A stretch of 62,598 nt of DNA, filler included, from a bacterium (GTDB lineage Bacteria; UBP15; UBA6099; JAJRTR01): assembly GCA_024278215.1 (NCBI GenBank). It is 7 parts of 7 records of this genome, joined end to end, with 100 filler letters (N's around TTAATTAATTAA, not from the genome) between each part and the next. Parts side by side here need not be neighbours in the genome. Positions count along the whole stretch, not along the records: positions 14,943 to 28,941 come from JAJRTR010000065.1; 6 more parts are not named here. One strand, written 5' to 3'. Of this stretch, positions 1 through 62,598 are shown in pieces; positions within the stretch are counted from its first letter, which is position 1, and each line of letters begins with the position of its first letter. The translations under genes and the position numbers were made by a program. The notes below the pieces were generated by a model, which was not told where the DNA came from, made no database searches, and saw nothing but the letters and a program-made list of their open reading frames with translations.

Positions 1-1
1 C

Positions 2-1198
2 TACCGTCGCGATTTCGAGACAGAAGCTCTGATGCCGTCGTTTATCGCATCCGTCATCGGTTACAGCATTTTCGGATACTGGAACGGTTGGGCGCCGGTG
101 TTCGGCAATGTTGACGTCCAACCCTTTTTCAGAATCCCGGAACTTTCCTCATATATGCTGCTTGGTGTTGTGTGCGGAGTGATCGGCGCGCTTTATGGAC
201 GCAGTTTCTACAGAATCCGCGATTACTTCAAAGCGCTGAAAATCCCCGATTGGAGCAAACCGGCCATAGGCGGTTTTTTAGTGGGTTTAATGGGTATGTT
301 CCTCCCGCAGGTTCTTGGGATGGGCTATGGATGGATTCAACTTGCCATTCAGGGTAATTTCACATCACTTCCTCTCGGAATAATGATTGCCTTGCTGTTC
401 GGCAAAATCCTGGCTACGGGGTTGTCTATCGGCTCCGGTGGCAGCGGCGGTGTTTTCGCGCCCGGATTGGTTATCGGCGGAATGGTAGGCGCGGTATTGT
501 GGTCTTTACTGCACACCTTTACAGTCATCACCCCGGTTTCGCCCGCGAGTTTTGTCATCGTCGGCATGCTGGCGCTTTTCGGCGGTATTGCCAAAGCGCC
601 ACTCGCCGTTATTCTCATGGTGTCCGAAATGACCTCCGGCTACGCGCTTCTGGTTCCAAGTATGCTTGCCTGTACCGTTGCATATCTGGTGACCGGAAAT
701 AGTTATATATACGAGTTCCAGGTGGCAAACCGCTCGAAATCTCCGGCCCACCGGCGTGAACATTCCATCCCACTGCTGAAAATTCTCAAAGTTAAAGATG
801 CTATGGTTAAAAGAATAGTTTCCGTTATGCCTGAAACGACCGTTTCGGAAGTCTCGGAAATCCTTAAAGAAAAGAAGATGGATTCTGTACTGGTGCAGGA
901 AAACGGGGAACTGGTCGGGATCGTCACTACTGTGGACGTTGTGGCGGTGAGTCCCTCCCTGCGAGATAAAACATTATCGCGCGACATCATGAGTAAGGAC
1001 CTGGTTGTCACTTATCAGGATGCCTCACTGTTTCAGGTCATGAAACTGATCGAGAAAAATGAAATCCATCATATTCCGGTAGTGGACAGGTCCAACCCAA
1101 AACACGTTATCGGCATTATTACGATGATTGACATATTGCGCCTGCATAGCCTCGAGGTGGAAAACAGCGTCCGAACCGCACTGGTGAAAGAACTGTAA
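2..1198 (+). CDS. ClC-family chloride channel/antiporter with C-terminal CBS pair (5' truncated at window edge)
   Basis: GSGGSGGVFAP and GMGYG ClC motifs, multiple TM helices, two CBS repeats; frame is open back to base 2. Confidence 0.9.
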   Translation, partial: YRRDFETEALMPSFIASVIGYSIFGYWNGWAPVFGNVDVQPFFRIPELSSYMLLGVVCGVIGALYGRSFYRIRDYFKALKIPDWSKPAIGGFLVGLMGMFLPQVLGMGYGWIQLAIQGNFTSLPLGIMIALLFGKILATGLSIGSGGSGGVFAPGLVIGGMVGAVLWSLLHTFTVITPVSPASFVIVGMLALFGGIAKAPLAVILMVSEMTSGYALLVPSMLACTVAYLVTGNSYIYEFQVANRSKSPAHRREHSIPLLKILKVKDAMVKRIVSVMPETTVSEVSEILKEKKMDSVLVQENGELVGIVTTVDVVAVSPSLRDKTLSRDIMSKDLVVTYQDASLFQVMKLIEKNEIHHIPVVDRSNPKHVIGIITMIDILRLHSLEVENSVRTALVKEL

Positions 1199-1372
1199 AA
1201 TCAGGTGCTTGCAGCTTAAGACTGGCCGAATAATACAGGCGGGACGCATGTTCGGCTTTACAACCGAAACGCAGCAGTACGACAGGTCCCCCCCGCCTGT
1301 CGAAATACATCAACCAGGCGGCTTCAACTTCTAAACTGTGTCATTTTCAAGGCCTCGAGAGGCTGGAAAGTT

Positions 1373-3082
1373 ATGATAAAAGACAAACACATCAGAGAAT
1401 GGTATTTACGGAACAAAAAATACCACAAAAGCGAAATAGCGAAAATCTTCAATGTCGAATACGTGCATCTTATCCTGCCCGGGAAGGATGATCTCTATAT
1501 CACGAAATATGGCCTTCCGGTCATTGGGAACCTGAAACCCGAAAACCATTTGACCGACGACAAATGGTTCGACGAGAACTCCGAAAAACTGTCGGGAACA
1601 AGCAGCGTCTATAAAGTCAGGACAAAAGAAGCGAACGGGAAAGCAATTGATATTGTCATTAAATGGAACCGAATGGGACAGGACATTCCGGGCGGATACG
1701 AGAGCAACGGCTTGATGTATGCGCAATTCAACAGCCCATTCGAGGAATTCTCGCTCGTTATGGAACTGGGTGACGAATTTTACAAGTACCCTGAAGAGTT
1801 GTTTGTGCAAAAGCCTCTCGCCATATTCGTTCCTTCGGAAACATCGGAATTGTGGCGGCTTGGAAGAAAAGAATACATGATGCAATCGCTGATAAGTAAA
1901 CATGAAGAAATCAAGCTGGATATGCACCGCTCGTATGCCGTGATTTATGAGTGGATAGAAGGAATGGACCTTGTGCAGGCCTATGAAAAAAAGTTAATAG
2001 ACAAAAAGCATATCGAATCGTACACTGTCGAAGCACACGGAAAAATCAAGCATAAAGGGTTCATCGTTCGAGATAACAAACCGCAACATGTGATTTTGAG
2101 AACAGATGAAGAAGGGGAATGGAGGCAGAACAAAAAGAAGAGGATCCCAAATGGGCTGGTAGACTTCGAGTTGCTCGAGCGAACACCCGAAAGAGACGAT
2201 ATTGTCAAAAAAGACAAGCGCGACGAATATCTGAAAAGGCAAAAAGACAGGTTCTCTATAGAGACCCCACGGAAGTACCATCCGCATCTCAAACATACGA
2301 ACATAATGGGCGTCGAATACATTTATGGCCGTGTCGAAAGCACAAAAGGCCGATTGTGGGTTGTGGGCAAAGACCCGTGGCTGTTTGATTATTTCCTGCC
2401 GGAGCGATGGCAGCAGACTCCCAGAACCAAAATTTCGGCACACAGGGATTTCTATTATACCGTGACTAAAGACAATATCCATCTTGTCTGGAAAGTCTCG
2501 AAAGTCGGCCTGCAGCCGGACCTCGACCCTTTTAAAAACGACGAAAGAAAAATCCTGGAACACGGCTATAACAGCCCATTCGAGGAATTCTCGCTGGCGG
2601 TAAAAATCGGCAAAAAGGGGATACCGACTATTTATCCAAGAGCAATATATATGAGCGGAAACAAAACACAGATACCCAAAAATCTGTTCGATAAAAGCAG
2701 ATACGAAACCCACAAAAACTTCAAAACACCGGACAGAACTCAAATTCTGAACAGGAATCATGATTACATATTGATCTGGGGATACTGGAACGGCCCTGAT
2801 GATAAACTGGCCGATAAAGACGGCGATTATTATGAAGGAATAGATACTTTGCGTGCTTACCGCGAGGGCATCATTACGCGAGAAGAATATTTTTCCCTTA
2901 TGCGGAGCGCGAAAAGGAAAATGTTGAAAGTCGGCGTCGAAGACCTTTATCTTAAAGGCAGCCACATTTTAATATCTTTAGATAGTGAAGGCTCGCTGGT
3001 GAAAGACCGATATGGAAAACCTGAAATCAGGATTTGTAATTTCGAATATTTAAAAGTAATTGGCGGCAACAAAAAAAGATGA
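1373..3082 (+). CDS. Hypothetical protein with two tandem protein-kinase-like (RIO/Kdo-like) domains
   Basis: Internal duplication with a 280-aa period (NSPFEEFSL twice); first half has VIK, RDNKPQH and DFE motifs. Confidence 0.6.
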   Translation: MIKDKHIREWYLRNKKYHKSEIAKIFNVEYVHLILPGKDDLYITKYGLPVIGNLKPENHLTDDKWFDENSEKLSGTSSVYKVRTKEANGKAIDIVIKWNRMGQDIPGGYESNGLMYAQFNSPFEEFSLVMELGDEFYKYPEELFVQKPLAIFVPSETSELWRLGRKEYMMQSLISKHEEIKLDMHRSYAVIYEWIEGMDLVQAYEKKLIDKKHIESYTVEAHGKIKHKGFIVRDNKPQHVILRTDEEGEWRQNKKKRIPNGLVDFELLERTPERDDIVKKDKRDEYLKRQKDRFSIETPRKYHPHLKHTNIMGVEYIYGRVESTKGRLWVVGKDPWLFDYFLPERWQQTPRTKISAHRDFYYTVTKDNIHLVWKVSKVGLQPDLDPFKNDERKILEHGYNSPFEEFSLAVKIGKKGIPTIYPRAIYMSGNKTQIPKNLFDKSRYETHKNFKTPDRTQILNRNHDYILIWGYWNGPDDKLADKDGDYYEGIDTLRAYREGIITREEYFSLMRSAKRKMLKVGVEDLYLKGSHILISLDSEGSLVKDRYGKPEIRICNFEYLKVIGGNKKR

Positions 3083-3173
3083 CAGCCCCGTTGTTTCCTT
3101 AACCAGCATATTTCACCAATGCGAGTTCAAAATCGGGATGACGCCCATTCTACGGCGTTGCAGCGGTGGAGCT

Positions 3174-4127
3174 TCATTTCACACTGCCGGGGTTGCCATA
3201 GCTTGCCGCTTTTTCGAGCATGCTGCCCCTGTGGGCACCGTAGTAGTGGCGTGTGAAGAACCCGATGCGGAAGTCGGACCCGATGTCCTCGTAGGACAAC
3301 ATGAGTGTGCCGCGCCCTATATCGAACGACATCCCGCAGGTTTCATTTATCGAGTCGTTTCCGATGAGGTCGTAGTTGTATGACGCGAATGCCCTGAAAC
3401 CGCCGTTTCGGCGTAGCACCAGGTCGGCCTCGAGCATCGTCCATTCCTCGACAGTGTCTTTGAAATCGTATGTATAAGAGAAAAGCAGGTAATCCTGATG
3501 GTTCCAGGTGAAAGACAGGCCGGGCGAGAGCGTCGAAGTGGTGCCGCCGGGGCTGTAGCCGCTTCTTTCGGCATATTCGTGCCTGAAGTCGAGGACGGCG
3601 CTGTTGCTGAGCGGGATGAGCAGCCGGGTGTCGGCTGCCAGTTCGCTGTTCCACTCGTGACATCTTGCATCGGTGTTGGTTATCGTCGTGCCGGAAGTTT
3701 TTATTTCTGTGTATTTATTATCATTATAAAACGCGCTGTATTTGACATCCTGCACGATGTATGCACGGTTTGTAATGTGCAGAACACTGCTGAGCAGGGT
3801 CGGCGTAATGGTGAGAGTGTTTGTCTTGCCGCTGTAATCTACAGTTTCATCAAGGACCGAGAGATAGTCTTCCCTGTCATCCGTGGCGCGTGCAACAGAA
3901 GCTTCCAGAGCGAAACTGTAGCCTTTCAGGAAAGTCGGTATCGGACGCAGCGTGAAGTCCATAGAGGCTGTTTTTCCCCTTTCGGCGTCCCGCATTCCGT
4001 AAGCCCCCATAACACCGCTTTCAAAATGGTCTTCGTAACCACTGTTACGCCTGTCTGAATACTCGAATGACAGCGCGTAGCCTTCATCCCAGATTTCCGC
4101 GCCGATCCCCGCATTGCGATTCGTATC
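3174..4127 (-). CDS. Putative outer-membrane beta-barrel-like protein (5' truncated)
   Basis: Frame open to the contig edge; many amphipathic, aromatic-ended beta-strand segments. Confidence 0.45.
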   Translation of the reverse strand, partial: DTNRNAGIGAEIWDEGYALSFEYSDRRNSGYEDHFESGVMGAYGMRDAERGKTASMDFTLRPIPTFLKGYSFALEASVARATDDREDYLSVLDETVDYSGKTNTLTITPTLLSSVLHITNRAYIVQDVKYSAFYNDNKYTEIKTSGTTITNTDARCHEWNSELAADTRLLIPLSNSAVLDFRHEYAERSGYSPGGTTSTLSPGLSFTWNHQDYLLFSYTYDFKDTVEEWTMLEADLVLRRNGGFRAFASYNYDLIGNDSINETCGMSFDIGRGTLMLSYEDIGSDFRIGFFTRHYYGAHRGSMLEKAASYGNPGSVK

Positions 4128-4227
4128 NNNNNNNNNNNNNNNNNNNNNNNNNNNNNNNNNNNNNNNNNNNNTTAATTAATTAANNNNNNNNNNNNNNNNN
4201 NNNNNNNNNNNNNNNNNNNNNNNNNNN
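4128..4227. other. Artificial contig linker
   Basis: 100-bp N run with central TTAATTAATTAA. Confidence 0.98.
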
Positions 4228-4831
4228 CGCCGTCCACACCGATTATCACGGGGTTCTGCTCGCGGATATATTGCTGCACTGCGAGCAGGTCCTGCCTGTA
4301 GTCCTGGCCGCGCACGACAACGAGCACCTGCCTGCCCCTGAAGTCGAGTTTCAGCGAGCCTATTTCGAGATTGCTGTAAAGCAAACTCTTTTCTTTTTTT
4401 AAATAATTTAATGTATTATTAGCGAATTTTTCAATCTCGTCCTCGAGTCGTTCCTTCGCCCTCTGATTGCGCACGTTGAGAAGGGGTTGAGTGAGGACCG
4501 TGCCGGAAGCGACCTGCTCGCGCCCGACGAAAATCGCGCCGTCCCGGATAGTTATCCTGTCGCCCTCGGAGACGTACTCGAGCAGGTTGTCGCCCACCTC
4601 GTCGATGAGAGGGATATTCGCGTCGATGAGTAGATATGGGCCGCGGTTGACGTATTTTTCCGAGATCGAGCGGTGGCAGTTGATCACGGCGGCGGGTTTG
4701 CACATAACCAGATTTTCCGCAGCCACCATGTCGAGGTCTTCATGGAGAATGACGGCGATGTCACCAGGTTGAAGTCGTGTTACGAGATTTTTTGTGCGCC
4801 TGTCGATGCGGGCGGTTCCGGAAATGATCAT
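4228..4831 (-). CDS. steA: SteA-like (thiamine pyrophosphokinase-related) septation protein, 3' truncated
   Basis: GTARIDRRTKNLVTRLQPGDIAVILHEDLD N-terminus and VLVVVRG..YRQDL..IIGVDG; lies directly downstream of recN. Confidence 0.8.
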
Positions 4832-6549
4832 GCACCGCTCACCACCCGTCCCGCCTCTTTCAGCAGTTCCTTCGCCATGCTGATGGTGGCGTTTTTCTCG
4901 CCGGCGTCGCCGAGCATGCGGGACAGTTCGCCGAGCTGGTCGTCACCCGCGACGGCGGAAGAGTGGATCACGGTCCTGCCGCTCTGTTTCTTTTTGAATA
5001 CAGTCAGATGCGAATCGCCGAAAGCGGCTATCTGCGGCAGGTGCGTTATGGCGATCACCTGCCTGTGGCGACCGAGCGCGGCCATCTTGCCGCCAACATG
5101 CCAGGCGGTAACTCCGCCGACACCCGAGTCGATCTCGTCGAATATCAGGACCGGCACCGGGTCGTGCCCGCTGAGGATCGACTTGAAAGCGAGCATGACG
5201 CGCGACATCTCCCCGCCACTCGCTACTTCAGCGATAGGATGCAGCGCCTCGCCCGGGTTCGCCGATATGAGGAACTCGAGAGATTCAGCGCCGCGCGGAC
5301 CGGTGCCCCCGTTTTTGCCGCCGGCGGGGTTAAACTTGACTTTGAATTCCGCACCGTCCATAGCGAGTTCGGCCAGTTCGGATTTCATTTGTTTTTCGAG
5401 CTTTGCGCAAACTGCCTTGCGCCCTTTTGTCAACTGCTCCGCCAGACCTTTCAGCACAGTTTTCTTTTCCTTTATTTTGTCGTCCAGTTCGCCGGCGGAC
5501 TGATCAGTATTTTCGATTTCCTCGACACGCGCTTTCGCTTCGCCGCAGAACTCGAGCAGCCTGGCGACAGAGTCGCACCTGTTCTTTTTCATGAGCGACT
5601 TTATCTCCAGAAGCCGGTCCTGGAGGTCACTGAGCCTGCCGGGGTCGGGCTGGAGTTCCGAGGCGGCGGACCTCAGCTCGCGCGCGGCTTCCTCGAGCAT
5701 TGCCTCCGACTCGACTATCGCCGATATCGCCCTCATGATCCGCTCCTCGAGTTCCTCGACATCCCGCAGCTTTTCCGACGCTTCGGCCAGCCTGTTCAGC
5801 GCGGACGTGTCGGACCCCGTGAGAGCGACTTTATGCCAGGCTTCGGAAGCCGACTCGCTGATCTCGGCGGCGTTCTCGAGCAGCTTCACTTCCTCTTCGA
5901 GTTCATAGTATTCCTGCTCGCTTTCGACCGAATCTTCTATCTCTTTTATCCTGAAAAGCAGGAGGTCTTTTTCTTCTTCCCTGCGCTGCATACCCTCGTT
6001 TATCTCGAGGCGGCGCGTGCGGAGTTCCTCGAGTTCCTTATATCTTTCAGCGAATAAGGTAACGTTTTTTTTATGTTTTTCCGTACCCAGCAGGTCCACG
6101 AATTCCGTGTGGTCTTTGCGGCGCAGGAGCGCCTGGTGCCGGTACTGGCCGTGAAGGTCCGCGAGTGCATGGCCGACCTCGCGCAGGAGCGCGGCGGTGA
6201 CGACGCGGGAGTTTATGCGCGCGGTCGAGCGGCCCGAGGCGGATATCTCGCGCGTTATCGTAAGCGTCTCATCCTCTTCGAGCGCGATGCCCGCGGCGGC
6301 GAGATTTTCGCATATAGCGGCGGGCGGCTGCCACTCGAACACACCCTCGAGCACTGCCCTGTCCGCGCCTTCGCGCACAAAAGTCGCCGACGCTTTCCTG
6401 CCCAGCAGTATACTCACGGCGTTTACGATCACGGATTTGCCGGAGCCGGTTTCGCCGGTGATGACATTGAGCCCGCCTCCGAACCTGATCGAGAGGTCCT
6501 CGGCGAGTGCGAAATTCTGTACGTGGAATTCGAGAAGCATATCAGGCAT
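4828..6549 (-). CDS. recN: DNA repair protein RecN
   Basis: GETGSGKS Walker A, coiled coil, ASGGEMSR signature, FDEIDSG, ITHLPQIA. Confidence 0.97.
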   Translation of the reverse strand: MPDMLLEFHVQNFALAEDLSIRFGGGLNVITGETGSGKSVIVNAVSILLGRKASATFVREGADRAVLEGVFEWQPPAAICENLAAAGIALEEDETLTITREISASGRSTARINSRVVTAALLREVGHALADLHGQYRHQALLRRKDHTEFVDLLGTEKHKKNVTLFAERYKELEELRTRRLEINEGMQRREEEKDLLLFRIKEIEDSVESEQEYYELEEEVKLLENAAEISESASEAWHKVALTGSDTSALNRLAEASEKLRDVEELEERIMRAISAIVESEAMLEEAARELRSAASELQPDPGRLSDLQDRLLEIKSLMKKNRCDSVARLLEFCGEAKARVEEIENTDQSAGELDDKIKEKKTVLKGLAEQLTKGRKAVCAKLEKQMKSELAELAMDGAEFKVKFNPAGGKNGGTGPRGAESLEFLISANPGEALHPIAEVASGGEMSRVMLAFKSILSGHDPVPVLIFDEIDSGVGGVTAWHVGGKMAALGRHRQVIAITHLPQIAAFGDSHLTVFKKKQSGRTVIHSSAVAGDDQLGELSRMLGDAGEKNATISMAKELLKEAGRVVSGA

Positions 6550-7379
6550 CACCGCAGATGGAATTTTTCTCTGACTGTTTCGAAGAAATGTGACGGGCGT
6601 ATCCTGATGTAACGCACAGAATGCGCGAAACGGCGTATGACAACCCTGCATTCGGGTGCCAGCGCGTATTCTTCCTGGCCGTCGACTGTCATTATAAGGT
6701 CTTCGCGTTCGGGCGGCAGTTCGATCAGGATTTCATCCGCGCCGTTGGTGACGAGCGACCTCGAGAACAGTGTGTGCGGACAGATGGGACTGATCAGTAT
6801 TATGTCCAGAGTCGGAGAAACGATCGGACCGCCCGCGGAAAGCGAATAGGCGGTCGAGCCTGTCGCGCTCGATACAATTATCCCGTCGCCCAATATCTCG
6901 TTATAATATTCATTGTTGACATAGACCATGAGGCGAAGCATGCGGCTGGATTTTTTCGTCACGACAATATCGTTGACGGCGGTGCATAATCCACCGATGT
7001 CGTTTCCGTCGCAGTCGCGTATTTCGCCCCTCAGCATCGTGCGTTCCTCGATCTGATAGTCGCCCTTGAGGATGGAGTTGAGGGCCATCTTGCAGTCGCG
7101 GAACTTTATTTCCGACAGGAAACCCAGTCCGCCGAAGTCGATGCCGATGATGGGAATCCGCATCTTTGCCGCCGTGCGCGCGCCGCCGATAAGGGTGCCG
7201 TCGCCACCCATAACGATCAGGAAATCCATTTCATCCGGCAGCTCGTTTGTCGTGTGTTCAAGGACTATCGTGCGTATCCCGTGCTCTTCGAGCCAGGCGG
7301 TGATTTCTTCCACCTGCGATTTCGACACTTTCGCCGAATTATGTCTTATGCCCGCGCATTTCACTTTTTTCACCATCAT
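6549..7379 (-). CDS. nadK: NAD kinase
   Basis: GGDGT, GLGFL, ND and TGSTAYSLSAGGP motifs; TGATG coupling to recN. Confidence 0.96.
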   Translation of the reverse strand: MMVKKVKCAGIRHNSAKVSKSQVEEITAWLEEHGIRTIVLEHTTNELPDEMDFLIVMGGDGTLIGGARTAAKMRIPIIGIDFGGLGFLSEIKFRDCKMALNSILKGDYQIEERTMLRGEIRDCDGNDIGGLCTAVNDIVVTKKSSRMLRLMVYVNNEYYNEILGDGIIVSSATGSTAYSLSAGGPIVSPTLDIILISPICPHTLFSRSLVTNGADEILIELPPEREDLIMTVDGQEEYALAPECRVVIRRFAHSVRYIRIRPSHFFETVREKFHLR

Positions 7380-7487
7380 ATATTAGAATATCAGTTCAGG
7401 AATAGTTTAGCACAAAGCAAGCGGACTGGGGAAGTGCGGCGCAACCTGCGCCGGAATAGTTCGTATATGATTTCGGAGATGTTGAAG

Positions 7488-9215
7488 ATGTTGAAAAAAA
7501 TAATTCCGGTATTTGTGATCGCGGCGATAGTGACGACTGTTATTTACGCCGGCGCCGAGAACACGCAATACGGGCCGCCCCACCGGCGAGTCGAGAAAAG
7601 CAACAGACCTCCGATCTCGCCCGCGTGGGTTTTCGACCACTGGGTTTGGGAAGACGACGTGAACACGCAGGAAGCCGTGTGGGAACTTGTCGACGGCTAC
7701 GAGTCGCGCGGCATACCGGTGGGCGCGGTGGTCATCGACAGCCCCTGGGCGACGGAATACAACAACTTCATCTTCAACAGGGAACAGTACCCGAACCCGC
7801 AGGAGATGATCGACAAACTGCACGAACGCGGCATAAAAGTGATCCTGTGGCTCACCAGCGTTTTGAATTCCGAGGGTACGGCCGAACAATACGCGCCGAC
7901 GACATATAACATACATAAAGAAGCACTGGAAAAGGGTTATATGTGTAATAACGGCAAGCCGACCAAATGGTGGAAAGGGCGTGGCGGATTTGTCGATTAC
8001 ACGAACCCCGAGGCGCTCGCGTGGTGGCACAACCTGCAGGACCGCGTCATCGACATGGGCATCGACGGCTGGAAGGTGGACGGCGTCGCCACGCTCTTCC
8101 CGAACGGTGCGCCCTGTGCGGCAGGTCCGGTGACGACACGCGAAATGATGGACTACTATTATATGGACATGCAGGAATATATCACGAGCAGGAACCCGCG
8201 GGCGGTCGCCTGGAGCCGCGCCGTAGACCTCAAACTGGTGCATCCGCGCGGTTTCGCGCCCATCAGCCATTCGCCCGTCAACTGGACAGGCGACGAGCGC
8301 CACAACTGGGGTGACGACGGCTTCGCCGAAGCGCTCAACGATGTGTTCGACTCGGCGCGTCTCGGCTACACTGTCATCGGCACTGACATCGCGGGGTACA
8401 ACGGCGACGAAAAAATCACCAGACAGCTGCTGCTCAGATGGGCCCAGTTCGGCGCGCTCAACCCGCTCATGGAAAACGGCGGCCACGGCGCGCACCAGCC
8501 CTGGCTCCACGACGACGAAACGGTCAACATCTATCGTAAATTCACCCGGCTGCATCTCGAACTGAAACCCTACCTGTATTCTATGATGATCAAAGGCCAC
8601 TACAAAAAAGGCCCGATCATGCACATCGTCGGCGGCAAACGGCAATACCTGCTGGGCGACAATCTTTTCGTCGCGGTGATGTACACACCCGAAAACAGCA
8701 GGGAAATCGTGTTCCCCTCGGGAGTCTGGCACGACTACTGGAACCCGGCGGAGATATACAGGGAGGGCCAGGTGACAGACTACAAATGCCCGCTCGACAA
8801 ATACCCGCTGTTCGCGCGTCGCGGCTCGATCATCCCGCTTCGCGTTGTGGACAGCGAACTGGGCCACGGCGACGAATCGTTCGCAGAAAGCATAACGCTG
8901 GATATCTATCCGGGCGGCAACGCGAAATTCATCCTGTGCCAGGAAGGTGCCGACAGGACGACAATCAACCTGACGATGGACAACGACAGGGAATTCACCG
9001 TCTACGCGAAGAATCCCGCGGCATCTATCATGCTGCGGGCGCTCAGCTTCGAGAAACCCGCAATGATACTGGCCGGGGGCCGCGCGCTCGACGAAACCGC
9101 TTCGCTCGACGGACTCGGCGCAAAGCCCGGCAACTGGTATTACGACCCGGACGATAATCGAGTGTACATCAACCCGGGCACGAACAATAATCTGGACGTT
9201 TCCGTCAAGTATTGA
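7488..9215 (+). CDS. Secreted glycoside hydrolase family 31
   Basis: Signal peptide, VIDSPW, DGWKVDG nucleophile motif, WTGD, GTDIAGY, RWAQFGA. Confidence 0.9.
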   Translation: MLKKIIPVFVIAAIVTTVIYAGAENTQYGPPHRRVEKSNRPPISPAWVFDHWVWEDDVNTQEAVWELVDGYESRGIPVGAVVIDSPWATEYNNFIFNREQYPNPQEMIDKLHERGIKVILWLTSVLNSEGTAEQYAPTTYNIHKEALEKGYMCNNGKPTKWWKGRGGFVDYTNPEALAWWHNLQDRVIDMGIDGWKVDGVATLFPNGAPCAAGPVTTREMMDYYYMDMQEYITSRNPRAVAWSRAVDLKLVHPRGFAPISHSPVNWTGDERHNWGDDGFAEALNDVFDSARLGYTVIGTDIAGYNGDEKITRQLLLRWAQFGALNPLMENGGHGAHQPWLHDDETVNIYRKFTRLHLELKPYLYSMMIKGHYKKGPIMHIVGGKRQYLLGDNLFVAVMYTPENSREIVFPSGVWHDYWNPAEIYREGQVTDYKCPLDKYPLFARRGSIIPLRVVDSELGHGDESFAESITLDIYPGGNAKFILCQEGADRTTINLTMDNDREFTVYAKNPAASIMLRALSFEKPAMILAGGRALDETASLDGLGAKPGNWYYDPDDNRVYINPGTNNNLDVSVKY

Positions 9216-9237
9216 AATAGCTCAAAAAGACAGAATA

Positions 9238-9277
9238 TGAGGCAAAAATGCCTCAAACGTGAGGCAAAAATGCACCA
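9238..9277 (+). promoter_or_regulatory. Tandem palindromic enhancer-binding-protein sites (UAS)
   Basis: TGAGGCAAAAATGCCTCA (9238-9255) and TGAGGCAAAAATGCACCA (9260-9277), 22 bp apart, upstream of a sigma54 promoter. Confidence 0.7.
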
Positions 9278-9367
9278 TGCAAAGAGAAAAAATCGACTAT
9301 TACTGCTCAATATCGGCAAATATTGTGTAAAATAGTTGAAAAATGCGGTTTTTAACCATAAAATAAT

Positions 9368-9383
9368 TGGCACGGATTTTGCA
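9368..9383 (+). promoter_or_regulatory. Sigma54 (-24/-12) promoter of the 1469-aa gene
   Basis: TGGCACG-GATT-TTGCA matches the consensus with correct GG/GC spacing. Confidence 0.85.
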
Positions 9384-9398
9384 AAGAGATATTCAGTT

Positions 9399-9572
9399 GA
9401 GCCAGTTGTAAAATTATGTTCGAAGCGAGGTCGCGCGAAATTGGTCGGAAGCAAGGCGGAGGTGCAAAATCCCCGCAGGCGTACTTGTAGAGTAAGGATG
9501 ATTTTGTGCCGACAACGCAGCTGTTGACAGTTGCAGCCGGCCGTAGCCGAATCAGAATTTTGCAATTGGCTC
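9399..9572 (+). mobile_element. MITE family A (~178 bp, TIR GAGCCAATTGCAAAATT)
   Basis: Terminal inverted repeats; homologous copies at 24531, 30892, 41970, 45781, 49443. Confidence 0.85.
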
Positions 9573-9643
9573 AGTGTAAGGCTCCAGGAGCCTGTGCGGA
9601 AATTGCATAAATACAACTCACAATATAAGGGAGGAAAAGGAAG

Positions 9644-12600
9644 ATGAGAAAATTGAGATGGATGACAGTCCTGGCGGTAGCGGTATATATGTTGCTGCTT
9701 GGCGCAGCCAAGGTTTCAGCGGATGATGTGGAGTTTAAATTCACAATCCCCACTATTCCGGATACACCGATAATCGAGAGTGTAAGCAACTCCTCGGCAA
9801 TTGCCGGTCAGGATTCATTCACAGTATACGCGACAATCAACGGACAGACACAGCTCGAAGCCTGCTGCAACGGCACGTGTACGCACGAATGTGAACCGAA
9901 CTGCGACTTTTCCGCCTGCGAAATGGAAGACTACACCGGGCAGGCGGACCCGCGGGTCATTCCGAACCCGACATGTATCCCTAACGCAAACGACACGTCC
10001 GGCGGCAGCAACTCAAGCACATGCGGCGGCAAATCAGGGAACCCGAAAGTCTACTACTATTACAGCGGCGACACAAGCAACACAGCCAGTGTAGACATGA
10101 CCTATAACTCGACAACCGGGAAGTTCGAAGGAGTTATCCCAATCACAGGATTAAGCGAAGGTGATGAAGTTACATACTATATCGTGGCTGTAGACAGCAG
10201 GGGAAATGTCGTAGCGCAAGTACCAGACCCGGAAACAGCGCCCTGCACCACGATTTCCTCTTGGGCGTCCGAATACTCCACACCTGACATAGACAATTGC
10301 CAGTTCGCCAACAGCTATGAAGAGTGCGGCAAGTTTAAAAGTGGAACGCCAACCTGCTACTCAAGTAATAACACTGTTCGTGATATTGAAAATGATACAT
10401 GTGATGTCGACGGAAACACGACATCGGGTCTTGGCCTTGTGGATATCCTCGGCTTTTCCGCCGGGGCAGGAAAAGGCTTTTCAGATATGCCCAATGATGT
10501 TGTTGTCTGTACACAGATTACTCTGGGCGCAAATCCTCCCGACCCGGGCACAAGCAGCGGTGCGATCGAAGCTTATCTCATGATATTTTTCAACCCCGAC
10601 ATGCCCGACTCAAACCCGTATGACGTACACATGGAAAATGTTTTCGCCATTACCTACGCACCCGAAGCCGCCGGTGCAGACCCGAATCTGGTCAAGGTTC
10701 TCTGGGATGGCGAATGCGTAACAAACCCGAATACTGCGGATATCCTGGGCTGTAAACTCATCGTGGGCAGCCTGAGTGAAACAACGCTTCAGATCGGCGC
10801 GGCCGGCGGAAAACTCAGCTTCATCGCCAAAAACAGCCTGCCCAACGGCGACACCATTCTCGGCTCGACTCATAACTCGGCCAGGCTGATTATGGTAACC
10901 GGCGACATCGACCTCAGCGGCTCGACACCCTTCTGGCTGGTCGACCTCAGCGTGGGCCTCAGTACCGTGAAAGAAAACAAGACAGTTACCGTTGAACAAG
11001 CGGGCAAACCGGCCGCTACGCTGGCTGTCAATCCCGGCGAATGTAAAGCCTCGGGAGCTTCTTCCTACACTACCGGCACATGCCCTCAGAGCACCTCGGA
11101 ACCGGATTCAAACGAATGCAAGATCACCCTGTACGCTTCGCCCGACGCGGGCTTTACAGGCGAATACAAGATTTATGTCAACACAGTCGACGACGCGAGT
11201 TCCGCCACTTATGACAGCTCTATCACCTCAAACATTTCCGGAACCAATTATTTCCAGTATGTTATCGGCGACGACACGGGAGAACTCCTCGACGGCAAGA
11301 CATACTATTTCTTCTTTACGAGTGTGAACGATTCGAACCCGGACATGGAAACCGACATGTCGGAGGCGGCAAAGTCAAAATGCACAGTAGAAGACTGGGT
11401 GCCGCCCGCCGCGCCGAACAGCATGTCGTGCGCCACGCCCGACGGCAACGAGGGTATATGCGAATGCACATGGAACATGGACACACTCACCGACCCATCC
11501 GTACAGGGGTTCTTCATCAGCCGTGACTCCGTCAACCTCAATACCAGCCCATTTGGCGCAGTGCCGAACCAGTCGAGCTACCAGTACAGCTACACGGACA
11601 ACGACACCACCACGCTGGAACTCGGCGGCGGCCCCTACACATACAGGATCAAGGCTCTCGACGCCGGCGGCAACCAGTCTACAGCAGCCGGCGACGGCAG
11701 CGACACAGACACGTGCACACCTGAAGACCTCAAAAAACCCGGCAAGATCAGTTCGCTCTCCGTCACGCTCAAATCAGGCATATACGGCGTAGACCTTTCC
11801 TGGGAGCAGGGCGAAGACGAAGACCTGGCCGGCTACAATGTCTACAAGTGTGAGGTCAGCACAAGCGAGCAGACGGATTGCCAGACTAAAGACGACTACC
11901 TGACTGGCGGCTATAACGAAAAAATCAACTCTTCTATGATTGACAACAGCGGGACACTGGAAGTTGATTCCGAAAACTTCCCGCAGACTGACACCATGTT
12001 CTGCTTCTGGGTGGAAGCCTGCGACAACTGCGACACGGCAGGTACGTGCCCGAGCAAAACCACACCCAACTGCAGCAACCACGATACGACTACGATCTAC
12101 AGAAAATGTCTCACGATAACGAGCGTACCGGACCCATATAAGCCCGATCTGCCGACTTCAGTATCCACGACGGCGTCGGCGGTGGGCGGAGCGTGCGAGA
12201 TCACTTTCAGCCGTGTAACATCCGACGACGAAGGCGCATTCGAGAATTCGAGTTATCCCACACCGGTGGAACTCATGGGCTACTATCTGATGCGCACGGA
12301 AGCCATCGGCGGCGACTGTACAACAACCCCCCTGGGTAATCCAGGCAACCTGGGCAGTTCCATCATAGCCGGAACAGTCACCGCCGCCCAGCAACTCGAA
12401 GATACTCTCGACACTACCGACGACAATAACGGTGACGGCCTCACGAATGGGACCCAGTACTGCTATACCGTTTACTCTTATGATGCCGCAGGTAACTTCA
12501 AGACCGACACATTGACTTCCAGCCAGATAGGATCATGCACACCGGCAGACACCAAGGCACCGGACAAACCGGTCATGGAGCCTATGGTGTTCGACGAGTA

Positions 12601-14053
12601 TTCATGCACACCGAGCTGGGGCGCAGTGACAGACAAAGACTCCGTCACCTATAACGTCTACAGATGTGATGATAAAATAGAAAACTGCACAACGACTGGT
12701 GACTACGCTTTGCTTGGCGATGGAACCGGCATACAGACAACAACATTGCAGGACTATAATGTAACAACTGACGATGACTATACCTATTGTGCTTCAGCAT
12801 TGGACCCCAGCTCCAACGAAAGCACTGTATATGAAAGTTCAGACCTGACAAACTGCCAGGTATGTACTCCTTCGAACAGGCCCGCGGCACCTGACGCGAC
12901 AACTGCATGGCAATTCTCCGCTTCGCCGAACTACGGCGCGAAAGCATGCTGGACGGATTCCACCGACTACGATGTCGGCGGACAGGGCTACAACCTCTAT
13001 GCCTGCAAGACGGATTGCAACGGCAAAGAAGCTTCCACCTGCTGTGACCTCCAGGTCGAAACAGGCTACACCGGCAGCCACGCTTGCACAGACGGCAACG
13101 AATGGGTAAAGAACACCATTACGGTGACCGAGACGGCCGACTACTACATCGGCGTTACTTATGTAAACGACAACGGAATAGAATCGTTCGCGTCTCTCAC
13201 AAGCAACGCAGTGAACATTGAAACGCAGGACGCGTGTGTTATCGACCCCAGTGTTTGCAAGACCGTTATTAAGCTGAAGAAGCCCGTCAAGAAGATGCTT
13301 GTAGAGGCCTGCACAGGAGCGGATATCGGCGACGCGACCGCTTGCAAGGCGACCGGCGAAGCGGCGACCGGCGGCTCATGCAAGTCCAACGGTATTATGA
13401 GAAAATGTGAAGTACCCCAGAGCGGCTTGAAAGTGGAACTGGTGCCGATTACCGGCAGTTCGAGAGCCGCCGGCAGAGATTACGGCACTCCCATCAAAAC
13501 AGGGATCACGAACGCGAGTGGAACTGTCGAATTCATGGTTCCCGACTCAGACATCCAGGCTGGCACAGAGTATGTCGTCAGGCTGAGAGTCGACAACTAC
13601 GATACCGCGATGGAAAACATGTGTGATAACGATGCCTCCAGCGATGGTTTCTGTGGCATGGACCTTACAGACCCGGCGGAAATCGACACTTCCGGAGACA
13701 CTGTGACAATGGAGGAGACACCGCCGACACTGCCCCCGAACTCCAGCGACGGCGGCTTCACAGGCGACATCGGCAACTTTAATGGGGACGGAAATGTCAA
13801 TGCCCTGGACCTTGCGAAACTAAAGCCTGCCTGGGGTTCCCCTCTGGGTACAGATTGCTACAGAACATGGGCTGACGTCAACATGGACGGCAACATCAAT
13901 GCTCTTGATCTGGCAACCATCAAGGGCTTCTGGGGAAAACCTGTTGATTCAAGCGCCATCGATCCATCTGCTCCCGGTGCCATGGTGGCTGGCTATAAGA
14001 TAGTGGACGGAGTGAAAACTCCAGAGACATGGCCCCCGGACGAATGTAAATAA
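9644..14053 (+). CDS. Large secreted Cys-rich protein with Fn3-like repeats and C-terminal dockerin-like domain
   Basis: Signal peptide; Fn3 motifs (Y.Y.I.A.DAGGN.S, DLAGYNVY); paired Ca loops NFNGDGNVNALDL and DVNMDGNINALDL. Confidence 0.85.
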   Translation: MRKLRWMTVLAVAVYMLLLGAAKVSADDVEFKFTIPTIPDTPIIESVSNSSAIAGQDSFTVYATINGQTQLEACCNGTCTHECEPNCDFSACEMEDYTGQADPRVIPNPTCIPNANDTSGGSNSSTCGGKSGNPKVYYYYSGDTSNTASVDMTYNSTTGKFEGVIPITGLSEGDEVTYYIVAVDSRGNVVAQVPDPETAPCTTISSWASEYSTPDIDNCQFANSYEECGKFKSGTPTCYSSNNTVRDIENDTCDVDGNTTSGLGLVDILGFSAGAGKGFSDMPNDVVVCTQITLGANPPDPGTSSGAIEAYLMIFFNPDMPDSNPYDVHMENVFAITYAPEAAGADPNLVKVLWDGECVTNPNTADILGCKLIVGSLSETTLQIGAAGGKLSFIAKNSLPNGDTILGSTHNSARLIMVTGDIDLSGSTPFWLVDLSVGLSTVKENKTVTVEQAGKPAATLAVNPGECKASGASSYTTGTCPQSTSEPDSNECKITLYASPDAGFTGEYKIYVNTVDDASSATYDSSITSNISGTNYFQYVIGDDTGELLDGKTYYFFFTSVNDSNPDMETDMSEAAKSKCTVEDWVPPAAPNSMSCATPDGNEGICECTWNMDTLTDPSVQGFFISRDSVNLNTSPFGAVPNQSSYQYSYTDNDTTTLELGGGPYTYRIKALDAGGNQSTAAGDGSDTDTCTPEDLKKPGKISSLSVTLKSGIYGVDLSWEQGEDEDLAGYNVYKCEVSTSEQTDCQTKDDYLTGGYNEKINSSMIDNSGTLEVDSENFPQTDTMFCFWVEACDNCDTAGTCPSKTTPNCSNHDTTTIYRKCLTITSVPDPYKPDLPTSVSTTASAVGGACEITFSRVTSDDEGAFENSSYPTPVELMGYYLMRTEAIGGDCTTTPLGNPGNLGSSIIAGTVTAAQQLEDTLDTTDDNNGDGLTNGTQYCYTVYSYDAAGNFKTDTLTSSQIGSCTPADTKAPDKPVMEPMVFDEYSCTPSWGAVTDKDSVTYNVYRCDDKIENCTTTGDYALLGDGTGIQTTTLQDYNVTTDDDYTYCASALDPSSNESTVYESSDLTNCQVCTPSNRPAAPDATTAWQFSASPNYGAKACWTDSTDYDVGGQGYNLYACKTDCNGKEASTCCDLQVETGYTGSHACTDGNEWVKNTITVTETADYYIGVTYVNDNGIESFASLTSNAVNIETQDACVIDPSVCKTVIKLKKPVKKMLVEACTGADIGDATACKATGEAATGGSCKSNGIMRKCEVPQSGLKVELVPITGSSRAAGRDYGTPIKTGITNASGTVEFMVPDSDIQAGTEYVVRLRVDNYDTAMENMCDNDASSDGFCGMDLTDPAEIDTSGDTVTMEETPPTLPPNSSDGGFTGDIGNFNGDGNVNALDLAKLKPAWGSPLGTDCYRTWADVNMDGNINALDLATIKGFWGKPVDSSAIDPSAPGAMVAGYKIVDGVKTPETWPPDECK

Positions 14054-14078
14054 CAACAGCATTTCAAGACTTTCAGAT

Positions 14079-14114
14079 AAAAAAAACCGCGGCCCGGAAA
14101 GCCGCGGTTTTTTT
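14079..14114. terminator. Bidirectional intrinsic terminator
   Basis: A-tract, AACCGCGGC/GCCGCGGTT stem, T-tract just after the stop codon. Confidence 0.9.
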
Positions 14115-14162
14115 GTCCATGCGCCCTGTCAACAAAAGGGAAAATATCGAAAATAAGCATCC

Positions 14163-14289
14163 GGGTGTGCGACATAAAAGCAGGTTAAAAACAACCACAT
14201 TTTTAATGTGCGAAAAACAGGGACTGGTAACGCTGTTTTTTCGGTACCTGTCCCGCTTTTCGCAAAAACCCACTTTTGTGTCGCACACC
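14163..14289. mobile_element. MITE family B (~125 bp, TIR GGTGTGCGACAYAAAAG)
   Basis: Inverted termini; copies at 17706-17828 and 32398-32508. Confidence 0.85.
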
Positions 14290-14306
14290 TTAAACAGCTA
14301 TAACAT

Positions 14307-14335
14307 TTGACAACTGTTTGCGAGACATCTAAACT
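14307..14335 (+). promoter_or_regulatory. Sigma70-type promoter of ffh
   Basis: TTGACA-17 bp-TAAACT, followed by an AGGAGG RBS. Confidence 0.75.
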
Positions 14336-14374
14336 ATATGATTGCCCTTGAGAAAGTAGGAGGCGGAAGTTTGT

Positions 14375-14842
14375 ATGCTCGACAGTTTCAGTGAAAAGCT
14401 CGGCGCGACGTTTAAAAAACTGAGCGGAAAAGGACAGATAACCGAGAAGAATGTCAAGGAGGCTCTGCGCGAGCTTCGTTTCACGCTGCTCGAAGCCGAC
14501 GTCAACTTTGATGTGGTAAAAAGATTCATCGGCGATGTGCGGGAAGCGGCGATGGGCGAGGCGGTCATGAAGAGCCTGACGCCTCATCAGCAGTTCTTCA
14601 AGATAGTTCGCGACAACCTCACGGACATGCTCGGCGGCGAGCATGAAAGCCTGATCGTCGCGCCTGCCGCGCCCACTATTTATCTCGTGTGCGGTCTTCA
14701 GGGCTCGGGCAAGACCACCACCTGCGGCAAGCTGGGTATGATGCTCTCGAAAAAGGACAAGAGTGTGCTCGCTGTTCCGCTCGATGTCTACCGGCCCGCC
14801 GCTATCGACCAGCTCCGCATCGTCGCTGATAAAACAGGCATC
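14375..14842 (+). CDS. ffh: Signal recognition particle protein (3' truncated)
   Basis: LLEADVN, GLQGSGKTTT, DVYRPAA. Confidence 0.97.
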
Positions 14843-14942
14843 NNNNNNNNNNNNNNNNNNNNNNNNNNNNNNNNNNNNNNNNNNNNTTAATTAATTAANN
14901 NNNNNNNNNNNNNNNNNNNNNNNNNNNNNNNNNNNNNNNNNN
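14843..14942. other. Artificial contig linker
   Basis: N run with TTAATTAATTAA. Confidence 0.98.
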
Positions 14943-15148
14943 TATAGTTTGAGCACGGCACACAGAGTTTCATCGTTCCAAAGGTCTACCTTGGAAACGC
15001 CTGTAACTGGAAGCTCCAGCTTTCACCGATCTCTTTACAGCATTTCTTTACCATCCTGCGTAGCATTTCAGTCGTAAGATACTAATTCTTCAACAGCGCA
15101 AACAGAAATCACACACACATAAAACACAAACTACCACGGAGGTGGAAC

Positions 15149-15556
15149 ATGGCGGAAATGAACGAGCTGCTTTCGGCTACATATTTGCTGAAGGCGGGAG
15201 AAACAACGATGGAGCAGGGCTGCGTGGCTGTGCTGGACGCTGCGACGGAGGGCCAGGTGACGAACCCGGCGGGCGCGGGCGCGGGCAGTCTCGCGGGCGT
15301 GCTGCGCGACACTTCGCTCGAAGCGGGCGCACACGGTGCTTTCCAGGTGGCCGGCATCGCGAAGGTGAAGATCGCCGAGCAGGTGGCGATCGGCGATGTG
15401 CTGATAGTGGCGGACACGCAGGGCCGCGTCAAGCCCAAGGGCGACACTGCGCACGCGAGCGGTACAGGTATCGTCGGCAGGGCCATAAGCGCGGGTGCTT
15501 CGGCGGGCTCCGTCGTCAAGTGCATTCTCACTATCCCCAACGAGTATAGCTCGTAA
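15149..15556 (+). CDS. Capsid cement/decoration protein (DUF2190-like)
   Basis: 135 aa, G/A-rich; GIAKVKIAEQVAIGDVL..D.QGRV..IVGRA pattern; immediately precedes the capsid gene. Confidence 0.8.
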   Translation: MAEMNELLSATYLLKAGETTMEQGCVAVLDAATEGQVTNPAGAGAGSLAGVLRDTSLEAGAHGAFQVAGIAKVKIAEQVAIGDVLIVADTQGRVKPKGDTAHASGTGIVGRAISAGASAGSVVKCILTIPNEYSS

Positions 15557-15583
15557 ACACATTCATCGACTGGAGGTGAAACA

Positions 15584-16537
15584 ATGAGCACAAGAGGAAA
15601 CATTCACATCGACAGGGCGCTGAGCGCGTTCTCTCTGAAGTACCGCAACGGCGCTTTCGTGTCGGACATCATCGTGCCGCGTGTGGACGTGGCGAAGGAA
15701 AGCGACAAATATTTCGTGTACGGCCGCCAGGACTTCAGGTCTTCGCAGGACATCAGGGCCGACAAGGCGGACACTAATTTCATTGATTCATGGAAGATCG
15801 AATCGACGCCCACATATACATGCGTCGAGCATTCGCTTGCCGATCTGGTGAGCGACCGCGAGCGGAAAAATGCGGACGAACCGCTTTCGCCGGACTTCGA
15901 TGTTACCGAGAATCTCACCAACATGATCTCTCTCAACAGGGAAAAGCGTGTGGCTGACACGCTCACAGCGACCGCGACTTTCGCGACAAGCGGCAACTAT
16001 GTCACCCTCAGCGGCGACGAGCAGTGGAACGACGCGGGTTTCGACAGCGCAAGCAGCGTAAACGCTATCGAGGTGCGGGTCGACACGGCAAAAGAGGCCA
16101 TCCGCGGCGCTATCGGTCGCGACCCGAACACGATTATCATCCCTGCCGCAGTGGCAAAGGTTGTCAAACGCGACCCGGCTGTCCGGGAGCTTCTCAAGTA
16201 CACAAACAGCACGCTGCTCGTCAACGGCGACCTGCCGCCCACGCTGTGGAACATGAAGGTTGTCGTGCCCGGCGGCGTGTACGACTCCGCCGAGGAAGGC
16301 CAGACTTTCTCCGGGACCGATATATGGGGCAGGCATGTGCTGCTCGCTTATGTCGCGTCCAACCCGCGCACACCGCGCACGATGACCCTGGGGCTCACAT
16401 TTCAGAGTCAGGCCAGGCAGACTTCCAAGTGGCGCGAAGACGGTCGTAAATCCGATGCTGTCGAGGTGTCGGAAATCCTGGTCGAAAAAGTAGTCTGCGA
16501 ATACTGCGGATATCTCATCCGCAACGCAATCGCCTGA
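15584..16537 (+). CDS. Major capsid protein (type associated with Mu-like heads)
   Basis: HIDRALS.FSLKYRN..FVSD.I.P.V.V.KESDKY start; EKRVA, PNTIII, DIWG and GYLIRNAIA end. Confidence 0.88.
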   Translation: MSTRGNIHIDRALSAFSLKYRNGAFVSDIIVPRVDVAKESDKYFVYGRQDFRSSQDIRADKADTNFIDSWKIESTPTYTCVEHSLADLVSDRERKNADEPLSPDFDVTENLTNMISLNREKRVADTLTATATFATSGNYVTLSGDEQWNDAGFDSASSVNAIEVRVDTAKEAIRGAIGRDPNTIIIPAAVAKVVKRDPAVRELLKYTNSTLLVNGDLPPTLWNMKVVVPGGVYDSAEEGQTFSGTDIWGRHVLLAYVASNPRTPRTMTLGLTFQSQARQTSKWREDGRKSDAVEVSEILVEKVVCEYCGYLIRNAIA

Positions 16538-16565
16538 GGCACGCAAGCTGCCGCGGCAACACACA

Positions 16566-16599
16566 GGAGGGCGGGCCGCAACGGTCCGCTCTCCCCTTT
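16566..16599 (+). terminator. Stem-loop after the capsid gene (terminator or mRNA stabiliser)
   Basis: GGAGGGCGGGCCG-CAA-CGGTCCGCTCTCC followed by a short T run. Confidence 0.55.
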
Positions 16600-16628
16600 G
16601 CGGTGTTGTGAAAAGGACGGTGAGAATT

Positions 16629-17657
16629 ATGAAATATCACGATTTTCAACATCCGCCGGTCTGCATCTGGGCGGATGCGACTGTCGCCGACTTTGACAAT
16701 GATATAAAACAATATCTGGCGCCACAACCGCGCGTGTTGTTTATAAGAGACAACGGGGCGGGTGATGTGATTATGAGTGTGCCTGCGGTGCGCGAATTGA
16801 AACGCCGGCTGCCGGATGCCTACATTACCTACGCCACACTACCGAAGCACACCGGCCTCCTCGACGGTATCGAATGTATCGACGAGGTGATTGATGTCGG
16901 CGAACTCGATATGCGCGCCGGCGGCTATTCGCTGATTGTCAACTGGACGCGCGCGGTCGAAAACTACTCGATCGAGCGCAACCGCCGACACCGCATAGAC
17001 AGCTTCGCGCTTCAACTCGGGCTCGGCGTGCTCGCGGACAGGCGCACGGAACTGCATCTTTCAGCAGCCGACCGGCGCGCCGCCGCCGAAATGCTTTCCG
17101 GTCGTGGCGGGCGGTTTGTCGGCTACGTGATGCGGGCGGCCACATGGAACCGCACATGGCCGCTGTGGCGTGTGCCGAGGCTGTGCGCCGAGCTGGCGCG
17201 CATGATGCCGGATCATTGCGTTGTTCTCATCGACGCGCAGTCGGAATGCGGCTTCGAAGCGCCAAATGTTGTCGATGCCTGCGGCCGCACACGCACATTC
17301 AAACAGGCCGCCGCTCTGCTCGAACACTGCGACGCCGCGATCACGCAGGATACGGGACTCGCGCACGCTTGCGGCGCGCTGGGCGTGCCGGCGGTCGCGC
17401 TCGCCGGTGGCATTCCGCCGGAAGTGCGTTTCTCGACATACCCGCACTTCCGCTGCATCCACCCGGCCACCCGCGTCGACTGCTGCCCCTGCTGGGACTG
17501 GCAGGAGAGATACGTTGACGGCCCGCGCTCGGGAAGTCGCAAATCCTGCCGCGCGACAGCAATAAACGTCTGTCTCGAATCCATATCTGCGGCGGAGATC
17601 GCGAGGGAAACAGCCGAACTTGTGCAGCTTTTGCAACAAAAACAAGCCGGGCGTTGA
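16629..17657 (+). CDS. Glycosyltransferase family 9 (heptosyltransferase-like)
   Basis: GAGDVIMSVPAVRELK, RTWP, QDTGLAHACGALGVP, Cys-rich C-terminus (CCPCW). Confidence 0.85.
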   Translation: MKYHDFQHPPVCIWADATVADFDNDIKQYLAPQPRVLFIRDNGAGDVIMSVPAVRELKRRLPDAYITYATLPKHTGLLDGIECIDEVIDVGELDMRAGGYSLIVNWTRAVENYSIERNRRHRIDSFALQLGLGVLADRRTELHLSAADRRAAAEMLSGRGGRFVGYVMRAATWNRTWPLWRVPRLCAELARMMPDHCVVLIDAQSECGFEAPNVVDACGRTRTFKQAAALLEHCDAAITQDTGLAHACGALGVPAVALAGGIPPEVRFSTYPHFRCIHPATRVDCCPCWDWQERYVDGPRSGSRKSCRATAINVCLESISAAEIARETAELVQLLQQKQAGR

Positions 17658-18265
17658 TGCTTAAGAGAGACGCTGAACGATTCCGAAAACTCGACGAGCG
17701 CATAAGGGTGTGCGACACAAAAGTGTGCGAAAAGCGGGACAGGTACCGCAAAAAACAGCGTTACCAGTCCCTGTTTTTCGCACATTAAAAATGTGGTTGT
17801 TTTTAACCCACTTTTATGTCGCACACCCGAGCGCATAAGGGAAATTGACAGAATGTACAATCTGCATAAAAATGAGAAGGGTGCGGATGCGAGGGCGGCG
17901 GCGATGATGCGTAAGGCATTGCTCTGTACGCACAACTTGTCTATGCGCTTGATAAGGAAAATAAGTGCGATGAGGCCGCGAGTTACGTTGCCGCGATCGA
18001 CACTCTTTACAATGACAGGACCCTTCTGGTCGCATACAACCCGTTGTTCCCATTAGGTCTGGTTTTTTTCTACTCCGACATGGAGGGCTATAAGAAGGAA
18101 CCTCCTGATTTTGACGAGTATCTCCAGGCGACAAGCGCCCCGCCCTTCGATGGCAGTGAAAACTGCGAGGATGTCGAAAAGCAACTCGACATGATCATTT
18201 ATGGCAGGGTCGTCGATGAAAATGAGATAGACGCCGGCGATTGGGAAAAGGAACTGGATAAATAA
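17657..18265 (+). pseudogene. Hypothetical gene broken by a MITE-B insertion and a frameshift
   Basis: MLKRDAERFRKLDERIR|EIDRMYN reads through once the MITE and one TSD copy are removed; frame switch near 17915 into AQLVYALDKENKCDEA...ELDK. Confidence 0.55.
17706..17828. mobile_element. MITE family B with 10-bp target duplication
   Basis: GGGTGTGCGACA...TGTCGCACACCC flanked by GAGCGCATAA at 17696-17705 and 17829-17838. Confidence 0.9.
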
Positions 18266-18356
18266 ACCGGATTCCTTTGCATAAAACCGGTTAGTGGTCT
18301 AATAACAGAGACTACGGACATGTCACATTTGCAAATGCGCAAGATGTGTAGACAAG

Positions 18357-18444
18357 GGCGGGGTCACCGTACCCCGCCTGAGCATATTTCTCGCGAAAAC
18401 GGTTTTTACAAGCACAAGTTGAGGCGGGGTACGGTGATCCCGCC
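18357..18444. repeat. REP-like inverted pair (REPIN-type)
   Basis: GGCGGGGTCACCGTACCCCGCCT and its near-perfect reverse complement, separated by a 42-bp spacer. Confidence 0.7.
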
Positions 18445-18489
18445 ACACTTATATCGTTTTTACGCTAATCCATCTTACGTCTTTTTTCA

Positions 18490-18541
18490 TCGTTCCGGGG
18501 CTCCGACCCGGAACGCAACGACTGAACGCCCCGAGTTCACC
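18490..18541 (+). repeat. REP-like repeat family C
   Basis: TCGTTCCGGGGCTCCGACCCGGAACGC..ACTGAACG; also at 21312-21363 and 58480-58531. Confidence 0.8.
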
Positions 18542-18611
18542 CCATTATTCGCCTGGCGACAACATGTTGTCGCTTACGGCTCGATAGGGGTCTATTTCAT
18601 GTTGGGATCAA

Positions 18612-19832
18612 CTATCCGAGAATATCGCCGAAATCGGTTTTCAATACTCCTTCGTCATAATACTTAAGTTTGTCATTGTGTTTTCTCCATCGGGAATCTT
18701 TAAAATATTCCCCCAGCATATACGGCAACTTTTCCACGAAAACCACCTCACGCATCTTATCGACAACCACCATCTTCTTGTTGTATCCGTTTTGAAACCA
18801 TTCGAACAATTGGGCGTTTATTCCGGTATCTCCAAAACTGTAGCCGATAACTACAAGCCTGTCAGTCTGCCAAAGATATTGTCTGAATCTGCGGTGTAGT
18901 TCATTAAATTGCAATGACAAGTATGATTCTATTTTATTCTCTGTTCCGATCAGGATGCAATGGCCGGCTGGTTCATAATTCACTCCAGAACCATCCAGAA
19001 CTTTTGTGTATTCATTATCAATATCTTTGTTGCCTACATATTTTGCGAGAATTGGAGGACCAACTTTATCATCATCAGCAGCCTTATAGCGGCGCCAATT
19101 AATCGAACCGTGAAGTTTCAGGAGCCTGACCCGATTATTGCTTTCAGTATCAAAGACACTAGGCTCCCACTTTCTGAGCTCTCCGTCACTTTCCGCGAAA
19201 CCATCTACATAGCGAATATCGTATTTATCAAAATATTGCTCAAGCACAGTATCGTGATTCAATGAAAAAATGTTCACTGGCATATTCTTGCTGTTTTTAA
19301 GTCTACAGAAAACAGTCTCCAGTTTTTCTAATTCAATATTCTTATGGTTATCTTTCAGCATCCTGATAACGGTATTGATAAGGTAGGTCGCCGCGTCTTC
19401 CAGAATCGTTCCCAGGTTTCCGACGTTCCTGTTTTCAGGCGTATTTTTCCATTTATCATTTAATTGTTCGTAATTTATTTGTTCAGATAATATACAACCG
19501 TAAGGATTGTAATCCCCGCAGTTATGCTGATGTAGCTGGGGAAGCATGTAAAACAGGTCTTCATAATTAACGGAATGTATTTTTTCTTCTGTCACGGAGA
19601 AAAAACATACATTTGTATTCTTATCCTCTGCAAAACAATATAGCCTTCTGAGAAACTCTAAGACAAGCTTGGAGTATGTTTCTTTTTCAAATCTATTTTC
19701 TCTTAGAATATAATTTGGGGTTTCCTGGATTCCTCTTTCCGATATAATTACATTTGTTATTTCGCTAGTCGATGGTTGGCCAAGTGCCGTTGACAATCCT
19801 GCTCCAATAAGATAGGAAATTCTTTCGTCCAT
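18612..19832 (-). CDS. SIR2-like (SIR2_2) domain protein, candidate defence NADase
   Basis: IGAGLS, FSLNHD, LKLHGSINW, VIGYSFGD motifs; AT-rich. Confidence 0.85.
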   Translation of the reverse strand: MDERISYLIGAGLSTALGQPSTSEITNVIISERGIQETPNYILRENRFEKETYSKLVLEFLRRLYCFAEDKNTNVCFFSVTEEKIHSVNYEDLFYMLPQLHQHNCGDYNPYGCILSEQINYEQLNDKWKNTPENRNVGNLGTILEDAATYLINTVIRMLKDNHKNIELEKLETVFCRLKNSKNMPVNIFSLNHDTVLEQYFDKYDIRYVDGFAESDGELRKWEPSVFDTESNNRVRLLKLHGSINWRRYKAADDDKVGPPILAKYVGNKDIDNEYTKVLDGSGVNYEPAGHCILIGTENKIESYLSLQFNELHRRFRQYLWQTDRLVVIGYSFGDTGINAQLFEWFQNGYNKKMVVVDKMREVVFVEKLPYMLGEYFKDSRWRKHNDKLKYYDEGVLKTDFGDILG

Positions 19833-20074
19833 ATTATCATCTCCATGTTTATTCATTATACAATGGGAATGGTATCACAGTAAATTATGGACAGGCGCTA
19901 GGAGAATTGCTTCTTGCGGATGCAAGAGCGGCGGCGATGATGATTGATGCGTTGCAAAAGTTCGATGATAAAGTCGAGCACCCCATCTGAAGAAAATAAT
20001 GCTTCTTCGCTATTTAGTGTGGGTAGAGAAATGTAGTGTGCCAGAGGATAACCAAATGTTTGCAAAAACCTATT

Positions 20075-20279
20075 CCGGATTTCTCGCGAAGAAATCCGGA
20101 ATAGCGCGATAACGCCTGTTCTACCGCGATGCAGCGGCGATTCGGGGTCGGTCCCATACCAGCATTTTGCGCAAGAGGCCAGCTGGCTGGCTACTCCCTC
20201 ACCACTCACTTGCCGCGCCTTGTTATTATTACGGGCATTCTCATGATTTTTGGCCCGCATTGGAGAAATATGCGGGCTA
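20075..20279. repeat. Repeat/MITE family D
   Basis: CCGGATTTCTC..GAAATCCGG...CCCGCATT.GAAATATGCGGG; homolog at 31197-31378, fragments near 3100, 37500, 50619, 53535. Confidence 0.75.
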
Positions 20280-20475
20280 TGTAGAGTTTTCCACAAAACC
20301 ACCGGCCGACAATCCTTTGAAATTGCCGGGAAACGGTGAGTATTGCGGTAAACCCGGCTCGATAGCTATGAGTTTTCTGTGCACACCGAAGCTTTTATGG
20401 TGAACGCGGAGCCCCGGAACGATGAAAAAACACGGAAAAGAAAAACAAACACTGTAATATAAGGAGAGTTTCACT

Positions 20476-20937
20476 ATGGCTTATGGAACGGAAAACGGAG
20501 TAAGCAACAACCTGTCGGACTATGCCGATCTCAACGACGCCGGCGCCATCAGCGCGGCGATGGTGTCCGAATGCAGGACATCGGCAGACGGCATTATCGA
20601 TGCAAAAATCGCGTCTGTCGTGTCGGCGACAACATTGCCGCTGGCATCGCCTCCGGCGGTCGTCGACAATATCTCGGACGATCTCACAACCTATTTCATC
20701 CTGCGGCGCGTCTTCACAGGCAAAGACCCGAACGACTCGGAATGGGTCGACAAGTTCTACGAACGCCCGCTCGAACTCCTCGAGTCGCTTCTTGAAAACC
20801 CGCAGATTATCGAAGACGCGCAGGGCGACGCGCCTCTCGACGACAATGTCGCATCCACCACCGAAGAGCAGGACCGTGTTTTTTCCGTCACCCGAACCGC
20901 CGCCGGCTCCGACTCCGGCACAATGGACGACTGGTGA
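20476..20937 (+). CDS. Head-tail adaptor (DUF1320/Mu gp36-like)
   Basis: MAYGT start; ADGIIDAKI..LPL..PP.VV..IS.DL..Y pattern; position after the capsid gene. Confidence 0.7.
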   Translation: MAYGTENGVSNNLSDYADLNDAGAISAAMVSECRTSADGIIDAKIASVVSATTLPLASPPAVVDNISDDLTTYFILRRVFTGKDPNDSEWVDKFYERPLELLESLLENPQIIEDAQGDAPLDDNVASTTEEQDRVFSVTRTAAGSDSGTMDDW

Positions 20938-21166
20938 GTGGCAACCGCATCAAAGGAGAGAAAAGCTCGCGTTATGTGCTTTTCTCCCTTTGTGCGTACC
21001 GGCGGGTGTATTGATGTGCCGTGGTGAGAGTACTTATGCGATTTGCGCATAAGCAATACAGATGCCTAAAAGCAGCTATGAGGCAACATGACTACTTGAC
21101 TGTCGGAGACATCGAAATGTAATTATTGAACTATTCGGCTCTTCGCTGAATCATGTGGGGAAGCTG

Positions 21167-21292
21167 CAATACCGTTTACTTAATGCTTTTTACGACAGGC
21201 GAGACGCCTGTCGTACCTGCCACGATGCTGTGAGATACAGTAGCACTGGCGTCTCGCCTGTGGCTGGGCATGACCTTAAGTAAACGGTATTG
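21167..21292. mobile_element. MITE family E containing a REP-like inverted pair
   Basis: 17-bp perfect TIR CAATACCGTTTACTTAA / TTAAGTAAACGGTATTG; internal ACAGGCGAGACGCC inverted pair. Confidence 0.75.
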
Positions 21293-21529
21293 GGGTAAGC
21301 TGAGTTTTCACTCGTTCCGGGGCTCCGACCCGGAACGCAGGGACTGAACGCTCCGGGTTCACCTTACCATCTGCATCTGCCTGGCGACAACATATTGTCG
21401 CCCGTGGCGCAATAAAGGCCAAGGCCCGGCATTGCGCTCAGAACCGCGCATAGCATTTTCACGAAATTCCGCATAACAATTTCACAACATTCTCAACAAC
21501 AACAACAAATCACACCACGGAGGTGCAAT

Positions 21530-22522
21530 ATGTCTATTGGTTTTCTCGGACATCTTGGATTGACACAGGAAAGCGAATTCGGAGAAGTGGCGTCGCCGCC
21601 CGCCGTGTTCGCGCAGATCGAAAACGAGTCCATCAGCATGGACAACAATCTCATACGGCCCGCCGCTATAAACGGCAGGCGATACAATAGCTGGTCTGTG
21701 CCCGGCAAAATATCCGCAGGCGGCGGCATCGGCGCGTTCATGCTGCCCGAGGGCGCGGTGCCGTGGTTTCTCAAAGGACTCTGGGGACAGGTGAGCAGCG
21801 CGCAGGCCGCCGCGGGTGTCTACGACCACACTTTCTCACCCGCACACACAGCCTCATTGCCGAGCTTCAGTCTGCAGGTCGATAACGGCGACGCCTGCCA
21901 GACCTGGACCGGCTGCACCGTCGGTGGCGCGTCCATTTTCATCGCGCGGAACGGCTCCCTCGGACTCGACCTCGACATCACCGCACAGCGGCCAGTCGAG
22001 TCGCAGTCGGCCACGCCGTCTTTCGCAGTTGTCGAGCCATGGAACGCGCGAAACGTCGAATTTACCCTCAACGGAGCGGCAAACCTTGACTTTGTAAAGT
22101 TCTCGCTGAAAATAACGAACAAAGTCGAGCCCCTCTGGACACTGAACGGCAAGCGCTACTGCCGCCGCCACGTCACACGCGGCTTCGAGATCGAGGGGAG
22201 CATCAAACTGCAGTTCAGCTCCGAAGAACAGCGCCGCCGCCTCTGGGGTTCTGTCTCCGCCACCGAGCCGCAGGGCGTCATACTGCCCGGCAGCCTCACA
22301 GTGACCGCCGTCCACGACACAGAAATAGCACCCGGCTACAACTACTCGCTCACACTCGAACTGCCTCGCATCTACTACATGGCCGCGCCCGCGACGATCA
22401 GCGGCATGTCAGAAGTAATCACGCAGACCATCGCCTTCATCGCCGCCTGCGACTCCGCACAGGACAAGTTCGCGGAAATGAAACTCCGCAACTCCGTCTC
22501 TGAATATCCAGGTCCTGACTGA
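21530..22522 (+). CDS. Phage tail tube (major tail) protein
   Basis: LGLTQESEFG start, VYDHTF, LPSFSLQ, WTGCTV, FSLKITN, IEGSI, MKLRN..Y end; 330 aa. Confidence 0.8.
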   Translation: MSIGFLGHLGLTQESEFGEVASPPAVFAQIENESISMDNNLIRPAAINGRRYNSWSVPGKISAGGGIGAFMLPEGAVPWFLKGLWGQVSSAQAAAGVYDHTFSPAHTASLPSFSLQVDNGDACQTWTGCTVGGASIFIARNGSLGLDLDITAQRPVESQSATPSFAVVEPWNARNVEFTLNGAANLDFVKFSLKITNKVEPLWTLNGKRYCRRHVTRGFEIEGSIKLQFSSEEQRRRLWGSVSATEPQGVILPGSLTVTAVHDTEIAPGYNYSLTLELPRIYYMAAPATISGMSEVITQTIAFIAACDSAQDKFAEMKLRNSVSEYPGPD

Positions 22523-22567
22523 CCACCCTGAAATACATGTAAACTTCATCATCAAGGAGGGAAAAAC

Positions 22568-23041
22568 ATGAATCCCGATATAAAAGACATTTCACTCGAA
22601 ATATACAATACTCTGAAAAACGACGGAACACTCTCCGCCTACGTCAGGCACTATGACAGGAGTATCAGCAATGTATCCAGAAAGCAGTTTCCTTATATTG
22701 CTGTCGGCAAGGTGTCATGCACGATAGAGCCGCTTACAGCAGGGCGTCACGGATACATAAATAAGCATTATTCAATAAACGTGATCGGCGGAACATACAG
22801 TCTTGTGCCCGAAATAGCCTACGCCGGCAAGGAAGACGGCAGCAAGAACGGCGTCCTGCAGCTAAGCGCCGACATCGTCTCTGCTCTCTATCCCGGTACG
22901 ATAAACGACACCTTCGACCATTGCATCGACATCAGCGATGTGTCCATCGCCACCGACGAAAGCACTGCCGGCAACCACTGGCATTCTCTCATCACAATAA
23001 AAGGCGTTCGCCGCGAGATGAGCAGCAGAAATACAGCATAA
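22568..23041 (+). CDS. Tail terminator/completion-like protein, paralog 1
   Basis: L.ND.TLSAYV, FPYIAV, GVLQL..DIV; paralogous to 24800 and 25398. Confidence 0.6.
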   Translation: MNPDIKDISLEIYNTLKNDGTLSAYVRHYDRSISNVSRKQFPYIAVGKVSCTIEPLTAGRHGYINKHYSINVIGGTYSLVPEIAYAGKEDGSKNGVLQLSADIVSALYPGTINDTFDHCIDISDVSIATDESTAGNHWHSLITIKGVRREMSSRNTA

Positions 23042-23178
23042 AAACAGTGTGTTGCTGATACGCAAAACAAACCTCAATAATTCCCATAACGGCATCGCAT
23101 ATAATGAATGTTTTGGAAACTGGATTTAGCACTTGAAACACTACACAAACGGGGATAAAATGAAAAGAGAGAAACGAT

Positions 23179-24000
23179 ATGTCAAACGCACCGATAAGCA
23201 ATGATGACTTAATGCGGCAATTTGAAAACGAAATGCACGAACTGTTTCTGCTGCCTGCCGAAATATGGCAGAATATCGCTAAAAACATTCTGGACAAGCT
23301 TGATATGATGCGGAAAAGAGTGCAGGAGAAGATTGATAGATTCGAGAACGACTCTGCATATCGGGAAGAGTGGCGAAAATGGTTGGGTCAGCCCAGCATC
23401 CCGCAGGTCACCCTGCCGCCCAGGCCGACAACAGAACTTGTCGAAGAAGGCTGGGAATATGTTAATATCTTCTTCTCTGACACTGATAAAGGCAGACTCT
23501 ACAGAGATACAGCAGTGTTGCTGGATACTATTCCATTACCTGCATACGGATATCTTACACCCATAGGTATATTGCTTGATATTGCAGCATTTGCAGGTTC
23601 AGCTACTGATATTTATTATAGTGATGCGAGTAGAGGAAGGAAATTTGGTGCTGAAATAGTGGCCTTTATCGGGTTAAGCGGAATCCCATTAAATACCGGC
23701 AGCTTTTTTATAGATATCAAAACTAACAGTCTTGCTCCTATCATTATCTCTGATGTGAAAATAAGCGATTTTACGACAAAAGATGGGTGGAACAAAATAG
23801 CACACACAAATCCATATATCAACCTTGGCTTTTACCATGCGGTAACAAAAGGGACGGATAAAGGAAGCAAATATCCGCCGGATATCAACTATGTCGATTA
23901 CATTGTTGAGCGCATCCCGTCTAAGCAGAAGATTGAGAGTTATCTTTGGTATATGCTGATTGATAAAACCCCGAAATCTGAAAAGAGGGCGAAAAAATGA
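23179..24000 (+). CDS. Putative toxin/effector (helical N-terminus, hydrophobic hairpin, AT-rich 3' half)
   Basis: GC drops within the gene; ATGA overlap with a small membrane-protein gene. Confidence 0.45.
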   Translation: MSNAPISNDDLMRQFENEMHELFLLPAEIWQNIAKNILDKLDMMRKRVQEKIDRFENDSAYREEWRKWLGQPSIPQVTLPPRPTTELVEEGWEYVNIFFSDTDKGRLYRDTAVLLDTIPLPAYGYLTPIGILLDIAAFAGSATDIYYSDASRGRKFGAEIVAFIGLSGIPLNTGSFFIDIKTNSLAPIIISDVKISDFTTKDGWNKIAHTNPYINLGFYHAVTKGTDKGSKYPPDINYVDYIVERIPSKQKIESYLWYMLIDKTPKSEKRAKK

Positions 24001-24431
24001 CGTGGTATATGAAGTATTTGGTTTCCATAGCTGTTTGCCTTATATCTGTTACGAGTATTGCTGCAATAGCTTCGGAATTAGGATATATTAGCGAAAATAT
24101 ATTTGATGTTTTATTGATGATAGCTCCCGTTATCAGCAGCCCCATTATTATAATTGCTCCGATCCGTGTTTTTTACTCTTTAGATTATTTAGAAAGAAAG
24201 AACGTGGTTAGAATCTATTATATGAATATTATGAAAAAAAGAATACGCCTTAATTGGAGATATAAATACATATCGTTTATAAAATTTATTTATTCTGTTG
24301 ATGCGCTGGAAAACAAGTCTGCCGAAAATCTCCGTAGTGACTGTCGTTCATGTTTTTCTTTTATTATTTACTATTTCGTCATCACAGTATTGACTTGTAT
24401 GATATTATTTATGTTGGAAAAATATCTCTGA
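23997..24431 (+). CDS. Small membrane protein, putative immunity protein
   Basis: About 3 TM helices, very AT-rich, translationally coupled to the upstream gene. Confidence 0.5.
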   Translation: MTWYMKYLVSIAVCLISVTSIAAIASELGYISENIFDVLLMIAPVISSPIIIIAPIRVFYSLDYLERKNVVRIYYMNIMKKRIRLNWRYKYISFIKFIYSVDALENKSAENLRSDCRSCFSFIIYYFVITVLTCMILFMLEKYL

Positions 24432-24530
24432 ATTAAGTTGTTTCCTATCAACAACTGTATATTAAAGGATGGACTGGGGTCAGGTCTGGATATTGGACAT
24501 AAGGGAGAAATTCAGTTGACAAACAGTAAT

Positions 24531-24709
24531 GAGCCAATTGCAAAATTCTGATTCGGCGGCGGTCGACTGCAATTGTCCATAGCTGCGTTGTCGGCACAAA
24601 ATCATCCTCAACGTACTCGGCGAGTACGCCTGCGGTGATTTTGCGCCTCCGCTTTGCTTCTGAATGATTTCGTTCGTTCTCGCTTCGAACATGATTTTGC
24701 AATTGGCTC
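24531..24709 (-). mobile_element. MITE family A
   Basis: Full-length copy with both TIRs. Confidence 0.85.
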
Positions 24710-24799
24710 GTCATCGTTGCGGATTTCCGGTTCGCAGCGGTAACGCGGTTTTTTACAAAACAATTCACAACAACCATTGATAAGAAATGGAGTAAACAC

Positions 24800-25246
24800 A
24801 TGCCTTCAGAAGATAAAAACATCATCTATGCAATTCTTGATTCACTACAGAACGACCCGCAGCTTTCTTCATACATCAAGAAATATTCCGCCGGAACATC
24901 GGAAATATCACGGAAGTTGTTCCCATACATAAACGTCGGCGGACTTCAATGCGAAGTGTCTGAAAAAACGCTCGGCAGAAGAGGCTACGACAGATACGAG
25001 TACCGTTTTGAAATAATCGCCGGCACGAAAAGCCTTGTAGACGAAAAAGCCTTTTCAGGCGACAACGGCATACTCCAGATTTGCGACGACATCGTGAATG
25101 TCATACGTCCCAACGACTTCGGCATCTTCGACTTCCCTGTGAGGATTCTCAACATCTTGCCTTTCTATAAGATCAGCAACGGCGGCACCGACTGGACCGC
25201 GCAAATACTCATCCACGGCGTGAGAACTGTTCAGCGCAATGATTGA
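24800..25246 (+). CDS. Tail terminator/completion-like protein, paralog 2
   Basis: LQNDPQLSSYI, ISRKLFPYINV, AGTKSLV, GILQICDDIV. Confidence 0.6.
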   Translation: MPSEDKNIIYAILDSLQNDPQLSSYIKKYSAGTSEISRKLFPYINVGGLQCEVSEKTLGRRGYDRYEYRFEIIAGTKSLVDEKAFSGDNGILQICDDIVNVIRPNDFGIFDFPVRILNILPFYKISNGGTDWTAQILIHGVRTVQRND

Positions 25247-25397
25247 AGAATAAGAAAAAGCCCGTAATGCTCATCATCCTTCCCACTGTCACAGGCGGGA
25301 ACGCATAAGACTGTCGCAGCGCTCCCGGAGTTCACCTGGATAACGCATGATAATGAGAACTACGGCTTTCACCAAAACCCCGAAAGGAAACAACAAC

Positions 25398-25847
25398 ATG
25401 GCAAGCTCAATGAGAGAAACAGCGAACATAATAAAAGAGGAACTCGAGAACGACCCGACCCTGGCATCCTATGTAAAATCATTCAAGGCCGGCGACCTCC
25501 GAATATCACGCATGATCTACCCTTATGTCAGCGTAGCCAACATCAGCCTCGGCATAGCGCCCCACGACACCGCGCGCGACATCCACACGTACAGCATCCA
25601 GATCATGGCAGGCACCCGCAGCCTCGTCCCAGGCCGCGCATTCGAGGGCAGCGAACAAAGCGGAGCCAGAGGCATCGTCCAGCTCTGCGAAGACATCGTC
25701 GCTGTCGTGCGCGACAACACATTCGGCGGCATCTTCTTCGCGCCGCCGGCGAATATCACTTGCAAACTCTATGAAAACAAAAACTCCGGCGGTATCGCAT
25801 GGAACGCCGGCGTTGCTTTCGCAGCGTTTAAGTTCGTTTCCAGATAG
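25398..25847 (+). CDS. Tail terminator/completion-like protein, paralog 3
   Basis: LENDPTLASYV, ISRMIYPYVSV, AGTRSLV, GIVQLCEDIV. Confidence 0.6.
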   Translation: MASSMRETANIIKEELENDPTLASYVKSFKAGDLRISRMIYPYVSVANISLGIAPHDTARDIHTYSIQIMAGTRSLVPGRAFEGSEQSGARGIVQLCEDIVAVVRDNTFGGIFFAPPANITCKLYENKNSGGIAWNAGVAFAAFKFVSR

Positions 25848-25958
25848 CTGTTGTTGTATAGACTGATGACAGGTACAATGGAAAGGATTACAAAATGACA
25901 AAAGGTGAAATTAAGAGATATAAGAACATCTACATGGAAAGCATCTTTGAGGAGAAAC

Positions 25959-26288
25959 ATGAAACCGCCAATATATCATTTTATGTTGTTTTTGCCATTT
26001 ATATTTATGTTTTTGTATTCACCGATAATATTTTTTTGCAAAGCAAAGTTTTTCCAGAAACTTCACGACGAGAATCGTGTATTGCATAACTTTATTCATG
26101 AGAATTTCTGGATGCTTGGCTTGAGGCGAACAGCAATTGTCTGGTGCCCTACGCTGATATATGGAAGAGAACTGACCAGCAGCTGGTCTGAAGATATTGT
26201 CGAACTGCATCGCAGTCTGAGAATCAGAATTTTTATAGGTCTTTTTATCTTTATCATACTGCATTTTGTGAGCAGACTATTTATATGA
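25959..26288 (+). CDS. Small membrane protein (orphan immunity-like)
   Basis: GAGGAG RBS, hydrophobic N- and C-terminal segments, AT-rich. Confidence 0.5.
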   Translation: MKPPIYHFMLFLPFIFMFLYSPIIFFCKAKFFQKLHDENRVLHNFIHENFWMLGLRRTAIVWCPTLIYGRELTSSWSEDIVELHRSLRIRIFIGLFIFIILHFVSRLFI

Positions 26289-26376
26289 AAACAAATGTTC
26301 GCATACGAACTCCGAACCGGTGCAGCCGGAACCCGAAAGGCCGGAGGTCGGAGTCAGTCAATGAACAATCAACCAT

Positions 26377-26814
26377 ATGGCGCGACACGAAACCAGAAAG
26401 ATATTTGTTGCCAGAGAAAACATGAGGAATAAACATGTATGGACGTTGCACGAAAAAAACATGTGGCGGGTTATGTATGTCGACACAAATTATTTTCTCG
26501 TGTTTTTTGCGCAGATTGCAGTTTTTGGAGAGGTCGAGGTTTTAGTTCCCGGAATAACCGGTTTTATTTTGTTCATACTGTTTCTTTCGACCGGTCATTT
26601 TAGCTGGGTTTATATTTATAAGGCAAATAAGAAGGTAAAAGAGCAGGGAATTGACGTTTCGGATTCACAGAAGTTTTATGACTGGCTGGTAGAAAACGAC
26701 TATCCGCAAGGATATGGTTATGTGCTTCTGGGAATGTACATATTGTCTGTCTTTTTCGCGGTGCTGCACCTGACGCTGTTGCCGGTGTTGAATCAACTGA
26801 CTGCCGCTGGATAA
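26377..26814 (+). CDS. Small membrane protein (immunity-like family)
   Basis: W..EN.YP..Y.Y....YILSV motif shared with 27055 and the 27600 fragment. Confidence 0.55.
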   Translation: MARHETRKIFVARENMRNKHVWTLHEKNMWRVMYVDTNYFLVFFAQIAVFGEVEVLVPGITGFILFILFLSTGHFSWVYIYKANKKVKEQGIDVSDSQKFYDWLVENDYPQGYGYVLLGMYILSVFFAVLHLTLLPVLNQLTAAG

Positions 26815-26826
26815 GCATCGCAATAA

Positions 26827-26982
26827 CAAAACGCAGCCGTCATCAGTATTGAAGAAGGCCATTTCCCGGCTGTGTATGACGAGATCGAAAGAAAAGCGAA
26901 CAGTTTCGTAGAGCGTTTTGCGTTAGGGATTGTCAGCGATCCATACTTTCGGTCGATAAGGAGTTTTATCCCTTCAATATAG
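26827..26982 (+). pseudogene. Orphan C-terminal fragment, possibly of a metallopeptidase toxin
   Basis: Start-less open frame ...PAVYDEIERKANSFVERF...PSI* with an E..A..F motif, directly before an immunity-like gene. Confidence 0.35.
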
Positions 26983-27054
26983 GATATGGTGCTTTTTTCG
27001 CTACTTTAACCATTTCGCCCCACAGATTCCGCAGGGGAAACCAGGATATTAACC

Positions 27055-27507
27055 ATGTCATTCTTTTTTACTACCGTTTTTATTATTATGAATTACTTTT
27101 TCTCGCGCGATATAATAAGGCTGTCGAGAAGGAGCACTTTATTTCAGACCCTTTTAGAAACAGGTAGTTATGCAGGGCTGAATGCCGTTGTTATGTATTT
27201 GGCTGCCACCCTGATTAGAAGAGAGTTTATTGGTATCGGAGTAGGAGTACAGGGAATCATACTTTTTTGTATCTTTGTCTACAGTTGTTATATCAATATC
27301 TACATTCGTAAAAAGGCTTTTATTATGACAAAAGACATGCGTTTTCCGAGTAATGACGAGGCTGCGGAATGGATATCAGACAATATATCTCTCGGTCATC
27401 ACAAATACACAATACCTGCGTCATATATCCTCTCGGTTTTATGCGGTATGTTCCATCTTCTGTTGATGCTTCTGCTTGACATGAAAGTAATTGTTATTGT
27501 GCAATGA
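27055..27507 (+). CDS. Membrane protein (immunity-like family)
   Basis: About 4 TM helices; EWISDN...YILSVL paralog of 26377. Confidence 0.55.
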   Translation: MSFFFTTVFIIMNYFFSRDIIRLSRRSTLFQTLLETGSYAGLNAVVMYLAATLIRREFIGIGVGVQGIILFCIFVYSCYINIYIRKKAFIMTKDMRFPSNDEAAEWISDNISLGHHKYTIPASYILSVLCGMFHLLLMLLLDMKVIVIVQ

Positions 27508-27599
27508 AAATAGGGGCTGAAAAGGGCCAATAATAAATACGCTTATGAGCCAATTGCAAAATTATGATGATTCTATATGACGCAATTACACGACATCCA

Positions 27600-27758
27600 G
27601 CTCTGCGAAGACGATATCCTCAGGTGTTATATAGTTGGCTGATCGAGAATGATTACCCTGAAGTATATAGATATGTACTTCTTGGAACGTACATATTATC
27701 TGTTTTGGCTGCTGGAATATACTTGATATTACTATCACTGTTAAACTTGTTGAATTAG
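27600..27758 (+). pseudogene. 3' fragment of an immunity-like paralog
   Basis: LYSWLIENDYPEVYRYVLLGTYILSV matches FYDWLVENDYPQGYGYVLLGMYILSV; a MITE-A end lies at about 27547. Confidence 0.65.
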
Positions 27759-27829
27759 CCCATATTTCTCTGTGAGAAATCCATCTTAGCAACAACAAGT
27801 ATGTAATTCCGGTGCAATAAAGGGCCAAC

Positions 27830-28217
27830 GCCCGGCAAAATATCAGCAGGCGGCGGCATCGGTGCGTTCCTGCTGCCCGAGGGTGCTGTGCCGTGGTTTC
27901 TCAAAGGACTCTGGGGACAGGTGAGCCGCGCGCAGGCCGGCGCGGGCGTCTACGACCACACTTTCTCTCCCGCACACACAGCCTTATTGCCGAGCTTCAG
28001 TCTGCATGTCGATAACGGAGACGCCTGCCAGAACTGGGCTGGCTGCACCGTCGGCGCCGCGTCCATTTTCATCGCGCGGAACGGCTCCCTCGGACTCGAC
28101 CTCGACATCATCGCACAGCGACCGGTCGAGTCGCAGTCGGCCACGCCGTCTTTCTCCGGCGTCGATGCCTGGAACGCACGCAACGTCGAATTTACTCTCA
28201 ACGGAACGGCAAACCTT
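27830..28217 (+). pseudogene. Partial duplicate of the tail tube gene
   Basis: 388 bp, 31 mismatches by manual count (~92%) against 21700-22087. Confidence 0.93.
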
Positions 28218-28245
28218 AAATATCGGGTATAATAAAGGGAGAATC

Positions 28246-28803
28246 ATGACTGAGAAAAATAAGAAAAAGCAGAAGGATGTCTATAGGGAAAGCATTTTTG
28301 ATTATCTTGAAGCAAATTCAGAGCCGCTGATAGATCGTGAGAAGTACACGGACAGCATATTTGAAATGCTGGAGCGGGCGAACGGACCGGAAGACGAATA
28401 CAGTGATTCCATATTTGACCTGTTGGAGAAGAATTCAAGTAATGCAGGTGTTGGATATTCGCGAGATACAGTATCTATTGACTTCAAGAGCTTTGACTAC
28501 TGTGAGGGATTGGGATGTATTGAAGATTTCGTTGACATCGATATGCTGAAACAGGCTATAATGAAAAATGGAATGGAATTGCCTGCCAGAATTGTATTTA
28601 AAAGGTTTAATTTGTTATATAATAAAATGGGTATTGGTGGAACAACAAATACATCGTCACAAAATACGATTTGTATAAATATAGATTATGTTCATGAGAA
28701 AAACGAATTGATGATTGTTGAGGCGATAGCACATGAAACATGGCATCTAAGAAAGCAACCTAAAGTAATCAGGTCAATTCCCCTTATCAGGAAATCTTAT
28801 GAA
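28246..28803 (+). pseudogene. HExxH metallopeptidase (putative toxin), 5' part, IS-interrupted
   Basis: AAGGGAG RBS, AIAHETWH motif; cut at RKSYE by an IS end and continues at 49822. Confidence 0.75.
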
Positions 28804-28941
28804 CTGGACAGTACCAAGTTTACCATCAAGCTGCAAGGCGAAAGTCAGGTAATCTACCAGGGTCGGCGTTTTCGAGGATGAATAACGCAAGGTCGGCCTG
28901 ATTATCCCCGGCAAAGAGAAATTCGGGAAGTGAATGCCTCA
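28804..28941 (-). mobile_element. IS element end with transposase-like C-terminus
   Basis: 17-bp TIR CTGGACAGTACCAAGTT; minus-strand frame ends ...GRLPDFRLAA*; TSD TTATGAA at 28797-28803. Confidence 0.85.
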
Positions 28942-29041
28942 NNNNNNNNNNNNNNNNNNNNNNNNNNNNNNNNNNNNNNNNNNNNTTAATTAATTAANNN
29001 NNNNNNNNNNNNNNNNNNNNNNNNNNNNNNNNNNNNNNNNN
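28942..29041. other. Artificial contig linker
   Basis: N run with TTAATTAATTAA. Confidence 0.98.
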
Positions 29042-29245
29042 AGGCCGCGCCGCAACAAGCCGCGCTCTGATGTCGAGAAGTCGATAAGAGAGGTAGCAGC
29101 ATGGCGCGCGCGACACCTGCGCGAACGCGCCGAAAGCGCCATCTCCGCACTGCCCGCCGTAGAAGACAGCGCGCCGCCTGCCGGGGCAGCGGCCACCGAC
29201 ACGGCGCGTCTTGTTCCTTTCGGACGACAAACAAAAAACTTCTGA
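29042..29245 (+). CDS. 3' end of a gene upstream of the portal (terminase position; identity unknown)
   Basis: Open frame from the contig edge, RPRRNKP...QTKNF*; call rests on synteny only. Confidence 0.3.
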   Translation, partial: RPRRNKPRSDVEKSIREVAAWRARHLRERAESAISALPAVEDSAPPAGAAATDTARLVPFGRQTKNF

Positions 29246-29397
29246 GGATTCCGGCTCTGCCTCAGAATCTGTGAGTTTACTTCAAGCCGGTCGCAGCAGA
29301 ATCGTAATTTTCCAATCAGCTTACTTATCAAAACAAAAAACGACAGACAGGAGGCGGAGCCTTCGAGCAACCCGCTTGCAGGGCTCCCGACAAACAG

Positions 29398-30735
29398 ATG
29401 AAAACAACAGAGGCAATCAGGAAGTATATCGGCAGGATAAGAGGGAATGAACCCGTCGGAAGACATGATGGACTTGCGAGCACAGCGACAGGCTCGACTA
29501 ATGACGGCACAGCGGCGGACTCGGCCTACAGCGGTGCGGCGGCAATACAGAAAACCGGACCGGCCGCCCCGGCCTCCGCGCGCCGGGAAGTCGGCGTGGA
29601 CGTCGAGATCGCGCGCCAGCGCGGGCCGGGCGGTTTCGTCTCGTTCCGCAATCCCGACGATCTCGCCGCGGGCAAAGGGCTCGACACCTACGACCGCATG
29701 ATGACCGACGCGCAGGTGCGCATGGCCGTCAACTACAAGCGCTTCGCCGTCATATCGAGCGACTGGGAGATCGCCCCGGCCTCGGACTCGCCGGCGGATA
29801 AAGAAATAGCCGCGTTCGTGAAGTCGGCCCTCGACAATATGAACGGCTCGCTCGTGCAGGCGGTCTTCGGCATCATGAACGCCCTCGTGCACGGCTACTC
29901 GATCTCGGAGATGGTGTTCGAGCCGATAGAAAGCGGGGCGTTCGCGGGCAAGTGGGGCCTGCGCGCCGTCAAGCCGAAACACCCGGAAGATTATGACTTC
30001 GACCTGGACCGTTTCGGCAACATCAAGTCGCTGCTGCTGACAGACGAGAACAGCAAACAGACGAAAGTGCCCGCGTGGAAATTCGCCCTGTATACATATC
30101 TGCCGGAGTTCGGGCGGCCATGGGGGCGCAGCGACCTGCGGGCCGTCTACAAACACTGGTGGTCGAAAGACTTCCTGCTCAAATGGTGGAACATATACCT
30201 CGAAACATTCGGCGCGCCCACGCGCGTAGGCAAGTATCCGGCCGGCTCGACCAGCGTCTCGAAACAAACCGACCTCAAGCGCGTGCTCCGCGACATCGTC
30301 AACAATACCGCCATCACGCTGCCCGACGACATGGACATCGAGTTTATCACAGCCGCGGGCAACGCCGGGTTCGAGACCGCCGTCGAGTACCACGACGCGC
30401 AGATCGTCAGGGGCATCCTCGGCCAGACACTCACCAGCAGCGAAGGCAAGCGCGTCGGCTCGCTCGCGCTCGGCAACGTGCACCAGGAAACGATGGAAGA
30501 CTACGTCACATTCCTCCGGCGCGACATCGCCGAATCTGTGATGCGCGAGCAGATAATCCGGCGGCTCGTCGAGTTCAACTATTCGGGCGTCGACACGCTG
30601 CCGCGCTTCGTGTGGCAGCCGCGCAAGGGCAAGATTGTGATGTCGTCCGTCTCGGATATCGCCACACTCATCGACACCGGCATCGTCACCAGCGACGACT
30701 TCGCCGCGCTGCGCGAGCGTCTCGACCTGCCGTGA
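29398..30735 (+). CDS. Portal protein, DUF935/Mu gp29-like
   Basis: YDRM..D.QV, A..HGYS..E, PWGRS.LR..Y..W..K, ETFGAP..VGKY, ILGQTLTS..G..GSLALG.VH. Confidence 0.92.
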   Translation: MKTTEAIRKYIGRIRGNEPVGRHDGLASTATGSTNDGTAADSAYSGAAAIQKTGPAAPASARREVGVDVEIARQRGPGGFVSFRNPDDLAAGKGLDTYDRMMTDAQVRMAVNYKRFAVISSDWEIAPASDSPADKEIAAFVKSALDNMNGSLVQAVFGIMNALVHGYSISEMVFEPIESGAFAGKWGLRAVKPKHPEDYDFDLDRFGNIKSLLLTDENSKQTKVPAWKFALYTYLPEFGRPWGRSDLRAVYKHWWSKDFLLKWWNIYLETFGAPTRVGKYPAGSTSVSKQTDLKRVLRDIVNNTAITLPDDMDIEFITAAGNAGFETAVEYHDAQIVRGILGQTLTSSEGKRVGSLALGNVHQETMEDYVTFLRRDIAESVMREQIIRRLVEFNYSGVDTLPRFVWQPRKGKIVMSSVSDIATLIDTGIVTSDDFAALRERLDLP

Positions 30736-30891
30736 GCGGTTATATCATATTCTCCTTGTCTCCGGTGTTCTTTACAATAAAGAGCAAAAGGCACAAAGAA
30801 AAGAAACTTGACCACCGCCGCAGCCAATAAGCCGACAGGCAAAGAGAGTAGTCTACGGCATCTGCGCAGAACCAAGAACGAACAATCATTT

Positions 30892-31069
30892 GAGCCGATT
30901 GCAAAATTCTGATTCTGCTGCGGTCGGCTGCTATTGCCCATAGCTGCGTTGTCGGCACAAAATCGTCCTCGACGTACTCTACAAGTACGCCTGCGAGGAT
31001 TTTACACCTCCGCCTTGCTCTGAACAATTTCGCTCGACCTCGCTACGAACATAATTTTGCAATTGGCTC
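30892..31069 (-). mobile_element. MITE family A
   Basis: Full-length copy. Confidence 0.85.
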
Positions 31070-31196
31070 ATTGGAATTTTGTTATCATCACTGACATTCG
31101 AGGAGTTCTTGGACAGAGTTGAAAATTTCATAAAAGAGAATTACCCGGATTACGAGAAATATCTCAGGTATCTGGAATGAGCCGGGCACGCCGTTT

Positions 31197-31378
31197 TAGC
31201 CCGGATTTCTCACAAAGAAATCCGGAAAACCGGGATAACGCCTGTTCTATTGCGTTGCGATGGCGATTCGGGATCGGTCACATACTTACAGTATGCTCCC
31301 TCACCACTCACTTGCCGCGCCTTGTATTATAGGCGTTCTTCCGGTTTTCAAACCCGCATTTGTGAAATATGCGGGTTA
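31197..31378. repeat. Repeat/MITE family D
   Basis: Homologous to 20075-20279. Confidence 0.75.
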
Positions 31379-31498
31379 GAAGCGAGTTGCCGATGAGGGA
31401 AATGTGTTTGCAGTATTCGCTTGCGCATTTCCCTCTCAACCATTATCCTTCAATCAGGTATTTATCCTTATATTCAAAACGGCATGAGGTGTTCCGGC

Positions 31499-32147
31499 AT
31501 GAAATTTCGAAAATTTCTTATAGGATGCGGCGCAACGATTATTATTGCCCTTAGTATTTGTGGTGCATATAGTATATATCGATTTATCCTTACCTATCTT
31601 TCAACCTTACGATTCAGACTGGCCGCGACTGAGTGAAAAGGATCAGAAGTTCATTGATGATGTCTCGAACATGATGACGGATGCGGGGCTTTTTACCGTA
31701 CACAACGATAATGATGATGAACTTGCGCAGGAGATAGACAAAGTGCGTGAATTAGAAAAGTATGTCAAAAGTAAGGAAGGCTATGTATTTGATTCCGGAG
31801 CCGTATTCAGAGAAGCTTCTTCTTTCCACATATTGACAGTGGAAGCCTATATCAAGGCTTACGATTCATACGGCGAATGCGATAAGGTCTATGAGCTTAT
31901 GCCTGAATTCATAAGTATGATAAATGATGACTACCAGATAGTGGAATTATTCACCGGAGAAACAACCGATCCTGAAATGGAGACGAGTGAAGAATACTAT
32001 GAGAAAAAAATAGATGAAGATGCTTTTTTAATAAGTTTATTGAGAGATCTCAAATGCAAAAGCTGTGGAATTCAGCCACATCCGTATTGGCGCCTCAAGG
32101 GGAGTTGTAACCCTGGCGCGCCACCGGATGAACCCGGCGTTGATTAG
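31499..32147 (+). pseudogene. Membrane-anchored acidic protein with a frameshift near 31590
   Basis: Signal-anchor ORF MKFRKFLIGC... overlaps the second-frame ORF ...PIFQPYDSDW; could be a sequencing error. Confidence 0.5.
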
Positions 32148-32325
32148 AATACCCCGCAGGATAGAAAAAGTTCCCTAAAAGAACATTGTGTAAGATCTGG
32201 GAAGATCTGGGGACACCATACACAATTATTTGCAATATAAGATTATTTTTGACGCAAACGGCACTATCAGAAAATCCTGGAATGCAAAAACGTCAGTTTT
32301 TGCGAAATGCGACTTCTTCACAGTT

Positions 32326-32397
32326 GCAACGACACAGTCGTTGCATTCCAGAAATTTCAGATGTACTGTTGCGAGCAGTTACCCGTGAACGGATACA
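32326..32397 (+). repeat. Short repeat family F
   Basis: GCAACGA.ACAGTCGTTGCATTCCAGAAATTTCAGATGTAC...GAACGGATAC; second copy at 52819-52889. Confidence 0.8.
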
Positions 32398-32508
32398 GTG
32401 GTTTTGCGAAAAGCGGGATAGGTACCGCAAAAAACAGCGTTACCAGGCCCTGTTTTTCGCACATTAAAAATGTGGTTGTTTTTAACCCACTTTTATGTCG
32501 CACATCCC
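32398..32508. mobile_element. MITE family B, one end lost
   Basis: Near-identical to 17727-17828. Confidence 0.8.
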
Positions 32509-32680
32509 ATAACGGCGAAAAGGATGCACAAAAGCGCAAGCGTGGATATAATATCTGTATCCCGGAGGGGAAGCGCGGCGCGTGTCGTGGGGGGGCTCTC
32601 CTTATTGAGGCCGGGAAATCGTGACTATCCTGTCCTGAGTCCTGAGTATACGGGACGGCAGGCGCGGAGACAGCGGAATA

Positions 32681-33262
32681 TTGATTGACGACGGCACTAT
32701 AATGGACCGGCTGTGCGAACAGCTTGTGGCTGCTGCGGCGGACTACGATGCGGCGCGTCACGACCTCGACGATATTGTCGAGTTGTTTATTACGGACATA
32801 AAACAGAACCTCAGGTTGTATGTGTTCAACAATATCAAGCGGGAACTCACAAAGAATCCGCGCCGACTGGAAGATATAGACGAGGTGAAGTTGCGACAAC
32901 TCCGCGGCGAACTCGAGCAGCCGCTGTATGATGAAACCGAGCGAATCGTAGCCATACTGCGCGATTTCCCCGGCTGGTACGATCTTGACACTGTATATAT
33001 AGATGTTTCTTCAAAAGTGTGGAGAGCAGTCAAGTCGGTCGAAACACCTGTCAATAGAATTCTGAAGAAGTTCGACATCTCATCAATAAATATGAAGAAC
33101 TGGACATGGTTGTCCGAAGACATCAACAGGCTGGCGACCGAGCACTTTCCGGGAACCAAGAAGGAGTATATCGAAAGAAAGAAGAAGTATGCTTATCTCG
33201 AGGACAGATACCGGGAAGAGGAGCGACTCGGGAACGCTATAGAAAGGCTCGAAGGCTTATAG
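32681..33262 (+). CDS. Hypothetical helical protein
   Basis: 193-aa ORF with plausible composition; no motif recognised. Confidence 0.6.
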   Translation: MIDDGTIMDRLCEQLVAAAADYDAARHDLDDIVELFITDIKQNLRLYVFNNIKRELTKNPRRLEDIDEVKLRQLRGELEQPLYDETERIVAILRDFPGWYDLDTVYIDVSSKVWRAVKSVETPVNRILKKFDISSINMKNWTWLSEDINRLATEHFPGTKKEYIERKKKYAYLEDRYREEERLGNAIERLEGL

Positions 33263-33445
33263 CGCGACCTGTGCGGATTTTCGGGGGCATGATGTGGCTT
33301 CACGCTTTATTCGCAAGGAATTGTTATATGTCTCCGCGGGGTGGCAACGAATCATGTGTGCCAGGCCCGATCTGTTTTTGTTTGGGGGCGAACAACACTT
33401 TGACAGCATTCCGAGCGGTCCCGACGGTGTGTGCTGTATTGCAAA

Positions 33446-35947
33446 ATGACGATAATTACGAAGACAAATTCAGGCCGGGCTTATCCCGTGTTTATGCTGC
33501 TGTTTTTCAGTTGCGCTCTTTTTAGCTTTACGGCGGCTTTGCCCTGTTATGGGCTTGTTGTCGCCGAGCGTGCAGGCATTCTTTATGTGAGCGGAACAAC
33601 GGTGCGTGTGCAATATGATCTGGAGTCGGGCACTTTCGATCTTCTGAGGCCGAGTGGTGAAGTAGTCATAAAGGGTGGAACAGCCGAGGCGCTGCTGTCC
33701 GGCGATGCGGGCGAAATGTATATCACGATGGCCGGCGCGGGACGGCTTGCGTGGTTCTATTCTCCTATTGAAGATATACACGGAAAAGGGATCGAGGCGA
33801 CAGTCGTCCTGCACGGCAGCGGCCCCGCGCCGGACTTTTCTCATTCGATCCGTATGTACGAGACCGCTCCGTTTATCATTTTCAGCGCGGCGGTGGAGAA
33901 TTTTTCGACACACACGTTTTTTGTCGAACGTATTTCGCCGCTTGCGCTGAGAAGCGCTGACGGCGGCGGCCTGTTCCTGGGGCTCGATCCGGAGAATGTA
34001 AGGATCGCAGGCGGCGGAGGCACAGGCTCCGCGGGCGGTCTTCCCCCGGGCGGAAGCGGGCAGGGCGCGTCGAAAGAGGTGCAGCCTGAACAGGGGAATA
34101 TGTTCGCGGCCTTATTTGATCCGCCGTCGGAGAGGGGCCTTGTCGGCGGCTTCCTGAGCGCGGCGACGGGCGAGCCCTTTTTTGAGATTGCGAAAACCGG
34201 CGACACGCCTGTTGAGGATGTGCGGACAGGACGCGCAGGTGTCGCGAAATTCATCGCGTCATCCGGATATTTTCCTTCAAAAAGCGTGCCGCAAAACAAT
34301 GTGTTGAATTCGGAATCTCTTTATTTTGAGATCGCGTGGCAGGAACCGTTCGATGCGATGACCCGTTATGCGGAAGCTGTCGCGGCGGAGAATCACGTCG
34401 GCCAGGATGTGCTTCGCGCACAATCATACTGGTCGAGCGGCACACAAAACAGCGGGAAAGTGAATACCCCTGAAGCAATTAAAAAGAACATCGACGCGGC
34501 GACAGCGAAGTTCGGCGCTTTCGGGCTGGACGCTATCGAGATCGGACCCGGATGGCAGTCGAACTTCGGGGATTGGGAGCCTTCCGCCGTATTTTCCGGC
34601 AAGATGAAATCTCTCGCGGCTTACGCGAAGCTGAACGGGTTTAAACCGTCGATCTGGATATCACCTTTTCTTGTTGATCTCGATTCGAAAGTGTATAGAG
34701 ATCACCCGGAATGGATTATAGAAAAGTTGTCGCCATGGGCAAACGCGAGAATGCCCGCGGGCAGGGCGGCGCTTGATATGTCACGCGCCGACACACGCGA
34801 ATATGTCGGCGGGATCATTCGAAAGCTCACAGCCGACTGGGGGTTCGAGTCGCTCAGGATCGAAGTGCATCCGTGCGCGCTCGGGGCGGTGGCATACAAC
34901 GCGGGCGGCAGGACCCGGATCGAGATTTTCAGGAAAGCGCTTCGCGCAATAAGAGCGGCGGCAGGCGAAGGTGTGAGAATGTCCGTCGAAGGCGCGCCGC
35001 CGGAGTTCAGTATCGGAATCGCTGATGCCGCCGGTCTGGATACAGAGACCAGCCAGGTCCCGGCAGGAATTGCAGAGACGGACGATTTCCTGGAACGGCG
35101 GCTTTTCGGGAATGATAGTTTACCCTTCTTTAACGGCAGTGTTCTGATATCGTCCTCCGGCAGAATCCCGGCATACGCGGGTGACGAAGACCCCGGGCGG
35201 AAACAGGAGGCGGGTGTCGACGATGAATACATGTCGTTGATAAACGCCACAGCGATAATCGGCGGCGACATACGTATCGAGGAGGCTCCGGTTGATATCT
35301 CGCCTGCCGTGCTGAACGTTATCCGAAGGATACTGCCCATCGGTGCGCGCGCGGCTGTTCCGGTCGGTCTTTTCACGAACGAATACCCGGATGTTTACGC
35401 ACTGAAGGCATCGAAGACGCACGATGTGCTGACCGCGACCGTCTTCAACCGCGACATTCTGCCGGACACAGACAGCGCGGCGAACACGAGCAATACCATT
35501 CATTTCTATTTCAGCCGCCTCGGACTTGCGCCAAACAGCGAGTGCCTGATATACGACTTCTGGAATGACGAATATCTCGGCAGTCACAAATTCGGATACT
35601 CGGCAACCCTCGCGCCGGGTGCCTCGAAAGTACTGACCATTCGTGAAATCACGGGAAGGCCACAGTTGCTGTCGACCAACAGACACTTCCCCGGTGAAGG
35701 TTCCGGCATCCTCTCCGTCGAGTGGAACAGCGAATTACTTTTTCTCAAAATTAAAATACAAACAATATCCGGGTTCGAGCACAGAATAACATTCTATATT
35801 CCTGAAGGGTTCACTTTGTTGAAAACGGCGCTCGACGGAAAGGAAACCGACGGCAATTACGATCAGAAAAGACACATTCTCGAACTCCGTTTTACGCCCG
35901 CCGCGACAGGCACCGCCGAATGGAAGCTGGATTTCGGAAAGAAGTAA
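33446..35947 (+). CDS. Secreted GH36 (alpha-galactosidase)-like protein with degenerate catalytic motifs
   Basis: YWSS, IGPGWQ..FGDW, GFKPSIWISPF, HPEW, LDMS, YDFW, PQLLSTNRH. Confidence 0.75.
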   Translation: MTIITKTNSGRAYPVFMLLFFSCALFSFTAALPCYGLVVAERAGILYVSGTTVRVQYDLESGTFDLLRPSGEVVIKGGTAEALLSGDAGEMYITMAGAGRLAWFYSPIEDIHGKGIEATVVLHGSGPAPDFSHSIRMYETAPFIIFSAAVENFSTHTFFVERISPLALRSADGGGLFLGLDPENVRIAGGGGTGSAGGLPPGGSGQGASKEVQPEQGNMFAALFDPPSERGLVGGFLSAATGEPFFEIAKTGDTPVEDVRTGRAGVAKFIASSGYFPSKSVPQNNVLNSESLYFEIAWQEPFDAMTRYAEAVAAENHVGQDVLRAQSYWSSGTQNSGKVNTPEAIKKNIDAATAKFGAFGLDAIEIGPGWQSNFGDWEPSAVFSGKMKSLAAYAKLNGFKPSIWISPFLVDLDSKVYRDHPEWIIEKLSPWANARMPAGRAALDMSRADTREYVGGIIRKLTADWGFESLRIEVHPCALGAVAYNAGGRTRIEIFRKALRAIRAAAGEGVRMSVEGAPPEFSIGIADAAGLDTETSQVPAGIAETDDFLERRLFGNDSLPFFNGSVLISSSGRIPAYAGDEDPGRKQEAGVDDEYMSLINATAIIGGDIRIEEAPVDISPAVLNVIRRILPIGARAAVPVGLFTNEYPDVYALKASKTHDVLTATVFNRDILPDTDSAANTSNTIHFYFSRLGLAPNSECLIYDFWNDEYLGSHKFGYSATLAPGASKVLTIREITGRPQLLSTNRHFPGEGSGILSVEWNSELLFLKIKIQTISGFEHRITFYIPEGFTLLKTALDGKETDGNYDQKRHILELRFTPAATGTAEWKLDFGKK

Positions 35948-35974
35948 ATTTTATGGAAACGGTGTGATGCACGA

Positions 35975-36955
35975 GTGCCGGCGAATCTGACACCTGACTA
36001 TCACAGGGCTGAAAGACAGTTCAGGGAAGCGGCGACGCCCGAAGAGAAGATCGAGGCGCTCGAGTTGATGCTTGCTGTTATCCCCAAACACAAAGGCACC
36101 GATAAGCTACAGGGCGACCTGAAGAAACGTCTCAGCAAACTGCGCAACCAGGAAGAAAAGAGAACCGGGAAGCGCGACCTTTTCCGGTTCCCCCGCGAGG
36201 GTGCGGGCCGCGCGCTCCTGGTGGGCGTGCCCAACACCGGCAAGTCCTCGCTTCTCGCGGCTCTTACAAACGCCGCGCCGGACATCGCGAACTATCCTTT
36301 CACTACGACCAGACCCGCGCCCGCCATGATGCCGTTCGAGGACATAATGGTGCAGCTTATAGACACCGGCCCCGTGACGGATGGCCGCATCGAGAACTAT
36401 CATCCCAATCTGGCACGCGGCGCCGACCTCCTCCTGTGTGTCGTCGACCTGGCATCGCCCGACCCGGCGGCGCAGTTCCACGAGACCGCCGCTGTTTTCG
36501 AACGTGTGAATATCGGTTTTGTTCACGACCTGCCGGAAAACATATCGCCATTCGGCATCACGCCCGTGAAGACGATAATCGTCGCCGCGAAATACGATCA
36601 GGACGAAGACGACATCCTGCTGGACGACTTCAAAGATACGGCGACGACGAACCTGGAGATATGCCCGGTATCCGCCGTAACCTGCGCCGGAATCGAGGAA
36701 CTTCGGGAAATGATCTTCAGGAGACTGGACGTTGTCAGAATCTATTCGAAGATTCCGGGCAGGACGGCGGAAATGAAATCGCCGTTTACCCTCCCCGCAG
36801 GCAGCACCGTGCAGGATGTCGCGAGAATGGTGCATAAGGATTTTGCCGACAACCTGCGTTATGCGAGAATCTGGGGCTCCGAGCGTTTCGACGGCCAGCA
36901 GGTGCAGCGCGACTACATCGTACGCGACAGGGACATAATCGAATTGCACATGTAG
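35975..36955 (+). CDS. OBG/DRG-family GTPase with TGS domain
   Basis: MPANLTPDY, PKHKGT, GVPNTGKS, YPFTT, C-terminal TGS. Confidence 0.92.
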   Translation: MPANLTPDYHRAERQFREAATPEEKIEALELMLAVIPKHKGTDKLQGDLKKRLSKLRNQEEKRTGKRDLFRFPREGAGRALLVGVPNTGKSSLLAALTNAAPDIANYPFTTTRPAPAMMPFEDIMVQLIDTGPVTDGRIENYHPNLARGADLLLCVVDLASPDPAAQFHETAAVFERVNIGFVHDLPENISPFGITPVKTIIVAAKYDQDEDDILLDDFKDTATTNLEICPVSAVTCAGIEELREMIFRRLDVVRIYSKIPGRTAEMKSPFTLPAGSTVQDVARMVHKDFADNLRYARIWGSERFDGQQVQRDYIVRDRDIIELHM

Positions 36956-37002
36956 ACCCCCGGTTCGCCGTGCGCGGCAATTGGCTTTTGTGGAAACAAA
37001 TA

Positions 37003-37208
37003 ATGAAGCGTTTTTTCAAAACAATATATATCGCGTCTTTCTGGCTGATCTGCATCGCTATGGCACCGCTTGTGGCGACAGGTTTTTTCTTCAGCGTCGG
37101 CTATCTATTCGTGGCCGCGTTCATTTTTGTGTGTCTCTACAAAGGTGTCCCGCGCGTTATTAAAAAATCGCGGTTCAAATCGTTCCGCGCCGCATTTTTC
37201 ACTACCGA
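37003..37208 (+). CDS. Membrane protein (3' truncated)
   Basis: Two hydrophobic segments; runs into the gap. Confidence 0.45.
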
Positions 37209-37308
37209 NNNNNNNNNNNNNNNNNNNNNNNNNNNNNNNNNNNNNNNNNNNNTTAATTAATTAANNNNNNNNNNNNNNNNNNNNNNNNNNNNNNNNNNNN
37301 NNNNNNNN
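37209..37308. other. Artificial contig linker
   Basis: N run with TTAATTAATTAA. Confidence 0.98.
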
Positions 37309-37538
37309 AATAAGTGCATCCTTTGCCGGTTCTAAACCTCCTTCCCTTTTGCCTTCTCCTCTCTGAAGATTTTCCATCCTTATCTCGATTCGACTGTTTG
37401 CCCTGTTGACTCCCTATGTTTCAGTCTGCTACCCTGTGAACGGTTACGATTTTTTATTGCGTCACACTACTACTGCGCATTATTAACGAGACATGACACT
37501 AACCCGTTTTGCTGAAATATGCGGGCTATGGGAGCGTC

Positions 37539-39089
37539 CTAAGCGCCGATCTCGCCGAACCCGAAAGCGATTATATAATTTACATGCAATCCCGGACAGG
37601 CGGCGATCATCGGACAACCCTCGCACCTGTCGCTGTGGTGGTAGTTGTAATTCAATATAAAATGCCTGCCCAGCTCTTCTAAGTCCCACCCGTTTTCTTC
37701 GGAGTGCAACAGGGGCGACAACCTGACCTTACGATTGAATATTTTTTCATTTATTATACACGGCGGCACATTTATGATTCCACCGTTCTCAGCAGTAAGG
37801 TCCGAGCGGAAACATCCGAAAAAAGCCTTCAGCGATGTGCCCTCATTGCAGCAATCGTCCGGAGACTCATAGTTCGCGCAAGCAAGTGAAATGCAGCCTG
37901 CGGGCGCTGCGGGCAGTCCTTCGTCGAGCAGCCGGGGCGCCGTGTGCCTGTCGAGGCATATCTCGAAGTTGAAAACAGAGGAGTCCCATTCATTGAATTC
38001 ATAAGGGAATCCGCGCGGCAGCTCGCGGAACAGGAGTGTCAAAGTGGTTTCGTTGTTTTCAGTGAATATATTGATCGGGAAATCCAGCGCAAGCTCCGGC
38101 GGATCGAAAACCAGACCGGCCACACGCGCCGGGCGCAGCGCCGCCGCCGCGTCGAATGTCTTTTCATTGACAATATACTCCGCGCGCGTGTTTTTGCCGG
38201 TGCAGGCTGCCCGCGTCTCCGCCAGCGAGTCGCAGAACAATTGCATGTTGCACACAGCGCACCGCTCGCCGCGGCAGGGCACTTCGTTTCCATTTTCAAG
38301 GTAATCGAGGAACATCTCTCTGCGACCGTATATCTCGTCGTGTATCTTGGCGGGCGGCTGGATGAATCTCTCGAAACCCTCGAGCGCCGCGACAGGAACG
38401 CGGTTTGTCCAGAATGTTATGCCGTGCGTATCCGCCATCGAAAGCACGCCGCTCAGTGCCCGGCGCACATCTTTTCCATCCAGCATTAGCTTTTCCCGGT
38501 TCTCCCACGCGCCGCCGAACGGAACGGGATACAGCAGATCGAATTCGCGCACGCCGAACCTGTAGTAGAAATCGACGACATCTTTCAATTCGCCGATATT
38601 GAGCCTGCTCAGAACGATATCCACACTGACGACAAGCCCCGGTGTCGCGAGCGCGTTGCTCAGACCCGCCACCGCCTGGCGAAAACCATCTTTTATCCCC
38701 GTCAGTTCGCCGAAGACGTCCGCTTTGTGCGAGTGGAGTGAAAAAGTGATTTCTTTCAATCCGGCGGCCACTGCGTTTTTGAGAAAATCGGCATAGTAAA
38801 ACATACGACCGTTTGTAATCGTCTGCACCCAGGTGTAGCCTATGCGCGAAGCCGTTTTTACAATGGCCGTGAAGTCGGGGTGTATGGTCGGCTCGCCGCC
38901 GGAAATAATCACTCTTTCCGCGCCGCGTTCGATCCCGCGCCGCAGATCGGCCTCGACCGCTTCCATGTCGAGCAGCGTGCCGTCCAGCGAGTCCCTGTCG
39001 AGGCAGAACATGCACCTGTTGTTGCACGCTCTGGTTATCCTCACCCAGTGCCTTTTTTCAGACGCGGAATGTTCGTTTGCATTTTCCAT
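37539..39089 (-). CDS. Radical SAM protein with extra Cys clusters (HxsC-like)
   Basis: CNNRCMFC, SGGEPT, ITNGRM; CAVC...C and CEGC...CPG auxiliary motifs. Confidence 0.85.
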   Translation of the reverse strand: MENANEHSASEKRHWVRITRACNNRCMFCLDRDSLDGTLLDMEAVEADLRRGIERGAERVIISGGEPTIHPDFTAIVKTASRIGYTWVQTITNGRMFYYADFLKNAVAAGLKEITFSLHSHKADVFGELTGIKDGFRQAVAGLSNALATPGLVVSVDIVLSRLNIGELKDVVDFYYRFGVREFDLLYPVPFGGAWENREKLMLDGKDVRRALSGVLSMADTHGITFWTNRVPVAALEGFERFIQPPAKIHDEIYGRREMFLDYLENGNEVPCRGERCAVCNMQLFCDSLAETRAACTGKNTRAEYIVNEKTFDAAAALRPARVAGLVFDPPELALDFPINIFTENNETTLTLLFRELPRGFPYEFNEWDSSVFNFEICLDRHTAPRLLDEGLPAAPAGCISLACANYESPDDCCNEGTSLKAFFGCFRSDLTAENGGIINVPPCIINEKIFNRKVRLSPLLHSEENGWDLEELGRHFILNYNYHHSDRCEGCPMIAACPGLHVNYIIAFGFGEIGA

Positions 39090-39148
39090 TTGCCCGGATT
39101 ATAACCGACCTCGCTTTAAGCATAATTTCGCAGTTGGCCTTTATAATG

Positions 39149-39802
39149 TCACACTTTAAGGAATTTGTCGATTATCGCGTCTGTGAGTTCGTGGATGTGC
39201 TGTCTGCGCTCCGCGAGTTTGCCCTCCGACATCGGATCGTCCGCCATGAGGTTGTCCAGCAGCGGAGTATATGTGAAATAATTTATTATCATGCCGAATA
39301 TGGAAATGAAGAAGTGCTCCGCCGACAGCGGGCCTTTTTCCGGCAGTTTTTCACCGAAAATTTGCAGTCCCCACCTGTATACCGGCTCCATGTGCTGCAC
39401 CGTTTTTGTCAGTCCGCGCGAACTCGAGCACACTTCCCGCTGCACGAGCCGCGGGTAGCCCGGATTCGCCTCGAGCACGTCGATGTATGCGTCGATAACC
39501 GAATGTATCCGCTCCCGCGTCGACGCGCCGCCGCCCGAAAACCCCTGCACGATAGCGCGCGTGTGTTCCGCGTAGTAGCTGTCTATCACTGTGTCGAACA
39601 GGTCCTGCTTGTTCGTGAAATAATAAAAGATAAGGCCCTTCGCCGAATTCGCTTTCCTCGCGACATCGTTGATGCTCACCCCATCGTATCCGTGCTCGAT
39701 GAACAGTTCTTCAGCCGCCGCGAGAATCCGCTCCTTCGCGTCCGCCGGATGATCGCCGCCGTTTGCATTCACTGTTTTTTTGCTGTTTTTCTCTTTTTGC
39801 AT
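39149..39802 (-). CDS. TetR/AcrR regulator
   Basis: RILAAAEELFIEHGYDGVSINDVA...GLIFYYFTNKQDL. Confidence 0.93.
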   Translation of the reverse strand: MQKEKNSKKTVNANGGDHPADAKERILAAAEELFIEHGYDGVSINDVARKANSAKGLIFYYFTNKQDLFDTVIDSYYAEHTRAIVQGFSGGGASTRERIHSVIDAYIDVLEANPGYPRLVQREVCSSSRGLTKTVQHMEPVYRWGLQIFGEKLPEKGPLSAEHFFISIFGMIINYFTYTPLLDNLMADDPMSEGKLAERRQHIHELTDAIIDKFLKV

Positions 39803-39878
39803 TATTATTATATCTCCCGGGTTGATACGAACAGACTTTTGCAGGTAGCTCTGCCCCTCTGAAAATTGTAGCAGATGC

Positions 39879-39924
39879 TTGACCGCGCGGTCAATCAATG
39901 CTATCATACTAACCGTTCGGTCAG
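39879..39924 (+). promoter_or_regulatory. Sigma70 promoter overlapped by two TetR-type operators
   Basis: TTGACC-17 bp-TATCAT; perfect palindrome TTGACCGCGCGGTCAA and imperfect CTAACCGTTCGGTCAG. Confidence 0.75.
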
Positions 39925-39971
39925 AAACAGTGCGGCGACTGTATACGGCGTCGGGAAACGGGGAACAAACG

Positions 39972-40958
39972 ATGAAAGCATTCGTAACAGGGCCGGACGG
40001 GCTGCTGGGCAGCAACCTTGTCGGGAGGCTGCTCGAGCGCGGTATCGAAGTAAGGGCGCTGGTCTTCGAGGGCAGCGCGTCGACAACGCTCGACGGGCTC
40101 GACATAGAGAAAGTTCACGGCAATATCCTGGACGCGGCTTCCGTCGCTGAAGCGATCGCGGGGTGCGACGCGGCGTTTCATGTGGCGGCGTCGACGGCGA
40201 TGTGGCCGCCGCGCGCGAAGATTATCACAAAGATAAATGTGGAAGGCACAAGGAACGTACTCGCAGCCGCACGGAACGCGGGTATAAAAAAACTGGTGCA
40301 TGTGGGGTCTGCCAGTTCGTTCGGCTATGGTACGAAAGAGAATCCGGGCACCGAGGAAACGCCGTATAAATATACCGATGTCGGCCTGGCGTATTACGAC
40401 TCGAAACTCGAAGCGCAGCGAATCGTTCTGCGCAGTGCGGAAGCGGGCGAGATAGACGCGGTTGTAGTGAACCCTACATTTATGTTCGGCCCCAGCGACT
40501 TCACGCCGAGTTCGGGCCGGATGATCTTGAAAGCGGTGAAGCTCCAGCCGCCTGCCTACCCGTCGGGCGGACGGAATTTCGTGCATGTTCGCGACGTAGC
40601 GGACGCTATGATCAACGCGCTGGACAAAGGCCGTACAGGTGAATGTTACATACTCGGTAACAAAAATCTGAGCATGAAAGAGATATTCGAGATCATCAGC
40701 GATATAGCCGGGACGCGACCGCCGAAAGTGAAGATTCCCGACGATATTATGATGCTTGCAGGCACGATCGGAAGTCTTGCCGGGCTCGTCACGCGCAAAG
40801 ACCCGGGCCTGAGCATCGAACTGGGGCGGTGCTCGAGCATCGGCAGCTACTACAGCGCGGCAAAAGCAGTTCGTGAACTGGATATGCCCCGAACTCCGGT
40901 TGAAACCGCCATCGAGGATTCATATCGCTGGCTGAAAGACAACGGCTACCTGGATTGA
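39972..40958 (+). CDS. NAD-dependent epimerase/dehydratase (HpnA/DFR-like)
   Basis: TGPDGLLG, NVEGT, YYDSK, VVNPT, VHVRDVA. Confidence 0.9.
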   Translation: MKAFVTGPDGLLGSNLVGRLLERGIEVRALVFEGSASTTLDGLDIEKVHGNILDAASVAEAIAGCDAAFHVAASTAMWPPRAKIITKINVEGTRNVLAAARNAGIKKLVHVGSASSFGYGTKENPGTEETPYKYTDVGLAYYDSKLEAQRIVLRSAEAGEIDAVVVNPTFMFGPSDFTPSSGRMILKAVKLQPPAYPSGGRNFVHVRDVADAMINALDKGRTGECYILGNKNLSMKEIFEIISDIAGTRPPKVKIPDDIMMLAGTIGSLAGLVTRKDPGLSIELGRCSSIGSYYSAAKAVRELDMPRTPVETAIEDSYRWLKDNGYLD

Positions 40959-40983
40959 AAAGGACATTGACTCGGGAGACATT

Positions 40984-41802
40984 ATGAGCAGGAAAAAACT
41001 CGACGGGAAAGTTGCTCTGATAACAGGGAGCAGTCGGGGCATCGGGCTCGCTACCGCGAAGGAAATGGCGAAGCGTGGCGCTTCCGTCGTGCTCAACGCG
41101 CGCGGCGAAGAACGCCTCGAAAAGGCGCGCGCACAACTCGTGGCCGACGGTTGCGACGTCGCCGCGTTCCCCTGCGATGTTTCCTCGTCGGATGCGTGCA
41201 GAGAAATGGTCGATTTTGCTGTCGAAAAATTCGGACGCCTCGACATCCTGCTGAATAACGCCGGTGTTTCCATGCGCTCGAACTTTGAAGACCTCGACGC
41301 CGAACTGTGCCGCAAAGTAGTGGATGTGAACCTGCTCGGCTGCATCTATCCCACGCTGTACGCGGTTCCTCACATAAAGAAAACGCGCGGACACCTGCTT
41401 TTTATCTCAAGTATCGCGGGCATCATCGGCCTGCCCACCGCTTCGCTCTATTGCGCCACGAAAAGGGGCCTCGCAGGGTTCGCCGATTCCATCCGTTGCG
41501 AACTAGCGCCCGACGGTGTGCATGTCGGTGTGATCTACGTCGGTTTCACAGAGAACGACCCGGAGAAAAAAGTCATCGGCGCCGGCGGCGAGGGCATCTC
41601 TCCCGACAGGCCGGCGCACATGACACAGGCGCAGGTCGCGAATGAAATATGCAGGGTTGTCGAACATCGCAAACGCAACGCGGTGCTGTCGCCGATCGGC
41701 AAACTGGCCGGATTCGCCGCCTGGCTTTCGCCGGACCTCGTCGAGCAGATCATCATCTTCACAAGAAAACACAAACTGAGCGAAAAACTTAATATAAGGT
41801 GA
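40984..41802 (+). CDS. Short-chain dehydrogenase/reductase
   Basis: TGSSRGIG, NNAG, YCATK. Confidence 0.93.
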   Translation: MSRKKLDGKVALITGSSRGIGLATAKEMAKRGASVVLNARGEERLEKARAQLVADGCDVAAFPCDVSSSDACREMVDFAVEKFGRLDILLNNAGVSMRSNFEDLDAELCRKVVDVNLLGCIYPTLYAVPHIKKTRGHLLFISSIAGIIGLPTASLYCATKRGLAGFADSIRCELAPDGVHVGVIYVGFTENDPEKKVIGAGGEGISPDRPAHMTQAQVANEICRVVEHRKRNAVLSPIGKLAGFAAWLSPDLVEQIIIFTRKHKLSEKLNIR

Positions 41803-41969
41803 GCCGATTGCAACATTCCGATTCGGCGGCGGTCGGCTGCAATCGGCCCGGGCAATTACTGATCCTGCGTGTGTTTTTTATCGCTACTGCCGTGCGCACC
41901 GCGCACACGTTGCCGCGCACCTGTTTGCGTCGTTGCGTATAATCAAACTATAATTATGCCGACACAGAT

Positions 41970-42109
41970 GAGCCAATTGCAGAATTCTGATTCTGCTGCG
42001 GTCGGCTGCTATTGTCCATAGCTGCGTTGTCGGCAAAAAATCGTCCTCGACGTACTCTACAAGTACGCCTGCGAGGATTTTCCACCTCCGCCTTGCTCTG
42101 AACAATTTC
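41970..42109 (-). mobile_element. MITE family A, cut by contig end
   Basis: 140 bp, apparently identical to 49443-49582. Confidence 0.85.
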
Positions 42110-42209
42110 NNNNNNNNNNNNNNNNNNNNNNNNNNNNNNNNNNNNNNNNNNNNTTAATTAATTAANNNNNNNNNNNNNNNNNNNNNNNNNNNNNNNNNNN
42201 NNNNNNNNN
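42110..42209. other. Artificial contig linker
   Basis: N run with TTAATTAATTAA. Confidence 0.98.
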
Positions 42210-42752
42210 ATCCACTGGCTGCTGGAAATAATCTATCGCTTGAGTCGGGCACACCTTCGAGCATCTGCCGCACAGCATACAGTTCTCGACATCGAGAACG
42301 GCCAACTGCGGAATCGCGTTCGAGAAAGGAATGGAAATGGCTTTGCGGGCCGAGAAACCGCCCTGTTCGTCGTCGTCTACATAGACGGGACAGGCATATT
42401 CGCACTGGCGGCAGCCGATGCATCTGTCCGGGTCGACATAGCGAGGCCGCTGTGTTACCGACGCCTCGACACGGTCGCCTATGCGCTCGAGACTGTTCAG
42501 ATCACAATAAGTGAAAAGCGTGATATTATCATGATGCGCTGCTTCGGCCATTTTCGGTGTTGTAATGCAGCTTGCGCAGTCGAGGGTGGGAAACACCTTG
42601 GAAAGGCGGATCATCTTACCGCCGATGGTCGCGCTCTTCTCGACAATAGCTACCCTGTATTCCTGGTCCGCGAGGTCCAGCGCAGCCTGAAGACCGGCTA
42701 TCCCGCCGCCCACAACTACTGTGTCAAAATCATATACTTGCCCGGAATCCAT
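42210..42752 (-). CDS. hdrA: Heterodisulfide reductase subunit A-like (3' truncated)
   Basis: GGGIAG..AALDLA, IGGKM..L.K.FPTLDCASCI..PKM, ferredoxin CIGCRQC...CP. Confidence 0.92.
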
Positions 42753-42845
42753 TTATTCCTCCATGTACGCAGTCGACTCGCGCAATGCACAGTATTTTCG
42801 CCATTCCACGCATCGACGGCATCTTCCGATAACGCAGGCCGCCCG

Positions 42846-43250
42846 TCAGTTCGACGAAAAAACCGGCGGTCCAAGTTCGTTCACTATCTCGTTCATTCTG
42901 TTAACTTCGTTCAGGAAAGCACGGTTGCACACCGTGCATATAGCAGTGATGCGCAGGCGTCGAATATCCAAATCCAGCTCTTTCATCAGTTTATAGACAC
43001 GGTCTATCCTCTGCGCGAGAGCTTTGTACGCGCCTTCGTAAGGACACTCTTCGCCGCACGACATGACGATTATCCCGCTGATGCCTTTCCTGAAACAATC
43101 GATATAGAAATGTTCCGGGAAAAGAACCGGCGCGCGCACTTTGAGTATGTAAGTGTTTGCGGGATACGTGGAATGCGACTGGCCCACCGAATCCGCGCCC
43201 GGATAGGCGCAGCTTTCAGTGGCCAGTATCAAAGTCTTGTTCTCGTTCAA
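42846..43250 (-). CDS. mvhD: MvhD-like 2Fe-2S subunit (variant)
   Basis: CAYPGAD.VG....YP, G..G.I..SC..ECPY, RLR....CTVC. Confidence 0.8.
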   Translation of the reverse strand: MNENKTLILATESCAYPGADSVGQSHSTYPANTYILKVRAPVLFPEHFYIDCFRKGISGIIVMSCGEECPYEGAYKALAQRIDRVYKLMKELDLDIRRLRITAICTVCNRAFLNEVNRMNEIVNELGPPVFSSN

Positions 43251-43281
43251 TTTCTTCCTCCATCCGGTCGGAAGGCCTTCG

Positions 43282-43533
43282 TCACTTGCTTCTCTTGATG
43301 AAATGCTTGTCGTAGCCGTCCGCCTCCAGCATGCCGAGATACTCGTGGCCTACTTTGCCCGCCCAGGCGGGGAGGTCGTTTCGCGTTCCGGAATCGTTGG
43401 AATAAACCTCCAGCACTTCGCCTACTTTCACTTTGCCGATGCCCTTCTTCGCCTCCAGCAACGGCCCGGGACAGGCGCTGCCTCTCGCGTCGACTGTGCT
43501 CGATACTTCCAGTGCGTTCAAATCTTCAGACAT
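43282..43533 (-). CDS. tusA: TusA/SirA sulfur carrier
   Basis: DARGSACPGPLL. Confidence 0.9.
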   Translation of the reverse strand: MSEDLNALEVSSTVDARGSACPGPLLEAKKGIGKVKVGEVLEVYSNDSGTRNDLPAWAGKVGHEYLGMLEADGYDKHFIKRSK

Positions 43534-43604
43534 TGTGTTTCTCCTTTTTAATTATTGTTTTCAGCAACAATCCTTTTACCCGTGATAAGGTGTTGGACTG
43601 CCTA

Positions 43605-45044
43605 TTATGCCTCGAGTTTTGACTTCAACTGATTGAAAAACATCATGATGTATGCGTTACTGCCGGGTTCGCCGACCATCGGCTGATGAATCCAGTTGTG
43701 TTTGGGAAGATCATAGACAGTTTCCTTCGCGCCGATGATGTCCGCCCAGCGAGCCATGAGATCACCGAGATGCTTTTCTTCAGTGACGGCCTGGAAACCA
43801 ATGATCTGTCCCTTTTTAATGCCATTCTTGTCTTCGGCGGCGGCGATCATCTTGTACCAGCCCTTTTTCGCCATAGGCGAAGCAGCCTCGGCAGTGAAAA
43901 GTTCGAGCTTCTGCGCGACAGTCCTGAGCTCTCTCGATTCCGCGAATTCCTCACCATAGCCCGCCGACCCCCAGAACAGGCCCAGAGTATGCGACATGCC
44001 GGCGCCCACAACAGCGGGACCGTCGACCGGGGTTCCCTTTATATCCAGCGCAACCTGCGTTCCCTGTATCATCACATTGGGCAGAAGTTGCAGAAGCGTC
44101 GGCTCCGGGAACACCGCGCCTTCGAGTTCGATGAGATCGCCGATCGCATAGACATCCTCCACGCTGGTGCGGCACTGCGAATCGACCCTGACACCAGCTT
44201 TGCCCGTCTTGCATCCCACCTGTCCGGCCAGTTCCGTGTCAGGAGTCGCCCCCGCGCCTATCACTACAAGATCGGTCTCGATCGCCTCGCCGTTGACGAC
44301 TATCGCACCGTCTCGAACTTCGGTGCATGGGTGACCCAGTAGAAGTTTAACTCCGTGATCTTTCAATCTCTCTTCTATCACATCAGCCATATCCTGGTCG
44401 AAAGTGGCTATGACGTGCGGCAGAATCTCTACAAGTGTCACCTCTTTGCCGCGATCAACGAGATTCTCGAGAATCTCCAGCCCCACGAACCCGCTCCCGA
44501 TTACCGCGACTTTCGATACTTTCTCACACAGGGCATCTATTCTTTTGCCGTCCGCGAAGCTCCTGACAACAACGATATTGTCCTTGAGAGCGGCCTTGTC
44601 ATAGGTGTCGCCTTTGTAGAAAACCACTTCACCCGTCGGCTCGTACTTCTCGCCTTCAGGTTTGAGAGCGCCCTTGATCGGCGGTACTGCCGCCTGCGCG
44701 CCCATCGTCAATATCAGCTTCTTATATTTCACCGTGAATTTATCGCCGGACTCTCTTAATGTTCCCTCTGCGATTCTGTTGTCATGGTCGATTCGCGTCA
44801 CACGCCCCTTTATCCCCACATCGTCAAAATTGGGAACAAAATCACTGTGTGATTTCACGGCATCGTCAATGGACGGAAGAAATTTTTTCCCTATGCCATA
44901 AGGAAGATTACAACGGCATACGACATCAAGTTCGTCGCAGACAACTTTGAAATCGCTCAACCCGTTGAACAAAAGCGCCTTGCTTGTAAATATCCCGCCC
45001 GGGCCGCCTCCGACTATCAGTATCTCCGTGTTATACTCCTTCAT
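43605..45044 (-). CDS. FAD-dependent pyridine nucleotide-disulfide oxidoreductase (CoA-disulfide reductase/NADH oxidase-like)
   Basis: GGGPGG, CNLPY redox Cys, GSGFVGLE, TSVEDVYAIGD. Confidence 0.88.
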   Translation of the reverse strand: MKEYNTEILIVGGGPGGIFTSKALLFNGLSDFKVVCDELDVVCRCNLPYGIGKKFLPSIDDAVKSHSDFVPNFDDVGIKGRVTRIDHDNRIAEGTLRESGDKFTVKYKKLILTMGAQAAVPPIKGALKPEGEKYEPTGEVVFYKGDTYDKAALKDNIVVVRSFADGKRIDALCEKVSKVAVIGSGFVGLEILENLVDRGKEVTLVEILPHVIATFDQDMADVIEERLKDHGVKLLLGHPCTEVRDGAIVVNGEAIETDLVVIGAGATPDTELAGQVGCKTGKAGVRVDSQCRTSVEDVYAIGDLIELEGAVFPEPTLLQLLPNVMIQGTQVALDIKGTPVDGPAVVGAGMSHTLGLFWGSAGYGEEFAESRELRTVAQKLELFTAEAASPMAKKGWYKMIAAAEDKNGIKKGQIIGFQAVTEEKHLGDLMARWADIIGAKETVYDLPKHNWIHQPMVGEPGSNAYIMMFFNQLKSKLEA

Positions 45045-45780
45045 TTCAACCCCTCCTCAGCCTGTTTGTATTTATTGCCCTTTCCGTTATTACCACATCC
45101 TGCGTGACAAGTGCATCGAGCGATGCCGCCGGAACTCTTTCGTCCTGCAAACCTGACGAATCCGTTTGCTCCCTTCCTGTTTTTACTTTTGTCTCAGTGT
45201 AGGAATACCGTTAATCATCCAGCACAACGCCTTTCGCTGTCTCTTCCCTGAAGTTTATGTCTGTAAATGTTTTTCCCATTATTTTTCTCCATCTTCCTTC
45301 ATTCACTCATAGTGAATCAATACTTTTGCCAACCTCGCCATCTATGAATATTTTTACCGGCATGGAAGAATAATACTTGTAAAATATGGGATATTTAATT
45401 ATTATGGCTGCTTATTCAACTGTATTTTTATGAACAACCCAATTAAGTAACGTTACTTCTTGTAAGGTAACGCTATATGTGCGTTACCAGTTGCGTTCCT
45501 ATTGTTGATTCGTGTGTAAAAAGTCACGGATGACATTTGTCAATAGACAATAAGCAACAATAGCGAACTCGCGAATAGTGTTTTTGTGCATTTCCGCCGA
45601 CTTTAACAACAACGGCTGAATTAAAAATGACTTATTACACACGAATCATTGTTGAGCCGATTGTAAAATTATGTTCGTAGCGAGACAGAGCAGACTTTTG
45701 CAAGCTGCTATGAGGATAACGAATAGATCGGGTAATTTTTACGCATTCCGTAAGGAGCAGTTTTTCGTTCAACCTCTATT

Positions 45781-45959
45781 GAGCCAATTGCAAAATTCTG
45801 ATTCGGCTACAGTCGGCTGCAATTGTCAATAGCTGCGTTGTCGGCACAAAATCTTCCTCAACGTACTCTGCAAGTACGCCTGCGGTGATTTTGCACCTCC
45901 GCCTTGCTTCTGAATAATTTCGTTCGACCTCGCTTCGAACATAATTTTGCAATTGGCTC
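45781..45959 (-). mobile_element. MITE family A
   Basis: Full-length copy abutting the TAG of the upstream minus-strand gene. Confidence 0.85.
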
Positions 45960-47716
45960 TATTTTATTATTACGTTGAAGTTGACGGTGCCGGAGGCTGA
46001 CCGCGGGATGTTGGAGATGGCGCATTCGACGCGGTCGGGGGAGGTTTTCGCGGCGCAGTTGTCGCCGTCTGATGTGCCGTCGCCCTGTGCGACGTTGTCG
46101 AGTTCGATGGTGCCGGTTTCGTAACCTGTGTCCGGCGGGATGTATCCGATTATGACAGCGTTCGATGCGTGGCAGAGCGAGGGCGAGTTTTCGTAATAAA
46201 TGGAATATGATACGCGGGCTCCGGGTATCGGGTCACTGCCGCCGAGCGGGTCCTGTATGTTCGAGACCGATTGTGTAATGGAGAGGTCGGGTACGCATGT
46301 CGGCGCGGTTGCAAGCTCGACGGTGTTTGTTTCTTCGTTGCCGAGCGCGTTTTCCGCACGAACGACGATGTAGTAGACCTGATCATTCGTGAGACTGGTG
46401 ATGTAAGTTGATGTAGCCGATGTTGTTGCGAAAGGCGGGGACGCGAAATTCTGGCCCGCACTTGTCGTTGCCGAATAAATGTTGTAGGTGATGGGCGGTG
46501 ATGAGTCGACTGCCTCGGACCATGAAAGCTGAAGCGTTCCGCCCTGCATGGTGTCGGCAATAGTGGAGATACCCCCGAAAGTGGGAGTGCCGGTGTTTTT
46601 GATAACGTAGAAAACCGGGCCTGATTCAGCGCTGTTTTCCGCCATGTCGAACGCGCGCGTGGATACGTAACTCGTGCCTTCCGGGAGTGCTGTCCATACG
46701 GCCGCGGGCAGTGCCCAATCGGTTGCGTATGTGTTGGTGGCAATCGCGTTCGCGGCGTCTGTCCAGTCGGCAATATCGCCGCAATTGGAGTTTGTCGAGC
46801 AGGCGCGCACCTGGAACCTGTCGAGCGTCGAGCCGCCCGAGTCGCTGAAATCGACGTCATATAGAGCGACATTCGAGGACCGTGCCGTGTCGTCTCCCGA
46901 CTGGTTGTCGGCGATTTCGGGCGCAATGCTGTCTATGAGTATGCCGTCGGATACTGTCGGGGTCGAGAAAAGGCCGACTCCGTCTTCAGCTTTGACGCTT
47001 ACGTAATATGTATTACCGTCGGAAAGCGACAGCGAGGAATTTGTGAACACTGTGGTGTCGCTTGCGAGGGATGTCCAGCTTACAACGTCCGAAGCGCCGG
47101 CTGTTGTGCCGATGCTGTAGTAATAGGCGGCGATGCCTGTGCCTGTATCGGCTGAAGCGGACCAGTTTGCCGATAGTGTCGTTGTGGATGAAGCGTAATC
47201 CATGTCGGCACCGATGCCGTCGTTGACCGCGGCGATCTGATCGGGAGGCGTAGCGTCGGAGGTGGTCGAGAAGTTGACGACGGGCGACGGGCTGCTTGTG
47301 CTGTCGAATTCGTTGAGCGCGCGCGAGGTAACTGTGTGCGAACCGGTTGTGAGTGAGCTTGTCGCATATTCCCAGGTATCGAAATTCGTGCCTGTGTCGG
47401 TCACGCTGATCCACGGGCCGCTGTCGATGCTGATCTGAACGTCGGCTACGGCTCCGTTGGACGATGCCGATGTACCGTATATTGTGACGGTGCTTGTGCT
47501 GAAAGCAAAACCGTCCGAGGGTGATGTGATCGCGGATGTCACCATGCCGGTGTCGTCGATACTGATGGTGATGGTGATGGATTCGGTCGCGTTGCCGGAT
47601 GAGGGGACCGTGCCTCCCGCGTGTACCGTTCGAGTTGCGAACATGAACAGGCAAAGCACGGCAGCGAGCGCTGCGATATGCGCTGTTTTAACCGTTTTAA
47701 ACATCCTGTTCGTCAT
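45959..47716 (-). CDS. Secreted Ig/Fn3-repeat surface protein with DUF11-like C-terminal domain
   Basis: Signal peptide, Big/Fn3 motifs, PIPGARVSYSIYYEN; Thr/Ser-rich. Confidence 0.8.
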   Translation of the reverse strand: MTNRMFKTVKTAHIAALAAVLCLFMFATRTVHAGGTVPSSGNATESITITISIDDTGMVTSAITSPSDGFAFSTSTVTIYGTSASSNGAVADVQISIDSGPWISVTDTGTNFDTWEYATSSLTTGSHTVTSRALNEFDSTSSPSPVVNFSTTSDATPPDQIAAVNDGIGADMDYASSTTTLSANWSASADTGTGIAAYYYSIGTTAGASDVVSWTSLASDTTVFTNSSLSLSDGNTYYVSVKAEDGVGLFSTPTVSDGILIDSIAPEIADNQSGDDTARSSNVALYDVDFSDSGGSTLDRFQVRACSTNSNCGDIADWTDAANAIATNTYATDWALPAAVWTALPEGTSYVSTRAFDMAENSAESGPVFYVIKNTGTPTFGGISTIADTMQGGTLQLSWSEAVDSSPPITYNIYSATTSAGQNFASPPFATTSATSTYITSLTNDQVYYIVVRAENALGNEETNTVELATAPTCVPDLSITQSVSNIQDPLGGSDPIPGARVSYSIYYENSPSLCHASNAVIIGYIPPDTGYETGTIELDNVAQGDGTSDGDNCAAKTSPDRVECAISNIPRSASGTVNFNVIIK

Positions 47717-47736
47717 AAATCGTCCAAATGTTCAAA

Positions 47737-48639
47737 TTACTCGACATTGAATTTGACGATTGTATATGTGCCAACCGCCAGCCCGCTTTTCGCGAGCGAA
47801 GTGTAGACCACGATTGCGTATTTGCGGCCCCTGTACTCTTCCTTTGCGGGCAGTGCGATATAGATCGGAACTTCGGTTGTTTCACCCGCCGGTATTGAAA
47901 CAGTCCTGTTCTCGAACACTATAAATGAACCGTCGGGCAGTGATTCGCAGTCCTGCGCGGTTCTGAGTTGTGACTGCTCGAGGGTGATCTGTTCGAGCCG
48001 CACCTGAATATCGGTGTTGTTCGGATTCGTGATTTTCAGGTTTTGCCCGGATTTATGTAGTTGCCCCGGCGTTACATTGCCTGCGTCAATGATGTAGGGT
48101 GTTGTTGATATGGTGAGACCGTGGTTGCTGTTCGCGGCGGAAGGAGCTGTGACCGCCGCGGATTTAACAGAGAATAGGATTCTCGCACGGGCCGCGACGC
48201 CGATTCCGAACGCCGAGCCTCCCGGTGCGCTTTTCGCCTCGATTATCCCGGCATATTTCTTCCCCGCGTAATCGTCGCCGCCGGGAAGTTGTATCGTGAC
48301 GCTTATTGTCGCGGCATCCATCGAACCCATATCCCTTATTATCCCCGTTGACGGAACGAGCCACGCGGGGTCCGGGATCGGTTCGTAGCCGTCGGGTATG
48401 CGCGAACCTTCCGGACTGATGGACGAGACAACGATATCCGATATCGCGCTGTTCCGGTTCTGGACGTTCCATTCCATTCCTCCGAGCGAATACAGATCGT
48501 ATGAGGCACCTGTTGCGAGGTTGCCGACGATCACTTCAGAAGGAGATATCGCGACGCCTGTTGAAGCATACGAAAGAGTTCCGCAGCATAGAACGGCGGA
48601 TATGACAATAGATGTCTGTAAACGGAATCTGCCTCTCAA
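47737..48639 (-). CDS. Secreted two-domain Ig-fold protein (pilus chaperone/DUF916-like)
   Basis: GVAISP, YEPIPDPAWL, Y.GKKY and ITNP...V.IP.......Y.GRKY repeated halves. Confidence 0.55.
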   Translation of the reverse strand: MRGRFRLQTSIVISAVLCCGTLSYASTGVAISPSEVIVGNLATGASYDLYSLGGMEWNVQNRNSAISDIVVSSISPEGSRIPDGYEPIPDPAWLVPSTGIIRDMGSMDAATISVTIQLPGGDDYAGKKYAGIIEAKSAPGGSAFGIGVAARARILFSVKSAAVTAPSAANSNHGLTISTTPYIIDAGNVTPGQLHKSGQNLKITNPNNTDIQVRLEQITLEQSQLRTAQDCESLPDGSFIVFENRTVSIPAGETTEVPIYIALPAKEEYRGRKYAIVVYTSLAKSGLAVGTYTIVKFNVE

Positions 48640-48706
48640 GAAAGCCTCCGGGAACTATTTGGATACGCCGACAGCGTATTTGTCTCAAAACCAGACATTC
48701 GACCAC

Positions 48707-49279
48707 TCAGAGCGGGTTGGACGAGACATTAACCACAATGCTTCCGATACTGACCGCGCTGGTCCAGCCGCTTGTGGGTGTCGACAGGTACAGGAACAAG
48801 TCACGTGCGGACCCCGGTGCCACGGTTGTTCCGGGGGTCGCATCCCATGTAGCTTCGCCAAGGTCGGCAGCCGTAGCCGTGATGTAACTGGTAGTCAATG
48901 TGTCTGTGCCGTCGTTGCCGAAATCACTCGCTGCCGGCGCGCTCGCGCCGTCGGAGCCTATAAGTGCCTGAAGTACAAACTGGTTCAGTCCTGTTGTCGC
49001 TGATATGGACCATGGGTTGGTGCCGTTGGAGTCCGAGCCCTGGATCATGATGTCGGAATAGACATTGCCGTCATTGCTGATGGTGAAAGGACCTGTGGCA
49101 TAGGAAGTGTTGAAGCTCGAGCCCGATAGGTTCCACGTATTGTTATCGAGCAATACGCTTGATGTTGCGTTGATGCTGATAGTTATGGTGATTGTGTCTG
49201 TGGCGACAGCGTGTGATTTCTGTGCGACAAAAGCAATCGACGCAATGACTATCGCCAAACAGATAAATACTTTTTTCAT
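48707..49279 (-). CDS. Secreted pilin/WxL/TasA-like subunit
   Basis: Signal peptide, then ATDTITITISIN, ISNDGNV, LFLYLSTPTS and a terminal beta strand. Confidence 0.55.
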   Translation of the reverse strand: MKKVFICLAIVIASIAFVAQKSHAVATDTITITISINATSSVLLDNNTWNLSGSSFNTSYATGPFTISNDGNVYSDIMIQGSDSNGTNPWSISATTGLNQFVLQALIGSDGASAPAASDFGNDGTDTLTTSYITATAADLGEATWDATPGTTVAPGSARDLFLYLSTPTSGWTSAVSIGSIVVNVSSNPL

Positions 49280-49442
49280 AATTATATCTCCCATTTTTCT
49301 CACTTTCTGTTTCGAGATGCTGTCGATTCGATCAAACCCGTTTTTACCTCTGGCCGCGGGAGAATTCACCACCTTTCGTGCCTGTTTCGGCTATAGGTTT
49401 TCTCGAACTCGACCTGTATTAACTTATGTCGATACAACTATT

Positions 49443-49582
49443 GAGCCAATTGCAGAATTCTGATTCTGCTGCGGTCGGCTGCTATTGTCCATAGCTGCGT
49501 TGTCGGCAAAAAATCGTCCTCGACGTACTCTACAAGTACGCCTGCGAGGATTTTCCACCTCCGCCTTGCTCTGAACAATTTC
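49443..49582 (-). mobile_element. MITE family A, cut by contig end
   Basis: Apparently identical to 41970-42109. Confidence 0.85.
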
Positions 49583-49682
49583 NNNNNNNNNNNNNNNNNN
49601 NNNNNNNNNNNNNNNNNNNNNNNNNNTTAATTAATTAANNNNNNNNNNNNNNNNNNNNNNNNNNNNNNNNNNNNNNNNNNNN
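49583..49682. other. Artificial contig linker
   Basis: N run with TTAATTAATTAA. Confidence 0.98.
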
Positions 49683-49814
49683 AAAACAAATAGCAAATTA
49701 TAAGCAATTCAAAAAACTTACCGGCGAATGGATCGACCTATCCGTCGAACTCGCCAAGCTTCGCAAATCAGTAAAAAAGGGGTAAAGTATTATCCAGAAC
49801 TTGGTACTGTCCAG
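49683..49814 (+). mobile_element. Other end of the IS, with the C-terminus of a DUF6788-like accessory ORF
   Basis: KQIANYKQFKKLTGEWIDLSVELAKL..*; TIR AACTTGGTACTGTCCAG at 49798-49814; TSD TTATGAA at 49815-49821. Confidence 0.85.
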
Positions 49815-49881
49815 TTATGAAGATAAAGCGTATGAGACAGGTGTCAAAGTGCAAGTAGATTATTTTAGAATGAAGTATTGA
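49815..49881 (+). pseudogene. 3' remainder of the IS-split metallopeptidase
   Basis: In-frame continuation YE-DKAYETGVKVQVDYFRMKY*. Confidence 0.8.
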
Positions 49882-49897
49882 TGTACAGGTATCGGCG

Positions 49898-50176
49898 ATG
49901 ACAAAATATTTAAGAATAATATGGTCATTGTTTACATCATTTTTCTATGTATGCGCAATGATGATAATAATTGATATGCTGTTTTATCATGTGCCAACTT
50001 ATGTATATGTATTTCACTGGTCACATGTATTGGTGGGTATATGTACTGTCAGCATGTTTGTATATTTCATGCAAAGAATAAAAAAGGATAGGAATCTGCC
50101 CGCATTTATCCTGTTGATATATATTGTTTTTATTTACACTTTTGCAATGTATTCTTTTTTCTATAGGTTCCCATAG
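49898..50176 (+). CDS. Small 3-TM protein, putative immunity protein
   Basis: Very AT-rich and hydrophobic; starts 16 bp after the peptidase stop. Confidence 0.55.
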   Translation: MTKYLRIIWSLFTSFFYVCAMMIIIDMLFYHVPTYVYVFHWSHVLVGICTVSMFVYFMQRIKKDRNLPAFILLIYIVFIYTFAMYSFFYRFP

Positions 50177-50207
50177 GCGATTCGGCAGTAGAGAAACAGC
50201 AACTCCG

Positions 50208-50452
50208 CGCGCGCGACATCCACACATACAGCATCCAGATCATGGCCGGCACACACAGCCTCGTCCCAGGCCGCGCATTCGAGGACAGCGAACAAAGCGG
50301 AGCCAAAGGCATCGTCCAGCTCTGCGAAGACATCGTCGCTGTCGTACGCGACAACACATTCGGCGGCATCTTCTTCGCGCCGCCGGCGGATATCACTTGC
50401 AAACTCTATGAAAACAAAAACTCCGGCGGTATCGCATGGAACGCCGGCGTTG
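50208..50452 (+). pseudogene. Partial duplicate of terminator-like paralog 3
   Basis: 245 bp, about 8 mismatches (~97%) against 25571-25815. Confidence 0.92.
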
Positions 50453-50726
50453 GGGCTAAAAAAACACTGGCTAACCACCCTGATACTGCTGCCAATCGTG
50501 CATATTATGCAGCCTTCTACGCTGTCTCGGCCTTGTTCTCAGCGGGGTAATAAAACTGCCGACAGGCTCCCGACGGAGATGGCTTCTGCTCCTGTATTCA
50601 GGCATTCCCCCGGTTTTGGCCCGCATTTGTGAAATATGCGGGTTATGTTCATGTCCGGACCTGCCGCCGGTGGTCTACCTCGCTCTGAACATAATTTTGC
50701 AATTGGCTCTGCCGGATAGCTATTGT

Positions 50727-52007
50727 TTATGTTCGCATCCAGAGGTCGAGGAAGGGTGATTTCAGGTCGATGCGTGTGAAGCCGATGTTCTGCATTTCGA
50801 GGGTGAAGTCATCTTTGAGTTTTTCGTTTTCGGGCAGGTGCATGGGGTGCTTTTCGTCGTGTGTGAAGGAGGGCCTGGCGAGGAGCAGGCCGCCTTTGTC
50901 GAGGTGGTTGTAGAAGACTTCGCAGTAGTGTAGGGGGTTGACGAGGTGTTCGAGTACGTCGAGGGTGATGATGATGTTGTAGAGGCCGTCGAGGTGCGCG
51001 GTGTCGGGGTCGTCTGAGATTATGACGGGGATGTCGAGTCCGCGCTTTTCGAAACGCCTGCGCGCGTATTGCAGGGTTTTGCCGGGGACGTCGCAATATT
51101 CGATGTTCAGGCCCTGCTGTGCGAGCTTGATGGCGAGGTCGCCGTCGCCGCCGCCGAAGTCGAGGATGCGACCACGGAATTGATTGCATATTTTTGTGAC
51201 GATTTCTACGACGACGGGGTATGACTTGCTTGTCGCGTGATAGCCGCAGAGTCCGAATATATAGTGCTCGGTGTCGCAGTACCATTTGTGTATTGCTTCG
51301 CTGTTTCGTGGCCGGGTTTTGTTCCAGTCGTTTGCGAGGTTCATGGTGGACCTCAATATATATTGTGTTGTTCTCCAGCGGTCGCAGTCGAGGAATTCGG
51401 CGAGTTCGCTGCACTGGTCGTAAACTTTTATGTTCTCGGGGATATAGGCGACGAGAGACTGCCTGTTTGTTTCCATTTCAGCGTGTATGCGCTGGTAATC
51501 ATTTGTGATTATGTCGTCGCGGGACGTGCTGTCTACGAGATATACGGCGGAAGATGGTTCGGTTGCTGTGCGGTCTCCGAGCACGATGTTGTCCCTGATC
51601 CAGTCTTCCTGCGCGTAGAAGAAGTCCGTCATTAAGCTGTGCAGGTTGTCTTCTCCGATGTAGAGATGAACAGATTGATTTTGCAGCAGGTCCGCGATGT
51701 CGAATCTGCACAGCGAGCGGGCGAAAGTCTCGATGCTCTGTTCGTAGATATAAATGGATTTGCCGTTAGAGGCGGCACGGGCAGCGGCATGCAGGGCTTC
51801 TCCGTCGCCGATTCCTATGAGCGCCGATAAATCATGTTGAAATGAAATGTTCTCCGCCGGCGAACTTTCGGCGTTTGCGGTGTCCCGGGCGATTTCCCCA
51901 CAAATATCATGATCCGCCGATGACGCAAAGTCGACAACGGCGTTGTGCAGGGCGGGCCATTCTGCTTTCAGTGCGGACACATTGTTTTCAAAGATGTTAT
52001 TGCGCAT
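50727..52007 (-). CDS. Class I SAM methyltransferase with Maf-like N-terminal domain
   Basis: IFENN..AL, IGIGDG..L, IYIYE; ILDFGGGDG; LDVLEHL.NP. Confidence 0.8.
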   Translation of the reverse strand: MRNNIFENNVSALKAEWPALHNAVVDFASSADHDICGEIARDTANAESSPAENISFQHDLSALIGIGDGEALHAAARAASNGKSIYIYEQSIETFARSLCRFDIADLLQNQSVHLYIGEDNLHSLMTDFFYAQEDWIRDNIVLGDRTATEPSSAVYLVDSTSRDDIITNDYQRIHAEMETNRQSLVAYIPENIKVYDQCSELAEFLDCDRWRTTQYILRSTMNLANDWNKTRPRNSEAIHKWYCDTEHYIFGLCGYHATSKSYPVVVEIVTKICNQFRGRILDFGGGDGDLAIKLAQQGLNIEYCDVPGKTLQYARRRFEKRGLDIPVIISDDPDTAHLDGLYNIIITLDVLEHLVNPLHYCEVFYNHLDKGGLLLARPSFTHDEKHPMHLPENEKLKDDFTLEMQNIGFTRIDLKSPFLDLWMRT

Positions 52008-52111
52008 AAGCACCAGTTATCGGTGTGATTTTATGAACTGTTTTTTTATTGTAGCAGACAGCGATTGAAAACGTAATACGGAAACAAAAAGAAAGAAGGA
52101 GGTATTACAGC

Positions 52112-52636
52112 ATGGGATATACGAAAGAGGGGAAGCAGGCGGAGTTGACGATGGAGCAGGCCGCGGGCGTGGAGTTTGTCGAGGTGCCGAGCGGAAGGAA
52201 GTGGCGGTTGAAGGTGTGCACGCTTGGCGGGATGTGGAAGTTCAACGAGCGGCTGGCGGCGGCGGCAGCGAGTGGTGACGAGAGGAGCTGGGTGCGGTTT
52301 ATGCAGAGTTCGCTGATGTGCGCGTCGCCCGAGCCGGGGCTGATGGTGAGGGTGAGGCGGGCGCTGGGGCTGGCGGATTATTCTGCGAAGGAGATCGGCG
52401 CGTCTATCCCCGCGCGTGAGCTGCCCGCGCTTCGAGACGCTGTGCTGTGTGCGAATATCGGAATAGATTACGCGGAATTCATTGCGAGGTGCGAGGCGGC
52501 TGTAAAAAAAAAGAGTGCGTGCGGCAGTGTACGCAACCGAAGCGACAGAAACAACGAAGAGACGACAACTGGGGAGACACGCTCGGAGCGATGCTGCTGC
52601 AGTGGGGATTGCGGCCACGGGATGTCTTCGACCTGA
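52112..52636 (+). CDS. Tail assembly chaperone (gpG-like)
   Basis: AGGAGG RBS; position; slippery A-AAA-AAG at 52507-52513. Confidence 0.65.
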   Translation: MGYTKEGKQAELTMEQAAGVEFVEVPSGRKWRLKVCTLGGMWKFNERLAAAAASGDERSWVRFMQSSLMCASPEPGLMVRVRRALGLADYSAKEIGASIPARELPALRDAVLCANIGIDYAEFIARCEAAVKKKSACGSVRNRSDRNNEETTTGETRSERCCCSGDCGHGMSST

Positions 52637-52758
52637 CGCTGCGGCAGCTTGAAGCGATTTGTAATTATCCGGGCAAAGATGACGAAGCGCAAAAGGCCGA
52701 AGGCATGAGAGAGTTGCTGAAAAGAGAAGCAGAGGGGGATATCCGGAAAAGATGGTGA
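52507..52758 (+). CDS. -1 frameshift extension (gpGT-like)
   Basis: The -1 frame encodes WG..LGAMLLQWGLRPRDVFDLTLRQLEAI, a typical gpT-like motif. Confidence 0.7.
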   Translation, partial: KKECVRQCTQPKRQKQRRDDNWGDTLGAMLLQWGLRPRDVFDLTLRQLEAICNYPGKDDEAQKAEGMRELLKREAEGDIRKRW

Positions 52759-52915
52759 ATGGAGATATTGATAACGCGGAAGCGTTCAAACTGAAAGATG
52801 TTGTTTTCTTGTTTATATGCAACGAGACAGTCGTTGCATTCCAGAAATTTCAGATGTACCGTTGCGAACAGCTACCTGTGAACGGATACGAACAAAATAT
52901 CGAGGAGGAACAGAT

Positions 52916-53518
52916 ATGTTAAAAAGTGATGGAATGTCAAACAAGCTTGAGGACATGATACGGGAGCAGGTAAGGGAGGAAATATATCAGGTGGCCGGAG
53001 CGGAGCTTGCAATCCTGAAAGAGGCGCTGGGCGGGTCGCCGATGAAGGCGTTCGAGATGGGACTTGCGCATTACACTGCCGGACAGACGATACAGGGAAG
53101 CAACCTGACGGCGACGGAGGCCTACGAGGGAGCAAAGAGTGTGGCTGCCAATATCGCATCGGAAAACTATATCGGCGCGGCGATGGACCTGTACTCGATG
53201 TATACGCAGTATAAGGACGGAGTGAAGGCGCCGCTGTCGGGTGTCGACGCGATATTCGGAGAGGGGATCGATGTGAGGCAGTTGGATATTTCCACGCTTT
53301 CGCTGGGAGATATATTGAGGCGGGCGACGTTTTCGTCGCGAAACGCGGGTCACGGGCTTTACAACATGTACGAGAGGTCGCGCACAGGGGTTGACAATAT
53401 GCTTGGAGGCGGCTCGGTGCGGGATTATGAGGACGCGAGCGAGGATGTCTGGGTGAAGACATCGAAGCTCAACGAGATGGCGGGCATACCGCGCCGGACG
53501 AATTTCAATCACGGGTGA
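52916..53518 (+). CDS. 200-aa helical protein in the tape-measure position
   Basis: GAGGAGG RBS; lies between chaperone and distal-tail genes; A/G-rich helices. Confidence 0.5.
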   Translation: MLKSDGMSNKLEDMIREQVREEIYQVAGAELAILKEALGGSPMKAFEMGLAHYTAGQTIQGSNLTATEAYEGAKSVAANIASENYIGAAMDLYSMYTQYKDGVKAPLSGVDAIFGEGIDVRQLDISTLSLGDILRRATFSSRNAGHGLYNMYERSRTGVDNMLGGGSVRDYEDASEDVWVKTSKLNEMAGIPRRTNFNHG

Positions 53519-53609
53519 ACGAAACGCAGGTAGTAACCCGCATTGGTGAAATATGCGGGGTAAGGTGGCATACGTGTCGTTACAAACAACGATATCAAAG
53601 GAGCATGTT

Positions 53610-54212
53610 ATGAGTTATGAAACAGCAATTTATTTCAGGGTGAAAAATGAGGAGGCGACAGACGGCGGTGACGGACTGACGTTTGCGCTGCATGGTGTGA
53701 ACGCGCAGGCGACGCCCGCGCCGGTTGTGTATGTGGACGGCGCGGAGGCCGACCCGGCGAGCTACACTTTCGACTACGGCGACAGCGAAACGGCGGCTTC
53801 GATCACTTTCGAGGATTCGCGATCCGGTAGTACGGTGACCTGCGACTACAGGTGGAAGTATGAGCTGGGGCCGGAGGAGGAGCTTGCGGTCTACGAGTTC
53901 GACAGGACGATGAATGTGAAGACGCTGACGGATGTGAACGGGCGGCGGATGGTGGTCGAGAACTGCGCGAAGGTGTCGGGCTGGCAGGGCGCGCTGGCGT
54001 GGAAGTATGTGGGACAGTCGTTCTGGGAGGAATTGCGGCGGCTGGCGGAATCGGCGGACGGCTGGACGATAGATGTGGAGCGTTCGTCGCTGGGCGCGCC
54101 GCTAGACATGATAGAAAATCTTTATCCGATTTCGTATCCGAAGTTTGCCGAGAAGCCCGGTGTACCGGGCCTGACTGGTGTGACGATGAATGTTGTGCAG
54201 ATATCGTTGTGA
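53610..54212 (+). CDS. Distal tail (Dit/DUF2460-like) protein
   Basis: GGDG..F.L, VYVDG...YTFDY...ITF......VTCDY; KTLTDVNGRRM..W.....W.Y. Confidence 0.55.
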   Translation: MSYETAIYFRVKNEEATDGGDGLTFALHGVNAQATPAPVVYVDGAEADPASYTFDYGDSETAASITFEDSRSGSTVTCDYRWKYELGPEEELAVYEFDRTMNVKTLTDVNGRRMVVENCAKVSGWQGALAWKYVGQSFWEELRRLAESADGWTIDVERSSLGAPLDMIENLYPISYPKFAEKPGVPGLTGVTMNVVQISL

Positions 54213-54311
54213 CGATATTCCGGATCGTTCGTGCCCGGATAAAAGCGGTTCGCGCACGGTGCGCGGAGGTGGATAACCGGCGTGTTAAAGTTGGCGAAAG
54301 GAGACGGAAAG

Positions 54312-57300
54312 ATGAATTATACGGATGTCGCCCTGACGGGTGATCAGATAAGCGAATTGAAGAAAGGTTACAAGAAAACCGCATGGCGCGTGAAGGCGCT
54401 GAAGGCGACCGGAAAGAAGCTGCCCGATTCCGAAACGACAAATGTGATCAAAATAGACACGGACGGCAGCGGCTCGAAATACGAATACGACACGTTCGGG
54501 GCCGGCTATAAGAAGGTGATCCACGATACGGAGCGGAACAGGACTTTCGTGCTGCATAACAGAAAAACGAGCGAGGCGGGGGCACTTGTCAGCATTATCA
54601 ATCATTATCTCGGCGAAGACCACGAGGATTTCATCGAGACGCTCGATAAGGACACTCACGCGGACGACGACCTGAAAGAAAGCAACGCTATCTATATCTG
54701 CGATATGGATTACGATCCGGCGACACAGAAACTGGCTATAAGCACGCTTTCGACAAGCGGCGCTTCGGCGGGCTTGTTTATTGTAAGTTGCAGCAAATAT
54801 CTGCCTGAACTCGTCACGAACGAATGCGGCGAACTGAAGCCGAACCCGGACTATCTTTCCACGGTGTTTATAAGCCCCGGCGAAAGTTACCTGTCGAAGG
54901 GCGGCTCGTATATCAGATTTGTGAGGCGCTACGCTAACCGCTGGTACGTGTGGTGCAGGGACTACGCGACCGCTCCGGGAGATGAATATCTGTTTTATTA
55001 CCTCGGCTACCTGACGGATGCGGGGTCGTTCAAGCTGCTGATGCAGTACGGCTATGCGCCGGGAGCCGCGCCTTATGCACCGGAGACATGGTATCCGACG
55101 AGCAAGCCGATATGGCATTACGCCGAAGCCTCCGGTGACAGCGCGTGGGGCGAGCCGGCGCGGATATTCGAGGATGTGGCGACTTTCGACATCACGGACA
55201 GCGGCAAACTTGTTATGGCGACAGAAACGAACGGACAGGCTTTCGGGATGAAACCTTTCATAACGCGCATCGACCTTGCGGAGGCGGAAAGCGGCGATCC
55301 GCTGTTGGGCACATGCAGCATAAGTATCGAAGGTGTCTACGATCCGGTCTCCCAGCTCTATAAAGTACCGCAGGGAACGACGACGACAACGATCGAGCTG
55401 CCTGGCGCAAGGGGCTGTGTCGCCGTGAGTATTTCCGACTCGAGCACCGGAGGCGCGGCGGATGCGCATCCCGGCACGACATTTTATTTTCAGAACAGGT
55501 TCGGCACGTCGAAGCAGGGAGCGTTTCATCCCGACGAAGAGGTTATTTCTCACATTTCTTTCTTCGCCTACAACGAAACGATCACGATCGGGGTGGTCAA
55601 CCCGAATTTGTTTTCCTCGGAAACGCCGTTCACTTTTGTCTGGGATTTCACAGTGCGAAGCATAAGCGCCGGGCTCGAGGAGTGTATCGGCGTGCACTCG
55701 ACCGGCGGGCCGATTGCGCAGGAGGGCGACGATGTGATGCCGGAAACGACAGGCGAGGAGCAGTACTGGCATACATGGCAGATCGCGAAAGTGGTGGACC
55801 CAACGCCCGCGCTTCAACCCATGAGTATCAACTCGTGCGTCTATGACGAGACACTCGACAGATATTTCTTCGCGGTGCGCGAACCCAGTAACCGGGGCCA
55901 TGGCCTGTGGGTCTATAACGCCGCGACCGCAACCGGCGCGCTCACACGTCTGAAACCCGCAGATAGCGGCCTGGCCTGCATGCACGTGGGCGCGCTCGCC
56001 GACGTCTCCGAGCGGCACATCGCGCTCGTCTGCGACGATGGCGACAGGGGCTCGCAGCTGTATAATGTCGCGGTTCAGTTTCTCGACAAATCGAGTCTGG
56101 CGTTTACCGACCGGCGATACGATGCCGCCGTACTGTGGTCCGGGGCCGCCTCGAACTCGGTTGTCTACGACGAGAAACGCAATGTCGTCGGCATGGCCAC
56201 AGGCGCTTTCTCGTCGGCATATTACACTTCGTTCGGAAACAGCGGCGAGATATGGTTCTGGAAGCCGGAGACGGTGGACGGCGAATGGACGCGCGACCCG
56301 CGTGTGTGGTGGGACGGCAACGACCCCGACATCATTGTCGGCGACAGCGCGCGGGCCGCCGACGATCTCGGACAGGGCGTGCGGCTGCTGAACCCGTCGT
56401 GGTCGCAGACGAAGGGGCGCAGCAGCTATCGCTTCAGTTTCGACACGCGCGGGGCAGCATATCTGCCGTGGGCGGAAAGTCCGTTCAATGAGAATGCCGA
56501 CCTGCCGGGCTCGTTCGACGGCACGCTCCAGGACGGTACCCGGCTGTTTGTCGAGCGAGGCGTGTGGGACGGTGCGGAATGGGCGTGGATACAGGAAGGG
56601 CAGATGTTCGTTATGAGCCTGCCTGTCGCCAACACGTCGGGCGATGTGGCGATGTCGGTCACCGCCCAGGGGCCGATATCCATGCTTGTCACCCGCGCCA
56701 CTTACGACGGGTTCCACAAGCCGGAGGTCGCCACGATAACAAACGGCACACTGACGGCGGGCGAGGCGACCGAGACGGAATATCCCTATTATTATGAGGA
56801 CGGCGAAAACGGCAGGATCACCAATTGGGCCGTGAGGCCGCAGCCGGCGGTTTCGGTCGGCGGCGAGGCGGTCGCCAATTATACGGTCGATTGCTTCGCG
56901 GGCGCGATCATCTTCGACGAGGAGCAGACGGACACGGTCGCGGCGACTTTCGATTATTATGTTTCCGGCACCAACGAGGCCGAGGACATCATCTATTGTA
57001 TACTCACATATCCACAGGAGTTCGGGGGCTGCGGACTCGACGAATCCTATATCACGAGAAAACTCGAAGGGGTGGCACTGTCGCCGATCAGCGACACCGT
57101 CTATGCGTTCCCCAAAAACAACATCAAGGCCGACAGCATGACCAATACCGTCTATCGCAACGGCGCTCCTACCCCGGCGACGTGGGACTATCGCGCCGGC
57201 ACAGTCACGTTCTCCGGCTCGCAGGCGGGCCAGACGATAACCGGCGATTGTGTCTATTACACTATCCAGAAAGGCGGTGTCACGCTCCCGCCGGTCAACC

Positions 57301-58451
57301 TGACGGTGCGGGAATTAAAGGACAGCTATCATTGCATCGACAAGGTGTGCAAGCTTGTCGCGCCGAACTACATCTTCCGCGAGGGCCGCGACGGCAGGCT
57401 CGAGAGCGACTTCTTCACCCAGAAACAGGCGGGCGAGGAGGACATCGTTGTCGACGACGACGACATCGCCGTACAGTCCTTTAACAGCAACCCATCCTAC
57501 GAGGAACTCGCCACGCGGGTTATCAGCATCGGCAGCGCGAGTCTCGAAGAACGCCCCAACCATTGCCTGAACAAGGAAGTGACAGACCTGCTGGGCGGCG
57601 AAGCCGCTGCATACGGCTGGAGCTACGGCTGGCACGAGCCCGTGCAGGTGGCCACTGTCACTGACGGCAACCCGGCGACAGGCCTTACGTCGGGCTGGGG
57701 AAACAACGATGGCTGGGGGCCTGTGAAAGACACGCTCGGTTCCGTGCCCGATGGCGTGCCGCTCATAAGTATCGACATGGAACAGGAATACGAGATCGAC
57801 ACTATTATCGTGGCGCGGCCTTCGCAGCGCTCGAACGAGGGGGGCACGAATCCCGACGACGTGCAGAGCCTGTCGGTGTGGGTGTGTCAGGACAACGAAG
57901 CTTCAGAATATGTCCGGCTGATCGAGCCGTTTAAGATCATGCCCGGCGCGAATGTGAAGTTCATGGCCGGCACAAACTTTGATGTCGGCACGCGATTCAG
58001 GTGGATTCGCGTCAACCTGCACAGCATCGGGCTCTATCTCTGGAAGCGAGGACTCGACAGCCAGATCGGTATCTCCGAAGTCCAGTGCTACCCGCCGCGC
58101 GAGATACTCGGTGAAGCGCGCCTGCAGAACGAAGACCCCGCCGAAGACCTATACGACGAACACGGCCTGCTCGACAAGTACGGCCTCATTACGCATGTCG
58201 CGCGAAGCGGGCAACCGGACACGGACCTGAATTCGAAGTCGAAGGCCGACCTCGATGCCGCCTATACGCTCAAGGAGATCGTCAGGCTCATGCGGAAGGT
58301 GGATATACGGTCGCCGTGGCTGCCGGGTATTCCTGTTTTCTCGACATTGAAAGTCACGAACGCCGCGATGGGCATCACCCGCACATTCTTTGTCGAAGGC
58401 CGCACGTCAGGCCCCGACGGTGACTATTACACAGGTTCCACTCTGCCCTGA
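54312..58451 (+). CDS. Large baseplate hub/tail-tip protein (1379 aa)
   Basis: Propeller-like N-terminus; hub-like motifs (NYIFR..DG.L, ATRVI..G, LDKYG, LP.I.V...LKV); discoidin-like insert. Confidence 0.65.
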   Translation: MNYTDVALTGDQISELKKGYKKTAWRVKALKATGKKLPDSETTNVIKIDTDGSGSKYEYDTFGAGYKKVIHDTERNRTFVLHNRKTSEAGALVSIINHYLGEDHEDFIETLDKDTHADDDLKESNAIYICDMDYDPATQKLAISTLSTSGASAGLFIVSCSKYLPELVTNECGELKPNPDYLSTVFISPGESYLSKGGSYIRFVRRYANRWYVWCRDYATAPGDEYLFYYLGYLTDAGSFKLLMQYGYAPGAAPYAPETWYPTSKPIWHYAEASGDSAWGEPARIFEDVATFDITDSGKLVMATETNGQAFGMKPFITRIDLAEAESGDPLLGTCSISIEGVYDPVSQLYKVPQGTTTTTIELPGARGCVAVSISDSSTGGAADAHPGTTFYFQNRFGTSKQGAFHPDEEVISHISFFAYNETITIGVVNPNLFSSETPFTFVWDFTVRSISAGLEECIGVHSTGGPIAQEGDDVMPETTGEEQYWHTWQIAKVVDPTPALQPMSINSCVYDETLDRYFFAVREPSNRGHGLWVYNAATATGALTRLKPADSGLACMHVGALADVSERHIALVCDDGDRGSQLYNVAVQFLDKSSLAFTDRRYDAAVLWSGAASNSVVYDEKRNVVGMATGAFSSAYYTSFGNSGEIWFWKPETVDGEWTRDPRVWWDGNDPDIIVGDSARAADDLGQGVRLLNPSWSQTKGRSSYRFSFDTRGAAYLPWAESPFNENADLPGSFDGTLQDGTRLFVERGVWDGAEWAWIQEGQMFVMSLPVANTSGDVAMSVTAQGPISMLVTRATYDGFHKPEVATITNGTLTAGEATETEYPYYYEDGENGRITNWAVRPQPAVSVGGEAVANYTVDCFAGAIIFDEEQTDTVAATFDYYVSGTNEAEDIIYCILTYPQEFGGCGLDESYITRKLEGVALSPISDTVYAFPKNNIKADSMTNTVYRNGAPTPATWDYRAGTVTFSGSQAGQTITGDCVYYTIQKGGVTLPPVNLTVRELKDSYHCIDKVCKLVAPNYIFREGRDGRLESDFFTQKQAGEEDIVVDDDDIAVQSFNSNPSYEELATRVISIGSASLEERPNHCLNKEVTDLLGGEAAAYGWSYGWHEPVQVATVTDGNPATGLTSGWGNNDGWGPVKDTLGSVPDGVPLISIDMEQEYEIDTIIVARPSQRSNEGGTNPDDVQSLSVWVCQDNEASEYVRLIEPFKIMPGANVKFMAGTNFDVGTRFRWIRVNLHSIGLYLWKRGLDSQIGISEVQCYPPREILGEARLQNEDPAEDLYDEHGLLDKYGLITHVARSGQPDTDLNSKSKADLDAAYTLKEIVRLMRKVDIRSPWLPGIPVFSTLKVTNAAMGITRTFFVEGRTSGPDGDYYTGSTLP

Positions 58452-58557
58452 CGGACAGGTCATAAAAAGGAGATGTTCATCGTTCCGAAGCTCCGACCCG
58501 GAACGCCCGAACTGAATGCTCCGCGTTTACCATCAAAAATTATCAGGGAGGTTCAAC

Positions 58558-59478
58558 ATGCTCAAACGTGTTGTTTCCAAAGAAGCACGAGTTATTCAGA
58601 TAACACAGGATTCAAGGATGAAAGACCTCGAGGGTTCCGTGCAGATGGCGTTGCAGAGTCTTCAGGCGCAGATCGGCGGGCTGTACGCGAAGCTCGCCGA
58701 AATCGCGCCCGCTGCCGATCACGATATTGACGGCACACCCGACCCGGTCGGCGGTTCGCAGTCGACCCTGCTGCGCCTTACCAACAACAGCGGAGCGGGC
58801 CGCAACATGGGTGAAGTCGTCGTGTGGGACACGGCGCACGAGGAGTCGTTTACCACCACTACGGAATCCGGCGACAGGAATGTCATCGGCGTTGTTGCCT
58901 ACGATCTTACGGACGGAACAACAGATGCAATACCGGCTGGTGAAGAGGGAATGATATGCGCCGGCGGCTTCGCCTGCGCGCTTGTGGATGCGGATGCAGG
59001 CGCGATCTCGGCAGGCGACGGCCTTGTGGCCCACTCGACTGAAGGATATGCTGCAAAAGCGCCTTCGCCCGAACACACGGGCATATTCGCTACCGCGCTC
59101 GAATCGATATCATCGGGGCAGGGCGAGATTGCCGTCGTAGTGCGCGGCGACTCGCTTGCCGCCGCCGCTGCTATAGATTCGCTCAAAGACTTCGACCATG
59201 CCCTGTTCCGGCGCGGCGGCTACTACGCCGCGCACTACGACAACGACGGCGCTGCAACAGGCTTCTCCGGCTTCATAACGAGCGCCGCCGCATGGACCGC
59301 CCAGGATATGAGCCGGCTCATCGGCCACTGGACTTATGCCTACAGCGCTGACGGCTCACTCGTCAGTTCCGTGCATTCCGCCTTCGGCGTGGACGGAGCG
59401 GGCATAGCTACTGTCGCCCGCGCCCTGAACTATCAGTCGGGCCGCCTCGCTTCCATCATCGCCGAACTCTCAGAGTAG
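58558..59478 (+). CDS. Tail fibre/spike-associated protein with coiled coil and beta-clip-like domain
   Basis: NNSG...GEVVV, VIGVV, I.AGDGLV.....GYA.K...G.F.TALE. Confidence 0.55.
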   Translation: MLKRVVSKEARVIQITQDSRMKDLEGSVQMALQSLQAQIGGLYAKLAEIAPAADHDIDGTPDPVGGSQSTLLRLTNNSGAGRNMGEVVVWDTAHEESFTTTTESGDRNVIGVVAYDLTDGTTDAIPAGEEGMICAGGFACALVDADAGAISAGDGLVAHSTEGYAAKAPSPEHTGIFATALESISSGQGEIAVVVRGDSLAAAAAIDSLKDFDHALFRRGGYYAAHYDNDGAATGFSGFITSAAAWTAQDMSRLIGHWTYAYSADGSLVSSVHSAFGVDGAGIATVARALNYQSGRLASIIAELSE

Positions 59479-59576
59479 TTCGTTTTTTCATTCCACAATA
59501 TATTACGGCACTGCCGTCTGTGACGCGGCGCGCGAGCACGCTTTATGTGTCCGGCGCGCGCGGAAAGGAGCACACG

Positions 59577-59984
59577 ATGCTTATTATCGCACAGATACAG
59601 GAAATCAGGAACAACCTTTCACGCCTGCTCGGCAAGGTGAAAGTGACGGACGGAACACACGACATGCCCGCGATGGACGCCGCCGCTCGGCCCGGCTTCA
59701 TGAAACTCACGGACGGCGAGAACACTGCGCCCGCGATGGACGCCGCCGCTCGACCCGGCTGGCAGCACACTCTGGAAATGCCGCTCGCGCAGCGCGTCGA
59801 CTGGGATGCCGCCGGCACTACCTGCTACATCGGCTGGGCCGCGCCGGGCGCAGCGGGCGGCGCGGGCTCATGGCGCATAAAGAAAGTGTCGCTCTCCGGC
59901 AACGACGTCACCACCCTGTGGGCCGACGGCGACTACGACTACGACAACGTATGGGACAACAGAACGTCCCTGACTTACTCGTAA
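59577..59984 (+). CDS. Small virion/tail protein
   Basis: YIG.A.PG..WRIKK..WADG....VWDNR.SLTY phage-type domain; internal 21-aa repeat PAMDAAARPG. Confidence 0.65.
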   Translation: MLIIAQIQEIRNNLSRLLGKVKVTDGTHDMPAMDAAARPGFMKLTDGENTAPAMDAAARPGWQHTLEMPLAQRVDWDAAGTTCYIGWAAPGAAGGAGSWRIKKVSLSGNDVTTLWADGDYDYDNVWDNRTSLTYS

Positions 59985-59999
59985 GGGAGGTTTACCGTT

Positions 60000-60314
60000 A
60001 TGCGTGAAATAATAGATTATGACGGCCGCGTCTTTATGGTCGCGGAGTGCGCAGGGCTGCACATCGAGAACGCGGATGTCAGGAACTGCACGCTCGATTC
60101 CGTCGAGAACGCTTTCCTCGTCAACACGATATTCACCGGAGTCACTCTGCGCGGCGTGTGGCGCAACAACAATCACCAGCAGTTCGCCCCCTGCTGCATA
60201 TTCCATAACTGCACGTTCGAGCAGGGGCAGCGGCATGTCGAGTCGGACTTCATGAATGTGCTCGATATGAACCTGGCCGAAACACAAAACTGCATGAACG
60301 AGGTGGACTTCTGA
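60000..60314 (+). CDS. Small beta-helix-like hypothetical protein
   Basis: GGGAGG RBS, NCT repeats, TGATG coupling to the next gene. Confidence 0.5.
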   Translation: MREIIDYDGRVFMVAECAGLHIENADVRNCTLDSVENAFLVNTIFTGVTLRGVWRNNNHQQFAPCCIFHNCTFEQGQRHVESDFMNVLDMNLAETQNCMNEVDF

Positions 60315-62164
60315 TGGCTGCTTTTACTTCAATACAAAACGGCGACTGGAACGATTCCGCGACATGGGGCGGCTCGAATTATCCGTTCGAAACTTCGGCG
60401 TCCGATACTGTCACAATCGCCCATAACGTGACCGTCACGTCCGGGAATCCGAACGCCGGAACAGGTGCGGTCACGGTCGGCTTGGGCGGCAATATGATCG
60501 TCGACGCCGCCTGCGACACGCAATCTTTCTGCGGCGCGATCACTGTAAACAACGGCGGCACGCTGTCGAGCAACGACGACACGGACACGAAGGAACTGCG
60601 CGTCACGGGCAGTGTCACCGTCAAAAGCGGCGGCACGCTCGACCTCAAGCGAAAAACCACACTCCGCTTCCTATGCTCTTCTTCAGGACAATACGGCCTC
60701 GATCTCAAAAGCGGCCATCGCTGCACCCTCGAAGGCACTGACACAGACAACCGCGACTGTATCCTTCGCGGTGACGGGGCGGGAAAGGAAACATGGATCA
60801 GGGTTCTTTGCGAGGATATGAAGACACGCGACGACTGGCGGAATGTTACCTGCGATTACCTGTCGCGCTACGACGCTACTTACTGTGCCGGCATAAGTTT
60901 ATATTACGCCAACAGGTACGGCGACCATTCGATTATCTCGAACGTGACGATGTCGAACTGCATCGAACACGGCCTGTTGCTGCGCTACTCGAACACTGTA
61001 GCCGATTGGGGACAGATGGCGATACCTGTCGCCGCCGGGAAGTATGGTTTATACGTGCAGAACTCGTCGTGCGGAGGCGGCACATGGGACATAACCGGCA
61101 CGTCGGGCAGAGGCGTGTATCTCGAAAAATCGCATGTCGCCGGCGGCAAATTCAATGTCGACATGACAGGCGGCAGCGGCAACCCGCTGTACTCGGTTTA
61201 TTCGACAATCAGCGGCGGCGCGTTCGATCTGGACTCGGCAAACGGACACGGTTTCTATGCGCGTTACAACACCGTCGTCGCGGGCGGCGTGTTCGACATC
61301 GACACCGCCTCCGGCTACGCGCTGCACTCCGACGCAGCCACCTTCACAGGCGGCAACATCGACGCCGCAACAACTTCAAACCGCACCGTCTACCTGATAA
61401 ACCACTGCCTCATCGACGGCTGCTCCCTAACCGCGAGCGCCACCGCCGACGGCTACTACGCCTTTCGTTTCGAGAATCCCGGCATCCGGTTCGTTTCCGG
61501 CGCGCTCGCCGTCGAGTCAGCGCAATACGGCGTTGCATGCTATTTCGGCGCAGCCGAGAGCGTGTTCCGGCACAGTGCCGAAAAGCATCTTATTATAAAA
61601 GCCTCGAACTCCGACTGGTATAACAACCACGTCCATTGCATCGAGCCACGCATCTATATCACGGACGATACAAACAGAAAGTTCAAAATCCACTTCGGCT
61701 GCTTTCCCCGCAACCGGGACGACTTCACTGTGACTGGCGGCACAGTCGACTGGGACACTACGCGCGGCTCGTTCTACGTGCCCGCGGGCTGCACGGTCGA
61801 GTTCCCCGAAGCCGCGCCCTGGCAGGTGTCGCAGTGGGGTACGATAAACTTCACGACCGCCGGCGCGGGCGCGTCATTCACCTGGGAGTACGCCCTGTCG
61901 AACGACGGCGGCGCGACCTATTCCGCATGGACACAGGTCGCGAGCGGCGCGGACCTGTCGACCCTCGAAGCCGGTGGCAACGGGCTCGACAGACTGAAAA
62001 TCCGCGTCACGGTTTCCGGGGCGACAGGCGAGATACAGGAAGCCGCAATTACCGGCAATTACTACACGGACATCGACGGGCCGGTCGCGCGCAATTGGCT
62101 CCTGCCAGAATACGAGCCGATATCGCAGTTGCCCGCCGGTGACAACTACTGGATGAGATTCTGA
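60314..62164 (+). CDS. Beta-helix tailspike/fibre-like protein
   Basis: TS..NGDWND.ATW.G start; ~22-aa GG.F.I repeats. Confidence 0.6.
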   Translation: MAAFTSIQNGDWNDSATWGGSNYPFETSASDTVTIAHNVTVTSGNPNAGTGAVTVGLGGNMIVDAACDTQSFCGAITVNNGGTLSSNDDTDTKELRVTGSVTVKSGGTLDLKRKTTLRFLCSSSGQYGLDLKSGHRCTLEGTDTDNRDCILRGDGAGKETWIRVLCEDMKTRDDWRNVTCDYLSRYDATYCAGISLYYANRYGDHSIISNVTMSNCIEHGLLLRYSNTVADWGQMAIPVAAGKYGLYVQNSSCGGGTWDITGTSGRGVYLEKSHVAGGKFNVDMTGGSGNPLYSVYSTISGGAFDLDSANGHGFYARYNTVVAGGVFDIDTASGYALHSDAATFTGGNIDAATTSNRTVYLINHCLIDGCSLTASATADGYYAFRFENPGIRFVSGALAVESAQYGVACYFGAAESVFRHSAEKHLIIKASNSDWYNNHVHCIEPRIYITDDTNRKFKIHFGCFPRNRDDFTVTGGTVDWDTTRGSFYVPAGCTVEFPEAAPWQVSQWGTINFTTAGAGASFTWEYALSNDGGATYSAWTQVASGADLSTLEAGGNGLDRLKIRVTVSGATGEIQEAAITGNYYTDIDGPVARNWLLPEYEPISQLPAGDNYWMRF

Positions 62165-62174
62165 GGTGAACGAC

Positions 62175-62405
62175 ATGAGTGAAACAAATGGAATTGAAAG
62201 AGACATCGAGTGGATAAAAGAGTCGCTCGAACGCATCGAAAAACATCTCGAGGAGCGCACCGAAAAATGCCGCGAACGCCACAGCGATATCGACCGCGAA
62301 CTCGGCGCGCTCAGCGTGCGCGCGTCCGTCATAGGCGCCGTCGCGGGCATCTTCTCCGGCGGCGCGATATGGTTCGCGCAGTTCGTTTTCAATCTTGTCA
62401 GGTGA
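62175..62405 (+). CDS. Putative holin (coiled coil plus C-terminal TM)
   Basis: IEWIKESLERIE coiled coil, one TM helix, last gene of the tail module. Confidence 0.55.
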   Translation: MSETNGIERDIEWIKESLERIEKHLEERTEKCRERHSDIDRELGALSVRASVIGAVAGIFSGGAIWFAQFVFNLVR

Positions 62406-62479
62406 CGCCCCGGCACCGAACGGAGACGTAAAGTACAGATTGGAGTTGAATCAATGAAAAAGCGAGATGTTTATGTGAT

Positions 62480-62598
62480 CTGGACAGTACCAAGTTCTGG
62501 ATAATACTTTACCCCTTTTTTACTGATTTGCGAAGCTTGGCGAGTTCGACGGATAGGTCGATCCATTCGCCGGTAAGTTTTTTGAATTGCTTATAATT
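62480..62598 (-). mobile_element. Second copy of the IS end, inverted
   Basis: Exact reverse complement of 49696-49814. Confidence 0.9.

Follow-up and report, generated by a model that had tools for sequence, protein, structure and literature searches.

What are AT-rich genes doing inside the tail module of a phage-like element resident in an uncultured bacterium? The question arises from a window of DNA, meaning the whole 62,598-nucleotide stretch analyzed, that consists of seven contigs with N44-TTAATTAATTAA-N44 spacers between them. Specifically, it concerns the 3′ end of the contig at positions 14943–28941, which an initial annotation took for a polymorphic toxin/immunity-like array, possibly loaded into the particle. 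Our own reading, to which we give a probability of roughly 40%, is that the terminator–tube junction of a long-resident element with a Mu-like head and a non-contractile tail is here a hypervariable hot spot for accessory genes, and that the hot spot houses toxin/immunity-like conflict cassettes.

The structural genes define the setting; these and all cassette genes given below for the window lie on the + strand. An intact tail tube/major tail gene (21530–22522, 330 aa; Pfam Phage_tube_2, E 5.6e-23; phrog_290, E 6.8e-31) has six homologues besides itself, at 42–53% identity. Three paralogs with the tail-terminator fold follow: A1 (22568–23041, Aa type, 157 aa), which is 27–37% identical to the other two; A2 (24800–25246, Aa type, 148 aa), whose best match is the Aa gene of L010 (46%); and A3 (25347–25847, Ab type, 166 aa), whose best matches are the relatives' Ab genes (42–46%). 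The family model, made from the A3 sequence (pLDDT 87.7), matches terminators, lambda gpU and T5 p142 among them (Foldseek E 5e-6 to 1e-4), and the GTA terminator 6tba is also among the fold matches. Farther along lie part of the interior of a second tube gene, together with its upstream hairpin (27815–28217; 27830–28217 is 92% identical over 388 nt to 21700–22087), and the 3′ part of another A3 copy (50208–50452; 96.7% over 245 nt to 25571–25815). The tail module continues at 52112–58451 with four genes, through a 1389-aa candidate tape-measure gene, and homologues of these genes stand directly 3′ of the tube gene in L002, L003, L009, and L033. No Pfam family was found for the four proteins; “chaperone” and “tape measure” are labels assigned from gene order and size.

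The locus is built as a mosaic whose unit is tube–terminator Aa–terminator Ab–cassette; one copy of the tube gene, two of Aa, and one of Ab are intact. What has eroded the remaining structural copies is a microhomology deletion, a cassette that starts inside a tube copy, and a break beside a MITE end. At the 5′ end of the tube fragment, the sequence is consistent with loss of 276 nt between two GCCCGGCA microhomologies; at its 3′ end, the fragment gives way directly to the HExxH cassette described below. As first proposed, tube and terminator genes do surround the cassettes, and these genes belong to an element that has a capsid and a non-contractile tail. The GC-rich tail genes noted between the cassettes are also present, but they prove to be the three terminator-fold paralogs and the internal tube-gene fragment. 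At another junction, the same contig carries a defense gene, SIR2_2 (18612–19856; PADLOC Aga_SIR2, E 3e-23).

The AT-rich character of the cassettes was correctly recognized: GC is 0.39 in 23050–24790, 25850–27800, and 28233–28941 versus 0.60 in the tube gene, and GC3 is 0.32–0.49 in cassette genes versus 0.69–0.83 in structural genes. The first cassette pair opens with a 273-aa ORF (23179–24000; GC3 0.43), preceded by an AG-rich Shine–Dalgarno-like stretch and by a promoter-like site (23133–23161, +; TTGAAA-17-TAAAAT, 10/12), a kind of site that totals 19 in the region, not above the 13.9 ± 3.7 of shuffles. The second gene (23997–24431; GC 0.31) encodes a 144-aa protein with three hydrophobic segments. 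It overlaps the ORF by 4 nt (ATGA) and is predicted to be translationally coupled to it, in agreement with the initial annotation. Shine–Dalgarno-like sequences also precede the 144-aa and HExxH genes. Among 1.84 billion representatives, the 273-aa protein has only two relatives: a 261-aa protein, 51% identical over 257 residues, and an 87-aa piece that matches the C terminus. It belongs to no Pfam, PHROG, or PADLOC family, and its AF2 model (pLDDT 38.8) gives an unusable fold. Its single above-threshold hydrophobic segment, residues 160–178, sits within a longer central hydrophobic stretch judged by eye. Its Atlas neighbors score at most 0.85, and the PT-TG (0.81) and colicin (0.79) clusters are of a sort that the tool flags as often chance.

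The second pair is split by an inserted element, X. Codons 1–186 of the HExxH protein gene lie at 28246–28803 (HETWH at residues 163–167), and the last 19 codons plus stop lie at 49822–49881. Element X interrupts the gene at codon 186. Its left end (28804–28941) and right end (49683–49814) carry perfect 17-bp inverted termini, CTGGACAGTACCAAGTT at 28804–28820 and the reverse complement at 49798–49814, flanked by a 7-bp direct target duplication, TTATGAA, at 28797–28803 and 49815–49821. The same 119 nt of the right end recur, inverted, at 62480–62598. Element X bridges contig 14943–28941 and the contig starting at 49683. Without it, the frame is continuous for 205 codons to a stop at 49879–49881, 17 nt before the ORF of a 92-aa, 3-TM membrane protein (49898–50176; GC 0.29), the second gene of this pair. 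The inverted ends, the target duplication, and the open frame bear out the original joining of 28246–28803 to 49822–50176. Both ORFs and the motif of the proposed HExxH peptidase and its 3-TM neighbor are there, but “peptidase” reflects the motif and a sub-threshold Pfam match only (DUF5700, 20.8 bits versus a cut-off of 25). The protein has no homologue by word search or in the 12 related genomes, and no match to PF13699 even at E 10. Because a mobile element interrupts the gene, the HExxH cassette may be dead.

Between the two pairs runs a series of small membrane-protein genes, present where the initial annotation placed them (25959, 26377, 27055, and a fragment at 27600). At 25895–26288, ORF 25895–26089 (64 aa) overlaps ORF 25905/25959–26288; the overlapping frames and a T-run near 26030 suggest a possible frameshift. 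Residues 1–19 of ORF 25895 resemble the N terminus of the HExxH protein (47% identity, pairwise E 6e-4). The motif Yx[DE]SIF[DE] forms three N-terminal repeats in the HExxH protein and has one occurrence, also N-terminal, in ORF 25895. Three paralogs follow: a 145-aa, 3-TM protein (26377–26814), with a weak match to phrog_1486 “membrane protein” of the moron category (E 3.1e-4); a 150-aa TM protein (27055–27507; 23% over 122 aa to the former, E 2e-4); and the 64-aa C-terminal remnant of a member of the TM family (27564–27758; 66% identity over 32 aa), which abuts a solo MITE end at 27546–27564. Apart from the phrog_1486 match, searches of the membrane proteins against Pfam, PHROGs, and PADLOC were empty. 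Of the window's six genes for membrane proteins, four lack a partner upstream. The MITE-like interspersed repeat, R1, spans about 180 nt at 24527–24709 (+) and has six copies (9398, 24527, 30890, 41969, 45776, and 49438) at 84–96% identity; its terminal 19-mer occurs 12 times versus 0.01 expected. Of the gene breaks, one abuts the solo MITE end, one arose by microhomology deletion, and the break in the HExxH gene is due to element X.

Relatives provide a test of turnover. Across the candidate phylum (12 genomes), the cluster occupies the same chromosomal locus in three species, and relatives carry different cassettes at the same junctions, between structural genes that are 95–99% identical. 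Cassette swapping at fixed junctions, as anticipated, is thus found. In the window and in relatives, the recurring unit is a small cytoplasmic protein followed within 0–32 nt by a small polytopic membrane protein, and solitary membrane-protein genes accompany these units. L003 carries two pairs: 186 aa with a 78-aa, 2-TM protein, and a 210-aa zincin-like protein (IHEAAHVWQY; eCIS_core 17 bits, cut-off 22) with a 241-aa, 2-TM protein. In L004, a 197-aa DUF4347-like protein (17 bits, cut-off 24.6) precedes TM paralogs of 133 and 139 aa, and a 77-aa C-terminal fragment precedes a 287-aa, 6-TM protein; in L006, an 84-aa fragment precedes a 230-aa, 4-TM protein. G003 and G008 share a pair of 212 aa and 116 aa (3-TM) between gp36 and Aa that is absent from G001. 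From L003:8786 onward, L003 and L008 are 97% identical, and the sequences ahead of that point are unrelated; thus, L008 retains the 241-aa TM gene (99% nucleotide identity) and not its upstream partner. L034 holds a third cassette set 5′ of a tube gene of nearly the same protein sequence. The relatives' cassette genes are under purifying selection: dN/dS is 0.14 for p212, 0.14 for TM241, and 0.41 for TM116, and 0.04–0.16 for structural genes.

The relatives' 186-, 210-, and 212-aa proteins are unrelated to each other by BLAST; near their N termini, they have in common [DEQ]YI[FV]xG[AP]D, a motif defined post hoc that is absent from the rest of the 2587 ORFs (338,841 residues). No similarity links the HExxH protein of the window to the L003 zincin (E 11). 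In the literature, DUF4157 serves as a marker for the toxin genes that tail-derived injection systems carry (PMC8213781), and one protein with DUF4347 has been put forward as a T6SS toxin dependent on Hcp (PMC8262886). The zincin-like and DUF4347-like assignments in relatives both fall below curated cut-offs, a PF13699 search also gives matches in 5 of 14 control genomes, and small DUF4157-like proteins occur outside the phage-like cluster as well in G003 and G004.

The conflict-cassette reading would account for these units as follows. The upstream protein, whether the 273-aa protein with its hydrophobic center or the HExxH zincin-like protein, would be an effector, made in the orientation of the late structural genes and freed at cell lysis. 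The downstream inner-membrane protein would protect the carrier, and solitary membrane genes would have been kept for immunity to the effectors that related elements encode. The hydrophobic-segment scan found no N-terminal segment in the candidate effectors; we take them to lack signal peptides, so any release route is our inference. The stricter proposal, membership in Rhs-, CDI-, or MuF-type polymorphic toxins, is not supported: Pfam, PHROGs, and PADLOC reveal no delivery domain and no recognized toxin domain in the candidate effectors. A candidate effector gene with a small coupled gene is present, but the constant-N/variable-C design is absent, given that similarity to the only full-length homologue of the 273-aa protein spans its entire length. 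Without delivery domain and that design, this is not a strict polymorphic toxin system. Likewise, the predicted orphan tips exist as orphan membrane genes and fragments, but they are not effector-specific; tube, terminator, and membrane genes are also truncated. Loading of cassette proteins into the particle is unsupported.

The near rival, possible though short of likely, is that the cassettes are superinfection-exclusion or defense morons. Lone inner-membrane proteins would block DNA entry from related particles, as HK97 gp15 does, the upstream soluble genes would be independent accessory genes, and the hot spot would gather whatever benefits the carrier. Insertions between conserved structural genes, absent from relatives and of deviating GC, are what classically identifies morons. 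The promoter-like site before the 273-aa ORF, the SIR2_2 gene, the phrog_1486 match, and the non-toxin cargo of relatives' cassettes (WG repeats, NHL, ankyrin, methyltransferase, and a recombinase trio) point the same way, and lone exclusion proteins fit the partnerless membrane genes equally well. However, tightly coupled soluble and membrane genes of unrelated sequence recur in at least seven cassettes, which chance juxtaposition would not lead one to expect, and Pfam, PHROGs, and PADLOC give no match to described exclusion proteins.

An improbable alternative is a RexA/RexB-like abortive-infection pair, in which a cytoplasmic sensor gates a small polytopic membrane effector that depolarizes the infected cell. 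By the sizes of RexA and RexB, the 273-aa soluble and 144-aa polytopic proteins are a fair likeness, their gene order and predicted coupling fit, and a resident phage-like element is the context of Rex itself. Nonetheless, PADLOC gives no match, the upstream proteins are mutually unrelated and without a sensor-type domain, and solitary membrane genes, including the partnerless one in L008, would be useless or harmful.

We likewise consider it unlikely that the array is debris, with the ORFs mere remnants in a defective prophage. The truncated tube, terminator, and membrane genes, the MITE and solo MITE end, the disrupted HExxH gene, and the possibly frameshifted ORFs 25895/25959 all speak of decay. 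Set against them are a 273-codon open frame in 42% GC DNA with a homologue 51% identical over 257 residues, the dN/dS of 0.14 in relatives' cassette genes and 0.04–0.16 in structural genes, and the Shine–Dalgarno-like sequences. Finally, that the mosaic is a chimera of coexisting strains in a metagenome assembly is very improbable despite short contigs broken at repeats: the duplicated pieces, at 92% and 97% identity, are too different for an assembler to collapse them or chain them by identity, the junctions bear clean signatures (a microhomology deletion; inverted ends with a target duplication bridging two contigs), and relatives too have partial tube genes (G003:C3, G008:C282).

How do these cassettes and their element compare with known systems? 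In its gene organization, the element resembles gene transfer agents such as RcGTA: the head–tail cluster is found at one chromosomal position in three species and evolves under purifying selection, with terminase and portal encoded elsewhere, next to cellular genes. GTA clusters are not known to harbor hypervariable cassettes. Polymorphic toxin systems are reportedly the subject of Zhang et al. 2012. MuF-family and other polymorphic toxin systems (PMC5576092, PMC12226406) are, like the cassettes, phage-borne, with a candidate effector and then a small protective-looking gene, orphan fragments, extra “immunity-like” genes, and rapid turnover. The cassettes differ in having no MuF or N-terminal delivery domain, C-terminal toxin domain, or constant-N/variable-C architecture, and in lying at the terminator–tube junction, whereas MuF toxins lie next to the portal. 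The DUF4157 (eCIS core/PVC-metallopeptidase) toxins of eCIS (PMC8213781) are similarly small HExxH proteins beside tail-tube-type genes of a phage-derived particle, and the L003 zincin-like motif region resembles their DUF4157. Unlike an eCIS, the particle here has a capsid, no sheath was found, and no large C-terminal toxin is attached.

Also close are the morons of temperate siphoviruses, with HK97 gene 15 as type case (Cumby et al.; PMC3594210): DNA of deviating GC between conserved tail-operon genes, absent from close relatives, and encoding a small inner-membrane protein. The cassettes differ in that many share one junction, most are two-gene units with a soluble partner, more than one junction is involved, duplicated and eroded structural genes lie among them, and none is related in sequence to gp15. 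P2-like prophages and P4-like satellites carry defense and accessory hot spots at fixed positions. As at those hot spots (for the satellites, PMC11364771), conserved phage genes here flank interchangeable cargo, and a bona fide defense gene (SIR2) occupies a neighboring junction. Unlike there, the cargo here consists mostly of unannotated two-gene soluble and membrane units rather than known defense systems, set inside a late structural operon.

The seven contigs of the window (1-4127, 4228-14842, 14943-28941, 29042-37208, 37309-42109, 42210-49582 and 49683-62598) are joined by spacers of the form N44-TTAATTAATTAA-N44. Most of them carry cellular genes, encoding a CLC channel, a RecN-like protein, GH31, a dockerin protein, radical SAM proteins, and SDRs, and three carry phage-like genes. 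Specifically, contig 14943-28941 encodes, in order, a scaffold-like protein, the major head protein (phrog_1005, E 1e-62), a family-9 glycosyltransferase, a SIR2_2 protein on the minus strand, Mu gp36, and the tail tube (Phage_tube_2, E 5.6e-23), followed by the low-GC cassette region. Contig 29042-37208 starts with a Mu-type portal gene (E 2e-76) and continues with low-GC ORFs and cellular genes. Contig 49683-62598 holds the remainder of the tail module, including a 1389-aa protein that, by its size and position, we take to be the tape measure.

The cassette region runs off its contig within an ORF that begins at 28246 and encodes a HExxH protein (HETWH at residues 163-167). The initial annotation had continued this gene onto the contig starting at 49683, and that join is correct. 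The interruption is a mobile element, here called element X, with perfect 17-bp inverted ends and, on both flanks, the 7-bp target duplication TTATGAA. The inverted end is part of a 19-mer that is found at 28802 (+) and 49798 (-) and, allowing one mismatch, again at 62478, against a chance expectation of 0.01. With element X set aside, the HExxH frame is continuous for 205 codons to a stop at 49879-49881, and a 92-aa membrane ORF begins 17 nt further on. The continuous frame and the inverted ends show that contigs 14943-28941 and 49683-62598 are adjacent, with one mobile element between them. The assembly breaks are explained by a second copy of element X, which lies in inverted orientation at the opposite end of the third phage contig. 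Thus, the cassettes lie inside the tail module, between the neck/tube genes and the later tail genes (52112 onwards). Pieces of element X occupy 28804-28941 and 49683-49814, and the inverted copy lies at 62480-62598, such that ~12.7 kb of tail genes is bracketed by inverted copies. Its interior is unassembled; the visible part contains the 3' end of a small ORF (49683-49787), and its 17-mer end is absent from 42 loci fetched for comparison.

The anatomy that the initial annotation described, namely low GC, a 273-aa plus 144-aa pair, a run of membrane ORFs, and the HExxH gene, is likewise confirmed. GC is 0.39 in the cassette stretches compared to 0.60 in the tube gene, and GC3 is 0.32-0.49 in cassette genes compared to 0.69-0.83 in structural genes. 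The 273-aa ORF (23179-24000) overlaps the 144-aa, three-TM ORF (23997-24431) by 4 nt (ATGA). A promoter-like site at 23133-23161 matches at 10 of 12 positions; the total number of such sites in the region is not above that in shuffles. The membrane-ORF run lies 3' of A3, a terminator-type gene at 25347..25847, and comprises 25895/25959-26288, 26377-26814 (encoding TM145), 27055-27507, and a fragment at 27564-27758, the last three being paralogs. In the first member, two frames overlap, 25895-26089 (with a good ribosome-binding site) and 25905/25959-26288, and a T-run lies near 26030. This member may be a frameshifted or slippage-dependent membrane-protein gene.

Nearly everything encoded by these cassettes is isolated in sequence space. 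For the 273-aa protein, a search of 1.84 billion representatives yielded two relatives, namely a 261-aa protein (51% identity, similarity spanning residues 1-257) and an 87-aa piece that aligns with residues 194-261. The 273-aa protein has no family match in Pfam, PHROGs, or PADLOC, its AF2 model is too poor for structure search, and a scan of viral contigs with its alignment found none. Three complex-prediction runs pairing it with the 144-aa protein scored 0.00, 0.55, and 0.00, and so provide no evidence for or against an interaction. Word searches retrieved only the query itself for both the 273-aa protein (562 candidates) and the HExxH protein (66 candidates), sequence searches of the PDB returned nothing below E 0.2, and searches of 12 related genomes detected neither the 273-aa protein nor TM145 nor the HExxH protein. 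For the HExxH protein, a DUF5700 match is sub-threshold and atlas leads reach at most 0.89. Three copies of Yx[DE]SIF[DE] are present in this protein, whose N-terminal 19 residues are similar to those of ORF 25895 (E 6e-4). We rejected a PT-TG or colicin-like identity for the 273-aa protein (chance-level atlas neighbors, Pfam empty) and, for the ORF tail at 50453-50550, a HEPN-like identity, for which Pfam was also empty.

Three terminator-type paralogs, A1 (22568..23041), A2 (24800..25246), and A3, punctuate the region and are mutually 27-37% identical. A model built from a 15-sequence alignment (pLDDT 87.7) has 40 structural matches in the PDB at E <= 1e-3, led by phage neck/terminator chains (NF5, R4C, lambda gpU, T5 p142, and Mu), and its BFVD matches include proteins named "tail completion protein". 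In every relative examined, genes of this type adjoin gp36 or the tube gene. By predicted fold together with neck/tail position, A1, A2, and A3 qualify as tail terminator proteins of the lambda gpU-like fold. Relatives possess two adjacent terminator genes, Aa and Ab; the Aa type is represented in the window by A1 and A2, and the Ab type by A3. Remnants of further copies are present. Specifically, an interior segment of a second tube gene occupies 27830-28217 (92% identity to 21700-22087), and the 3' portion of a second A3 occupies 50208-50452 (97% identity). At its 5' edge, the tube piece is consistent with a deletion of 276 nt between two GCCCGGCA microhomologies, the first within the hairpin that precedes the tube gene and the second around codon 57; at its 3' edge, the HExxH cassette starts. 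We infer that repeated [tube-Aa-Ab-cassette] units make up the locus and that these eroded reciprocally, leaving one tube, two Aa, and one Ab gene intact.

Repeats of several kinds are interspersed in this DNA. A MITE-like repeat of ~180 nt with inverted ends TGAGCCAATTGCAAAATT occurs on cellular and phage-like contigs (12 end matches, 0.01 expected), with copies at 9398-9573, 24527-24709 (full), 30890-31070, 41969-42109, 45776-45959, and 49438-49582 and solo ends at 27546, 41800, 45653, and 50692. It lies at two contig ends, its solo end at 27546-27564 abuts the truncated membrane gene, and no copy was detected in the loci fetched from relatives. A non-coding element of ~200 nt is present in the window (20075-20279, 31201-31378, and, in part, 50593-50648) and in the relatives' locus L006 (3063-3240 and 18391-18589). 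It is 69-81% conserved between genomes whose tube proteins are only 47% identical. Its 5' hairpin of 10 bp is invariant, and its 3' hairpin shows three compensatory pairs. No Rfam family matched anywhere in the window at gathering thresholds, this element included. We regard the element as a candidate for a structured RNA or a recombination site associated with the cassette junctions. A hairpin-containing repeat, GTTCCGGG...CCCGGAAC, is intergenic on the structural contigs (18484-18573, 21305-21401, and 58476-58531), its sites being close to the SIR2 gene, ahead of the tube gene, and beyond the 1389-aa gene, respectively. A distinct short hairpin (21418-21430), ~100 nt before the tube gene, is repeated at 27824-27836 beside the tube fragment. 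Other short interspersed repeats (14162-14289, 17707-17829, and 32397-32507; also 32325-32396 and 52818-52889) occur on cellular and phage-like contigs alike at 93-97% identity.

The relatives of this cluster are few. The tube protein has six homologs besides itself (42-53% identity) in a 5.8-billion-protein set, and matches in a phage collection are distant (14 records at <=27.6% identity). Single-protein scans of genomes and viral contigs found no tube relatives; alignment-based scans found 4 genome loci, 6 metagenome loci, and 4 distant viral loci. All 4 genome loci belong to one 8-genome family, whose order and phylum comprise only 12 genomes. Among these 12, the tube gene is present in 8, the head gene in 5, and the portal in 9. 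The RecN-like protein of the window matches 9 of the 12 at 44-54% identity, and thus the bacterium from which the window comes is related to this lineage.

Gene order across these loci is plastic. L032 has scaffold-head-gp36-tube followed by homologs of the window genes at 52112 and 52817, with no cassette, and L033 has head-GT9-gp36-tube and, further on, a 1387-aa tape-measure homolog. L003 has head-gp36-Aa-Ab, then 3 kb of ~40% GC DNA, the tube gene, and tail genes. In L001 and L006, tube-Aa-Ab is followed by 8 kb of low-GC DNA, in L004 by cassettes and then scaffold-head, and in L031 the order is portal-tube-Aa-Ab followed by low-GC DNA. In genome G008 (L035, 20-1206 and 1395-4637), a second tube gene broken into three ORFs is followed, before Aa-Ab, by three ORFs that we read from their sequences as tyrosine-recombinase-like. 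The family-9 glycosyltransferase (window 16608-17657; L033 11366-12385) has normal GC, lies between the head gene and gp36, and is 53% conserved in the relative G004; it therefore seems a stable part of the cluster and not a cassette. The SIR2_2 defense-type gene (18612-19856, minus strand, GC 0.38) is the only one that PADLOC recognized (Aga_SIR2, E 3e-23), apart from a methyltransferase recognized weakly. It occupies a second cassette junction of this operon, with the head/glycosyltransferase genes on one side and gp36 on the other.

Swapping of cassettes at fixed junctions, for which a comparison across relatives had been proposed, is borne out in two sets (L003/L008/L034 and G001/G003/G008). 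L003 and L008 are 97% identical from L003:8786 onward and unrelated before it. L008 retains the 241-aa membrane gene and ~100 nt of the zincin-like gene upstream, and other membrane-protein genes replace the rest; L034 carries a third cassette set alongside a tube protein nearly identical in sequence. Between gp36 and Aa, G003 and G008 have a 212-aa gene paired with a 116-aa, three-TM gene where G001 has 90 nt. These three genomes differ also at the junction between the head gene and the next gene and after Ab. No cassette protein of the window itself turned up in the 12 genomes.

The exchanged unit is, repeatedly, a soluble protein followed by a small, polytopic membrane protein. The window contains two such pairs (273 aa + 144 aa; HExxH + 92 aa), as does L003 (186 aa + 78 aa; a 210-aa HExxH protein + 241 aa). 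L004 has a 197-aa DUF4347-like protein with two TM paralogs and a 77-aa C-terminal fragment with a 287-aa, six-TM protein, L006 has an 84-aa fragment with a 230-aa protein, and G003 and G008 share the 212-aa + 116-aa pair. By BLAST, the soluble members are mutually unrelated. The motif [DEQ]YI[FV]xG[AP]D, defined after being seen, lies near the N-terminus of the 186-, 210-, and 212-aa proteins and nowhere else in 2587 ORFs. A double-glycine-leader identity was rejected for it: the spacing misfits the double-glycine consensus, and no transporter gene was seen. Between G003 and G008, dN/dS is 0.14 for the 212-aa protein and 0.41 for its partner, and between L003 and L008 it is 0.14 for the 241-aa membrane protein; thus, the cassette genes of relatives are real genes. 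Two resemblances in relatives are leads, not memberships. One is between the L003 zincin and DUF4157/eCIS_core (17 bits, cut-off 22) and the other between the L004 197-aa protein and DUF4347 (17 bits, cut-off 24.6). DUF4157 is described as a mark of toxin genes in contractile injection systems (PMC8213781) and a DUF4347 protein as a putative Hcp-dependent T6SS toxin (PMC8262886). For PF13699 (DUF4157/eCIS_core), the window HExxH protein has no match at E up to 10 and the L003 210-aa protein stays below cut-off; a link between the window HExxH protein and the L003 zincin was dropped, the two showing no similarity. Small free-standing DUF4157-like HExxH proteins (ILIHE[TA]AHVWQFQ) also exist outside the phage-like cluster in G004 and G003 (L015 634-1209 and L017 680-1132), adjoining membrane-protein genes.

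The cluster itself appears settled. In G001, G003, and G008, its scaffold-head side is flanked by one common set of cellular genes (methyltransferase, MFS, and GH20) with 85-95% nucleotide identity, about the same as the cluster's own identity, and structural genes have dN/dS of 0.04-0.16. In the window, host MITEs and a transposable element have inserted into it. Shared locus, dN/dS, and settled insertions tend to favor an element that has been resident for long, is functional, and may be domesticated, over a phage that arrived recently. In these fragmented MAGs, terminase (seen in relatives) and portal lie on other contigs, next to cellular genes (L038, L039, and L040). The portal borders cellular genes in G010 and the window (29398-37208), and there is none within 15 kb upstream of the G001 scaffold gene. 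A portal apart from the scaffold-head-tail cluster, a conserved locus, and purifying selection together resemble a gene transfer agent layout.

Our leading reading, at a probability of about 0.4, is that these are toxin/immunity-like conflict cassettes. It fits somewhat better than exclusion or Rex-like functions because tightly coupled pairs recur, a membrane gene has outlived its partner, and membrane genes occur in solitary runs. Loading of the cassette proteins into the particle, which the initial annotation had entertained, is unsupported. We consider it a long shot that the head-tail cluster is a domesticated, vertically inherited system of a small candidate phylum that makes a capsid-bearing, non-contractile particle with protein weapons, in which the terminator-tube junction would be the site of effector-immunity exchange and short N-terminal motifs common to the effectors (in one genus [DEQ]YI[FV]xG[AP]D and in the window Yx[DE]SIF[DE]) would direct processing or loading. 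If the pairs are effector/immunity modules, the locus would be a phage-borne toxin locus of new design, with small, free-standing effectors encoded within a late structural operon at the terminator-tube junction. Even conservatively, several fixed junctions of a structural operon serve as cassette exchange sites, structural genes appear to have been duplicated and then reciprocally eroded, and different species retain a phage-like cluster at a single chromosomal locus, where purifying selection acts on it. The lineage has 12 genome representatives only, nearly all cassette proteins are orphans, and the intact pairs in relatives are directly testable as two-gene constructs.

That the cassettes are exclusion or defense morons is the most credible alternative and only a little less probable. 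The Juhala/Hendrix definition describes morons as extra DNA between genes adjacent in relatives, with deviating composition, their own promoter and terminator, and expression from the repressed prophage (PMC3594210), and the cassettes agree with it in position and composition: L032 and L033 have gp36-tube-tail genes with no cassettes, the G003/G008 pair is missing in G001, and GC and GC3 depart as described. The coupled soluble-plus-membrane design, the membrane gene kept after partner loss, and the solitary runs exceed the single-gene precedent of HK97 gp15. Rex-like abortive-infection pairs would share the two-gene design and are unlikely; a retained, partnerless membrane gene and solitary membrane-gene runs fit them somewhat less well. 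Decay debris, set beside the real cassette genes of relatives, is similarly improbable, and an assembly artefact, set beside the inverted ends and target duplication that bridge two contigs, is very improbable.

The conflict-cassette reading does not carry with it the strict label of polymorphic toxin array, for the defining features of such arrays fail here. Polymorphic toxins (Rhs, CDI, MuF, and LXG) have an N-terminal delivery domain, whereas the candidate effectors are 186-273 aa and lack such a Pfam domain; no MuF-type family was found in the proteins after the portal in the window, L039, or L041. Polymorphic toxins combine a constant N-terminus with a variable C-terminal toxin domain of a recognized family. 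Here, the 273-aa protein and its 261-aa homolog are alike over residues 1-257, no toxin domain was found, and unrelated cassette proteins have in common only short N-terminal motifs of 8-19 residues. Polymorphic toxin loci also carry orphan toxin tips with their immunity genes 3' of the main gene; in L004 and L006, C-terminal fragments precede membrane genes, and in the window the fragments derive from tube, terminator, and membrane genes, some at transposon-linked breakpoints. In such loci, an immunity gene directly follows the toxin gene; the window pairs have this gene order (4-nt overlap, 17-nt gap), and their membrane proteins may be protective. Like gene transfer agent-like elements, the cluster keeps one locus under purifying selection, within one group only (G001, G003, and G008). 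The cassette system is a variation on known kinds, and its proteins are orphans from a lineage that has hardly been sampled.
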